In this document: piece after piece, positions 1-64,000 of the stretch
How positions within the stretch are numbered: position 1 is the stretch's first letter
Layout of the letters: the number at the start of each line of letters is the position of its first letter
Assembly (NCBI RefSeq): GCF_036588685.1
Contig: NC_086377.1
Coordinates: forward strand, 29,326,001 to 29,390,000
From: Mytilus trossulus
Lineage: Eukaryota
Reading direction: 5' to 3'
Length of the DNA: 64,000 nucleotides
The notes under the pieces: generated by a model
Seen by the model: only the letters and a program-made list of their open reading frames with translations
The model's database searches: none
Told to the model about the DNA's origin: nothing
Position numbers and translations under genes: made by a program

Positions 1-887
1 CATTATTTTCCCGTTTCTGCCACCAGACCACAATTACTCTTCCGCTTTGCTACAGTGAATGTTTTGGTAAAAGTAAAATTAATTAAAAAAATTGCACCGC
101 TTCAAACACAAATTAAATGTAACAGCTTATGGACCATTATTATTCTAATGAAATATGCTTCTAGGAAAATTCATCAGTGCTTTTCTTTCGAGAACCCTAT
201 TAACATGCAAATCGTAGGATTTGAATCTTGTATAAATGACTAAGGTGGCAGAAACCAGTTATTTTACAATAAATCTTTAGAACTTCATGGATTTATGATT
301 TTATTTTCTTGAAAATTCATTCAAGCTTATATGCAAATAAAATGTATGGTTTCAAGGAACCAAGATGTGTGCGTGCTTATGTAAATATATAGAAAACCTT
401 TAAATGTGAGTGTCTGTCCAGCATGGAGATTTAAAAATTTATAAATGCATTGTAAATAAGGCAAAAAATGTGATGCTCTGATACCAATCTATTGCTCATT
501 TGCAGAATCCTGCTAAAAGCCGACAAGAATTTTAGGCAAAATTCAAGTGAATTAGAGCCTTGTCCGAACCTATCCTTACCATCAAAATCTCAAGATATTT
601 TTGTTTACAAAAAAATGAATATTTTCACTACTTTGATTGGATGCCGTCAAGTGAGGAGACCACAATTTTGACATCTGATTGGACCCATGTGTGAAGGAAA
701 TCCCCAACCTGTGTATGCAACTACTTACTTGTGTAGTATACTAGCCTAGAATTTACATTCACTTATTTTTTTAGTCCACATGATGCAATCATATACCTCA
801 ATGCTTTACTATAACAAAATTTCTGCGTGGGACACATGTTCTGGTACACCAAAACTGGTACCTGCTACCTAAGGCTAATTCCTACAC

Positions 888-940
888 TACTTTCGTTTTA
901 GCCAAATAACTACTTTCGTTTTAGCCAAATAACTACTTTC
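888..940. repeat. 23-bp tandem repeat (~2.3 copies)
   Basis: tactttcgttttagccaaataac repeated. Confidence 0.85.
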
Positions 941-1370
941 ACTTTCAACAATAATTTTTGTCCACATGTTTTACTTATTTCAATACATATATATGCAACG
1001 GTTATGACCCTTTGAATAGTACACATTTCAAAGGAAACAGTAGAGAAAATACTTAGGAATCATGACCCCGTATAATAAGTGGGAACTATATTCAAAGACC
1101 ACGAACAAAAATAATTGATTGTGGTTTGAAACCTTCTGTATATACTCTGAACATATTATAAAGTGTATTTGCTAATAATTACCAATTCCAAGTTTTTTCT
1201 CCACGGCGATCACTGCAGTATAACTATATTTCGTATGCGACTTTTTGTCATGTGACTTTGTTTCTGTGATACAGTCATTACAAAAGGGGACCTACCTTTT
1301 CCCACTTGTGCAAACCCGTTTTCAACTTCAACTTCGTACTTTATTTGGCCTATTGAACTTTTTTTGATTC

Positions 1371-1416
1371 GAGCGTCACTGATGAGTCTTTTGTAGACGA
1401 AACGCGTGTCTTGCAT
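1371..1416 (+). ncRNA. Minimal type I hammerhead ribozyme motif (Penelope-like repeat remnant), 3' arm degenerate
   Basis: GCGTCA-CTGATGA-GTC-ttttgta-GAC-GAAAC-gcgt-GTC: core boxes CUGAUGA and GAAAC, stem II GUC/GAC, GUC cleavage triplet at 1408-1410; the stem I 3' arm (ttgcat) pairs poorly. Confidence 0.6.
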
Positions 1417-3735
1417 ACATTGTATATACAAAATTTAGTCCTGGTATCTATGATGATATAAAAAAGATGTGGTATGATTGCCAATGAGACATCTATCCAC
1501 AAAAGACCAAAATGACACAGACATTAACAACTATTGGTAACCGTACGGCCTTCAAGTTTATTTTCATCCCATCATGCTCTCCATACAATTTTTACGTAAA
1601 TATTTCTTCGGTGCTAAGACTGATAACAGACACTTACTCATGTGACAGAAGTGAAAATAGTGAGTCAGAGTAACATATGAATTACATTACATTTTCATAT
1701 TTTAGCACAGGTTGATAGGCTTCACACCTAGACCTCGAGGACTGAAGTCAGCTGCAGTACCAACACTTTTCGCATTCAACCAAGGCTTGAGAGATGACAG
1801 TAATTCACAAACAAGAATAAGAGTGTTGAATGAGGTAAAAATGTCATCATCTTTTTGATTTATAAATGAATGCGATGTTGGCTGATCAAAAATTAATATT
1901 TTAAAGCAAGTGGAATACAATAACAGTTGGTGTCTTCTGGCTATTCCTACATTTTGTATTTTATTATTCTGGCTAGTAATCCTACATGGGAGATTAGTGG
2001 GAGAGCAATACATGTTGTTATTGCAAGATATGTTGTTTTAATTATTAGTCTCTAATCAGAAACCAGGTAACTTAAAATGTGAATTTTAAATAAAATTATT
2101 CTTTATATGAAATTTATGTAAACAATGTTGTTTATTTTGGTAGTTGGAAAACCTAAATCAAATGTTATAATAAAGTGTTTCTAATATGGAACATCTTGAA
2201 AATAAAATCATTTAAAAGAAAATGTAGTGTAAGCATTAAATAGTACCCAATAAGTTCAACTTTAGCTTTAAAGATTTAATTGATCTCATTATTTGAATAA
2301 ATAATGATTTTTAAACAACAACAGAAAGGTCCACATCAAATAATTTAGAAGGTTGAAATAATAAACCAATGAAGTTAGTCAATACACCACACCCAAACAT
2401 CTTCCGCATGATCAAGTTGTTGCGTAAAGAAGAAGCTTTCCTTGCTCTTGCTTCACACATAGCAATACAGAACTTGTGGTAAACATGATCCAAGAAAGAG
2501 AAAATGTACAGGGAAATAGATGACAAGACTTTGTGACGGTTTTTCCATAGGATGTCGGATGTGAACAGCTAAATATTTAAGTCTGAGATGCATGAACATT
2601 TTTATTAGTTGTTTTTGACTTTGAACTAGGTGTCAGTAACTGAAAGTACTATCATATCTGTACAAATTGTAGTTTGGTTGTGGGGATGTACAAGTACTCG
2701 TCCACGTCCACTTGCTGTTTTTGTGAGGTGTATTTCTATTTGTATGAATCTAATGAGTTAAGCGGCCTTTTCAACTGTTTTTTTTTTTATTATTTTGTAC
2801 CGTTACACCACTGTCCAGGTTGGAGGGAGGATTGACACCTTCAAAAGAGTTTAACACCACCTCATTCTGAATGTGATTGCTGTGTAACATTTTTTTGTTG
2901 TTCATTATTTTGTACATAAACTAGGCCTTTAGTTTTCTCGTTTGAAATGTTTTACATTTTTCATTTTGGGGTCTTTAAGCTGACTATGCGGTATGGGCTT
3001 TGCTCATTGTTGAAAGCCATTCGTTGACCTATAGTTGTTAATTTCTGTACGTTTTGGTCTATTGCGGAGAGTTGCGCATATGGAAATGTACTGCTTTTTC
3101 TAATTTTTGTATTTAAACACTGAAAACAAGGTTACAGAATGATGAACCTGCGCCAATCTAGTATGTAGATGCTGCTTCTCATCTACTTCAAACATTGATT
3201 CAGACTTTGTATTCTCTTGTGATTTTAATTAAGTTAAGAGAAAAATCACAAAAGTACTGAACCCAGAGTAACCCGGGCGACGTCTAAGCCAGTTTGTTCT
3301 TTGTATTATTAGTATTCATCATGCACAGAGCTACCAAGTTAATGATGCCTTCGGGGAATAATCCACCAGCAGTAAAGTTTCCTCTAGAAAGTTGACTTGG
3401 TTGTAGTAAAAAGTAAAATCACAAAAATACTAAACTCAGAGAAACCCGGCGCGATTTATTACTGTATAAGTGCTTTGCTTTAACGTCAATTTAGTGTACT
3501 TGTGGTGCTTTATTTCAATGAGAATGTAGTGTTACTCAAAATTTAGTGCTTTGTTTCAAAGAAAAATTACTCCCAATTTAGATAAATTTATATTTCAATT
3601 AATATCATTTACAAATGTACTAGTATATATTAATGTTTTTTTTCACCTAAATAATTTTAAATGCTTGTGATAAAAATTGGCTTATAATTTAGCCTTAAAA
3701 TTCATTTTGTGTTTTTGAATATTATTTACCACAAA

Positions 3736-6676
3736 GGACTAGGGGCTATAAGGGCCATTTTTGGCCCCACCCCCAAATTTCATTTAATTGGTCATGTTGT
3801 AAGTCTATACCATAGACCTTCAGAAAATAATTGAATTTAGGGACTAGCTCGTTTATTCTGTTGCCTAGCAACCAATATAATGGTGGAGTTAAACTCATGA
3901 AATATGATTATTATACAGCTTTAATTTATCTATATTTGATATTAAACCTGTTTAGCATGTGGTGAACTTTACACTTATACACTATTTAAGTATTACATAA
4001 TTAAATTCACAGTTTTGCCAAATTTACTGTTGTTTCTCCCTAGCAACACATCTGTGTCCATGGCAACGGCAATTAGTTTTCTATTTTACCAGATTTATTT
4101 TTAAATATGTTGAAACAGCAAGGCAATTTGAGATGCGAATTGTAAAAAGTAACAAAGACTCCAAAGTAAATGTTAAGGGGAAAATCAATATTGAAACATC
4201 AACAAACAAAAGAAAACACCGGTTATTGCTGATTGTGCATCTAGTGCTGGGTGTGGTCTCACTCATCAGCGACAAGAAGAATAATACAAAGACAAGAACA
4301 CATATTTAGCGCTAAGAAATCTTAAAATTTATGATCTAAAGTAAATAAATACAGACACATGCATTAAATGGTGTTTTAAATGTCTGTGTATTTCCATTAC
4401 AGTAGTGATGTTTCAGGTAGGGGTTGGGGTTGGAGGGGGCCACTTCCATTTTCAAGATGATAGGACGTGCCTCTGAAATAATTCACCTTTTGAAGCTTAA
4501 AATAAGTGAAAAGTTAAGAAAACTATCAGATATAAGATAAGGACAATAAAGTTCCTATAACTTCATTGACTGTCAACTTGTTTGGTGTTCCAGCTGTGTC
4601 TTTCTTTATCAACCAATTTTTCTCTTTTGACACTTGAATATTCCTCTTTTACATAAAACCACATGAAACTAAATCAATATGGCAAAAGGTAACTTTTTTC
4701 CTACGCAATATATGAAAACGTCTATATTTTTTAAAATGTAAAACCGGGTGAGGTAACAAAACAGTGACACGTATACCCCTATCAATTAAGTGTTGAAGTA
4801 CATCCCCCCTCATCTATACATATGAAGAGGATCGTTATATTGATTTTTCGAAATTCATCTTATTTTGATTATATATTTCAGATGTTCAGATTTATATCGT
4901 TCATATCATTCTTTAGCATTGCAAAACTGGTACATGCTACTACATTTTGTATCTCAAAAAATCTGTATTCTTTTTTTTTTTCTATATTCATTATATATAT
5001 TATTTGTTTTATTGTAGTTCTTGTCACTGTGACTAGTCTGTGATTTTAGTCACTTGTGGACAGCTGTCTCATTGACAATCATACCACATCTTCTTTTTTA
5101 TAGTTTATCTTTCGCCTTCACTAACCATAGTGTCGTATGACCTTGGTCTTTGATTATCATGACAATATTCATTTTGCAATGTATATATATTACGTCAAAA
5201 TAGTTGAAAACAAGAATATATCTTTAGTACATGGATGCCCAAATCGCAAAACTTACACAGGCCAGATAATCTTTAATTGGGACAGGCGCGAAAATCGGCG
5301 GACTTAAAAATGTTTTTTTGAGATCTCAAACCCCCTCCTCCTTTACCTCTAGCCAACGTAGAAAAAAATAAAACACACAAAAATAGGTACAATAAAACAT
5401 AGTTCAAAAGAAGTCTGAGTCTGATGTCAGATTAAACTACCTTGACCGTAAACTTAAACCTGAAGCAGGACACAAGGACGATCAGACGAACAGACAAACA
5501 GACGCAAAGACCAGAAACATAATGCCCACAAATGGGGCGTAACAAAATTCTTAAAATTACACTTCATTTATACACATGATTATAAAACTATTCAAAACAT
5601 AACCTTTACAAAGGTAACAGACATGTAGGATGCTTACAGACTTCGGGCACTTATTTCTATGCATGGGAAAGTCAACTACTAGTATCCATAAATATATATA
5701 CATGTATATATACCGATATATGGATAGTCTACCTCATGCTGTTTCCGTTCTCTTACCATCAACTTTTATATAACTTGTTCTCTATGCTCATTATCAACAA
5801 AGACACATCCAATTGGAATATAGGTAAATTGTAGTTTCATTTTTAAAATAAAAGTCTTTTTTTTTGCCAATTTGTAAATTTAAGGAAACTAATCTTTTTA
5901 AATTCCCCCCCCCCCCCCCCCCCCCCCCCCTGTCCTGATATAAATCATGGTTCCGACCCTAATACCAGAGAGAGAAGATTGACCCATACAAACACCAAAT
6001 TTTGAATTGATAATTAGCAGAAACATAAGAAATATACAGATTGATTATTGATATTGAAGGTCTATCTATAATTTCATAATTAAAAAAAAATTGTCCTCGA
6101 AGATGTTATTGGCTACCTTCCAATATGTAGTTCATTGGTTTCGTATTTTTTTAAGAAATTTAACTAGATATACTTATGGAAATAATATTAGGAATACACG
6201 GTACATTCATAAACAAAAAAATAAAGTTCCTATAGGCATACAAATGTATAAACTAAACTTTGTCAGATGAATAGGGTAAATTTGGACGTCATATTTCAGC
6301 TTTGTATTGCTCTGATTGGCAATGAAAACAATAAAATAAACTATCGCACCAACCTTGCACCAAAAAGATTTTTTGTCCGAAGTTTGATATGTATGAACTT
6401 GTCAAAATGCTAAAATTTCTTTTTGGTGCAAGCATGGTGCGGTGGTCAACATTTAGAAAAAACATCAAAATTTCTGTATTTTTGCTTATTTTCCCAATTA
6501 TGACCTCATTTGCACCTACCATTGTGACGTCATTGAACCTTTTTTTGTTAGATAAAAACATTTTTTTCAAATCATTGACTCATATTCTAATAATTTATGG
6601 AGAAAAATCTGCTCTGTTATAATTTTTATTATCTTGTAAATCTGGGGCCATTTTAGGCCATTATAGCCCCTACTCC
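3736..6676. mobile_element. Non-autonomous TIR DNA element (GG...CC ends, flanked by AAA|TTT), with other repeats nested inside
   Basis: Left ggactaggggctataagggcc vs reverse complement of right ggagtaggggctataatggcc (19/21); flanks acaaa| and |tttgc; no TSD; no convincing ORF. Confidence 0.55.
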
Positions 6677-6770
6677 TTTGCTTTTAAATTATTCTATATT
6701 CAAAATATTGAAATATTGCAATTGAATGAATATAAAATATTGTATTATAATTTATATTCTTTTCTTTATT

Positions 6771-8163
6771 TCGGCATTTTGCATTTGTGCCGATCTGCAT
6801 TTCAATTGCGCCGATTTTTTTTTACAGGTAAAGTACAGCTGAAAAGATATAAGAAGATATGACATGAGTGCCAATGAGACAACTCTCTATCCAAGTCATG
6901 CTATTTCAAGTTCATTTATCATTAAAGACCTCTTCCGATAGCCAGTTGTACAAATGCCAAGAATTGTCAGTCATAACATGTAACAACTGTTGTTCTCTGC
7001 TAACCACGGGGAGGTGGAAGTAGGGTTTCGAGCATGATAAATCAATATAAAAGCATATATATATATTTCTCTAATTCTACGGAAATTTATCCCTTTCCGA
7101 ACCCATTGTATACAAAAATTTAATCAACGTGTGGTTGCTGGTGATCTCAAAAGATCATTGGATGATTTTCAGGGTCATGACCTTTTTAGACAACAGGATG
7201 AATCAAAATATGCCAACAGGTGTTGATGAAATTGACAACTTCGTGCAATGTGAAAGGCACTCCAAGGGGATTTTCGGTTAACAAAAAAGAAAATGTATTG
7301 TTTAATCATTAGAGAAACAGATTCTTACATATTTACTCGTGGATTATCGGATTTATCCAATCTCGATAGTTAAATTATAAATTTTAAAGTCCTCGCCGAG
7401 GCGGCTTGGACTTTAAAATTGATAATTTAACTATCTCGATTGGATAAATCCGACAATCCACTGGTATCAATGTAAGAATCTATATATATATACATACATT
7501 AAAATCAAGAAGTGAAAACCTAAGATAAAAGCACGCTGTTAATGCTAAAATTAATATATTTACAGTATTCAAGTCCATTTAAAGGGAAAACATTCAAATC
7601 ATAAATCTGTTCTTGTCGAGTGTTATAGGTAACACATCTAATATATTCCTCTCTTGTGATTTCGTCTCTTCTATATTTGGCATAATTGTCGATAACGAAG
7701 TCCATCTTTTCTTTGTCTGGCTTACGTACTGATGCGGGCATTTCTATAGTTCGCATTTTCACATGCAGTACGTAGCGGCGTGGATTTTCTTGATAACAAC
7801 TTTAAAAACATACAAGTTGGGTGCAGCTGCTCAGAAATGAGGTGGGTAGCGTTATACTGAGCATACATATATGTACTTAGTCCGTAGCCCAAGAATGTTA
7901 GACATTTGTCATCAGAAGGATTGTCAGACATATTGTCAAACTTGAAGCAGTCATTGATTTCATTTGGGGAAGGAATGGTAACCCGACAAAATGGGAGAGC
8001 CATTTACCAATGTCGCTTGTTTTGTCTTTATACTCTATGCTCAGCCCATGTTAAAGTATTAACTTACCTGTAACTTACCTGTAAATTCAATTAGGAGAAA
8101 AATAAAATCGGCGCAAATGAAAGAATGAATATTTTCAAAATCAGCGCAAATGTCATACGCCCC
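6771..8163 (-). pseudogene. MULE/MuDR-like transposon remnant with decayed C-terminal transposase fragments (7520-8003)
   Basis: Inverted subterminal motifs tgcgccgatttt / aaaatcggcgca, right end gtcatacgccc; fragments LPF..P.EINDCF...DDKCLTFLGY..TY resemble the MULE transposase C-terminal part. Confidence 0.4.
7319..7481. mobile_element. ~163-bp imperfect palindrome, probably a Crypton-type non-autonomous hairpin element
   Basis: agattcttacat...ggatttatccaatc...ttttaaagtcc-tcgccgaggcggctt-ggactttaaaa...gattggataaatcc...atgtaagaatct; GC-rich loop as in the 14235-14402 hairpin. Confidence 0.6.
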
Positions 8164-9191
8164 TTTATTTAACACAATAATTACCTGGATTTACTTACCG
8201 GGCTGAACTACGTTCACTATTCACTTTTCGCTATTCAAAATTGATGAATAGTGAACTGTGTTTTTTGCACTATTCACTATTCAAGTTTATGAAATTGAAT
8301 ATATTTAGTATTAACTTGTATATGCACTGATGTGGTGCGCATGCCTGGACATCGAAAGACTTCCTTTATTTGAGCTCTTTATTTTGGTGAAATTCATACA
8401 TGTTTTACGTTCCAAAATCCACAAAAACTTTTTCAAACAGTAAACCAATCATAGAGATAACATTTTTCATTCAACATTTTTCAAAAAGTCAAATAATCAC
8501 AATTTAGACATTTCATTAGAATTGACAGTAACTACCGCCAATATCAGTCACATGACCAAACAAATATACCGGAAGTAAACACACATCACATTTACTATCC
8601 TGTCTCACGGCTTTTCTATCGTTCTACTAACATGGTTGAACAGTGAGTAAGTAATACCCAGTACCCTTGAGTTGCCCAAGGGACGACGACTAACTTGTGT
8701 TACATTTATTTAACAATCTTACTATATATTTTCTCTGCACTTCGGCACCATCTCAGTTCGTGCCATGTGAAACAATTTGTTCGGTCTGTAATGCGCATGC
8801 GTCATTTATCTATCAATCGATAGGTTTAAATTTACTATAGACTTATATAGGACAATGATTTATATTCCCTTATTTCATAAACTAACCTTTGATTTTTTTT
8901 TTCTCGTCGTTGTTAAATAAAGTTAATTTGTTGTTTTAGCTTTAAATTGATGTAAAAATTATGAAAATAAGAAATTTAAAACATCCGTTTTTTTTTATTC
9001 AAAAATTACTATCATAAATAACGAAATAAACCATATTTATGTATACACAAATACGGAATTTCTTGAAAACCGTGACTTCTTTTTCCTAAAATAAAAAATA
9101 GTATTACTATTTTTTTTTAATTTCGCGTTGTTTTTTTTGTTAACTTAACAGATGACGGAATATAATGGTGTATTTGTCTTAAATATTACTA

Positions 9192-9671
9192 TTGCTCTTT
9201 ATCAGTCTTTTTATGATCAAAAATTGTATAATAACCAAAATGTTCCCAAATATAATAGTGGTTAGTGGTATACCGCAAACTGAAGAGGAAGATTTACTGC
9301 TGAAAGTTAACGATTTAATGAAAGCCCTAGGGGAAGATGTATATTCAAGTATGAACATAACACATGTAAATCGCTTTCCGTCTAAAATAGAAAACCGCCC
9401 CGGAATTATTAGAATAAGCTTTAGGGACCCTGGTGAAAAAAGTCTGGTTCTTAGAAACAAACGTAATTTAAAGGATATTGAACAGTACAAAAACGTTTAT
9501 ATTAGAAGTAGCAAATCACGCATTGAACGTTTAATAGAAATGAATGCCCGAGCAGTGCTTCGCAAGCTACCCGAAGGCGGTTCATTACGTGTGGATGCTA
9601 GTGGTCGTATCAAACCTCGGATTCAGAGAGTTCAAGATCAGCAGCAAGTTCGTAATGAGAATGGTGAATAG
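9192..9671 (+). CDS. LINE ORF1 C-terminal part (RRM/Tnp22-like)
   Basis: IVVSGIPQTEEED...RPGIIRISF...VLRNKRNLK...VYIRSS, typical of the LINE ORF1 RRM-CTD; true start missing. Confidence 0.75.
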   Translation: MLFISLFMIKNCIITKMFPNIIVVSGIPQTEEEDLLLKVNDLMKALGEDVYSSMNITHVNRFPSKIENRPGIIRISFRDPGEKSLVLRNKRNLKDIEQYKNVYIRSSKSRIERLIEMNARAVLRKLPEGGSLRVDASGRIKPRIQRVQDQQQVRNENGE

Positions 9672-12600
9672 GATTTAACCCGGTCGAACGAATCAATAAA
9701 ATTAGGAACAATTAACATATGTGGATGAACGAGAGATAATTGTGAATTAAGAAAAGGTATCTTCAAATCGATTAACTGTGATATAATTTGTGTTTGCGAA
9801 ACGCATTTAGCTAAAGATGATGTTATTAATGTACCTGGATTTTCTTGGTTTGGTTTTAACAGAGTTGATATACACAAAAAAGCACCGAAACCATCTGGCG
9901 GGATAGGAATTTTAGTTAAAACATGGATTCTTGAACATTATAACGCATCAGTTATTGACAGATCATCCGATGGTATTTTAGGATTAAAATTTGAAAATAG
10001 AACGAATGATTCCAACTTTTTAGTATTTGCATGTTATCTTCCTCCTGAAAATTCATCTAGAGGCCGTGATGCTCCGAGTTTTTTTTGCTCACTTACTAGC
10101 ACAGATATATTTAAATGACGAATGTGATGCAATATTGCTTACAGGGGATTTTAATTCGAGAATTGGATCATTACCAGATACACTGAACGATATAGACTGT
10201 GTTCCAATGAGAAATACAATCGATAAAAGCATTAATCAGCACGGTCACGAATTTATAGACTTCCTCAATAAATCGAAATTTTGTGTATTAAATGGAAGAT
10301 TTCAGGGTTGTGACAATTTCACCGAGAGGCAAATCCGTGGTTGACTATATTTGTGTTCCTCATGACGTGTTTGATAAATGTAAAACGTTTGAAGTGCTTA
10401 CGGCGGAATCTATCGTTAATAACAATTCTTTGTTTGGATTATTAGGTGGGAAATCAAGACTACTCGACCATTCATTATTAATTACAGAGTTTACGGTCAC
10501 GCATTTTGAACAGGCGGTTTCGACAGATAATGAGATGAAAAGAGCACGATTTAAAATTAACCAAATACCGTTAGACTTTATGAGTAGTGAGATACGGAGA
10601 AATGCCTTGATGAATATTATCACTGACATCGAACACTCGCGAGAAACTCAGGAAAACATTGACGTGATTTATGAAAATTTATGCACCGAGATAATCGCAG
10701 AAATGACCGATAAAATCCCACAATATTGTAACTATAACTCTAAGAAGCGTTTTCGAACAAAAAAGCCGTACTGGAACGAAACTCTGACTGAACTTTGGAA
10801 TAAGATGCGTACATGTGAAAAAGATTTCGTCAAGTATTCTGGGAGGAGAAATATTAAAACAACTTTGCGCAATAACTACATGCAAGCTAGAAAATGTTTC
10901 GACAAAAATCTAAGACGGGCAGAACGTACCTATAGAAGAACAGTAGCGGTAGAAATAGAGACAATGACGAGCAAAAATCCAACTGACTTTTGGGAAAAAA
11001 TACGTAAATTAGGACCTAGAAGTAACAAATGTATACCACAGGAAGTCGTTGATGATGATGGTACTATAACTAGATCTGAACAAAAAGTTTTGGAAAGATG
11101 GCGTTGTGATTTTGAAAATTTATACAATGGTTTGTCGAGTGATGAATTTGATTCAGAACACTATACTCAAGCTAAAGTACACAAAAACCTATTAGAGGAA
11201 AATATGGAGGACCCTTTGTATATGCCGAATAATCTTTTAAATGAGAACATATCAAGAAATGAAATAAATGCTATAGTAATGCAAGCGAAACTTCGATCTG
11301 CAAGTGGATATGACGAAATACCATACGATGTTTTAAAATTTCCTGTAGTTATTGAAATAATACACAATCTTTTTCAACTGATTTTTGACTCGAGTTTAAT
11401 TCCGTCCGCCTGGAGAAAATCCATAATTTGTCCTATATTAGAGGATCCGTCGTCAGATGCACGTATTCCGATGAATTACAGAGGAGTCAGTCTATTGTCA
11501 TGTGTAAGCAAACTCTATAGCGCATTTGTTAACAAGAGATTATCAAGTTTTCTAGAGACTGAAAATATTCTTGCAGATGAACAGAATGGGTTCAGGAAAA
11601 ATAGGTCTTGTGAAGATCATATTTTTACCTTAAACAGTATTGTGAGAAACAATCACAACGTCTTTGCGGCATTCATTGACTTAAAAAAGTGCTTTGATTT
11701 CGTTGATAGAGACATGATGTTGTATAAGTTGCGCTTAAATAATACAGACGGCAAAATTTACAATTCAATTGAAAGCATTTATCAGCATACAAGCTCCTGT
11801 GTGCGTATCAACAATAAGCTGACGAATTGGTTTGACTGTAAATCCGGCGTAAAACAAGGGGATAACGTTTCTCCGACACTTTTCTCTATCTTCATCAACG
11901 ATTTGGTTAAAGAAGTAAATGATTTGAATTTAGGATTTGATATTAATGGAAGACAAATTTCACTTCTACTTTACGCTGATGATATTGTTATGTTCGCAAA
12001 AAGTGAGGATGAACTTCAACAAATGTTAAAATGTGATTCATAGCTGGTGTAAACGTTGGAGGGTTCTGATCAACACGGACAAATCTAAGTGCGTGCACTT
12101 TCGTAAAGGACGTAAAAAGCAGAGTGAATTTAACTTTTCAATCGGCAATAATGCGTTAAAAACAGTGGACGATTATAAATACTTAGGTGTAACTTTTAAC
12201 TGTAAAGGTAACTTTAATTTACATGCAGAGACTTTGGCTAAAGGTGCAGGAAGAGCCTTAGGTAAAATTATCTCGAAAATCCATAGTTTAAAGGATTTTG
12301 GTTTTCAGTCTTATGAAAAACTTTTTAATTCGTGTGTTACTCCAATCCTCGACTACGCATCTGGAATATGGGGAAATAGGAAGTTCCAATCAATAGACAA
12401 CGTACAGAACAGAGCAATTCGATATTACTTAGGCGTTCACAGATTTGCACCAATTCTAGCACTGTACGGGGATACTGGATGGATACCAAGTCAGTTTCGG
12501 CATTGGGTAAACATTATTCGCTACTGGAATAGGCTATTATCGTTTGAAGACGACCGATTAACGAAAGTGGTGTTCAATATGGATTATGATCGTTGCACAA

Positions 12601-13434
12601 ACAATTGGTGTAGTGACACTAAAGATATTTTCACGGAACTTAATATGTTACATTATTATGAAAGTAGAACAATGGTGGATTTAAAATCTTTTGAACAAAT
12701 TGTACGAACTCATTACAGTGATATATGGAGAGAGTCCTTGATAAATAAGCCAAAGCTACGATCTTACTTAAACTTTAAAACAAACTTCGAACTAGAGCAC
12801 TATGTAAAACTAAATCTTACGAAACACGAGCGATCTGTGCTAGCCCAGTTTAGATGCGGGATATTACCGATCAGAATTGAGACTGGTAGATATATTGGGG
12901 AACCAGTAGAAAACAGACTATGTCGTTTTTGTAACTCTCAAAATGTTGAAAGTGAGCTACATTTTCTTATAAACTGCACATTTTATAATGATATCAGACA
13001 AACTGTTTTTAGCGAGATATTAATGGTGCCTGACTATACGCAACTAGATGACCAGGGAAAATTAACATTTCTAATGGTGAACCATCCAAGGAAAATAGCT
13101 AAATACTTAGCAGCGTCACTTTTCCGTAGAAAACAAACAGTTTACTCTAGTTAACATTCTTAAACTTTTTTACAAACTTTAGATGAATTTATCATTATAT
13201 GAACTTTTACAATCGTACGTTAATTCTTAATCTATAATTATCTGTATTTAAATTTAAATTGGCAATTGACACGTGATATTAGAACATTTATATTGAACTA
13301 AAAGTAAAAGGTGACTTAATGGTCCATTGGGCCGGGTGTATCATATATGTAACTATATTTTGTACAAATTTATATATTTATGCTGACTTACACATGTCAC
13401 GTTAATAAACAATTTACTTACTTACTTACTTACT
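9250..13434 (+). mobile_element. Non-LTR retrotransposon (L2/CR1 group), 5'-truncated
   Basis: ORF1 fragment, APE endonuclease, RT, C-terminal Cys/His motif, 3' UTR with AATAAA followed by (TTAC)n tail at about 13414-13434. Confidence 0.9.
9672..13154 (+). pseudogene. LINE ORF2 (APE endonuclease + reverse transcriptase), one in-frame stop and about 3 frameshifts
   Basis: LGTINICG, DIICVCETHL, GDFNSR, SVVDY, DHS (APE); YRGVSLL, QNGFR, FIDLKKCFD, GVKQG, LLYADD, YKYLG (RT); ETGRY..RLCRFC..ESELHFLINC. Confidence 0.92.
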
Positions 13435-13970
13435 ATAATACGCTGTAATATAAAGGCCTAGGGAAAACTTGTATTGGTATGAAATACTAGGGTTTATCTC
13501 TATAAGGTTAAAAAGACAAAAAATATTGTATTATTGAAACAAGTACAATGTATGTACAATCTAAGAATAAAAAATATAGTTAGTAGAATATCCCAGGTGT
13601 TTTGTATAATAAAAAAATGGCATTTGTTTGTTTCCATGATAGAGGATAGAATATATCATCAATGAATAATGTTAAAAGTTTAGTTTAAGCTATACAAATA
13701 AATATAAATATATATATTTTAATATTGTTAAAAAAAATGACGAAAGCTGCAGAAACAAATAATGACATAACACACACAAGACTGACATTTTGCAGAGGAC
13801 TATGTATAATAAATTGCCGTGGATTTATGGCTTCATAGCGTAAACTGTGGCATCTTCGTGAAGAGATATTTACAATAAACAACAATTGGATTAGGTAAAT
13901 TGATAGCGGCAAGCATATTATTTTAATAAAATATTTGTTTACGAGAACAAATTACAGTTTACCGTTGAGC

Positions 13971-14141
13971 ATGGCTGCTTCACATCATAATCTTCGTCCA
14001 AAATCAGACATTAATTGGAGAAAACTTTGTTTTGGTGAACCACTGCCACACCAAAAGAAAAGGATACTCGAACAGAGACACACCTTACCAGAAACATATC
14101 ATATCGAAAGAATCATTACCAAAAAAAGTGTTCCCGTACAG
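13971..14141 (+). pseudogene. Chromodomain-protein gene, exon 1
   Basis: ATG at 13971, 57 codons ending TYHIERIITKKSVPVQ, phase-0 donor CAG|gtatat; supplies the first strand of a chromodomain. Confidence 0.7.
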
Positions 14142-14234
14142 GTATATTTTTTTATATTTTTTTATTAAAATAAGCGAAACCTGAAACTACTTTAACACAT
14201 CCTATAGTAGTCTCAGGCGAAACTGAGAGAATTA

Positions 14235-14402
14235 AGAGATAACTGTATTGTATTTGAAGCTTTGCGGACGTCCATCGGTAGTTTTACTGTCGCAAATTGA
14301 GTTTACCTGGCGACGCGGAGCGGAGACAGGTAAACGGATATTTGCGACAGTAAAACTACCGATGGACGTCCGCAAAGCTTCAAATACAATACAGTTATCT
14401 CT
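14235..14402. repeat. Long hairpin: ~63-bp perfect inverted arms plus inner gtttacctg/caggtaaac stem
   Basis: agagataactgtattg...tcgcaaat (14235-14297) is the exact reverse complement of 14340-14402. Confidence 0.95.
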
Positions 14403-14725
14403 ATTCTAATTCAAGTTCTCCTATCCTAGCTTAACCTAGTTTTATTGATCCAATTTGAATGTTTACAATGTACGTTTCATGGCTATTTACGTTATCCAAC
14501 CGCCAAGAAATAGTTCCTTTACCTGAAGTCAAAAATTAAGCTTGTGTGAATAATTTTTTAATATCATAGTAATAAGAGGTGAAAAACTATACTTTTAAGA
14601 AAAATCACAATTTATTGAACAAGAAATAATAACGTAAATTTCAAGTCCTCTCGTCGAGTTTTATCGAGCATTGTCAACTGTCATGGCCGATCACGCAGAG
14701 GTGCGATGAAGATAAACAACAAAAT

Positions 14726-17700
14726 CTACGGCTGTGCAGCGTTCCCTGTTATGTTGTAGTTGAAAACTTGGACAGTTGAATTATGGACTTCAAACTGTTT
14801 GTTATACAAAACAGGTAATGACATTTGATTGTTAATTTGTGTGGTGTTTGTAAAATTCAAACAGTGTGCGTTGAAGGGATTAGCTGGATTTGGCGGTAAG
14901 GGCATTGCATTTGACTGTGTACAAATTGGCACTGGTGCGGTTGAACCCGATTTATCACTACCATTTTCAGTATTGCCAAGTAGAATAGCAGAATACTGCC
15001 TCTTCTGTTTCTCAGAGGAGTCCTGATAGTAGGATTCCAAACTGGCCTCTGACTTGTGTCCTGTTATCTTCATTATGTCTGTTTTTGGCACACCTGACTG
15101 TGCCAAAACAGTCACAGTTGTTGCCCTCACACAATGGTTTGTGTATATTTGACTAAGTCCAGCACTTTTTGATATGTCAACCATCATGTTGTTCAACAGT
15201 CTTTCCCCTACAGGCCTTGATGTGTACCACATCTCATCCTCATAATTTACTTTGGCTCTTGGTTGTTGAAAGAAAATGTCTGATGTAGGGTTCCTTTTAG
15301 CAAGGTATTGCGTCAAGGCAGCAACGGGACAGTCTGGCTTTTTTGTTTCATACATCCTAGGTTTTATAATGTTTTGATTGTCATCTAGTCCCCCTTTATG
15401 ATTTTTTGTCGTCTCACTCACTGCCATCTCTACATAACGACGGCCACAATCATCTGATTTAATGACAAATGTTTTGTCAGTGAAAAACCTTTGGTTTTCC
15501 CGTCCCCTCCTTCCAAAACTCAAAACTAGATCAAACCAAATTTTTCTTTGAAGAGTCTTAGGGTTTTGAGTTGATAAGGCATCTGATGACCTTAGTTTTT
15601 GCAAATCACCTTCTGAAATGGATGAATGATGTTTGGTCCTGTCCATTCCTTCCCTCTGAACCTTCTTAATCATGGCCAAAAACATTTTATTTGATTTAAG
15701 AAAAGCTGAATCATCAGACATGATGGAATACGTCTTATTAAAAGGTGGTGCCCGAAGATATCTATTTATAGATGCCCGAATCCCAACTAAAGTACTCTTT
15801 GCATAATATTCTCCGTCTGTATTTCGGACCTCAGCATAGAATTCAGTCAAGGCATCATTCAATTGTTGAATTGTATAATTTTCAAATGTTGCATCTTTCT
15901 CTCTATCGGTTAACCACTCTGAAATTAAGAATTATGATACATGTATTGAAATTTTTATACTTTATTTTATGCAATATAAAATTGAGAATGGAAATGAGGA
16001 ATGTATTAAAGAGACAACAACCGACCATAGAATGCATGCATGTGGCAAAAAATGAACGTTAAAACTACAGATGGATGTCCAAAAGCTTCAAATACACTAA
16101 CATGTATCTCATTAATTAAGAGATAACTGTATTGTATTTGAAGCTTTAAGGACGTCCATCGGTAGTTTTACTGTCGCAAATTTAGTTAACCTGGCAACAC
16201 GGAGCCCTTTTTAGGATTTTTTTTTAATTTGTTATGTTTTCCATGCGTTTTTAATGCAAGAAAACACTTAGCTTATGTACGTGTAGTCATAAACAAAGGA
16301 AATTTTCCTATTACATTTCTTTGACATTGTATGATATAGCTTGTAAATTGTTGAAGAATTAAACATTATATAGTCTAATTTTCCTTTCTTTTTATCAATT
16401 TAGCATTGTTTAACTTCTTTATATATTTTGCAGGTGCTACATGTAAATAAAAATGGAAGTCTCGTAAACTGTGTAAAACTAAGTAGCATGCGAATGATGT
16501 ACATATAACATACAAGTGCAACGCATGATTAAACTGGATATGAAAAATTCATATAAAAGGCAATGTTGGAAGACGTGACAAAAGAAAACATTAAAGTCTA
16601 TAAAAAGAAAGGACCAGCTGATCAAGATACATATGCATGATATATATGTATGCTAATTGTCATGAAGAAATTTAGGAAGTTTTATAATTGCTTGTTGAAT
16701 TGATTGTGGATTTCAAGGTATCTTGTGTAATACCATTATAATAGGAAGATACATGTATGTGTGCAAACATGATGTTGGGATGTATAACAGTATTTTAAAT
16801 TCAGCAAATTTCATGAAATAACAAGTGAACAGAAATTTCAATCTTATGCATGCAGAAATATTAGACGAAAACATATTGAAAATTGTACATTGAACACTTG
16901 CAATTGCACGAAGTTAGTGTTTGCAATGTCAAATGAATGTATAAAGTTTAGTTTTATGGACAGTTTATATATATACCATGGCCAAAATGGACAGTAATTA
17001 GCAGTGATTGCGGAAACCTTTTTAAGCTATATGCAGATTTATTTTGTTAATGATTACAATTATATTTTTTACGTTGTTTTTTTAAAACATGTTAAAAGGA
17101 AAAGGAATTCCAAATACATACAAATCTTTATTATATACATCAATTTATTTTAGTTTTAACACATACGCCTAAATATCTTTACTCCATATTTAGTTTGCTT
17201 CTTTGTAGATTTGCTCAGTGCCTCGTCTAGTATATTTTCTTTCTCATTTGATGATAATATTGGGAACCTCCCGCCAGTTGTCTTCTCTTTGTTGTCTTTT
17301 GCTATACTGTCAACCACCTCCATCATGTCAATTAAATCTTGGTCTTTTTCTGGATCATTAACCAGTTCCACTGTAATAAATATATATGACTATGGTCAAA
17401 TTATGAACTGGCTTACTGTTTATTCAGAAATAATAAATTAGTGCGATCTTGTAATTTTATACCTGATTCGTTTTAATTTTTTGCAATATTAAGAAAAATC
17501 CTGATTAATTTGATTCATACATGTATATAAAAAAGACGCAAGTTTTAATTTTTATTGGTGATTATTCTTTTGTTTGAATTGTTTTGTATTGTCTAATCTG
17601 GGCCTTTTATAGCTGACTATGTGGTATGGGCTTTGCTCAGCCTCATTGTTGAAGGCCGTTGTTAATGTTTGTGTCATTTTGGTCTGTTGTGGAAAGTTGT

Positions 17701-18614
17701 CTAATTGGCAATCATACCACATCTTCTTTTTTATATGACCAGGGCTGTCACTGTTTTTCGCAATAATTTTACACAGAAATCATGATTGAAAAATTTATAT
17801 TGAGTTTGATTTGCATTAGAGAAAACTGTTGGGAAAACTTGCATTAGACTAGAGATACATGTAGCTGTATTATATTTGAAGCTTTCCAGACATCCATCAG
17901 TAGTTTTACTGTGGCATATATCTGCGCTCCGTGTCGCTAAGTAAACTGAATTTGCAACAGTAAAACTACCGATGGACGTCTGTCTACAAGGCTTCATTTA
18001 CAATACTGTAATTTCTTAATTAGAAACTTTGGGTTATTTCCCCCAGCATTTTTTCCCTGAATTTGATTTGACAGAGAACCCCCCTTTTCCCCAAAGCCAA
18101 ACACAGAGAAAGGAATAAAAAGTTTGAAACAGCTACAGTGATCAATATTAGAACATGCATTTTAAAGGGAAAGTGAATTATGAAGTTCTTAATTAAAGAA
18201 AGCCTGAATATTTCCCGTTTATTGTTACGGGATGTACATGTAGGGTGTGAAAATGTTTGACATGCTCCAGCCTAGGAAGAAATAATGGTATAAAAGTATG
18301 TAAGGGTCAAGGTATAAGCTGTGCAGATTAAAATCTGCTTAGAAATTGTTAATTTGAAACCTACAAGCAACTCCATCAGTAGGGTTATCACCCAAGGCAC
18401 CACTTGTGTCTGCGTCGTCTGCTGTCTCCACTGCCGGTACTGCCGTATGTTCATCTTGATCGGCTTTTGACCCTTCTCCTGTTGTTTCTTGGGGTACAGA
18501 TAGATCAGCCGATTCCAACCCATCCATAAAATCTGTTTCCAAGAGGAAATTTGGCATCAACGGGCCCAAAAGATCTAGTTCTGTCATGTCAAAATCGTCG
18601 TCTGACGTAGCCAT
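14726..18614 (-). CDS. Crypton tyrosine recombinase (DUF3504-like), 3 exons: 18614-~18365, 17370-17168, 15918-14726; appears intact
   Basis: Catalytic R (FGRRGREN), K (TKNHKGG), HxxR (TNHCVRAT), H/Y (ITGHKSEASLESY); GT-AG junctions phase-compatible (ttacag|TGGAAC, AGGC|gtatgt, tttcag|AGTGG). Confidence 0.85.
16061..16205. repeat. Degenerate rearranged copy of the Crypton terminal hairpin arms in intron 2
   Basis: Right-arm copy (aaaactacagatggatgtcc...tatctc) + attaatta + left-arm copy (agagataactgtattg...tcgcaaat). Confidence 0.85.
17851..18022. repeat. Degenerate inverted copy of the Crypton terminal hairpin in intron 1
   Basis: Both arms recognisable; loop gctccgtgtcgc is the reverse complement of gcgacgcggagc (1 mismatch). 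Confidence 0.85.
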
Positions 18615-19258
18615 TGTTATTGTTTTGCGAAGTATTTATGTCACAAGATTCATACGCGAGGAATTTTGTTAAGCGGCTCCGACAGGTACATTGTAATTGT
18701 ACGCTTGACAAGAGCCAATGAGAAAGCGTGTTACATAAAGATTGCATTAGAATAAAGATTATCCAAAATAGTCTCTCAGGTGTTAACTTAAACGACTCCG
18801 GAAAACAAGTCATTTATAAAGAGTTTTGCTACTTTGTTGTTCTTAATTCAGATTTTCTGTATACATGTATTAATCAAGAATATAATGATATATAGGAACA
18901 TACACTTTAATAAGACATATCTTTATAATATGTCCGACAGTCTTTAAACAGATTATACATACGCAAAGCATGTATATTAAAATTGGCAATCTAATTAAGA
19001 AAAATCCGTGCATTGTTTAATACTAGTACATGTTTGTTTTGAACTATCTATTCTAAGTTTCATGGATAAATATATATATTAAAATAAATAAGATGAATAG
19101 CTTTTATTAAAGCTGATCAGATTTATTAAATCGAACTAATTAGATAATCGTCCATTTATCTTATTTAGCAATGTATGCATCTAATAAAATAAAAATATAA
19201 TTCTATATGTATTAAAGTGCAAAACACATTTCTATAGATGCGTGTACATGTATCAAAC

Positions 19259-19296
19259 CAGAGACATATAATATATATATATATTATATGTCTCTG
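19259..19296. mobile_element. 38-bp perfect palindrome with 7-bp direct repeats (minimal MITE-like insertion)
   Basis: atcaaac|cagagacatataatatatatatatattatatgtctctg|atcaaac. Confidence 0.65.
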
Positions 19297-20129
19297 ATCA
19301 AACATATACCGGGTAGAACTCAGATTGTTCGCCTCAGGGAGTGATGTGTGTAAAAGTTATTTATTTGTCACATTGTTGTGAAGATATTCGTTTTATATTT
19401 CTGATAAATAGGCATGACCCCGAGGTGTAACTAATCAATTATGTAAATTACATGCAGTGTCTGAATATGTTTGTTAAAATCTACTGGAATTAAAATATCT
19501 GTAACATACTATAAATATGTAGTTTTATGGCAGTTAAGATTTGAATTGAATTTAACAATCGACATCATATCAGACATTTTTTACTTAAAGAAAGGTATTG
19601 TGTTGATAAACTACAGTTATCAGGAAAGACATTTTGTAGATAATTGTGTTCAAAAAGTATTAGAGTTATTCATGTCAATTGACAAACATTACAAACATAT
19701 CGATATGATAACATGTAATAATTTATGTGGCATGAATATATATGAATCGTGCTTTATACAAGAGCCTGAAAAGGGACATTGTGCGTTAGTCTTAAACAAG
19801 CCATTTGTTGCATGAGGGAATAATTTAAATTAAAACGCTCGTGCCACCCTATAACTCATATTAGACTCCAATATCATCAAACGTAGGCTGCCGTGTTATT
19901 CATACTCGTGCCATGCATACACACATTGTTTTTCTTCCAAATGTCCGATTCATGTTAGTTCTTTGTACTATTTGAATAAGAGCCCAACTAACAATAAATA
20001 CAATAAAAAAGAGAAAACACTAACACATGAGAGAAACTTCATCAGCTAGCACATTTTGCTTTATTGTTTAGACTACTTAATGATTATACAAAGCTTGTAA
20101 ACTAACGGTTTCTGTATATGTCTTTGCCG

Positions 20130-20607
20130 GGTTTGTTGTATCTGGTGAAATGGGAAGGTTTTCATGAAGATGATAGTACATGGGAACCGCAATCAAAGCT
20201 TGATGCAGAATCTATGTCCAATTTCTTTCCTGCTTTTATCAGTTTTGATCGGTTAAACAGCGCTGCCAGATTATTTGAAGAAGTCATACAGCAGAGACTA
20301 AGACTTAAAAATAGAACAATATCAAGTAATCTCCGATTTGACCTGAATGTGTATCGCTATTGTTTTAATACAGACGAATCCATTCGGATAGATTCCGTAG
20401 ACAGCCTGAAAAAGCTTCCTCTTTCAAATGGCTGTAACTATAAATTGAACAAACAGGGTTTATGGGCAAATAATAACCTTTCCCTTTCGATTAAGACCAA
20501 AACTGCAGATGAGGAAAATTTTTTTGCGAAAAGATGACGGGTCAGTGGAAACAAAATACAGACCTATAGAAATTGTAAAAATAATTTCTGCCAGCGAGTC
20601 TTTCTGA
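20130..20607 (+). pseudogene. Chromodomain-protein gene, exon 2 (acceptor mutated, late frameshift)
   Basis: GLLYLVKWEGFHEDDSTWEP is the canonical chromodomain core; branch-like actaac at 20101 and ccg in place of cag at 20127-20129. Confidence 0.75.
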
Positions 20608-20643
20608 AGTAGTAGTGTACATAAATTTATTCAATCCACCAAA

Positions 20644-23600
20644 ATGTCGGACAATTTAACAACACAAGACAGAAAGCTAACAGAAAACTTTTTACAAATA
20701 GGTACGCGATTGCCGGTATTGGCTAAATCATTTGTTTCTAACAACAAAATTGTGCTCACTTTGGAAATAAAGTATCCGTTCCTGCGAAAATTATCAACCT
20801 CCAATTTCAAGTATCCATATCTATATTACGTAGACATTATCAATTCGCAACATGGATTTCTTCATCTTAAACAATGTGAAAGATTAGAAAAACGATTTTA
20901 TACCGTCTTTAAAGATATAGCTCAACTTTATAAAAACTAGAGGCTCTAAAGAGCCTGTGTCGCTCACCTTGGTCTATGTGAATATTAAACAAAGGACGCA
21001 GATGGATTTATGACAATTTTGTGTTTTGGTGATTGTAATGTGTTTGTACATCTTACTTTACTGTATATTCTAGCTGCTAACAATTATCTCTATCTATAAT
21101 GAACTTGGCCCAGTAGTTTTAGTGGAAAATGTTAGTAAAAATTTACAAATTTTATGAAAATTGTTAAAAGTTGACTATAAAGGACAATAACTCTTTAGGG
21201 GGTCAATTGACCATTTTGGTCATGTTGACTAATTTTAAGGTATCACTTTGCTGTACATTATTGCTGTTTACAGTTTATCTCTATCTATAATAGTATTCAA
21301 AATAAAAACCCAAAATGGAAAAATGTCCTCAAAATTACGAATTCAGGGGCAGCAACCTAACAACAGAATTTCCGATCCATCTGAAAATTTTACGGCAGAT
21401 AGATCTTCACCTGATAAACATTTTCCTTAAGCCAGAATTGCTGTAAATGCTTTGGTTTTTGAGTTATAAGCCAAAAACTGCCTTTTACACCTTTGTTCTA
21501 TTTTTAGACTTGGCGACCATCTTGGTTGGATTGCCAGGTCATCGGACACATTTTTTAAACTAGTTACCCCAAAGATGATTGTGGCCAAGTTTGGATTTAT
21601 TTGGCCCAGTAGTTTCAGAGAAGAAGATTTTTGTAAAAGATTACAAAGATTTACGAAAAATAGTTAAAAATTGACTATAAAGGGCAATAACTCCTAAAGA
21701 GGTCAACTGACCATTTTGGTCATGCTCACTTATTTGTAAATCTTACTTTACTGAACATTATTGCTGTTTACAGTTTATCTCTATCTATTACAAATGTATA
21801 ATATTCAAGATAATAACCAAAAACAGCAAAATTTCCTTAAAATTACCAAATCAGGGGCAGCAACCCAACAATGGGTTGTCAGATTCGTCTGAAAATTTCA
21901 GGGCAGATAGATCTTGACCTGATAAACACTTTCACTCCTTTTAGATTTGCTTTAAATGCTTTGTTTTTTAGTTTTAAGCCAAAAACTGCATTTTACCCCT
22001 ATGTTCTATTTTTAGCCATGGCGGCCATCTTGGATGGTTGGCCAGGTCACCGGACACATTTTTTAAACTAGATACCCCAATGATGATTGTGGCCAAGTTT
22101 GGTTTAATTTGGCCCAGTAGTTTCAGAGGAGAAGATTTTTGTAAAAGATTACAAAGATTTACGAAAAATGGTTAAATATTGACTATAAAGGGCAATAACT
22201 CCTAAAGGGGTCAATTGACCATTTTGGTCATGTTGACTTACTTGTAAATCTTACTTTGCTGAACATTATTGCTGTTTACAGTTTATCTCTATCTATAATA
22301 ATATTCAAGATAATAACCAAAAATAGCAAAAATTTTCTGAAATTTACCAATTCAGGGGCAGCAACCCAACAACGGGTTGTTCGATTCATCTGAAAATTTC
22401 AGGGCACATAGATCTTGACCTGATAAACAATTTTCACTATATCAGATTTGCTCTAAATGCTTTGGGTTTTGAGTTATAAGCCAAAAACTGCATTTTACCC
22501 CATATGTTCTATTTTTAGTCATGGCGGCCATTTTGGTTGGTTGGCCGGGTCACGCCACACATTTTTTAAACTAGATACCCCAATGATGATTGCGGCCAAG
22601 TTTGGTTTAATTTGGCCCAGTAGTTTCAGAGGAGAAGATTTTTGTAAAAGTTAACGACGCAGGACGACGACGGATGAGAAAAGCTCACTTGGCCTTTTAG
22701 GCCAGGTGAGCTAAAAACAGTGGTGGCCGACAAAAAGCAAAGTCCGATTCAAAATTTACAAAAATTGACATATTCGAAAATGACATTCTTCCATCATCTG
22801 AGCTCACTTCATCGTTAGAAAAATTTGCAGAGGAAAACGTATCACTTGCCGATCAATGTAGGATTCTATCAAAGCAAATCAAAGAATCCGAGGAGCAAAG
22901 AAAACTAGACAAATCAGCAGCAAATATTTCAAAACATCATGAAATAGACCCTATTTTGATAAATCATGGAAAGAAGTTTAAGAAGCTGGTAGAACTCAAC
23001 GATACGAAAAAATCAAAACACTGACAAACAAAGTCGACAAGGCTTTGTGGTTTTTCGAATCGTATGGACTGAAACCTTCTAGTTTTAAACTAACTACTGT
23101 ATCAGGAGAACCAGTCAAACAGTTAGATCTAGCAGACAAAGATGATGAAACCCGTATGAGCATGGATCTGGAGAAAATGAAGGCAGTATTATTTATTTTA
23201 GACAAGTTTAAAATCAGTGACCAGGCTTACCATGAAATAGTTAGGAAAACCGAAGATCTGCCACGGCTTCATTCAATCGTGAGTTTAAGAGAGAAGACGA
23301 ATAGTACGTTAGAAATATATCGCACAACAGGCAATATTCCAGGTGCATTTGTCAGCCTTAAGTCAGAGCTGGAGAATTGTTTAAAAAAATTTGAAACATT
23401 GCCATCGGAGACAATAAAAATAAAAATATAAGGGGACGGTACACGAGTTACTCGAATTTTATCGTTTTGTCATTTTCTATTATAAGTGAAACAGCAAAAT
23501 TGTCTGCAGACGAACAAACTGTTTTAGCTATTGTGAAAACGTCAGAAAGCTATGAAAACCTTTCTTCATCTCTACATCCAGTTTTCAGTGAAATAAACGA

Positions 23601-24686
23601 ACTGTACCATTCAGGAAGTATACAAATCAATGAAAACATTTACAAAATTCAGCTTTTCTTTGGGGGAGATATGAAATTTTTGCAGATATGTTTAGGAAGT
23701 GGCTCATCGACTGGGGAGTATGCTTGTGTGTGGTGTAAAGTTTCGAAGTTTGACAGAGGAGACATCAGTAAGCCATGGGACTTTTACTTAGCACCCGATA
23801 TGAAGCGACCCATTTCCGAGACAAAAGTACTATCTCGATCGTCGAAGAAGGGATATGGAGTAAAGCACATCCCTCTGCTCACGTTTGAACCAGAACACTG
23901 TGTCCCAGATGAACTTCATCACTGTGTCCCAGATGAACTTCATCTATTTATGAGATTATTCGATGTTTTACTCCGTGATGTGATCGACGACGCTAGACAT
24001 AAAGATAGTATGGCTGATGTAAACGAAGAAAAGGGGGATTATCTGAAACTTGTAGTAGCCAACATCCGAAAATGTGGTGTCTCCTTTGATACTTTGACAG
24101 CTAAAGGACAGACTGGACTCGATTGGACGTCTCTTTGTGGAGCAGATATGAAAAAAGTTATGAAAAGTTTACCCGACCTGCTTATGTTCGTTATACATAA
24201 CGAAACCCATGACACAGTTGTTAAAATTGTGGAAAGATTTTTGGCATATTTACCAGTATATTTGCTCAAACGAATGCGAGAGTCGTACCGGAGAGACAAC
24301 ATCCACTCTGGTTAAGGACTGGATAACTCTTTTTTTGAGTTTGTACGGAAAAAGGAAAGGCTATGCTAAACATTACCTCGTATATCCACTGTCTGATCTA
24401 CCACGTCCCGTTCTTTTTCTCGACATATGGAAGCTTAAGACAGTTTAGCGGCCAACCAACAGAAAAAATCAACGACAGTATCAAAACGATACATCATGCA
24501 AAGACTAGTTTCCAAGATTGCACAGTGGATGCCCTGAAAGTGAGAAAGAGAATTGAGATGAATTTAGGTAACGAAAGAACAAGACGTCCATATGAAAAGA
24601 AAAAAAACAGACTATGGGGAAGATACAATCAAATTTATTCGAACCAAGGAGGTTATATTAGAAGGAGAGAGGACGAAAGACGATAA
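20644..24686 (+). pseudogene. RAG1/Transib-like DDE transposase, frameshifted and interrupted by a Helentron-like insert
   Basis: IKIK.GDGTRV (first D), FFGGDMKFL...EYACVWCK (second D + CxxC), PDELHLFMR, TSYIHCLIYHVP (HxxxxH), GSLRQFSGQPTEKIN (E): same order as the RAG1 core; frame continues across 20936-22713. Confidence 0.8.
20936..22713 (-). mobile_element. Helentron-associated non-autonomous element (HINE-like) with ~500-bp internal tandem repeats
   Basis: Terminal hairpin ggctct-aa-agagcc, subTIR gctcacc/ggtgagc, inserted in an A-run without TSD; internal unit recurs at about 21173, 21673, 22181. Confidence 0.8.
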
Positions 24687-24732
24687 TTACACATAAAATG
24701 TTACCGACTTTTCAATAAGTGGGTGTTAATTA

Positions 24733-25075
24733 GTTGAGATCGACTCTGTCACAGAGGGAGATTTTGTCCTAATTACATACCCGAGTAAGAACGGAAACAC
24801 CCGAGGTGTCATAAACTGACCGGCTATACACCGGATGTTTACAGTTACCATATACCAGTCATCAGCTGATCATGGACGACGATATATTTATAAGTGAAGC
24901 CGAAATCCTTGGAGCTTGAAAAAGAATTCGATGTCGAAACGTTTTGCATATGCAAGTCAAATAACTCCAGACCTGATTTGCTATTCGAATGATGACTGTG
25001 AAATTAATTTCTATCACAGAAAATGTGCAGGTGAACCACCCGTAAATGAAGGATGACCTGTTTCACCTGTCGTGG
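24733..25075 (+). pseudogene. Decayed PWWP/Tudor-like segment followed by ING-type PHD finger
   Basis: VTEGDFVLITYP...VIN*PAI; FCICKS..[fs]LICYSNDDCEINFYHRKCAG...[W]TCFTC reconstructs a C4HC3 pattern. Confidence 0.6.
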
Positions 25076-25605
25076 CATCCAACACCCACAGATGCTTTAC
25101 AGTTCAGGTAATAATTTCCCGCGAAAGTTTCTCTGTACTTATTTAATAATAATATTTCAATATATTCGTAAATACTGCCTCTAAGTAACTGGGAGGTAAG
25201 AAAAGGTAATAAATATACCGAGTAATTTGAATAAAATGTCTTTCAAACAGTAGTAAATATAATGTAGAGTTTCACATTGCACGAGTGTATGTATTGCTCG
25301 TAATGTATTGGGGTTTACATAATAGAGAATAATGAACATAAATTTAAACTAGAGAGAATGACGAGATACTAAAATATACTGAATAAAGTTGATGAGATTA
25401 TAGAATAAAATGAAAGATTACAAAAATAAACCCCCTCCCCTTTTCACCATCCATGCACTCTTATATTTTAAACAAGGAGGTCATACATGTATATAACCTT
25501 GATGTTAATGTTCTTCTTTAGCGCAGGAAAATATTTTGTTCTTTAAATATGAAAATGATTATATTTGTTGCTACACTATTTTGTTGAACATCACAATACA
25601 TTTAC

Positions 25606-25720
25606 AGTGGCGGATCCAGAAATTTATTTAAAAGGGGGGGCATTAACTGCCTAAGAGAGGTTGCTCATGTCAAGCTTTAATGATTCCCTACATACATGTA
25701 TTCCCCCTAAATCCACCTCA
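25606..25720. mobile_element. Degenerate CAGTGGCGGATCC-type MITE
   Basis: cagtggcggatccag...cccctaaatccacctc; same family as 44436-44585. Confidence 0.5.
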
Positions 25721-28700
25721 GATTTAAATGAAAATCAAATGGTCATCATTATTTCTTACATGCATTTTTACGTTCTGTGAAATATAGTTTTAAAGAGTAT
25801 AAGTTCCTAATGTTTGATCAGGTTTGTTGCTAAGTCACAAACAGGTTTTTGCATGTATTACCTTACAGCAATTTAAAGACATACATATATTTGTTTTTTA
25901 GAGCTTCCTGAAAAATGTGTACAAAAAGAGAAAACTCATGGCAAGAAGACACAACGCACCTACGCATACAACGATAAGCAGTGTATATACATGTGAATAG
26001 CAAGGTTGAAGTGTGGCTATTGTTTTCGATATACTACTTCATTCATGAGCTAAAATTATGTGTACGAAAAACTATTGCATAAGTGCACGAATCTGATCAT
26101 GGGTCACATTATGTTACAAAATCACTGGAAAATAAAAGTCATTCAATCGCTAATATTATGGGCTATTTATTTAGCCCAATATCCAAAGTTATTGTTTCCA
26201 AAATTATAGAGCTGTGGATAATATGTTTTTTTCTGTACGCCACTTTAATTCAATGTAAAAAAAAAATCTTATGTTCATAACCGGTGTCCTTTTCTGCTAC
26301 AAAGAACCAGTACCAAGTCAAGTTGAACAGAATAATCGGTGTTCATACTATTTAAAACAACTACCTGAACACACAATTATCCAGTTTGTTATTTTTTATG
26401 CCTACAGTAAAAAATAAAAGACACAACATCTTTGGACACCGTTATGAACAGAAATTTTGTTCTCGGATCTTTCATTAAGTTTGCAGTGTGAATGAGAAAA
26501 TATTTCAGTAACTTTATAGGTGAAGCTAATGAATCAAACAATACCATATATAACAGTTTGAAGACTAAACAATACACATTCTGTGAATAAAACCATGATT
26601 GCAGAAATTATGGGTGTTCATAACAAGGACACCAAAACGTTGAATTGTGTACCAAAAGTTACTTTAAAGGTTCCCATCTAGGAGTTCCTGGAAGTTATGT
26701 TGACAAGTACCTAGTAGTTTAGGTGAAGAAGGTAATAGAAATACAAAACCATCCTTAGATTCCATTTAGCAGTAAGGGCAAAGTCTAGATAGCGATAAAA
26801 CTTGTTAAAAAATGTTTTCATTAAATACAAATAGTTTGTTTTATTTCTTTATGATATTCCTTAAAGCATCCAATATAACAATGTATTCATGACAAATTAT
26901 TTTTTATTCAAGGAATTCATATAACTGTCTAATGTTGGTGCTTTTTTCCGAGATCACTGGTTTTGGCAATGATTTAATAATGCTTGAAAAATTCTCCAAG
27001 CTGCGGTCAGTCTTTTTTGGCCATTGATACAGTCCAACAGAACATTCTTTCGTGTATGTCAACCACAATTCCTCACTGTCTTCATATACTTCCAAAATCT
27101 ATAAAAAAAAATGTATTCAAAAATTTAAAAACATGTACCATATTGGTTATATCATATGAAAGAACACAATGATAATCAACTTATAAACTGAACTTTGCAG
27201 TTAATAAGTCGAGTATATATAAATATTGATGAACATAAACCTCTGCTTTTGTAATTTGATTCATAATGTTAACGTCTAAATAAACAGTAAATGATTTTAA
27301 AATATAATATGCAAAAATCTGTAATAAGAGAAAATGTATATTGTAACTCAGAAATATTTATTTAAACATCAAAAGAAATAACGTAAAATGCAACAGAACG
27401 ATTGAATAAAAACATACCTCTGCTGTAAATTGTAACTAAAGTATACAAATTAATAAAAAAAAAGAGTATTTAAACACGAAGCTCTCAAGAGACTGTATCG
27501 CTCATCTGAAATATTGCTCATAGGCCACCCAAAAGACCAATGTGCTCTAGTATGTTACCTACTGTTGGCATTTTTGAATTGGATACAGTCCTGCTTGACC
27601 AAATCTTAAAAGGAGATTATCTTAGGACGGTCTTTATCAACATGAACAAGTTTGGTTCTAATTGGTCCAGTAGTTTTGAGGAGTAACATCATTAAATGCA
27701 TTTACCTCAAGGTCCAACTTTAAACTAGTTTCCATAATGATAGTCGATCCGACATAAACCTACCAGACAAAACTATTGATTCAAATTGACCCAGTAGTTT
27801 CAAAGGATGAGATCTTTAAATGAGAAAATTAAAACGACGGATGGATACATAGTGATTGCAAAAGGCCATCATGGTTATATCAATGACTAGAGGCGAGATA
27901 ATGAGAACAGAAACAAACAAAAAATTAATCAACAGAACAATTATACCTCTGCAACAAAACATTTCGTCTTTTTTCCCAAGGGAAGGGAAACAGTAACATA
28001 ATCTCCAACTTTGAACCTTAAATTATCAGTCAATTATTGTAATATATCAAGAAAAATGAAAGTTATGGCATTAAGGTAATTGTAAAAATGATAAAAAACA
28101 ATCTTCTCAATTGATTCTACTTTTACAGTTTGGATTATTTCATACAGTTGAAAATATGCATCAAGTATGAAAGACATAGTCACCTTGGTTCAGGTTTCTT
28201 CTGTGGACTCTCTGGAAGGAGCTCCAGAATATGTTGGACTGTGGCGGTTGATACTGGGCTATAACTGTCACTTGTATTTATTAACTCGCCATCTGTAAAA
28301 AAATATGACATACAAATTTTATTCTAGTTAAAAGTTTAGTACCCTTTGAAAATACCCTTTTTATGTAAGTGTTCCAGTCTGTACAGTCAGATCACTGACA
28401 TAGAAAGGATACTGAAGAAATTGATTTTGACTATTGAATCTACCATGACTAAATTAGGTTTTTTTTTAAACTAAACTAAACTTCTTTTTTCTCTCTTTAC
28501 ATAAGGTTATTATTAGGGCATTCCGTATTTTGCTTTCTGCCTCAGTGATGATACAATTTGTAATCATGCTCATCTTGTGGATCAAATATTATAATAATTA
28601 ATAATAATAATAAATTCTTTATGTTCTTTTGAAGCAATACATATGAAAAAAACTTCACCTTGTAGAAACATATCAGTGTCCCAAAGTCCTGTAGAAGGGA

Positions 28701-29264
28701 ACAACAGATTCTCTAGGTAGAATGGATCTGTATCGGCTTTATCTGAAAAGAATAAATTTGAATTAAGATTGTTTTGTACTAGTTCAACGAGTCCAGTGAT
28801 AAATGTAATCATGCCAAATAACTCTAGTGAAGTTTTATATATTAAACTAATTATCAATGACCTGGCCATATCTATAGGCAATTAGAAAGTTGATATGGGT
28901 CTCTAAAATACAGACATGGTACTAATTCAAAATGAAAGGACAAGGGATAAATAGGCATATTCCTGACTTGGTACAGGACATTATTCAAAACAAATAATGG
29001 TGTGTTAAACTTGTTTTAAGGCATGCCAAACCTCCCGCTTGTGTGGCACAGCCATTAAATCTAAGTAAAATAGAGTAATAGCAGGACAACCATGCCTTCA
29101 TTGTCCTTCATCTAAAAGTCACAGTCAAATATTTTTTTTAAATACGAAACAACTTACATACTGAGTACTAAATACACCCTCCCTCGTTTTGCTATCAAAG
29201 GGGGAGAGATAAAATATCGACAACATTTTGATTCATAAATTGCTACTGACCTATATCTGGATAT

Positions 29265-29622
29265 GGTTGACCTTCATCATGTACTGGTTGTTCCTCTTGT
29301 TCCTCTGGTACTGGTTGTTCTTCCTGACCTTCATCATGTACTGGTTGTTCCTCTTGTTCCTCTGGTACTGGTTGTTCCTCCTGACCTTCATCATGGACTG
29401 GTTGTTCCTCTTGTTCCTCTGGTACTGGTTGTTCCTCCTGACCTTCATCATGGACTGGTTGTTCCTCTTGTTCCTCTGGTACTGGTTGTTCCTCCTGACC
29501 TTCATCATGTACTGGTTGTTCCTCTGGTACTGGTTGTTTCTCCTGACCTTCATCATGTACTGGTTGTCCCTCTTGTTCCTCTGGTACTGGTTGTTCCTCC
29601 TGACCTTCATCTGGTACTGGCT
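29265..29622. repeat. 57-bp coding minisatellite (EEQPVHDEGQEEQPVPEEQ)
   Basis: Direct tandem units inside the transposase exon. Confidence 0.95.
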
Positions 29623-32519
29623 GAGGTCTATTTCTAGGTATAGTCTGCTTACGTCTGTTTTCTGCAAGCGGTGCTAACCTAGCTACTGACCAATTGCCGG
29701 TTATCTCTGCATTTGTACAAGGCTCCTGGACAATACCCATGCAGCTCTCACAGAAGCAACTTCTTTCTCTTGTACTGATAACATGGGGTTGCACAGACCG
29801 TATGCAATGGAATTTTCTGGTGTCTTTCAAGGGCCTTACTTCTGTTCTTTCTGGAAAATTTCTTTTTACATTTTTTTTTTCAACAAAAACAAACCTCCTT
29901 CGTGTATGTGAGTGTTCCTCTGGCTTTCTAGGCAGAATCAGTTTACTGTTACAGTAATTGAAAAACTCTCTAGGGGACAGGATGCATTCACTACCTGCTG
30001 CTACTGCTGCTTTTGCAGTTTTTTTTAAAACACCAATTTCACGGTCACATGGGCCCTTACCATGTCGTGAGCCGAAGAAGTGTTTCTCTGTAGCTATACC
30101 AAAGTCCTCATTTGAAAAGGAACAATGTGTAAAGCTTATTTTGTTCTTGTACTGTGTTGGGGCGCCGTCTGAGAACTGTATGACCGTTTGCAAAGTGCCA
30201 TTGCATTCTTCTTGGAGCTTTTCGATGGAAAGGCCAACAAAATGTTGGACACCATGATGATCATGTGTCAAGTCATCCGAGATATAGATGATGGAATCAG
30301 TAATCACTGGAACTGGGTCTTGTTCAAATTCATTGCAAATATAGTTTGCAACAATTGGGTGGATGGTGCAATGAATATTTAAAAACATGTACCATATTGG
30401 TTATATCATATGAAAGAACACAATGATAATCAACTTATAAACTGAACTTTGCAGTTAATAAGTCGAGTATATATAAATATTGATGAACATAAACCTCTGC
30501 TTTTGTAATTTGATTCATAATGTTAACGTCTAAATAAACAGTAAATGATTTTAAAATATAATATGCAAAAATCTGTAATAAGAGAAAATGTATATTGTAA
30601 CTCAGAAATATTTATTTAAACATCAAAAGAAATAACGTAAAATGCAACAGAACGATTGAATAAAAACATACCTCTGCTGTAAATTGTAACTAAAGTATAC
30701 AAATTAATAAAAAAAAAAGAGTATTTAAACACGAAGCTCTCAAGAGACTGTATCGCTCATCTGAAATATTGCTCATAGGCCACCCAAAAGACCAATGTGC
30801 TCTAGTATGTTACCTACTGTTGGCATTTTTGAATTGGATACAGTCCTGCTTGACCAAATCTTAAAAGGAGATTATCTTAGGACGGTCTTTATCAACATGA
30901 ACAAGTTTGGTTCTAATTGGTCCAGTAGTTTTGAGGAGTAACATCATTAAATGCATTTACCTCAAGGTCCAACTTTAAACTAGTTTCCATAATGATAGTC
31001 GATCCGACATAAACCTACCAGACAAAACTATTGATTCAAATTGACCCAGTAGTTTCAAAGGATGAGATCTTTAAATGAGAAAATTAAAACGACGGATGGA
31101 TACATAGTGATTGCAAAAGGCCATCATGGTTATATCAATGACTAGAGGCGAGATAATGAGAACAGAAACAAACAAAAAATTAATCAACAGAACAATTATA
31201 CCTCTGCAACAAAACATTTCTTCTTTTTTCCCAAGGGAAGGGAAACAGTAACATAATCTCCAACTTTGAACCTTAAATTATCAGTCAATTATTGTAATAT
31301 ATCAAGAAAAATGAAAGTTATGGCATTAAGGTAATTGTAAAAATGATAAAAAACAATCTTCTCAATTGATTCTACTTTTACAGTTTGGATTATTTCATAC
31401 AGTTGAAAATATGCATCAAGTATGAAAGACATAGTCACCTTGGTTCAGGTTTCTTCTGTGGACTCTCTGGAAGGAGCTCCAGAATATGTTGGACTGTGGC
31501 GGTTGATACTGGGCTATAACTGTCACTTGTATTTATTAACTCGCCATCTGTAAAAAAATATGACATACAAATTTTATTCTAGTTAAAAGTTTAGTACCCT
31601 TTGAAAATACCCTTTTTATGTAAGTGTTCCAGTCTGTACAGTCAGATCACTGACATAGAAAGGATACTGAAGAAATTGATTTTGACTATTGAATCTACCA
31701 TGACTAAATTAGGTTTTTTTTTAAACTAAACTAAACTTCTTTTTTCTCTCTTTACATAAGGTTATTATTAGGGCATTCCGTATTTTGCTTTCTGCCTCAG
31801 TGATGATACAATTTGTAATCATGCTCATCTTGTGGATCAAATATTATAATAATTAATAATAATAATAAATTCTTTATGTTCTTTTGAAGCAATACATATG
31901 AAAAAAACTTCACCTTGTAGAAACATATCAGTGTCCCAAAGTCCTGTAGAAGGGAACAACAGATTCTCTAGGTAGAATGGATCTGTATCGGCTTTATCTG
32001 AAAAGAATAAATTTGAATTAAGATTGTTTTGTACTAGTTCAACGAGTCCAGTGATAAATGTAATCATGCCAAATAACTCTAGTGAAGTTTTATATATTAA
32101 ACTAATTATCAATGACCTGGCCATATCTATAGGCAATTAGAAAGTTGATATGGGTCTCTAAAATACAGACATGGTACTAATTCAAAATGAAAGGACAAGG
32201 GATAAATAGGCATATTCCTGACTTGGTACAGGACATTATTCAAAACAAATAATGGTGTGTTAAACTTGTTTTAAGGCATGCCAAACCTCCCGCTTGTGTG
32301 GCACAGCCATTAAATCTAAGTAAAATAGAGTAATAGCAGGACAACCATGCCTTCATTGTCCTTCATCTAAAAGTCACAGTCAAATATTTTTTTTAAATAC
32401 GAAACAACTTACATACTGAGTACTAAATACACCCTCCCTCGTTTTGCTATCAAAGGGGGAGAGATAAAATATCGACAACATTTTGATTCATAAATTGCTA
32501 CTGACCTATATCTGGATAT

Positions 32520-32934
32520 GGTTGACCTTCATCATGTACTGGTTGTTCCTCTTGTTCCTCTGGTACTGGTTGTTCTTCCTGACCTTCATCATGTACTGGT
32601 TGTTCCTCTTGTTCCTCTGGTACTGGTTGTTCCTCCTGACCTTCATCATGGACTGGTTGTTCCTCTTGTTCCTCTGGTACTGGTTGTTCCTCCTGACCTT
32701 CATCATGGACTGGTTGTTCCTCTTGTTCCTCTGGTACTGGTTGTTCCTCCTGACCTTCATCATGGACTGGTTGTTCCTCTTGTTCCTCTGGTACTGGTTG
32801 TTCCTCCTGACCTTCATCATGTACTGGTTGTTCCTCTGGTACTGGTTGTTTCTCCTGACCTTCATCATGTACTGGTTGTCCCTCTTGTTCCTCTGGTACT
32901 GGTTGTTCCTCCTGACCTTCATCTGGTACTGGCT
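32520..32934. repeat. 57-bp coding minisatellite, one unit longer than the 29265 copy
   Basis: Direct tandem units; ORF translations differ by 19 aa. Confidence 0.95.
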
Positions 32935-35900
32935 GAGGTCTATTTCTAGGTATAGTCTGCTTACGTCTGTTTTCTGCAAGCGGTGCTAACCTAGCTACTG
33001 ACCAATTGCCGGTTATCTCTGCATTTGTACAAGGCTCCTGGACAATACCCATGCAGCTCTCACAGAAGCAACTTCTTTCTCTTGTACTGATAACATGGGG
33101 TTGCACAGACCGTATGCAATGGAATTTTCTGGTGTCTTTCAAGGGCCTTACTTCTGTTCTTTCTGGAAAATTTCTTTTTACATTTTTTTTTTCAACAAAA
33201 ACAAACCTCCTTCGTGTATGTGAGTGTTCCTCTGGCTTTCTAGGCAGAATCAGTTTACTGTTACAGTAATTGAAAAACTCTCTAGGGGACAGGATGCATT
33301 CACTACCTGCTGCTACTGCTGCTTTTGCAGTTTTTTTTAAAACACCAATTTCACGGTCACATGGGCCCTTACCATGTCGTGAGCCGAAGAAGTGTTTCTC
33401 TGTAGCTATACCAAAGTCCTCATTTGAAAAGGAACAATGTGTAAAGCTTATTTTGTTCTTGTACTGTGTTGGGGCGCCGTCTGAGAACTGTATGACCGTT
33501 TGCAAAGTGCCATTGCATTCTTCTTGGAGCTTTTCGATGGAAAGGCCAACAAAATGTTGGACACCATGATGATCATGTGTCAAGTCATCCGAGATATAGA
33601 TGATGGAATCAGTAATCACTGGAACTGGGTCTTGTTCACATTCATTGCAAATATAGTTTGCAACAATTGGGTGGATGGTGCAATGAATATTGCTCCAATG
33701 AAATCCCTGCGGAGCATCTTGAGCCTTACAGGTGAAATTTTCGGCATAATCCATACAGCAAACAGCAGTTTTTACTGGGATTTCTCTGACTAACTGTTTA
33801 TACATATCGTACTGCCATTTGGCATTAAACAAATGAACTGAAAATGTTTTCATTTTTGAAATGAATTCTTCTATCATCCCCTCCAGCACACTCTGTTTCT
33901 TTACTTTAGTCATCATTCGTGATGCGTTACCCAATGCCCGACTCTCCCACTGACACCAGGTGACCGGTGTGGTACAATATGGTTCAACAAGGACTGTTTG
34001 AAAATGCTGAAGAATGTTGCCTGTGCCACATTTTGTGCATTCCCGATCAAGACAAGGTTTTCTGTACGTGTTTCCATCAACCTTTGGGCATAAGGTTAAG
34101 CGTGATGCAGCATATCTATCAATAATAGTACATGCAGGATTTTCATGTGATGTGCAAAATGAGTTTAAGGACTTATCATTAGGTCAATGTTCAAACAGTA
34201 TTCACATATACACTCTCTAAACCTGTGATTTGTGAATGGAAGAATTTTCCTAGGCTTATGCCTAACAAATGTACCGTAACTTACTGGGTCCTGTACATCT
34301 GTTGCATACCTGTCATAGCTAGCTCTCAAAGAGGTTTCCATGATTTTTCTACCTTCATATTCTCTGTCTCTTTTCACTGGACCTCGCATATCTGGTATAT
34401 GTTTGCTATTATCTTCGTAAAAATTCTTTATCTCCTCCTGTTTTGCGTCTGTAAGAGCATCCTTACGTTTTTTTCTTTCTTCCTCCCAGCCTGTTCTATT
34501 GCAACTTTCTAATCTTTTACCAAGTTTCCGCGAGATTCCGGCTGATTTCATGAATGCTTTTCCTTTGATCTTTAATGCAAGAGCAATTACTCGTCTGGAG
34601 CGAATGTCTTTTTTGCTTCTTTTTCTTTTAAGTTTTTCTAGAGCATCTTTAACAGAACCAAAAGCATCCATTGCTAGTTTTCTTCTTGCATTCGTGCAAG
34701 GACTTGATGCACCTAATTTGTCAAGAATACATTTTTTTGTTCCTGGCGACTGTTCATTAATAGATGCCTCAATAGCTGCTGCCCTTAAACTGGGGTTATT
34801 TGGCATAGCGTTTACACATACAGATATTTTTTTCTTCTCACGGGACTTTGCTGTTCTGAATGCATTTGTTGATATTTCCTCTGCTGGTTTTGCTGGTTTT
34901 GTTTCTACAATCGAAGTTGCAGTGCTTAGGTTTTTTTTTTTTTTTTTTTTCCCTTCGTTTGGAATTTGTTGCAGTTTTCTTTTGAGTACTCATGCAAAGT
35001 CTGTGTTTTTGTCTATCTTCTCTCCATTTTCGTCGTTGCATTTCCTGGGCATGTCTTGTTTTTGGTTTTTCAGGATTGGTTTTTCCAAGATCTTTAAGTC
35101 TCTCTCTGTATTTTTGCTGTCGAGCCCTCTGCAAATCTCTGTTCCTTTGCTTTGCCTCCTCTGTCTGACCTTTTTCTCTGTATTCCTTGATACGGATCGT
35201 TTCATTATGTCTGTGCAGTTTATAAATTTCTGTGTTTCTCTTTATTCGATCTCTATATTCTTGTGCGTACTCTCTAGGTTTTTTCCTTGGAATTTTATCT
35301 TCAATGTCTTCTTTGATTGGTATTAATCTTTTTCTTTTCCCAACTGATTCCATCTGAAATGAAATTAATTATTTTATAAAGGTGTGGTGCTGAACACCAA
35401 TATACAGTATTGAACCAGTCCATGTTTTATATGTGCCTTATCATGTATCCGTGACGTAGTACACAGAACACACGATCCCGAACTCTTCACCTAACCACAT
35501 GTATTAACATTATTGTTTGCATTGATTATTCCTATTATTACTGTATTTTTTGTATATAATTGCTGTATCACCTGAATAAACCCTGGTGAGTTTCATATAT
35601 ATTGTTCTTATATTATTAATTATATGCTCGGATCACAACATTGGCGTCGTCGACAGCTCGAATCTGTTTATTTTGAAACTACCGCTCAGCACGGTACGTT
35701 TCACACCATTTGCTTTCAATTACTGCAAGTTATATAGCCTCCGCTATATTTTAAAATAAAATCTCTATCAATTTTGAAAAGTTTTATTACCTTTTTAGGC
35801 AATACTACACATTATATTCACTGTTAAAATTTAATGCTTGGCTAGTTTCTCGTTTTAGTGAGTCGCCATTTTGAATAGCCATTAGCTGTATCTTGTCCAA

Positions 35901-35944
35901 ATTGAGCAGGACGGAAGTTGGATTTCTGCGCATGCTTTGACAAA

Positions 35945-36080
35945 ACAACAGTACAGGCATCGTGGTTTACTACAAACACCGTTTGTGCACAACTACAGTA
36001 CAGGCAACGTGGTTGACGACTTACACCCTTTCGTGCACAACTACAGTACAGGCATCGTGGTTGATGACAAATACAGGCAT
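35945..36080. repeat. ~47-bp tandem repeat x3 in the LTR-element 5' leader
   Basis: acaactacagtacaggcatcgtggtt recurs. Confidence 0.8.
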
Positions 36081-36109
36081 AGACCATACAATTTAACAGA
36101 ATTTTTAAA

Positions 36110-38347
36110 ATGTCAAAACTTATTACACTAATGGATGCCACCTTGGATCAACTTCAATCAGTTGAGGGGATAGACAATGAAATGGCCATAAATATACTTG
36201 AGGTGAGAGATGCCTCACATTTCATAGACCTTAATGCAGTGTCCGGCATTACTGGTTTGCCAAAATCAACTTTAAAGAAATACTTCATTGAACCTGGTAT
36301 GTTATTCTTGTACCAGAAACTGCACAATGAGATAGCAGAAAATAGGCAGGAACTCTCTAATGTCATATCAGGACTCCATGAGGTAGAAAAGAAAGCCTCC
36401 CAAATTGACAACATGACGGAGAAGTTTGATGATTTATGTGCTCGCATGACTAAAATGGAGCAAACTCAATTAATGGGGTCAACCAATCAGTTTAAAAACC
36501 CTCTGCCATTGTTGCAGGACGATCATCATGAACAGGTTGAACAATCAGAGACGAAATTTGGTGCTTTTGGCGCGACAATTGATACTTTGATAGCCCAGAA
36601 AAACCAGCAGGCTGAGGAAAAATTTGGAACTAAACCCAAAACATTTAGTACCCCAGCTAGTTCAGCAACATATCCAGACTTTTCCAAGGTGTCACCCATT
36701 AGTAAACCAACTGGACTTTCTAGTTTAGGTGAGTCAATCACTACCAACACAAGTCTACAGGACGATATGTATGCATCTGCAGCGTCCACTCTGAAAGTAA
36801 GTACTGCAACTGAAGCGGCTTACCAAAACCATGTAAAACCCAACACTGAAATCCATGTTGAACAGGGGCCCTCGGCTCCCCCTTTTGTTACCTCTAACAT
36901 GGGGCCCGTTCAGTCAACTTTGGAAGTGAAGTCTGAACCCAGCTTCATTCAGCATGGACAATTGGACAATCAGTCTAAAGATGGACAGGGGCCTTTGGTC
37001 TCCACTTCGAATATTTCAACTCATGAAATACATAACAATGTATCGCAGGGTTACACTGGACAGGGGACTTTGGCCCCATCGTCATTTTATAACCCAATCA
37101 TAGTACAAGGTTCCGCGATACCTAACAAGCCACCATTTTGGTCTTGCAATGTTCCACCACCGGGAGTACAACAACATAATGGATCGACTTTACCGTCTAC
37201 TGCAGTTTTCAATCCAGGATCAAATAAAGACATTTCAAACATTCCTTCAATCCCAGTACATTGGAATACTCCAGTAGTTATGCCTTCCCATGTACAGTCT
37301 GTGAACAACACTTCTGATCAGACCAAAAGTGAAGCTACACAAGAAAGGCACAGAGGCAGGGGCAGAAAGCGCTGCCAGAGGGAATCCTCTTCATCAAGTG
37401 ATGAATCGATAGACAGGAAATCATCCCGTTGGAAGGAGTCCCATGCTAGAGAACGAAGCAAAAGTCCACAACTGCCGAAGATGCCAGTCTTTACTGGTTC
37501 TGGTAATCTATCTTGGGAAGCTTTTGTCTACCAGTTTGAAAGAACTGCAAATCGCCGTAACTGGGATGACGCAAAGAAAACGTGTCGTTTTCTAGATTGT
37601 TTGACTGAAGTTGCACTTGAATATGCCCGACGATCGCATATATCAAGATATGACGATTTGCGGAAATATATGAAAAGGCGATTTAGTAAGAAGGAGGAAG
37701 CTTCTGCAGCAAGGAGACAGCTACAGTACATCAGGCAGTTGGACGGAGAGACAATAGAGGAATACGCAGAGCGAGTTCATTTCTTGACAATGGATGGGTA
37801 TTACCGAAGCAACAATGACATCATTGATCAAATAGGTACTGAGGCGTTCCTGCGTGGATGTCAGGAGAAGGAGGCAGCCCGGATCGTTATAGAGAAAAAT
37901 CCAAGGACTATAAACGAATCACTGAAATGGATCAAGTCTTCATTAGCTAATCAGAAAGCCATTTATGGAGCCCGAAAGTCTTATTCTCAGTTATATAACC
38001 AACGACAAGTTACCTTTTCTGATGTTAGTAATTCTGATCATTCTTCGCAGAGGCCCTCGGCCTTGCAATACAATCAGAGGTTTGATAAAGAAGATGGATC
38101 TTTAAAATCTAATATTGAAGACTTAGTTTCTATAATTGGTCAGTTATTAAAAGATAGAAGAAGTAACATATCTACAACCCAACCATTGTCGCAATCAAAT
38201 TTCCGGAGTCCTCAGAATTCACGTTTTCCGTCACCCCAAAGAAGACCTTATGAAGAGCAGCCCAGCATATCACCATCTTTCCAGAGGACCTCGTCCTCGC
38301 ATACACCAGACGATCAATATTTAAACAAGACAGGGTCAGGTCATTAG
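36110..38347 (+). CDS. gag: Gag-like protein, 745 aa, with N-terminal helix-hairpin-helix-like motif, coiled coil and capsid domain; no zinc knuckle
   Basis: FTGSGNLSWEAFVYQFE...W; RQLDGETIEEYAERV (MHR-like); FLRG; N-terminal DATLDQLQSVEGIDNEMAINILEVR. Confidence 0.85.
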   Translation: MSKLITLMDATLDQLQSVEGIDNEMAINILEVRDASHFIDLNAVSGITGLPKSTLKKYFIEPGMLFLYQKLHNEIAENRQELSNVISGLHEVEKKASQIDNMTEKFDDLCARMTKMEQTQLMGSTNQFKNPLPLLQDDHHEQVEQSETKFGAFGATIDTLIAQKNQQAEEKFGTKPKTFSTPASSATYPDFSKVSPISKPTGLSSLGESITTNTSLQDDMYASAASTLKVSTATEAAYQNHVKPNTEIHVEQGPSAPPFVTSNMGPVQSTLEVKSEPSFIQHGQLDNQSKDGQGPLVSTSNISTHEIHNNVSQGYTGQGTLAPSSFYNPIIVQGSAIPNKPPFWSCNVPPPGVQQHNGSTLPSTAVFNPGSNKDISNIPSIPVHWNTPVVMPSHVQSVNNTSDQTKSEATQERHRGRGRKRCQRESSSSSDESIDRKSSRWKESHARERSKSPQLPKMPVFTGSGNLSWEAFVYQFERTANRRNWDDAKKTCRFLDCLTEVALEYARRSHISRYDDLRKYMKRRFSKKEEASAARRQLQYIRQLDGETIEEYAERVHFLTMDGYYRSNNDIIDQIGTEAFLRGCQEKEAARIVIEKNPRTINESLKWIKSSLANQKAIYGARKSYSQLYNQRQVTFSDVSNSDHSSQRPSALQYNQRFDKEDGSLKSNIEDLVSIIGQLLKDRRSNISTTQPLSQSNFRSPQNSRFPSPQRRPYEEQPSISPSFQRTSSSHTPDDQYLNKTGSGH

Positions 38348-38379
38348 GCTCACTTCTGACCCTCGAGAAAGAGAGCCTA
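38320..38379 (+). promoter_or_regulatory. -1 ribosomal frameshift signal (slippery T TTA AAC + H-type pseudoknot)
   Basis: Heptamer in gag frame; stem1 agggtcag/ctgaccct, stem2 taggctc/gagccta; -1 frame is open into IIDTAA. Confidence 0.8.
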
Positions 38380-38680
38380 CAAGAGCTCGTTGTTAATACT
38401 GTAGGTATATGTGGTCTGATATTTGCAGTAAATTATATACCAGTCCAGAATATAATTGACACTGCTGCTATGTCTTTACTAAGTAGATCATGTATTTTAA
38501 ACACTCCTGTAAACCGTGAACATGTACTCATTAAGGGAATCCGACCTCAACCAGTTAGTTGCAACTTTGTCACAAACACTACCATTTCAATACTACGCAT
38601 TTAGATGTGTGTATGATATATATGACCGAAACTAGACTTGATATTTTGAAAGCGTGCACTGCAGTATTGGACTTGGTGCA
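38327..38680 (+). pseudogene. Decayed retropepsin (aspartic protease)
   Basis: -1 frame VNYIPVQNIIDTAAMSLL (D at 38458), then a frameshift to DVCM...RLDILKACTAVLDL (ILGLDFL-like). Confidence 0.65.
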
Positions 38681-40199
38681 CGCATCTGACAACCGTAAAA
38701 TACATGGAAAGGAAGTCTTCCAACAGAGATCTTTAGGGGCCCAAGGTCCCACAGAATCCTCTTTTACTGCATCTATTTCAGCAGCAATTGACCTTAAATT
38801 CATCACTTCATTTAGAAGTCGACCACATCCGTGTTTTGTGTGTGGATTAGTAACACAGGTCAAAATAGGTTGCCACGTCTTAAAGACAATTTTGTCGTTG
38901 TATTTTGAACTACACGCGACTTGCTGGAGCTATGAAACTCGGACAGGTCATTTGACCCACCAACATGCAATGGAACATAGAGAAGAACGTTCCGTATTTG
39001 ACTCAGACCAAATTATACTTCGTTGGTGCAAGCTTATGCTGGGTTCACCCCATCAAATGAGCACAATACTTTTAGAATATTCCATTCTTGAAGTTCTTTT
39101 GGATTACATTTTACAGAGAGAACTTTACACTTTCATAAAGTACCCATATTGTTACCTCAAGAATTTCCGTTCGTACGCTGTCACGTAAACTACCCGTGGA
39201 ACCTACCAGTGATTGCCATCACCTTGAGTTGTTTTATTGATAATCCGTTTTCTGTGTTAATGTTAACAGTTAATGACAGTGTATAACATATCTTGTAGAT
39301 TCCAAACTAAGGATGTATAACAGTACAATAGTTTCCGGCGTCTTACTCGTCATCTTGATATTTCGTTTATAATCTTGCGTTACTTTGTCGAACTATATAA
39401 TATACAGTATTATATTATGTTTCCAGAGAGGAAAAACATAGCTTATTCTTAAGTCCGTTTATTTTGTGTATTTTATGAACTATGAAACTTAACTGGTAAC
39501 TTGCATGTTTAAAGGAAAATGGAACTTTTATGATGTGGATTTATTCATGAACTTTTGTGCAACTGTATGTGTAAAATGATACCACGTGTATTCGGAAATT
39601 ACTGTATGGATAACTTTCTCAGACAGTGCGTTATTTCCAGTCGTTTTGTTTACCCCTGGTCTGGTTCTACTGAGATGGGGCGATTGTGGTGCTGAACACC
39701 AATATACAGTATTGAACCAGTCCATGTTTTATATGTGCCTTATCATGTATCCGTGACGTAGTACACAGAACACACGATCCCGAACTCTTCACCTAACCAC
39801 ATGTATTAACATTATTGATTGCATTGATTATTCCTATTATTACTGTATTTTATGTATAATTGCTGTATCACCTGAATAAACCCTGGTGAGTTTCATATAT
39901 ATTGTTCTTATATTATTAATTATATGCTCGGATCACAACAAAGGTTTGAAACTAAAAAGCGTTAAAAGGAAAATTCCATTTATATATATTTTTTTTGGAT
40001 TGCAGTTAAGGAACAACGCTCTGTAAAAGGTATTTTTATGAACATTTGTAGGTGTGCCATTTCAGTGATTAAAATCTATGCCTACTCAAAAATGTATCTT
40101 TCATCACTCCATTAACTTTGTGATGATACTGATTAAGCATATAAGATGATAAAACAATCATAAACATTATGTTTTTTATGTAATCAAAACATCAATATT

Positions 40200-42563
40200 G
40201 TTCATAACATAAGACAGCAATGTCATTTGTTTGTTATGAACAAATATTTTGGTTTGTTGTAATTCTCATTTCTGTACTATTCTTTATCCAACTATAATAC
40301 TAAGTGAAATAATGGTCAATATATAAAAGTGTTTTTTGTTGCAAATAAGTTCCATGCTTACAAACAGTTCAGCAATGCTTCTAATTATTTGTTCATAACC
40401 ACTGGTGCCCGTAATGACGTCCACAGTTATGACCAAATTTGTATCTTAGAGAATTTAAATGGCAAAGAGTCCAACAATATCAAACTACAAGCTGTGCTTA
40501 ACTAAATGCTAGAGTGAGTTAAAAAATGATTTTTATCCAGATTAATGATCATTCAACTAAATATTTAACTCAATAAGAAACGTTCATAACAGATTATTAA
40601 AAGGCACGTCCATCGTTATGAACACAAATATTTTTGCGTAATATATGAATTAAAACTTAACAGATTTCATACAACTTCAAATTTACTGATATATTAAAAT
40701 AATGCAAGAAGTTTTCCTGAATTTCACTACTGATTTATTAAACCATTGCTCAGATTTACAAATAAAGAACAACATCATATTTGTTCATAACAAAATACAC
40801 AGATAGTTTGTGTCCCTGTTATGAACATTACTGTTATTGAAAATTTACCCTTAATGACAAAAATAAATTAAATGTATATTATCATGAAATTAAATCATTT
40901 ATGAAATGCTTTAGATTGCATTGTTGTTACCCAGGTAAATGTTCATTGAACATGACATGTCAACTCAAAAAGAATTGTTCATAACAGTATATAAAAAGTG
41001 CACGTCCTTGTTATGAACAAAAAGATTTCCCCTGATTTTAGATAAATTAAAACATTAACAGATTTCAGGCAGTATAAAAGGACTGCTGGTGTTTAAACAA
41101 TAAGAAGTTTTCTTGATTTTTATTTCTTTTTATTAATTTATTGCTCGGAAATGCACATGAAGAACTAAATCAACATTGTTCATAACAATGGACACAAATG
41201 GACACAGAAATTGAGAGTCCCTGTTATGAACGCTATTGATTTTGAAAGATAGCAATCAATTGCAAAGAACCAAATATTGTGTTTCCTGATAGAATAAAAT
41301 CATGAAATGAATGTAAAAGGTTCTGTTATATGTAGCTAGGTTAAACACCAGTTAGCACAATATTTAGATCAAAATAAAAACGTTCATAACAATATATTAA
41401 AACTGTACTTATTGTGGTGTCATGGTTATGAACTCAAAGATTTTCAGAAATTCAAATGAATTATACTAAAAGTTGAACATTTCTGGCAATTTTAACAACT
41501 CCTGTTTTAAAGATAACATAAGTGTTCTTGGAAATATTACAAATTTGTAATTTTATAGCTCAGAATTATATAAAAATAATTAACCATAATTGTTCATAAC
41601 AACAGACACCTACATATTGTGTCTTCGTTATGAACAATGTTATTATTGAAAATTTAATATTCATCCCAAAAGTATTTAATGTGTGACATGATAAAATAAA
41701 ATCAAGCATAAAATGTTATAGATTTTATTTAGAAGGTGCATCAGTAATCCATTTCATTTAATTAAAAAACAGATAAATACATTTGTTCATAACACCAATA
41801 CTGTATCTTAGTGTCAGAATTATGAACGTCATAAATCACTCTGTTTAAAGTTTATCGTGCACCTCAGACTTAGTATTTCGACCAAATCTATGTAGCCCTA
41901 AAAATGGCTTATATTTTCGATTGCAACGTCTTTGAATAATTTGTATTTCAAGTTAAAATTTAAATAAACGTCTTGTTCATAACTATGGACACCATGCCCC
42001 TTACGCCAAGTCGGTATATAAAACTGAATTTCTGCAATTTGCAAAGATTATAACCCATAGAAATACATCAATTCCATTAAAGAGATACTATGCTTTGCTA
42101 TAAACTTCATATGACATTCATACTGTTTACGAAAATCTTTAAAATTAATTAAAACTAGCTACTCTATCTTTTCTAACGTTCATAACTTACCTCTTCTATG
42201 GACGGACACCGACGTTGTGTATGTGGTCACATCTATGAGTGTAGTCACATCAATATGATAGCTACGTCATAAGTTTGTGTGTACTGGAATATTCCATTTT
42301 ACATTTAGGTGGAGCACATTGTAGTTCTAAATACGAAGCAATTGCATATTTTAACGTTCATAACAACCGGACACCACGAAGACCTGGCTGTCAAAATGGT
42401 AAATAAAATCTGTTCGTCAAAAACTACCGTGCTCATATTCAACTACCAGCTCAATAATGTTTAAAAATGAGAATTTGTTAGTTGTAGCTTTAATAAGAAT
42501 GTAAATATTTAGAAATTATTGACCTTTTCTTCCAACTTTTTTTTGGACACCGCTGTTATGAAC
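40200..42563. repeat. Periodic array of inverted GTTCATAAC...GTTATGAAC motif pairs (Sola2 subterminal region)
   Basis: GTTCATAAC at 40200, 40391, 40582, 40783, 40977, 41178, 41382, 41592, 41785, 41975, 42178, 42356. Confidence 0.9.
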
Positions 42564-43239
42564 ATAATTCGTTTTTTTGACAGCATATTCTGACTTAACA
42601 AAACGCTCAAATATGTTTCTGGTACTTTAAATAGCTATTCTAAAGTCAGTTTTATTCGTTTAAAAAAAACCCGTTCAATATTCGCAAACATATTTAGTAC
42701 AGAACCATTTTAATACCCACGATGGCGGAATGTAACATTTCAGGTCTGAATTTTAACCACTTTTTGCGAAAAAAATGTTGAAATTAAAAAAACACCGATG
42801 TTTTAAGTCCCCGATCTCTGGTACAATGAGATTCCTTGGTTATTAAGCTTTAATTCTATATACAGTTATTCAGGTAAAAACATAGCGAACAAATAGAAAT
42901 TTATAGTTTTTTAGTCACAGGTAGTGCTGTACCCATGATCAGATTCGTGCACATAACATTTAAATAAATGCATGACACTTAATTCTGCTTTAAAAGTTTG
43001 TAATGTCCCAATAACTGTTCAGTATGTTGAAACACTTTGAAATATGTTCTTGTTTATAAGTTTAGCCAATTTTTTTTTCTCATACTTCTTCCTGTCTATA
43101 AATAAGAAATGTGTTATGTCCTCGCTTGTACTCTTAAGGAACAAGTCTGCCAACTGACTAGCTTTAATCTATTCTCTTAATTCTTTCTCATGTAAGATAA
43201 TCAATTTGAAAATAATTATTTTTTGTATTTTTTTTTTAG

Positions 43240-44005
43240 AGTTCTCACTAGAAGACACGCAAGCAGATGCTATAAACATGATTGAACTTTCTGTCAAGCA
43301 TCTAATGGAGGATTCTACTATGAAACTGAATCCTGAATTTGGGAAGACAGTGACACTTTGCCTCTCAAATTTGGGAAACCCTAAACTGAGATCCATGGAG
43401 TCAGTAAAAAATGTATGTAGTAATATTATTACAGAGATCTGGCCCTCCATTGTTACTTCAGATGAAAAAGCAATGTTAAACTCACGCTTGGAGGACAAGA
43501 CTGCATTAGTTCACAAGATTAGATCTGCACCATCAATGATCTTAAAGATGAAAGAGCTTTTCAAAGTTCTTGAGGTTCCAAATGGGGCTATGACAATGTT
43601 CATTCTTCAATTTTTACTGCCAAAACTATTTCAATTGTTGATAAAAAAACGAACAAAAGAAATGCCAACAGCTGAGCCAGAAAGGGTGTTCAAGTTAGAC
43701 AGAACAGAGGAGCAAGTGCGCCGTTATACAGCAGGATATGTATGCAGGGAATTATCAAGACACTTCAAGAGATATCCAAGAAATGATACAGCCAAAATCT
43801 GCTCTGAAATAGTTCGACAGTTTCCACAAATCTTCAATTACCAGAACCTATAACTGCCTTAGTTACACAAAACATTGGATTGACTTAATCAATCGTGGAG
43901 GAGTCTACGAAATCAATGATGATGTTTTTTTTAGAAGAATGGAGCTTGTAGTTAGGCAATATCTAAATGACTCGGATGCTAGCCTAAGTGTATCAAAAGA
44001 CATGC
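43240..44005 (+). pseudogene. Transposon-associated ORF remnant (Y.AGY...RGG domain as found with P/THAP9-like elements)
   Basis: EEQVRRYTAGYVCREL and frameshifted WIDLINRGGVYEINDD; acceptor tttag before 43240. Confidence 0.5.
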
Positions 44006-44435
44006 CCAGGTTTGTTAGAATTTTTTTTAACCATCTGATGAGTAAGTCCTTTTCAACCAATTTTTATAACTTGTTTTTATATTGATACTGTCACACCAAT
44101 AAACTCCTTATGGAAAGGGGGCTTGAGGGTTTGGAATCAACCATCATGACATGTATTCTGGCCACATTATGTATGTGCCTGTCCCAAGTTAGGATCTGGT
44201 TGTTTGTTGTTGCCATACATATTTATATTTGGTTTTCATTTCAAAAATATACATATAGCTGACTATGCAATATGGGCTTTGCTTACTTTTGAAGGCAAAA
44301 CGGTGACCTATAATTGTTAATTTCTGTGGGGTTTGGTATCATGTAAAGATTTGTCCCATTGGCAATCACACCACATCTTCTTTTATATAGTCCTGGATTG
44401 TAGGAGACAATATACATTGTAATGTTACTTGAATG

Positions 44436-44585
44436 CAGAGGCGGATTTAGGGGGGGCCCGGACCCCCCTTTTTGGGAAAAAATTTGGTTGCTTATATAGG
44501 GAATCACTGAAGCGTGACTGGAGCGGGCCCCCTCTTAGGTCAGTCAGTGGGCCCCCACTTATGAAAAATCCTGGATCCGCCACTG
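44436..44585. mobile_element. 150-bp MITE
   Basis: TIR cagaggcggat / atccgccactg; flanking direct repeat GAATG. Confidence 0.8.
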
Positions 44586-47500
44586 GAATGAAAGGCTAGA
44601 AATATTTCCCAAACCACAAAATCAATCTCTCCAGGAATAAGGATTTAGCTTTTTAATATTTTTTAAACAATCACAATGTACTCCTGTACTAATATGTCCT
44701 TCCTTTAGCTATAAGCACCTACAACTAATGTAAAACTAATAGATGGCATTAATAAGGAACATGTCACATATTGCATTGATACCAATTAATTGAGCAATAC
44801 ATGTACCTGTACTTCCCCAATTCAATAACCTGACCATTTCATACCTATGTGAGGAACCCTAATGCAGAGGAAAATTAATTTGCTCATTACAAATACTATT
44901 TATAGCGTGTATTTTTAACGTGTGCAAATTTTCAGAAACAACATAATCGCAGAAATAAATGCCACCAATTTTAAATGAAACTTGCATAGGTATTGAAGTT
45001 TTGAATCTGCCTTAAAAATAACCTTAAAAATAATGTACTTGAACATGTACCTGAATAATAAATTAAGCATTTCTTATACATGATGATGTAAGCCCTTCGG
45101 GAATTAAGCAGTGTTCTAGCTACAAAGTTTGAACAGGGATTGACAGGGAGCTGCCCTTTATAATGTTTAACAAAACAAATGCATTACTCTCCCTTTTTTT
45201 TATAACTATAAAAATCAAATTCTTGAAAAGTTTATGCTCTTTTTCCAAAAAAAAAAGATTTAATTTATAACAAATAAAATGCAAATTGTATGCATATCAA
45301 ATTTTAATTATTATACATTAAAACATTATAAAAAAAATATTTTGAAAACTGTTTTTTACATCTTCACTTCCATTAAATGATTTAAAAGTGCATTATAGTA
45401 ATAATTTGAAATCTCAGTGATAAGTTGCCTTGAACACTCTTTTAATATACTCAACTATATCTTTAACAGCTCCTTAGTTGAATGTAAGCACACAACTACT
45501 TCCAGTCATTCTTTATATATAAAAAAAATATGTTCATATAAAAAGGCAGTGGCCAGTTCACAACCAATCTGAGTGTTAAAAAAATTAATTTAAGTTATTT
45601 CAGTGTAAGAGTACATGTGTTGATGATGATAGTGCAAATAGGATAGAATTTAATACATAATTTCATTGAAACTTGATCATGCCAAAGTACCTTAGCTACA
45701 TGTATATTATGATGTATAATTAGGCTTACACAAGTGCCCTTTTATCAATGACATCAACACATTGAATTGTCCCTTATTCAATGACATTTCCGTGTTATAT
45801 TCCCCTTTTCAAATCCTAGCTAGAACACTGTTAAGTATGAAGGTACATGTATCCATTTATCAGTTCTGATAGGTTTTTTATGTATCTTGACCTTTTTATG
45901 TTGGGTTTGACTCAGTTGAGGGATCCAACGCAAATAAGGTGGTGTTACATAAAACTTATGTTTTTTTTATTTATTTCAGTTCGATTATACAGATGACCTG
46001 ACTGCACTTATATATGATTGATACATGTAGTTGTTACACTGTTTATGAACATGGCCGTCAATGAAGAGGATTGTCAACATGTGTAAGTTTATATTTTCAC
46101 AAGTAAAAGTGTTTGGTCATATAATTAACCCAATTTTATATACAGCTATATATTGAATTCAACTGATCTGTTCAACTTTATGGTCACACTGTTTTCTCAT
46201 AAACCTCATGTATACAATCATTGCATTTGAATGGGGACATATAGTTGGAACCATCCCTGAACAGCAACCCCAAACACAAACAGTACAATTATTGCAGTTG
46301 CAAGTCTTGATCCTGGTTAGAACACTCATGTGAAAACGATAACTCAAAGTTTGCTTTGAAATAATATATCAGTTAAATAAATAATATAGTCCCGAATTTT
46401 GAGTGCTATGTGTCCACCATGGCATTTTCTAGACTAAGGTTTATATGCATGGTATTTGAAACTTTGCAATGACTTGACTTTATTAGTGCATGTAAACCAT
46501 GAAATATTACATGCAAGCACACATTATGTAATAATGATTTAATGTGAATTCAAATTTCAAATACAAGAAATCTTTATTTTACAATGTATTAAACAAAGAA
46601 CTGTATGGAGCATTGTTGTTTTAATATTGATCTTGTGATGTTCTATAAATATGTTTGTTTCAGGTTGCTAATGTGAAGAATAAAAGAAATGTGAATTTAG
46701 TGTTGATAGAACATGTCAAGTTTCACAAGGTACCATTCTTAAAAATATGGAATATAATATTTATACTCAGCTAGTTAAATAAAATAATACGTTTAATATG
46801 TAGAATAAGATGGAGAGGAGGTGCAAATAAATAATATGTGAGGTTCCAGTCACATGTAAAACAATGGGGGAGGGTCAAATAAAATTAGATGTGTGATTCC
46901 AGTCACATGAATTAAAAATGGAGAGGGGGAGGGAGTTGGGGGTGTATGTATGGTTCTTTTCAATCAGTGTAACAATATGGCATCTCTCACAATTATTACG
47001 TAATTTGGCTTAAATTGCTGTTCCCTAAAAATATCAATTAAATAACATTAAAGGATATTTAAAAAGATATGCTTGAGTGTCAGTTTTATTTCATCTCAAT
47101 GGTGCAAAACAGAATTCCTGATAAATTGCAATTTCAAAATGGCTGCCAAATATTGGTAAAGAATGGTCCCCTTCCCTTGACGAGGCATAGAGTATTTGAC
47201 AGTTAGGATTTAACCATATGTGTGTTACATACATATTGCATTTGAATAGACAATCAACATAAAAAAAAATAGCCAAATGACAAATAGTTGATTTATAAAA
47301 ACATATATCATACTTTTACAGGAATAAAGCAGATCAAGCCCAATGGAAGATTACCTATGTCAAAGGTTACATGCATATATTGGATTGTGCTATGAGATAT
47401 AAGGTATGTATAACATCTCCATATTAATTTGTCCATGTCGATCACTATTGGAAAATGCAGTTAGTGTTACATGAGGAGATAATTTGAAAACAAAGCCTTA

Positions 47501-49003
47501 ATTCTTTTCTATTTACAAAAGTTGTGTGTACACAACATAACAGCATTATTTTATATACAATTGCAAAGGAAAACATCATTTAAACTTGCATGAACACTTA
47601 AAAGTGACATATGTAAAAAAAGACATGTTTCTCTCAGAGAATAAAAAAAGAGCTCTTTTCCTGTTTTAGGGGGCTAGCTCGCGGGTATAAATATTTTTTT
47701 CTGGGATAGGATTTTGCTATTTTATCTGTAGATAAACTTTACCCTATAACAAATAGAAAAATGAAATTAAAATATGGGGTTGCTGTTCACAATCTGCCTT
47801 CAAAAGAAACCTGCAATTTTGTTGAGGTACTTTTTTCTGTTGAACTAATTGGAGAAAAAAGGTAATATCGAAATAAAAAAGAAAGAAATTACAGAAATTG
47901 CTTAAATTTTGCATCAGTTCAGTTTCAGTACAGCTTATTTGAAAAAAATAAGAAAAATATAGGTAACTGAGGAGTAAAAAAAAATATTTCAATTTTAATG
48001 CATTTTGTTCACAAAAGGGAGATAATTTTGAGCTTTTTCAATGAAATTAACATATTTAAAGTCATCTGGAACTAAACGAATTGATTTTTTTTGGTTGACT
48101 GTTGTACCATATTATAGAAAAACAACTTATATTGCAATAAATGAAATTTGTAATGGAAAAAAAAATGTTTGAATATTTGCTGATGTTTTTTGGTACCGAA
48201 TCCTATCAGAGCTGCTTAATATATAAAAATGAAAATGTGGTATGATTGGCAATGAGACAACTCTCCTCAAGAGACAAAATGACACAGAAATTAACATATG
48301 TAGGTATCTGTACGGCCTTCAACAATGAGCATATCCCATACCACATAGTCAATATAAAAGACCATGAAAAGACAATGTAAAAGAATTTAAAGGAGAAAAC
48401 TAAAGGCTTTATTGATTTAAAAAAATAAACAAAAAGAAAATATGTAAGCATAAACAAAAGACAACCACTGAATTACAGGCTTCTGACTTTGGACAGGTAC
48501 ATACATACATACTTAATGTGGCCGGGTTAAACAGGTTAACAGGATCCCCCCCCCCTTCCAACCTGGGACAGTGGTATAAAAATACAACATAAGATAGAAC
48601 TATAAAAATCAGTTGAAAAAGGCTCAACTCATCAGATGAGCAAAAATACAAGTGGACGTGGCGGGGTACTTGAACATCATAACAACAAAAGACAAAAAGA
48701 CTTTTTAACCTTTTTTTGGTACCGTAAATCAAAACACAAAAGTACATTGCTGCCTCTGTCTGTCTGCTTCAGGTTAAAGTTTTGGTCAATGTACAATCAA
48801 CTTGAAAAGTAGTTCACTTGTTTCCTATGATATAATCTTTTTGATTTTACTGCCAAATAAGTGTTTTGATCCCGATTTCATGTTCAACATGTTCAACTTA
48901 ACATAGAAAATGAATGTGTGAATGTGATATCTGTGTTCTAAGAACACTCTCTTGTTTTTCACTTCTAAACATCTATTGAGCAATATTTGATTTTTCTTAT
49001 AGG

Positions 49004-51761
49004 ATGCCTGGAACAGGGCCTAAAGACTATCTTTGTATCGCATGTGGAATAAGAACAAAACCAGACAGAAGGAGATTTATTGCTGGTCCTGCATATGCTA
49101 ACTACAGAAAACATTTCAAAGTAATTTCATGCAAAGATAATGATGTAACCTGCATAAAATGTTACTCTCAATTTAACCGTAAAAGTAAATCTCAGGCAAA
49201 AAGATATGAAGATAACCAAGAGGAATCTGAAAACCAACTGTCTGAATCAGAAGATGACTATGAACCTCCCGCAAAGAAACAACAAATAACTACATTAAAT
49301 AAAAGTCCCAAAATAATACAGCTACCAATAACATCAGCTGGGAAAAGCCATTCTTCATGTTGTGTTTGCAAAGACAGAAAATCCAAATTTCAGACTTTAT
49401 CAACTGAAAATAGACACAAAGCATTTTTATCAACTGGTCATTTGCTATTGTCAGGAGCACGCTGCTGTCCATCACACATTGATTCAGATGGAAGCCTCAA
49501 TGAACAAGCCATCCTCCATTTCAAAAGTTTATCAACATCATCAACCACATTTTTCAACAAAACAGAACTGCTGGCTTTAATCACTGATATCCGATCAATT
49601 GCTTTAAAAAATGAAAATTTAAGAATTGATTTTGACAACAAAAACACACTCAAAGATTCCGATTTCCTAAACCTTACCGGCATTACAAAAGAAAATTTTG
49701 AAGACCTAATCTCACATGTCAAATCCATCAGACAGACAAAAAACAGAAGCATAAGAACATGCATAGCACTTTTTCTTGTCAGATTAAGAACTGGAATGTC
49801 ATACCCAATGCTCTCAACACTTTTTAACATTGGCAAAACTGGAATAAGAAGAGCAATTGCAACAGCTAGAAAAGAACTCTCCATCAACTTCACTCCCAAA
49901 TATCTTGGCTTTCAGCACATTTCCAGACAGGACATCAAAGACAATCATACAAGACCTCTAGCAAAAGAATTATTTGGAAATGAAATTGAAAATCCTGTCA
50001 TTTTAGTTGCAGATGGTACCTACATCTACATTCAAAAGAGCAATAACTTTAAATTCCAAAGACGGTCATATAGTCTTCATAAAAATCGACCTTTAGTTAA
50101 GCCAATGATTATTGTATCTACTACAGGATATATTGTATCAGTGTTAGGGCCATATCATGCTGATTACAAGAACAATGATGCCAACATTATTAAACATAAC
50201 TTTAAATTGAATATGGAGCAGATGACAGATTGGATATCAGAAGGGGACGTTCTTATAGTGGACAGAGGATTTCGGGATGCTGTTGACTTTCTTGAGGAGA
50301 TGGGGGTCCATTCCAAGATGCCTTCTTTTCTTAAAAAGGGCCAGAAGCAGCACACAGTAGAAGAGGTATAAAATTTTGTTAGCTACAAAACTCTCCTAAA
50401 AATAGTGTCTGTTTGACCCATTGTAAAAGAAACAACAGATATTCACTAATTTTGATCGTCACTATTTTTGGTCTCAACTTTTATGTGCATGATCAATGTG
50501 AAAGAGGGCAATATTTACTAACAGACATAATTTGTGTTACACGTATACCATACGATTTCTTGATGAGCTATTTAATATTTAATTCATGTTTCAGTTAATC
50601 ACATAGTCTTACTACTTATATTTATGTATCCTCCAATATTACAGTATTAAATACTGATCCTAATTTTAGGAACTTATAATCAGCAACATGAAAAAAGACA
50701 TTTATGGATCAATGTGACGAAGACATCACCAACTCACTAAATGAATTACAAAATGAAATTAAATGCTTGTACCACATGATCTTCAATAATGAACCAGTTA
50801 CCCATTTGCAGGCAGCTATACCTTTCAATTTGAAGATGTCCATTTAACAAGGATTTTTTTGGTCAGCTGAATTATGTGGGAGTAATGCCCCTTTGAACTA
50901 ATAAATTTCAAAAATTATTTTACTGATGCAGCTTTGTCAGCACAACTTCTTTGAAACCTAGTATTGTACAGATTTTTGTAGAAATTGATTGGTAGCTGAC
51001 ACAATTTGTAGTTATACAGATTACCAAATCTTATTAAAAGCATTCCAAGTGGATACCAACATTTTCTAGTTTCCTAATGAGTAATGTTTTTTTTAGCTAA
51101 TTTAAAATGCTAGGATTATAAATTACAATTTCACATTTCAGGCAAATTCATCAAGGTTGATAACCAAAATAAGATGGGTGGTTGAGTCTGTAAATGGCAG
51201 ACTCAAGCTGTGGCGGTACCTGGCAAATATTGTGCCAAACACACAGATACCACACATTGGAGATGACATAAAATTGGTCGCTGCAATTTGTAATAAATAC
51301 AAACCTCCTTTGAATTCTGGAAATCAAGAAGAAGATCAACTTCTTGCTGCTAAAATGAAGGTAATTAAAGCACTTATACAAGGAAGCAATATAATTCTAG
51401 AATAATTTACATTATTTATGATTACTACGCTGGTGTTTCACACATCTGGAATTAATGTTTAAACTGAATTTGATGACTCAGTTCACATACCACCATTAAG
51501 GGCTCACTGCTTGTTCTCCGGACATTTTATATAGTATTTAAAGCCTATAAAGATAGTATTATTCTGCAATGAGCATGTTCACTATACAAATTCAGGGTAG
51601 GAATACACTACAGTAATATTAGTTCAGTATACAAAATTAATGTTAAGCCACACCACTGAGGGAAGTGGTTATTCTGTTAATAAATCTATTGCATAGACAT
51701 TCAATGATTTTTTGCATAGTGTTCTGGTTAGTTACTCACGTTTACCCTCTTTAAATAAAGA

Positions 51762-51813
<52 letters not shown>

Positions 51814-52768
51814 CTCAGGTAATTGATTTTGTTGTCATATTGTCCCATAATACATGTAGTACTCTAGAGCTTCACACATTATAATTTACAGTCAGGAACA
51901 CAGGTTGCCCACATCTATTCTGAGAATCTTTTATTTACAAATGTATCTTAATTTGTATTTGTTACGTAGGATTAAAACATTTGATACACACATTGTCTGG
52001 GATTTTTTTTTTTTACTAGTGCTTGCCGTGAAACAAGCAGGAAATGTTCGGCAAACCTTTCATTTCTACCTGTTTCTAATTAGACTTGTCAATTCTTTTT
52101 ATATTATATATTATAAAATATTAAATGGTATCATAATGATATTGGGATGCAAACAGTACAAGATACCAGCAAATAACTAGAATTAAATTGATTACTATTC
52201 TTAATTGCTTATGTTGTATAATCATTATTTCCAGATGTTAGCATCCAAAGGGAATGCCTTGTTTGAAAGAGTGGTGGAAGAGAAATTGGATAGAAGGATT
52301 GCAGCATGGAAAAAAATGGATGCAGAGAATGTCGTTGCAGGATTTCCCACTCTGTCTGAGGAAGAATTAACAAACATTACTGTTGGGGTATATCAGCTCA
52401 AACTAGCTAGAAGCTACACTTGTGAACATTTGGATGAGGATGGCGACTACATTATTATGTTAAATGCTGAGATAGCAGATATACTGCGCGTAAAAATCCA
52501 AAGTCGTCATACCTCATCAAAACTATACTTGCTGTGGATCGAGTATGGGCCTGCAGTAATTAAGGGGTGGTATTGTCAATGCAAGGCTGGTGCTCGTGTT
52601 GTGGGGGCTTGTGCTCATGTTTCATCAGTACTGTGGTACTTAGGATATGCTAGGTATGCTGATTCCGTGCGCAATATTAAGAACTGGTCAATGTATTTAG
52701 AGGATGCATCCAATGTACCAGAAGAGATTGAGGACTCAGATAGTGAAGCAAGTGGTATTGAAGAGTAA
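49004..52768 (+). CDS. ISL2EU/PIF-Harbinger-group DDE transposase with C-terminal SWIM finger; exons 49004-50365, 51142-51360, 52235-52768 (704 aa, intact)
   Basis: HTH ([10 protein letters not shown]), [45 protein letters not shown]; phase-0 GT-AG introns. Confidence 0.88.
51764..51812. repeat. (ATT)n microsatellite preceded by AATAAA, probable retroposon 3' tail in intron 2
   Basis: ttaaataaagaattt(att)n. Confidence 0.8.
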
Positions 52769-53299
52769 CAGCTTTAGCATGTGTTTTATTTCACTGTCAG
52801 TCACTGAATATGCATAATATTTATGTACATGTATATAAAATGATCTTCCCTCTATATTTAATTATATTCAGAATTATTTTGCATAAATTGCTTCAATGAA
52901 AGTATGATGAACTTTTGTCATTGTTTTGCATCTATTTGTTGTTGCTGTCTATAGACATCAAACTTCTCTTCCATGTCCATTAAATTCTTTGCATCTTAAG
53001 TATTAGGTCATTGATTAATGGAAAGTTCAACACTGTACATTTCTGTGTAATTCTAATGTCCATTTCAGTATCTAGTAGGTAGTGAATCAACCAAATTGTA
53101 TGCTGGTATATATTTCAAGTTGAACTTAATTTAAGTCTTATCTGATAAGGATATCATTTGAATTTCATAATTATAGTTAGTTTAAGTCAGGAAAGATGTT
53201 ATACAGAGAGTGAGAGTAGATCATGCAATGCAATCTTAAGTATTTGATTTGACAATTTTTCATGAGCAAAATGATAATCTCAAAGACCAAAGCAAGTAT

Positions 53300-55850
53300 G
53301 ACGAATTATTTCCTAAAATTCTCATTGCTGTAGAATTTTAATAGTTTTTTTGACCAAAAATGATTTGATAACTATGAATTGATGTTGTTTTAGTATCAGG
53401 TTAAGTGTTTGTTATTAAATGATTCCAGAAATTCTCATGTTAGAGAGATTTTCACAGTATTTGGTCAAAAAATGACTTTCAAATGCATTTTTATGAACTT
53501 TGATATTGTTAACTGTATCAATTCAAAAGATATGCACCATACTTTTTGTTTTAACTATTTGTGCAGTGATTGTTATTAAATTATCCCAGAAATCCTCACT
53601 TTATGAAGATTTTACAGTATTTTGCCAAAAAATGACTTTAAAATGCATTCTTATGTATTTTTACAACTTTGATATTGTGAACTGTATCAATTCAAAATAT
53701 ATGTACCATACTTTTTGTTTTAACTATTTGTGTAGTGATTGTTATTAAAGGGGCACTAGCTGTCAAATTCATGGTCACCAATTTGACTCAAATTCTCATA
53801 TTTGATTAATAACAATGTAAAAAATTTATCCAATCTATCAAACGTTTAAAATAAACAGTTTACAGAGCATGGGGTAGATGATATGTAGGTTCGTTTCGTG
53901 TGTATTTAAATCCAGACGCCATCTAATTAACTATCGATTTGACCTCAGATGACCATATAAGCGATGTAAACACAAATAAAGATATGAATAGGTTAAACCA
54001 GCACGTGCAATTGGATTTTTATAGGTCTGTTTGATTTGAATTTATAGATTAAAAATATAAGTTACTCATTGTTTTTAACTGTAAAAGAAATGATTTATGT
54101 GGATCGAATTAGTAATCAAATGATTTACCGTAGTTTCACTTTCATTGTTGACATTTTTTTTCTTTAAATAACCAGTTCACGTACAATGCATGCGTTGTCA
54201 GTCTCTAGCTAGGGGGTTAAGTTAAGTTCACATGAATACCGGTTAGAATGATGATGACGTTTTCACTTGCAAGTGAATCAGTCAAAAATTATGTATAATC
54301 GCTTATTTCAACAAAATTAAAGCAAATTGATTGCTAAAAGCAAATTATTATTTCATTATTCCAATCTAATTAATGATAAATCTAAAAAAATATATACTTT
54401 ATTTTTTTATAAATATCGTAGCTAGTGCTCCTTTAAATTATCCCAGAAATCCTCACTTTATGAAGATTTTACAGTATTTTGCCAAAAAATGACTTTAAAA
54501 TGCATTCTTATGTATTTTTACAACTTTGATATTGTGAACTGTATCAATTCAAAATATATGTACCATACTTTTTGTTTTAACTATTTGTGTAGTGATTGTT
54601 ATTAAATTATTCCAGAAATCCTCACTTTATGAAGATTTTTACAGTATTTTGCCAAAAAATGACTTTAAAATGCATTCTTATGTATTTTTACAACTTTGAT
54701 ATTGTAAACTGTATCAATTCAAAACAAATGCACCATACTTCTTATTTAAACTATTTGTGGAGTGATTGTTATTAAATTATGCCAGAAATCCTCACTTTAT
54801 GAAGATTTTTACAGTATTTTGCCAAAAAAATACTTTAAAATGTATTGTTATGTATTTTTACATCTTTGATATTGTAAACTGTATCAATTCAAAAGATATG
54901 CACCATACTTTTTGTTTTAACTATTTGTGCAGTGATTGTTATTAAATTATGCCAGAAATCCTCACTTTATGAAGATTTTTACAGTATTTTGCCAAAAAAA
55001 TACTTTAAAATGTATTCTTATGTATTTTTACATCTTTGATATTGTAAACTGTATCAATTCAAAAGATATGCACCATACTTTTTGTTTTAACTATTTGTGC
55101 AGTGATCGTTATTAAATTATCCCCGAAATCCTCACTTTATGAAGATTTTTACAGTATTTTGCCAAAAAAAATACTTTAAAATGCATTCTTATGTATTTTT
55201 ACATCTTTGATATTTTAAACTGTATCAATTCAAAATATATGCACCATACTTTTTGTTTTAACTATTTGTTTAGTGATTGTTATTAAATAATCCCAGAAAT
55301 CCTCATTTTATGAAGATTTTTACAGTATTTTGCCAAAAAAATACTGTAAAATGCATTCTTATGTATTTTTACAACTTTGATATTGTGAACTGTATCAATT
55401 CAAAATATATGTACCATACTTTTTGTTTTAACTATTTGTGTAGCGATTGTTATTAAGTTATCCCAGAAATCCTCACTTTATGAAGATTTTTACAGTATTT
55501 TGCCAAAAAATAACTTTAAAATGCATTCTTATGTATTTTTACAACTTTGATAGTGTAAACTGTATCAATTCAAAACATATGCACCATACTTGTTATTTAA
55601 ACTATTTGTGGAGTGATTGTTATTAAATAATCCCAGAAATCCTCATTTTATGTATATTTTTAATGGTTTTTGCCCCAAAAAAGACATTTAATTGCAGTTT
55701 AATGTCAATTAAAAACTCTGATATAGGTGTTGGTGTTGTTATATAACATATGCATTATTGGATACATTTAACTTGTGTTTAATAAATTTGTTATTACTCA
55801 AATCCAGAAATTCTCACTTTTTCTTGATTTTTTTACTTTTTTGCCCAAAA
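53300..55850. repeat. ~170-bp tandem satellite-like array between the transposase and the element end
   Basis: ccagaaatcctcactttatgaagatt recurs at about 53585, 54442, 54611, 54781, 54951, 55121, 55292, 55462, 55632, with degenerate edge units. Confidence 0.95.
53749..54432. mobile_element. Kolobok-like MITE inserted in one satellite unit
   Basis: TTAA TSD on both sides; TIR aggggcactagct / agctagtgctcct. Confidence 0.85.
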
Positions 55851-55948
55851 ATGGTGAAAAAATGGCCAAAAGTGTTAGAAAATAACATTTTATGGCAAAG
55901 TCATGTTAGTTTCACCAGGAAATCCTTCACAGCACTAGTTTTGAGATT

Positions 55949-55980
55949 GGGCCAAAAATGGCCCTTAATGACCCTTCTCC
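55949..55980. mobile_element. Probable right TIR of the ISL2EU-like element
   Basis: Reverse complement ggagaagggtcattaagggccatttttggcc resembles the TIR at 3736; followed by TTT; matching left TIR not found. Confidence 0.5.
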
Positions 55981-56006
55981 TTTGTCATAAAAGAAAGCAT
56001 TATTGA

Positions 56007-58672
56007 CTATCTTGAATGTCTTTTTCTTCGAGGAATGGGATTGCTTTGAAATTCTCTGATTTCCCATAGCTGACAATTTCCACGTGCTGAGGCCATAACA
56101 GTTGGTGATCCTGTGACATGTAAGGCTAATGCATTCCTTTGGAAATCTTGGACAGTTGGGTTATCACATCTACCTCCCATTCCACGTTGCTTCGAAAAGT
56201 ATGCTTCCAATGGTTCCTGGTTGAATTTGTGGCTCGTTAAGAACTTTACATCATCAAGGGGTAAAAGCTCTTTCGCAAGGGACACAAAAGACTTTACTGA
56301 AAGAAACAAATTGTACAAAAATTAGAAACTTAATTACATACAATTTCTATCTTACAATATTTTGTCTTTTTATGAGCATGTGTGTATTCCTTTGGGCATG
56401 ATATTTATCAAAAATTGAAAAAGTTGAGATAATGAAACTGTTATTAATTGTACTAATTGAAAAATATGAAATGTAATAGTACCAGTTATTCGAAATCCTT
56501 CTGAAGTCTCTCTGCTCAAGCATAACTTGTTTTTTTCCTTCTGTGTCAAGTCTGGCTGCTGCTGACAACTGGCTTCCCACTGATCAAGCCACCCAATGAA
56601 ATCTTTTTCCAGCCACTGAATTATTCAAAATCATAAATTGGAAGTGTTTTGTATATAATTATCATGAATGATGTAAAATTGTCATTCAATGAAAACACAT
56701 TTAAAATTACATAATTACAGTGTATGACCATTATGACGAGAATGCAATCAACAACATATATCTATTTGTATCTAATATTGCTTGTCTTTATCATGTTTAT
56801 ATAGTACTTATCAAAAAGAAGATGTGGTATGATTGCCAATGAAACAACTATCAACCAAAGACCAAAATGACACAAACATTAACTTGCCAATGAAACAACA
56901 ATGAACAAAGTCCATACCGCATAGTCAGCTATACAACATAAGAACGAACTATAAAAATTAGTTAAAAAATTCTTAACTCATCAGATAGATATAAAATACA
57001 AGTGGACGTGGTCAGGTACTTATACATCCCAACATTTACATGTATACAAACATGCACTACATCTTAAATTAATTTGTACATGTTGATCACATTTAAGTTT
57101 ACCTCAAACCGCCAATCTTGAACATCTCTATAAGGAAACAATGCTGTTTTTTTAGTGTGTAAACCTTCTGTGATGTTTCTCACATTTAAGCAGTCGAAAA
57201 ATGTATCAACTTTCTGAATAAAAAGACATAAAGACTGGGTGTCCTGTCTACCAATCAGATGCAAGGCATGTGCTGTACTACTACTCAAGACCTGTAAAAC
57301 ACACATACACATATGAGTTATACTAAAACACTGGTGCCGCCAATTTGATTGATTGATTGATTGTTGGTTGCTTAACGTCCAGTGGCAAATATTTCATGCA
57401 TATTCAGGACGAGAACAAGTTAACAATAAATACTATAGGTAGGTTGTTAAAATAGAGGATGATGGTCGGAGAAATTTGGACTGCCACAGGAAAATGAGGG
57501 TATATTGGATAGAGACAGAAATTTTGCCTTGCAACAGGCCACCTACGGACCCCTCAAAGAGTTGTTGCAAGGGTTCTTAACGTGCAAAGAGCGTGGCACT
57601 CTCTTTACACGAGGCATCGGATTTAACGTCCCCCTTCTGACCGGACGTGACTGCGAACTTATACATCCCGCACAGCCAAACGGACGCCCCACTTCGGCAA
57701 GCGTTTTACTGCCGGTCGGGAGAAGACCAAGTGACCATATTTCTATACCCCAGTCACCCTTTGGGATCCGCCAATTTGAAACATAATATATATATTATGA
57801 GATAAAACTTGTATAACCATAAAATGAAGGTCTACTGTTTAACTACATAAAATTACTATAGGACAAACAGAGAAGAGACCAGAAAGCACAACACCTTAGT
57901 ATAAAAAATAACCACAATAACGTTATTTTCTCTTTCAACAAATTGTCTTAAAATTGGTTATGTTAGTTATTACCTGAACTGCCAGTCACGCATTCGTAGA
58001 GTTGGTGTAAGGTAAAGATGTTCCACTGTAATCCTGGGTAGAAGTCTCAAACCAAGACCCTGAAGATCATTCTCAACCAATCTCACTATTTGTGTCCATT
58101 GAAGAGATTGACCATTATACTATATTAAATTTTTTTTTTTAATTAATTCGTCATGATTATTCCAGATATATTTGCAACTGGACATTTAGGAAACACTGAA
58201 ATGTTATTCCCTGTATATATGTTATAACATAAAAAGTGGTTGCCAACGGTTCTAATGTGACCATTTTGTAGTTAGACATATATTTTCAATTTCATGACTT
58301 TTTTCATGTGTGGTCCTGTGTGATGCATGCAGTTGTTTAAAAAAGGTTTGGGTATTACCGTACAGGAACCAATACATTTTCTATATAAAAATTAAAGAGA
58401 TTTGATATGATTGTAAAAGAGACAAATATCCACCAAATTAATTCAAATGATGTGGATATAGGCAATTAAATGCTACTGTTCAGCCTTCAACAATGAGTAA
58501 AACCCGCACCATAAATACACATACATTGCAGCATGCTTAAGACCTCAACATGTAAAGCCCTTTCTTCTTGTTCTTAATTATTTGTATCTATATTTATGAC
58601 TAACTTACATGAAGATTTCTCGTCTTGTTGTGCCAATTTGAGTTTTCTAAGTTGTTTCTTGTGGTTTTCAGT
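56007..58672 (-). pseudogene. P-element/THAP9-like transposase, 3' exons only (about 58672-58608, 58115-57974, 57291-57102, 56615-56482, 56297-56007)
   Basis: LLKTTRNNLENS; EHLYLTPTLRMR..AVQ|VLSSSTAHAL; DTFFDCLNV; KFNQEPLEAYFSKQRGMGGRCDNPTV. Confidence 0.8.
57349..57767 (-). mobile_element. SINE-like retroposon with (ATCA)n tail
   Basis: 12-bp TSD ccgccaatttga; tandem 4-mer tail; second copy at 62901. Confidence 0.85.
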
Positions 58673-58714
58673 AAGTGGGGTACATCACAAAAGAAATAAA
58701 TCCTTCTTTCGGGA

Positions 58715-59407
58715 AAATACTGCTGGGCCAAATTAAACCAAACTTGGCCATAATCATTATTAGGGTATCTAGTTTAATAATTGTGTCCGGTGACCCGCCG
58801 AACCTTCCAAGATGGCCGCCATGGCTAAAAATAGAACATAGGGGTAAAATGCAGTTTTTGGCTTATAAATCAAAAACCAAAGCATTTAGAGCAAATCTGA
58901 CATGAGGTAAAATTGTTTATCAGGTCAAGATCTATCTGCCCTCTAATTTTCAGATGAATCAGACAACCCGTTGTTGGGTTGCTGCCCCTGAATTGGTAAT
59001 TTTAAGGAAATTTTGCTGTTTTTGGTTATTATCTTGAATATTATTATAGATAGAGATAAACTGTAAACAGCAATAATGTTCAGCAAAGTAAGATTTACAA
59101 ATAAGTCAACATGACCGAAATGGGCAGTTAACCCATTTAGGAGTAATTGCCCTTTATAGTCAATTTTTAACCATTTTTCGTAAATCATAGTAATGTTTTA
59201 CTAAAATCTTCTCCTCTGAAACTACTGGGCCCGCCAAGTTATTTATAGATAGAGATAATTGTAAGCAGCTAGAATGTTCAGTAAATTAAGATGTACAAAC
59301 ACATCACCATCACCAAAACACAATTTTGTCATAAATCCATCTGCGTCCTTTGTTTAATATTCACATAGACCAAGGTGAGCGACACAGGCTCTTTAGAGCC
59401 TCTAGTT
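58715..59407 (+). mobile_element. Partial copy of the Helentron-like element of 20936-22713, opposite orientation
   Basis: Ends ggtgagcgacacaggctctttagagcctctagtt; internal unit is the reverse complement of the 21-22 kb repeat. Confidence 0.85.
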
Positions 59408-60999
59408 ATCTCTATCCTCTGCTGGTCATATTTGTCCTTCAACTGTTGTGAGGTAAAGTATTTCCAATTCGTAAAGCTTTTAGGACTTTTTACTATTCTT
59501 GAATTCCCGCTAGATGTGCCTCCCTTGATATTATAACAGAGTTGCATCCCTTTAAGAAGTACGAGTATTTCCCCTAACCGAACTAATGGTTCAGTATGAC
59601 AGACCATTAAAAAAATTAGTAACAACAAAAACAAAATGCAAATCATAAACACAGTACTTATTACTATAGCTGTGACGACTCTAACAGCAAAAGTACTGAA
59701 CCTTAGCACTACTATCAATTACATCAATGATCTGACAAGACAAAGTAGTCGGCACTATAACAGCAGTTCTTCAGACAACTCTTGGTCAATCACAAGTCAA
59801 GAACAAAAAAGGCAAACATATCTACCCTCTCAATAAACATCAGTATAAGGAGAGGCAGAGAAATAAAGCATAATAAATTAGTACTTACTTACCTATGTAG
59901 TCTTCTCTTAGTAAATTCTTATGCGCCTTAGCCAAACCCAGGTCCTTCAAAATACCCCTGCGGTTCTTGTTCTAAAGCAGTCACATGGAGACAAACAGCA
60001 GTCTGCTGTGACACATGTGATGAATGGTATCACAACAAATGTGAAGGTATTGATCAGCACATGTATAAAATCCAAAATAATAGCAACATCTCTTGGGAAT
60101 GCATTAAATGTGGCATGCCAAACTTTTCTATCACATGTTTTAACACCACTATTGAAACATCAAATAGCTATGCAGACTTAAGCACAGATGATAACACACG
60201 AAGCTTAGTTCACATCAAAACACCAACTCATACATCATCACCAATACTCAAACAAAAATCAAAACCATTTAAACAGAATAAGAAACAAAGTACAGTTCCA
60301 CCTCTCCGTGTACTCACTATTAATTTTCGATCAATAAAAAACAAAAAGCCAGAAATTGATGAGATGATAGACTCGTGAAAACCTGATGTTATATTTGGAA
60401 CTGAAACTTGGCTTTCAAATGACACATCAGCATATGAATATATTTCTCCATCCAAATACACCAAAAAAAGGAAAGATGGTTATGGAGGTGTGCTACTCGC
60501 AATCACAAACACTTATTACATCACATGTGCCTGAATTAGACACAGATTGCGAATTAATATGGGCAAACATAACTCCAACGGGAAATAAAACCATCTATCT
60601 TGGAGCATATTATAGACAACCATCAGACAAACGGGAATCACTAGAACATCTATGTACCTCACTAAATAGGATATGAAACATATCCAGTGCAAATATCATG
60701 CTCAGTGGTGATTTCAATTTAGGCCATATTGACTGGTCAAATTCATCAGTAATACCTAGCAAACCAGATCCTTCTCTTCATCAACACCTATTAGACCTAT
60801 TAGACATATTACAAGATCACAATCTCACACAGGTAGTTGACAAAACAACAAGAAATGACCGCACACTTGATCTACTGTGCATGTCAAATCCATCCCTAGT
60901 AAACAGAGTAGAAACATTACCACCACTGGGTGATCATGACATAATCTTCAGTGAAATTAATCTTTCCCTCTCGAAAGCCAAACAGTCACCACACAAAGT

Positions 61000-61545
61000 G
61001 TTCATTTGTTTGAATTTGTTTGTTAGCTTTTTGGTCACGAAGGTTTGTCTCTAATATTTAATTAACTGTGCATTTGTATTCAGATATCGCAGATCAAATT
61101 TATTCGTTCATTGTGTAATCATACGTTTTTTGATTGAATTAAGTCTGCCAATTGATATTTTATCGTATGTTTTTCTATGTTGTGATGTTATGCTATTGTT
61201 TCAGAAAAAGGGAGAAGCTTTGGATCCATTAAAACGTTTAATCCCGCTGCAAATGTTTGCACCTGTCCTAAGTCAGGAATCTGATGTACAGTAGTTGTCG
61301 TTTGTTTATGTAATATATACGTGTTTCTCGTTTCTCGTTTTGTTTATATGGATTAGACCGTTGTTTTTCCCGTTTGAATGGTTTTACACTAGTAATTTTG
61401 TTGCCCTTTATAGCTTGTTGTTCGGTGTGAGCCAAGGCTCCGTGTTGAAGGCCGTACTTTAACCTATAATGGTTTATTTTTTTAAATTGTTATTTGGATG
61501 GAGAGTTGTCTCATTGGCACTCACACCACATCTTCCTATATCTAT
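61000..61545 (+). mobile_element. Abundant short interspersed repeat (other degenerate copies near 1460, 2600-3080, 5060, 6850, 17560-17730, 44030-44385, 48230-48700, 56815-57035, 58400)
   Basis: Shared end gagagttgtctcattggca(a/c)tca(t/c)accacatctt; LINE sequence resumes after it. Confidence 0.75.
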
Positions 61546-62900
61546 TTACAAGAAAGCAGACTGGGAAAAAAATGAAAAAGACTTAAAAACAACATACACA
61601 CATATGAAAAAACACAAAATAGAACTTGATATTGACAATATGTGGATTTTTTTAAAACTAAAACAACAGACAGTATCCAAAAGCATATACCAACTATAAG
61701 TAAGCTAATAGGAAATAAAACCCACCTACCAGGGATAGATTCAAAATTGGATAACAAACATACCAAAAAATTCAAACAAATTGAAACACAATTACAGAAA
61801 GAGATGAGAAATGCCTATTGGAATTATATCGAAAACATGGTTTTTGACATTGAACATTCGAGATTTAACAAACAACCTAAAAAACTCTTTTCATACATAA
61901 AAGACCAAAACAATGAAAACAGTGGTATTGTACCTCTTAGGAGTGAAGGTTTACTTCATATAGATCCCTTGAAAAAAGCTTACATATTAAATGAACAATT
62001 TAAAACAGCTTTTACATCTGAGACCAATACAGTTATCCCTGACAAAGGTCCATCAACACATCCAATAATGGACGACATAGACGTCGAAAGAGAAGGCATC
62101 TATAAATCAATTAAAAATATAAACCCCAAAAAAGGCAACAGGACCTGATAACATTACTGGAATAGTGCTTAAAGAAAACATCAACACATGCAAAGACATA
62201 CTCATTCTAAGTTTTACAAAATCAATGCAAACAGGAAAAGTTCCTCACGATTGGAACCACGCAAATGTAACACCTGTTTTCAAAAAAGGAGACAAACATC
62301 ATCCTGGTAACTATCGTCCAATTTCACTAACATGTATTTCATGCAAATTATTAGAGCACATAATTGCAAGCAACATTATGAAACACCTTGAATCCAACAA
62401 CATACTTTATGACACCACTTCAGGGCAAATAGATCATGCGAATCCAAATTATATCACTAATTCACCAACTGTGTTCAAATAACGAAAAAAACATACAAAC
62501 TGATCTAATCATCATGGATCTCTCAAAAGCATTTGACAAGGTTCCCCATAACCGTTTACTATATAAACTTAAATTTTTTGGTGTATCAGATCAAGCCGCA
62601 AACTGGATACAATCTGTCCATTCAAATCGTACACAAACAGTTATGATAGAAAACCATTCCTCTGACAACATACCAGATACATCAGGTGTTCCTCAGGGCA
62701 CTGTATTAGGTCCAATACTATTTTTAATATATATCAATGACTTTCCTGACTACTTACATCACAGTCAAATCAGGCTCTTTGCTGACGATAGCATCATTTA
62801 CAGACAGATAAAATCACCATCAGATTGCCTTAAACTCCAGGAAGACCTTGTTGGGGCAATCAAATGGGAACAAGACTAGCTTATGCAATTTAACCCCGAT

Positions 62901-63322
62901 TGATTGATTGTTGGTTGCTCAACGTCCAGTGGCAAATATTTCATGCATATTAGGACGAGAACAAGTTCACAATAAATACAATAGGTAGGCTGATACAATA
63001 GAGGCCACCTGGGATGATGGTTGGAGAAATTTGGACTGCCACCGGAAAAAAGGGTATATTGGATAGGGACAGAAATTTTGCCTTGCAACAGGCCACCTAC
63101 AGACCCCTCAGAGAGTTGTTGCAAGGGTTCTTAACTTGCAAAGAGCGTGGCACTCTCTTTACACGAGGCATCGGATTTAACGTCCCCCTTCTGACCGGAC
63201 GTGACTGCGAACTCGATACATCCCGCACAGCCAAACGGACGCCCCATTTCGGCAAGCGTTTTACTGCCGGTCGGGAGAAGACCAACTGATCATATTTCTA
63301 TACCCCAGTCACCCTTGGGGAT
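62901..63322 (-). mobile_element. Second SINE-like copy, inserted in the CR1 RT domain
   Basis: Imperfect 14-bp TSD aatt(t/c)aaccc(c/t)gat; same ends as 57349-57767. Confidence 0.85.
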
Positions 63323-64000
63323 AATTCAACCCTGATAAATACAACATACTTAGAGTGACCAAAAAGAAAACACCTATCCATTGTTATTATAACATGCACG
63401 GTCACATTCTTGAGTCAGTTGAAAATGCAAAATAATTAGGTATAACTATTTCATCAAATTTAAAATGGAACAAACACATTCAGAACATGACATCTAAAGC
63501 AAATAAGACCCTTGGATTCATCAGAAAAAACTTAAAAATAAACCCAGTAACCATCAAAGACCGAGCATACCAACCCTTATAAGACCAAAACTTGAATACC
63601 GGTGCACTGTCTGGGACCCTTACACAACAGAGAACATTAACTCCATAGAAAACGTTCAAAGACGTGCAGCGAGATATGTATGCTCAAATTACAAATATAC
63701 TGAAAGTGTAACAAACATAATTAACACACTTCACTGGCCAACATTACAAGAAAGGAGACACATTAAAGGTGTTTTGTGTATCGTTTTGTATATAAATTAG
63801 GCCTTGCTTTTCTCATATAAATTGTTGTACATTGGCAATTGATGTTAGGTTTTAATCATAGCTTACTTTACTTCAGTATGTTCTCAATGAAGAATGTCCA
63901 TCATTTCACATCATCTTTTTTTTATATCATAGTATTCCATTTATTTTGTTATCAAACTAGATATGTTCGCACTTATTCTATTGACTGAACTATTATATAC

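Follow-up and report, generated by a model that had tools for sequence, protein, structure and literature searches.

A probable two-gene Mytilus transposon that pairs a RAG1-fold transposase with a chromodomain protein

We analysed a 64,000-nucleotide stretch of the Mytilus trossulus genome (the window; contig NC_086377.1). It contains what is best explained as the decayed remnant of a Mytilus DNA transposon, a low-copy element of the cut-and-paste type with two genes on one strand, the first encoding a chromodomain protein (ORF1) and the second a RAG1-fold transposase (ORF2); we put the probability of this reading at about 0.8. In four subfamilies from Mytilus, the two genes have diverged together between shared inverted ends.

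Extent and state of the window copy

The decayed copy spans positions 8764 to 24643 and thus begins about 5 kb upstream of position 13971, where a preliminary description of this DNA had placed its start. After removal of nested insertions it is colinear, at 90-95% identity, with C3a, a better-preserved copy on another chromosome. The features are as follows.

8764..9257, +: left end of the transposon; first base of homology with C3a and a further copy, C17, outside which the flanks differ; the terminal inverted repeat opens CATGTGAAACAATTTGTTCGG, with the palindrome TGCGCATGCG about 30 bp inside the end
9258..13433, +: inserted LINE, foreign to the element; absent at the same point in C3a and C17
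10292-13154, +: reverse-transcriptase ORFs of the LINE (ORF list)
13434..14237, +: 5' region with ORF1 exon 1; 90% identical to C3a
13971-14141, +: ORF1 exon 1, MAASHH...ETYHIERIITKKSVPVQ, with ...YHIERII...; GT donor immediately after, at 14142
14238..18750, -: Crypton-bearing insertion in the intron of ORF1, foreign to the element; absent from C3a
14726-15862, -: tyrosine-recombinase ORF of that insertion; DUF3504 (2e-11), Phage_integrase (1e-7)
20130..20607, +: ORF1 exon 2, the rest of the chromodomain, LYLVKWEGFHEDDSTWEP; Pfam Chromo E 3e-8
20644..20936, +: start of ORF2, MSDNLTT..., matching two annotated M. galloprovincialis proteins, P0001 and P0003, at their N-termini
20937..22712, -: Helitron-like insertion splitting the ORF2 coding sequence, not part of the element; absent from C3a
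22713..24643, +: rest of ORF2, RAG1-like core; 95% identical to C3a
23432-23440, +: ORF2 GDG
23536-23562, +: ORF2 SESYE (equivalent of E662)
23656-23679, +: ORF2 GGD-M-K
23725-23736, +: ORF2 CVWC
23926-23949, +: ORF2 DELH
24387-24404, +: ORF2 HCLIYH
24450-24473, +: ORF2 QPTE
24644..24830, +: opening 188 bp of a MITE (about 925 bp, non-coding), foreign to the element; contains a GDFVL...PA segment
24894..25107, +: ING-like PHD pattern (C4HC3) that takes three reading frames to read, foreign to the element
59501..59597, +: probable right end, closing ...CCGAACTAATGGTTCAGTATG, in the same orientation as the left end

The two inserts that had been proposed to interrupt the genes were both borne out: the tyrosine-recombinase ORF in the intron has the expected domain matches, and the second insert, whose junctions are defined, carries on the minus strand a terminal GGCTC/GAGCC hairpin followed by CTAG, with internal repeats of about 500 bp. 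The LINE further upstream ends in an (ACTT)n tail.

That this copy is dead, as had been concluded from frameshifts and stops, is confirmed by at least five frameshifts and one stop, and additionally by the loss of its 3' end and an internal duplication of 24 bp. The stop, at 23429, and at least five frameshifts fall in ORF2, which by comparison with C3a also lacks about 65 C-terminal residues, including a SAP-like tail; exon 2 of ORF1 has one frameshift near 20460 (tblastn with the C3a ORF1). Beyond 24643, where homology to other element copies ends, about 35 kb of other DNA stands in place of the final 2.7 kb on the 3' side of the element. The segment at 59501-59597 matches the terminal 98 bp of C3a and C17 at 93% identity, with homology stopping at the same base, and probably represents the right end of the same element, both ends presumably deriving from one insertion; its right flank, like the left flank of the window copy, is unique in the genome.

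An intact element measures about 8 kb and has inverted repeats of about 20 bp at its ends, the shared ends being defined by drops in homology (three plus four copies). Transib elements generate 5-bp target duplications and have CACWGTG-like termini, the ends of Transib and RAG opening with CAC. The ends of the Mytilus element open with CAT, and no 5-bp target duplication was seen at them, any duplication being at most 3 bp; neither feature points to transposition of the canonical Transib kind. Duplications of 2-3 bp are reported for some Transib lineages in a 2026 preprint (10.64898/2026.08.26.747230), so that their length is known to vary.

ORF2, a RAG1-like transposase

Intact ORF2 comprises about 815-830 aa; its N-terminal region is predicted to be coiled coil, and its C-terminal tail is SAP-like. 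The transposase motifs pointed out in the preliminary description were found at their positions and correspond to invariant or nearly invariant columns of the family. A profile built from 26 family members gave RAG1 or RAG1L chains as all of its 14 best PDB matches (best E 5e-7), and its significant matches were confined to RAG1/RAG1L; it aligns with RAG1 D708, C727/C730, H937/H942, E962 and E662, in columns that are invariant or at least 90% conserved. An AF2 model of a natural 641-aa ORF2 (pLDDT 83.8) retrieved RAG1 (E 1e-15), BbRAG1L (3e-11), HzTransib (1e-8) and the P element (2e-4) with Foldseek. In VIA comparisons it aligned with the mouse RAG1 core (residues 460-1007) over 434 aa at Z 27.9 and 3.3 A rmsd, ahead of BbRAG1L (Z 24.7), HzTransib (23.1), the P element (13) and Hermes (9.6). 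Identity with RAG1 is 17-18% and the Pfam RAG1 match lies below threshold. Weak DUF1280 matches, none reaching the cut-off, were obtained for 3 of the 26 members, and in the nearest Atlas cluster 16% of members carry DUF1280. The profile and the predicted fold thus support the proposed assignment of ORF2 to the DDE transposases of the RAG1/Transib superfamily, with both the acidic D-E-D-E residues known from RAG1 and its Cys2-His2 zinc site.

ORF1 and the composition of the element

ORF1 is predicted to encode a protein of about 213 aa in two exons, the intron lying inside the chromodomain: exon 1 codes for the first strand of the chromodomain and the first residue of the aromatic cage. Exon 1 is conserved in every subfamily, retaining 37-49% amino acid identity in C12, C3b and C5d. 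Alignment A2 covers exon 2 in the four subfamilies. The cage residues (Y/F, W, F/Y) are retained in all four, which, together with the Pfam Chromo match, upholds the two-exon chromodomain gene as first described. The annotated M. edulis orthologue P0059 contains a complete Chromo domain (E 1e-11), the ORF1 profile matches HP1, CBX and CDYL chains at 1e-13, and the ORF1 model (pLDDT 86.7) superposes on the chromodomains of HP1, CBX7 and CDYL at 1.0-1.5 A. ORF1 is thus a stand-alone chromodomain protein of the HP1/Polycomb class with an intact aromatic cage. Its C-terminal 120 aa or so form a conserved domain in which no fold was recognised.

In all six copies examined, which represent four subfamilies and have transposases 38-92% identical to one another, both ORF1 exons lie directly upstream of ORF2. 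ORF1 is assigned to the transposon because the inverted ends shared by the copies enclose it and because it stands 36-110 bp upstream of ORF2 in each of the four divergent subfamilies of Mytilus. The two are separate cistrons. The 36-bp gap noticed in the window, from the stop codon of ORF1 to the start codon of ORF2, recurs in C3a, and the tandem arrangement on one strand reflects a stable association inside one transposon. On the other side, long ORF2 homologues from other sources (815-863 aa) show no chromodomain, and two locus scans for the pairing outside Mytilus gave no match.

A single fusion protein, made by ORF1-to-ORF2 splicing or read-through and carrying an N-terminal chromodomain where chromoviruses have a C-terminal one, seems unlikely. 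The two ORFs of C3a do share a frame, with one stop and 36 bp between them, and some automatic gene models (P0020, P0148, P0152, P0161) merge ORF1 and ORF2. However, in C12, C3b and C5d the frames differ and 78-110 bp separate the ORFs, P0020 needs a shift of frame to enter ORF2, and annotated transposases begin at the ORF2 methionine. Moreover, most ORF1-family proteins in public data stand alone, at 150-260 aa, in many 50%-identity clusters.

Far less probable still is the full model of the preliminary description, in which one transposon had recruited three reader modules, a chromodomain upstream and a PWWP/Tudor-like segment and PHD finger downstream of the transposase. Positions 24894-25107 do offer, on the strand of the transposase, a C4HC3 pattern like that of ING PHD fingers, but homology to other copies stops at 24643, where the MITE fragment starts, and at that place the C3a transposase runs on into its SAP-like tail and a stop. 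The GDFVL segment (24730-24816) lies within this fragment of a MITE with at least 40 genomic copies, 91-98% identical and sharply bounded; full copies measure 920-930 bp, have perfect 28-bp TIRs and no ORF, and every copy contains the GDFVL frame, which is accordingly a chance reading frame and not a module of the transposon. The PHD-like pattern requires two frameshifts to be read; its in-frame pieces gave no Pfam match, and its PDB matches were confined to the PHD fingers of ING3 and ING1 (E 0.6-0.9). Searches with DNA and with protein found it once in the genome, C3a and the other subfamilies lack it, and it is hence a unique broken relic beyond the truncation point, outside the transposon. 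The other copies of the element that were examined, proposed as a check on the adjacent modules, thus all contain the chromodomain and lack the PHD finger, so that of the several chromatin readers only the chromodomain stands, the other two being unrelated neighbouring DNA. Cross-subfamily tblastx detected ORF1 and ORF2 as the only conserved coding regions; with no third one there is no RAG2 or kelch partner, in agreement with the remark at the outset that no kelch domain was visible.

Relation to known systems and possible role of ORF1

The element with ORF1 and ORF2 shares with RAG1 and the RAG1L proteins of RAGL transposons (ProtoRAG) the RAG1 core fold and counterparts of D600, E662, D708, E962 and the zinc site. 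It differs from them in its low sequence identity, its CAT ends, the absence of a visible 5-bp target duplication, and the lack of the N-terminal zinc-finger/RING region in ORF2. Its pairing of a transposase with a separately encoded putative histone-mark reader recalls the RAG2 PHD finger; the partner, however, is a small chromodomain protein instead of a kelch propeller with PHD, and its gene lies upstream in tandem, whereas RAG1L and RAG2L are convergent. With Transib elements such as HzTransib it has in common the cut-and-paste mode, short inverted ends, few autonomous elements and the fold. In canonical Transib the transposase core is the sole product encoded (PMC4411706), in contrast to the Mytilus element with its second gene, coiled-coil region, SAP tail, CAT termini and duplication of at most 3 bp.

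Chapaev and Chapaev3 (CMC group) are, like ORF2, distant relatives of the RAG1 core, DUF1280 having been equated with Chapaev transposases and grouped with RAG1 (PMC3985635), and a duplication that is short or lacking agrees with the 2-4 bp given for CMC elements. Chapaev is, however, characterised by an N-terminal Chapa zinc-finger domain (PMC4411706; 10.64898/2026.01.24.700457). ORF2 lacks this domain, the N-terminus of P0003 being predicted coiled coil with very few Cys and His residues, and no family member reaches the DUF1280 cut-off. A chromodomain gene accompanying Chapaev was not reported in the Chapaev literature searched. Chromovirus integrases (Ty3/Gypsy) likewise place an HP1-class chromodomain in a mobile element, plausibly directing or conditioning integration with respect to methylated histone H3; theirs is fused to the C-terminus of the retroviral-type integrase of an LTR retrotransposon, while that of Mytilus belongs to a protein of its own, in a DNA transposon whose transposase has the RAG1 fold.

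By analogy with its relatives, ORF2 would cut the CAT-initiated ends by nick-hairpin chemistry. Homology suggests that ORF1 may bind histones and contact the transposase, acting as an accessory subunit that would read a methyl-lysine mark of the H3K9me3 or H3K27me3 class. A conceivable, less probable alternative is that ORF1 belongs to the element without targeting integration, and instead dampens the activity of the element by recruiting or mimicking HP1-type silencing, or counters heterochromatin silencing by the host through competition for H3K9me3. The data that mark ORF1 as a conserved accessory gene fit such a role equally well, and the low copy number (four full copies and one solo end in subfamily 2) is compatible with self-restraint; the conserved C-terminal domain, on the other hand, suggests a specific partner. 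The present data fit both tethering and a silencing-related role.

The two-gene element is new within the RAG1/Transib/Chapaev assemblage. From its sequence, ORF1 may have a chromatin-targeting role, its C-terminal domain tethering or gating the transposase on chromatin, much as the PHD finger of RAG2 serves RAG1 or the chromodomain serves chromovirus integrases.

Extent and decay of the window copy

Searching all six frames of the assembly with the longest uninterrupted transposase piece of the window (23467-24315) yielded at least 35 matches, some of them in copies with open frames of 620-765 aa, and six matching copies were taken with their flanks for comparison. The closest of these, C3a, lies on another chromosome and is colinear with the window in four blocks, with 90-97% identity. 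Given that the colinearity is interrupted, the three stretches between the blocks represent nested insertions:

8766-9257, block 1 colinear with C3a
9258-13433, nested LINE with RT ORFs and an (ACTT)n tail, located in the 5' part of the element
13434-14237, block 2 colinear with C3a
14238-18750, Crypton-bearing insert encoding a tyrosine recombinase (DUF3504 and Phage_integrase matches)
18751-20936, block 3 colinear with C3a
20937-22712, Helitron-like insert, with a minus-strand end consisting of a hairpin followed by CTAG
22713-24648, block 4 colinear with C3a

The RT-bearing ORFs of the LINE (10292-12043 and 12033-13154) overlap, as if one frameshift had split them. The preliminary description had proposed to splice out the inserts; these are real and their removal yields colinearity with C3a, but the Helitron-like insert breaks coding sequence and does not lie in an intron. 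Moreover, homology with C3a places the beginning of the element approximately 5 kb upstream of the start proposed there.

In the window, ORF1 (the two-exon chromodomain gene) carries one frameshift. ORF2 (the RAG1-like transposase gene), split by the Helitron-like insert, displays a stop at 23429 where other copies encode Ser, a 24-bp internal duplication resulting in HCVPDELH twice, and at least five frame changes. It also lacks its C-terminus, as the C3a ORF runs ~65 residues further to a SAP-like tail and a stop. M. galloprovincialis has a hypothetical protein with 97% identity to the transposase ORF of a sister copy. Homology of the window to the other copies ends at 24643-24648, and 98 bp matching the right end of the element lie at 59501-59597, co-oriented and bordered by unique sequence. 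The window copy probably extends from 8764 to 59597, ~35 kb of other DNA having taken the place of its 3' part. The DNA between the two ends also contains a tandemly duplicated minus-strand ORF (28582-30388 and 31837-33934; 381 and 478 aa), both copies of which end in a long EEQPVP(E/H) repeat tail.

Two further chromatin-reader modules, PWWP/Tudor-like and PHD, had been proposed downstream of the transposase. The former corresponds to a GDFVL frame in the 5' end of a non-coding repeat: positions 24644-24830 are the first 188 bp of a ~925-bp MITE with 28-bp perfect inverted ends (CCAAGGAGGTTATATTAGAAGGAGAG...) and no ORF. This MITE is a young, high-copy family, with at least 40 genomic copies that are 91-98% identical (full copies in L028-L031, e.g. 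L030:2157-3084). The GDFVL frame occurs in every MITE copy and is followed by a stop, and is therefore a chance frame; Pfam returned no match for its 29 codons. The PHD-like C4HC3 pattern (24894-25107) is spread over three frames, so that two frame changes are needed to read it, and its in-frame pieces had no Pfam match. Compared with the PDB, the 52-aa PHD-like piece retrieved only the PHD fingers of ING3 and ING1, at non-significant E-values (0.6-0.9). The pattern may be a real PHD relic, located within the ~35 kb of foreign DNA between the two ends of the element. It does not belong to the transposon family, since homology to the other copies ends upstream of it, the piece is single-copy in the genome at both DNA and protein level, and the elements hold no third conserved block. 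The idea that several readers had been recruited therefore holds for one of them, the chromodomain (6/6 copies), and not for the PWWP/Tudor-like and PHD-like pieces.

Sequence and predicted fold of the ORF2 transposase

Single-sequence searches of the PDB with the 282-aa piece of the window or the 641-aa ORF gave nothing meaningful, and Pfam returned no match for single Mytilus transposase ORFs. Among 5.8 billion proteins we found 58 relatives of ORF2, none of them named and none with a Pfam domain, from sources that include Mytilus species, Mercenaria, the nemertean Tubulanus and the sea star Patiria. One 754-aa member (record P0013) was submitted under a bacterial MAG, that of the clam symbiont Candidatus Thiodiazotropha taylori, and is probably misbinned host DNA. 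Searches for related loci, with P0010 in metagenome contigs and with P0013 in genome contigs, gave no matches.

A family alignment and profile were built from 26 of the 58 relatives. Catalytic and zinc columns of this alignment were invariant or at least 90% conserved: D177 (GDG), E216, D257 and K259 (GGDxK), C276 and C279 were invariant, and D337, L339 and H340 (D-x-L-H motif), H490, H495 and E515 nearly so. When the profile was compared with all PDB sequences, the 14 best matches were all RAG1 or amphioxus RAG1L (best E = 5e-7); RAG1 was reached in PDB searches only with the family profile, never with single ORF2 sequences. The profile-PDB alignment paired the following motifs:

GGDxK of the family with RAG1 GYDEK (D708)
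CxWC of the family with RAG1 C727/C730
HxxxxH of the family with RAG1 H937/H942
final E of the family with RAG1 E962
SESYE of the family with RAG1 DESDHE (E662)

Equivalence of the GDG Asp with D600 rests on its invariance and on structural span rather than on a printed residue alignment.

Pfam models recognized the family only marginally. RAG1 (PF12940) matched 4 of the 26 members below its gathering score (best E = 0.0017) and none of three Mytilus ORFs, while DUF1280 (PF06918) matched three members weakly (best E = 0.012, under the 25-bit cut-off). Genome scans with PF12940 (six-frame) and PF06918 gave zero matches; the controls were equally silent, which renders these scans uninformative. 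The ESM Atlas places the ORF2 family next to clusters of RAG1 and of proteins bearing DUF1280. A second database search with the family profile added neither further relatives nor annotated domains. A C-terminal SAP motif is present in five family members, and no zinc-finger families were found in ten long homologues. On inspection, the first ~190 residues of P0003, an annotated transposase, contain few Cys and His and are largely predicted to be helical or coiled coil.

The natural 641-aa ORF of C3a was modelled with AlphaFold2 (pLDDT 83.8) and compared with known structures.

Structural matches of the ORF2 model
RAG1: Foldseek E = 1e-15; VIA Z = 27.9, rmsd 3.3 A over 434 residues (RAG1 460-1007)
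BbRAG1L: Foldseek E = 3e-11; VIA Z = 24.7
HzTransib: Foldseek E = 1e-8; VIA Z = 23.1
P element (next fold after the RAG1/Transib group): Foldseek E = 2e-4; VIA Z = 13
Hermes: not listed by Foldseek; VIA Z = 9.6

The model displays the fold of the superfamily, i.e. an RNase H-like DDE core with inserted ZnC2/ZnH2 modules that is superposable on RAG1. Profile-RAG1 alignment, conserved columns and predicted fold confirm what the preliminary description proposed, namely that the motifs are those of the RAG1 catalytic core. Within the RAG1/Transib/Chapaev assemblage, ORF2 forms a separate family that lacks annotation. It differs from Chapaev (CMC), as compared via the Pfam model, in missing the DUF1280 cut-off, and further in the absence of the typical N-terminal Chapa (NZD-like) zinc-finger domain. 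DUF1280 has been equated with Chapaev transposases and grouped with RAG1 (PMC3985635).

The chromodomain gene and its relation to the transposase gene

All six copies examined have an ORF starting ...YLVKWxGF...TWEP immediately 5' of the transposase and in the same direction; they represent four subfamilies with transposases 38-92% identical to that of the window. Exon 1 of ORF1, with LPETYHIERII in the window, is retained by the four subfamilies at 37-49% identity, and exon 2 of the window copy matches Pfam Chromo (E = 3e-8). As representative of spliced ORF1 we used the annotated M. edulis protein P0059 (213 aa), a natural spliced product of one subfamily, in which the Chromo domain is complete (45 bits versus a cut-off of 25; profile positions 1-50 of 53). 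The aromatic cage is kept in the four subfamilies, with Y/F contributed by exon 1 and W and F/Y by exon 2. A profile of 28 ORF1 relatives matched the chromodomains of HP1/CBX5, CBX1, CDYL, CBX6-8 and SUV39H1 at 1e-13 to 1e-11, and the ORF1 model (pLDDT 86.7; about 96 from residue 40 on) superposed on those of HP1, CBX7 and CDYL with an rmsd of 1.0-1.5 A and 34-41% identity. The ORF1 chromodomain is of the HP1/Polycomb class with an intact three-residue aromatic cage, and methyl-lysine binding is predicted from sequence and model.

The C-terminal ~120 residues of ORF1 are also conserved and were modelled confidently as a domain consisting of a helix and a long beta-hairpin, which had no match of its own when the whole ORF1 model was used as query (Foldseek, wide VIA). 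With regard to a chromoshadow domain, all structural matches in this whole-model search fell within residues ~35-130. Searching 1.84 billion representatives with the ORF1-family profile revealed mostly stand-alone proteins of 150-260 aa (179 at E<=1e-10), with members in Mytilus, Mactra, Argopecten, the tick Rhipicephalus and the sea spider Nymphon.

In C3a, 36 bp separate the stop codon of ORF1 from the ATG of ORF2, which is in the same frame; this confirms the gap described earlier for the window. In the other subfamilies the gap measures 78-110 bp and the frames differ. The annotated transposases P0001 and P0003 begin at the ORF2 Met. The few gene models that contain parts of both ORFs are Mytilus predictions on decayed copies, and P0020 gets into ORF2 only via a shifted frame. 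Such joined models (P0020, P0148, P0152 and P0161, from Mytilus coruscus, M. edulis and M. galloprovincialis) have partly shifted frames or added host domains, P0161 being filed as 'Fibrinogen C-terminal domain-containing', and they look like annotation artefacts. Based on the differing frames, the starts at the ORF2 Met and the stand-alone ORF1 proteins, we conclude from these sequences that ORF1 and ORF2 represent two cistrons and not a fusion.

Element ends, placement and proposed function

Element ends were set by the drop of homology between copies. Subfamily 1 (window, C3a and C17) begins with CATGTGAAACAATTTGTTCGG and ends with ...CCGAACTAATAGTTCAGTATG, with an element length of 8.3 kb in C3a. 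Subfamily 2, known from four full copies of 98% identity and one solo end, measures 7.9 kb and has a perfect 18-bp inverted repeat, CATATGGCAGAATTTGTT. The ends of the two subfamilies are clearly homologous, and both carry TGCGCATGCG ~30-40 bp inside the left end only (window 8793-8802), a palindrome that resembles an NRF1-type site, and GTACGAGTTAT 30-45 bp inside the right end only. Placed asymmetrically near the ends, the two motifs may serve as promoter elements or be bound by the transposase. The ends do not resemble the RSS heptamer, as CATGTGAAACAATTTGTT and CATATGGCAGAATTTGTT share only the first CA with CACAGTG.

None of seven insertions showed flanking direct repeats of 2-9 bp at its ends. 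The C57 copy (C57:1042244-1050175) is inserted in a very abundant repeat, arrayed on C109, C142 and C7 (33.9-34.0 Mb). In nine empty paralogues of this site, compared by alignment coordinates only, the left and right flank alignments overlap by 1 base; the surplus is thus at most 3 bp, which rules out a 5-bp duplication at C57. CATATG was considered as a target duplication and rejected, since the C57 flanks abut directly in the empty paralogues and CATATG is element sequence. A general 2-bp duplication fits only one of four subfamily-2 copies, and a general 3-bp duplication, matching at 7 of 12 positions in total, is suggestive at best. The flanks of the window copy are unique in the genome on both sides, so that this insertion offers no empty site for comparison.

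Canonical Transib and RAGL elements have CAC termini and a 5-bp target duplication (PMC7204232, PMC4411706), from which the ends and target signature of the present element differ. The signature leans towards the 2-4 bp range of CMC elements. Duplications of 2-3 bp have also been reported within Transib (preprint 10.64898/2026.08.26.747230). The element further differs from RAGL in the absence of a convergent RAG2-like gene (kelch propeller, with or without PHD). ORF1 and ORF2 are the sole ORFs inside the elements that reach 150 aa, and tblastx between subfamilies revealed coding conservation only at ORF1 exon 1, ORF1 exon 2 and ORF2. There was no third conserved block on either strand, the 3' 1.5-2.7 kb being unconserved, and hence a third gene, be it RAG2-like, kelch, PHD or of another kind, is absent from the element, in line with the earlier remark that no kelch partner was visible.

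We found no report of a chromodomain gene in a Transib, RAG-like or Chapaev element in the searchable literature. According to Kapitonov and Koonin, canonical Transib transposases are without extra domains, and the superfamily has only Chapa and RING (PMC4411706). We rate the element as a two-gene variant within the RAG1/Transib/Chapaev assemblage, set apart by its chromodomain gene.

From its homology to RAG1, Transib and hAT enzymes, ORF2 is expected to bind the inverted ends, to nick the flanking DNA and convert it into hairpins, and to insert the liberated 3'-OH ends. Because of its intact HP1/Pc-type methyl-lysine cage and its conserved second domain, ORF1 is most likely an accessory subunit, which would tie the transposase to H3K9me3- or H3K27me3-marked chromatin for target choice or licensing. 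Its proposed functional analogues would be the PHD finger of RAG2 and the chromodomains of chromovirus integrases. The main rival explanation assigns ORF1 a regulatory or anti-silencing role. For the accessory-subunit reading in its full form, namely that this transposase branch independently evolved a two-subunit recombinase in which a separately encoded HP1-type chromodomain partner ties cutting or integration to a repressive methyl mark on histones, we estimate a probability of roughly one in three (0.35). Such a recombinase would be a convergent counterpart of RAG1 together with the H3K4me3-reading PHD finger of RAG2. ORF1-family proteins are also present in other bivalves and in chelicerates, and the partnership may extend beyond mussels to these groups.

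RAG1 is active only together with RAG2, a partner that recognizes H3K4me3 through its PHD finger. Any account of the origin of V(D)J recombination needs to explain how and why a RAG1-type transposase became dependent on a chromatin reader. The family described here would provide a second natural case in which a RAG1-fold transposase is encoded next to a histone-reader protein of its own, differing from RAG1/RAG2 in reader domain and gene order and probably also in the histone mark. Reader coupling would then be a recurrent solution and not a one-off. Its two genes are small, its ends are defined and the genome holds near-identical copies with open frames, which makes the element a tractable system for the function of a reader subunit; it also belongs to a sizeable unannotated transposase family without a Pfam model that is present in marine invertebrates.
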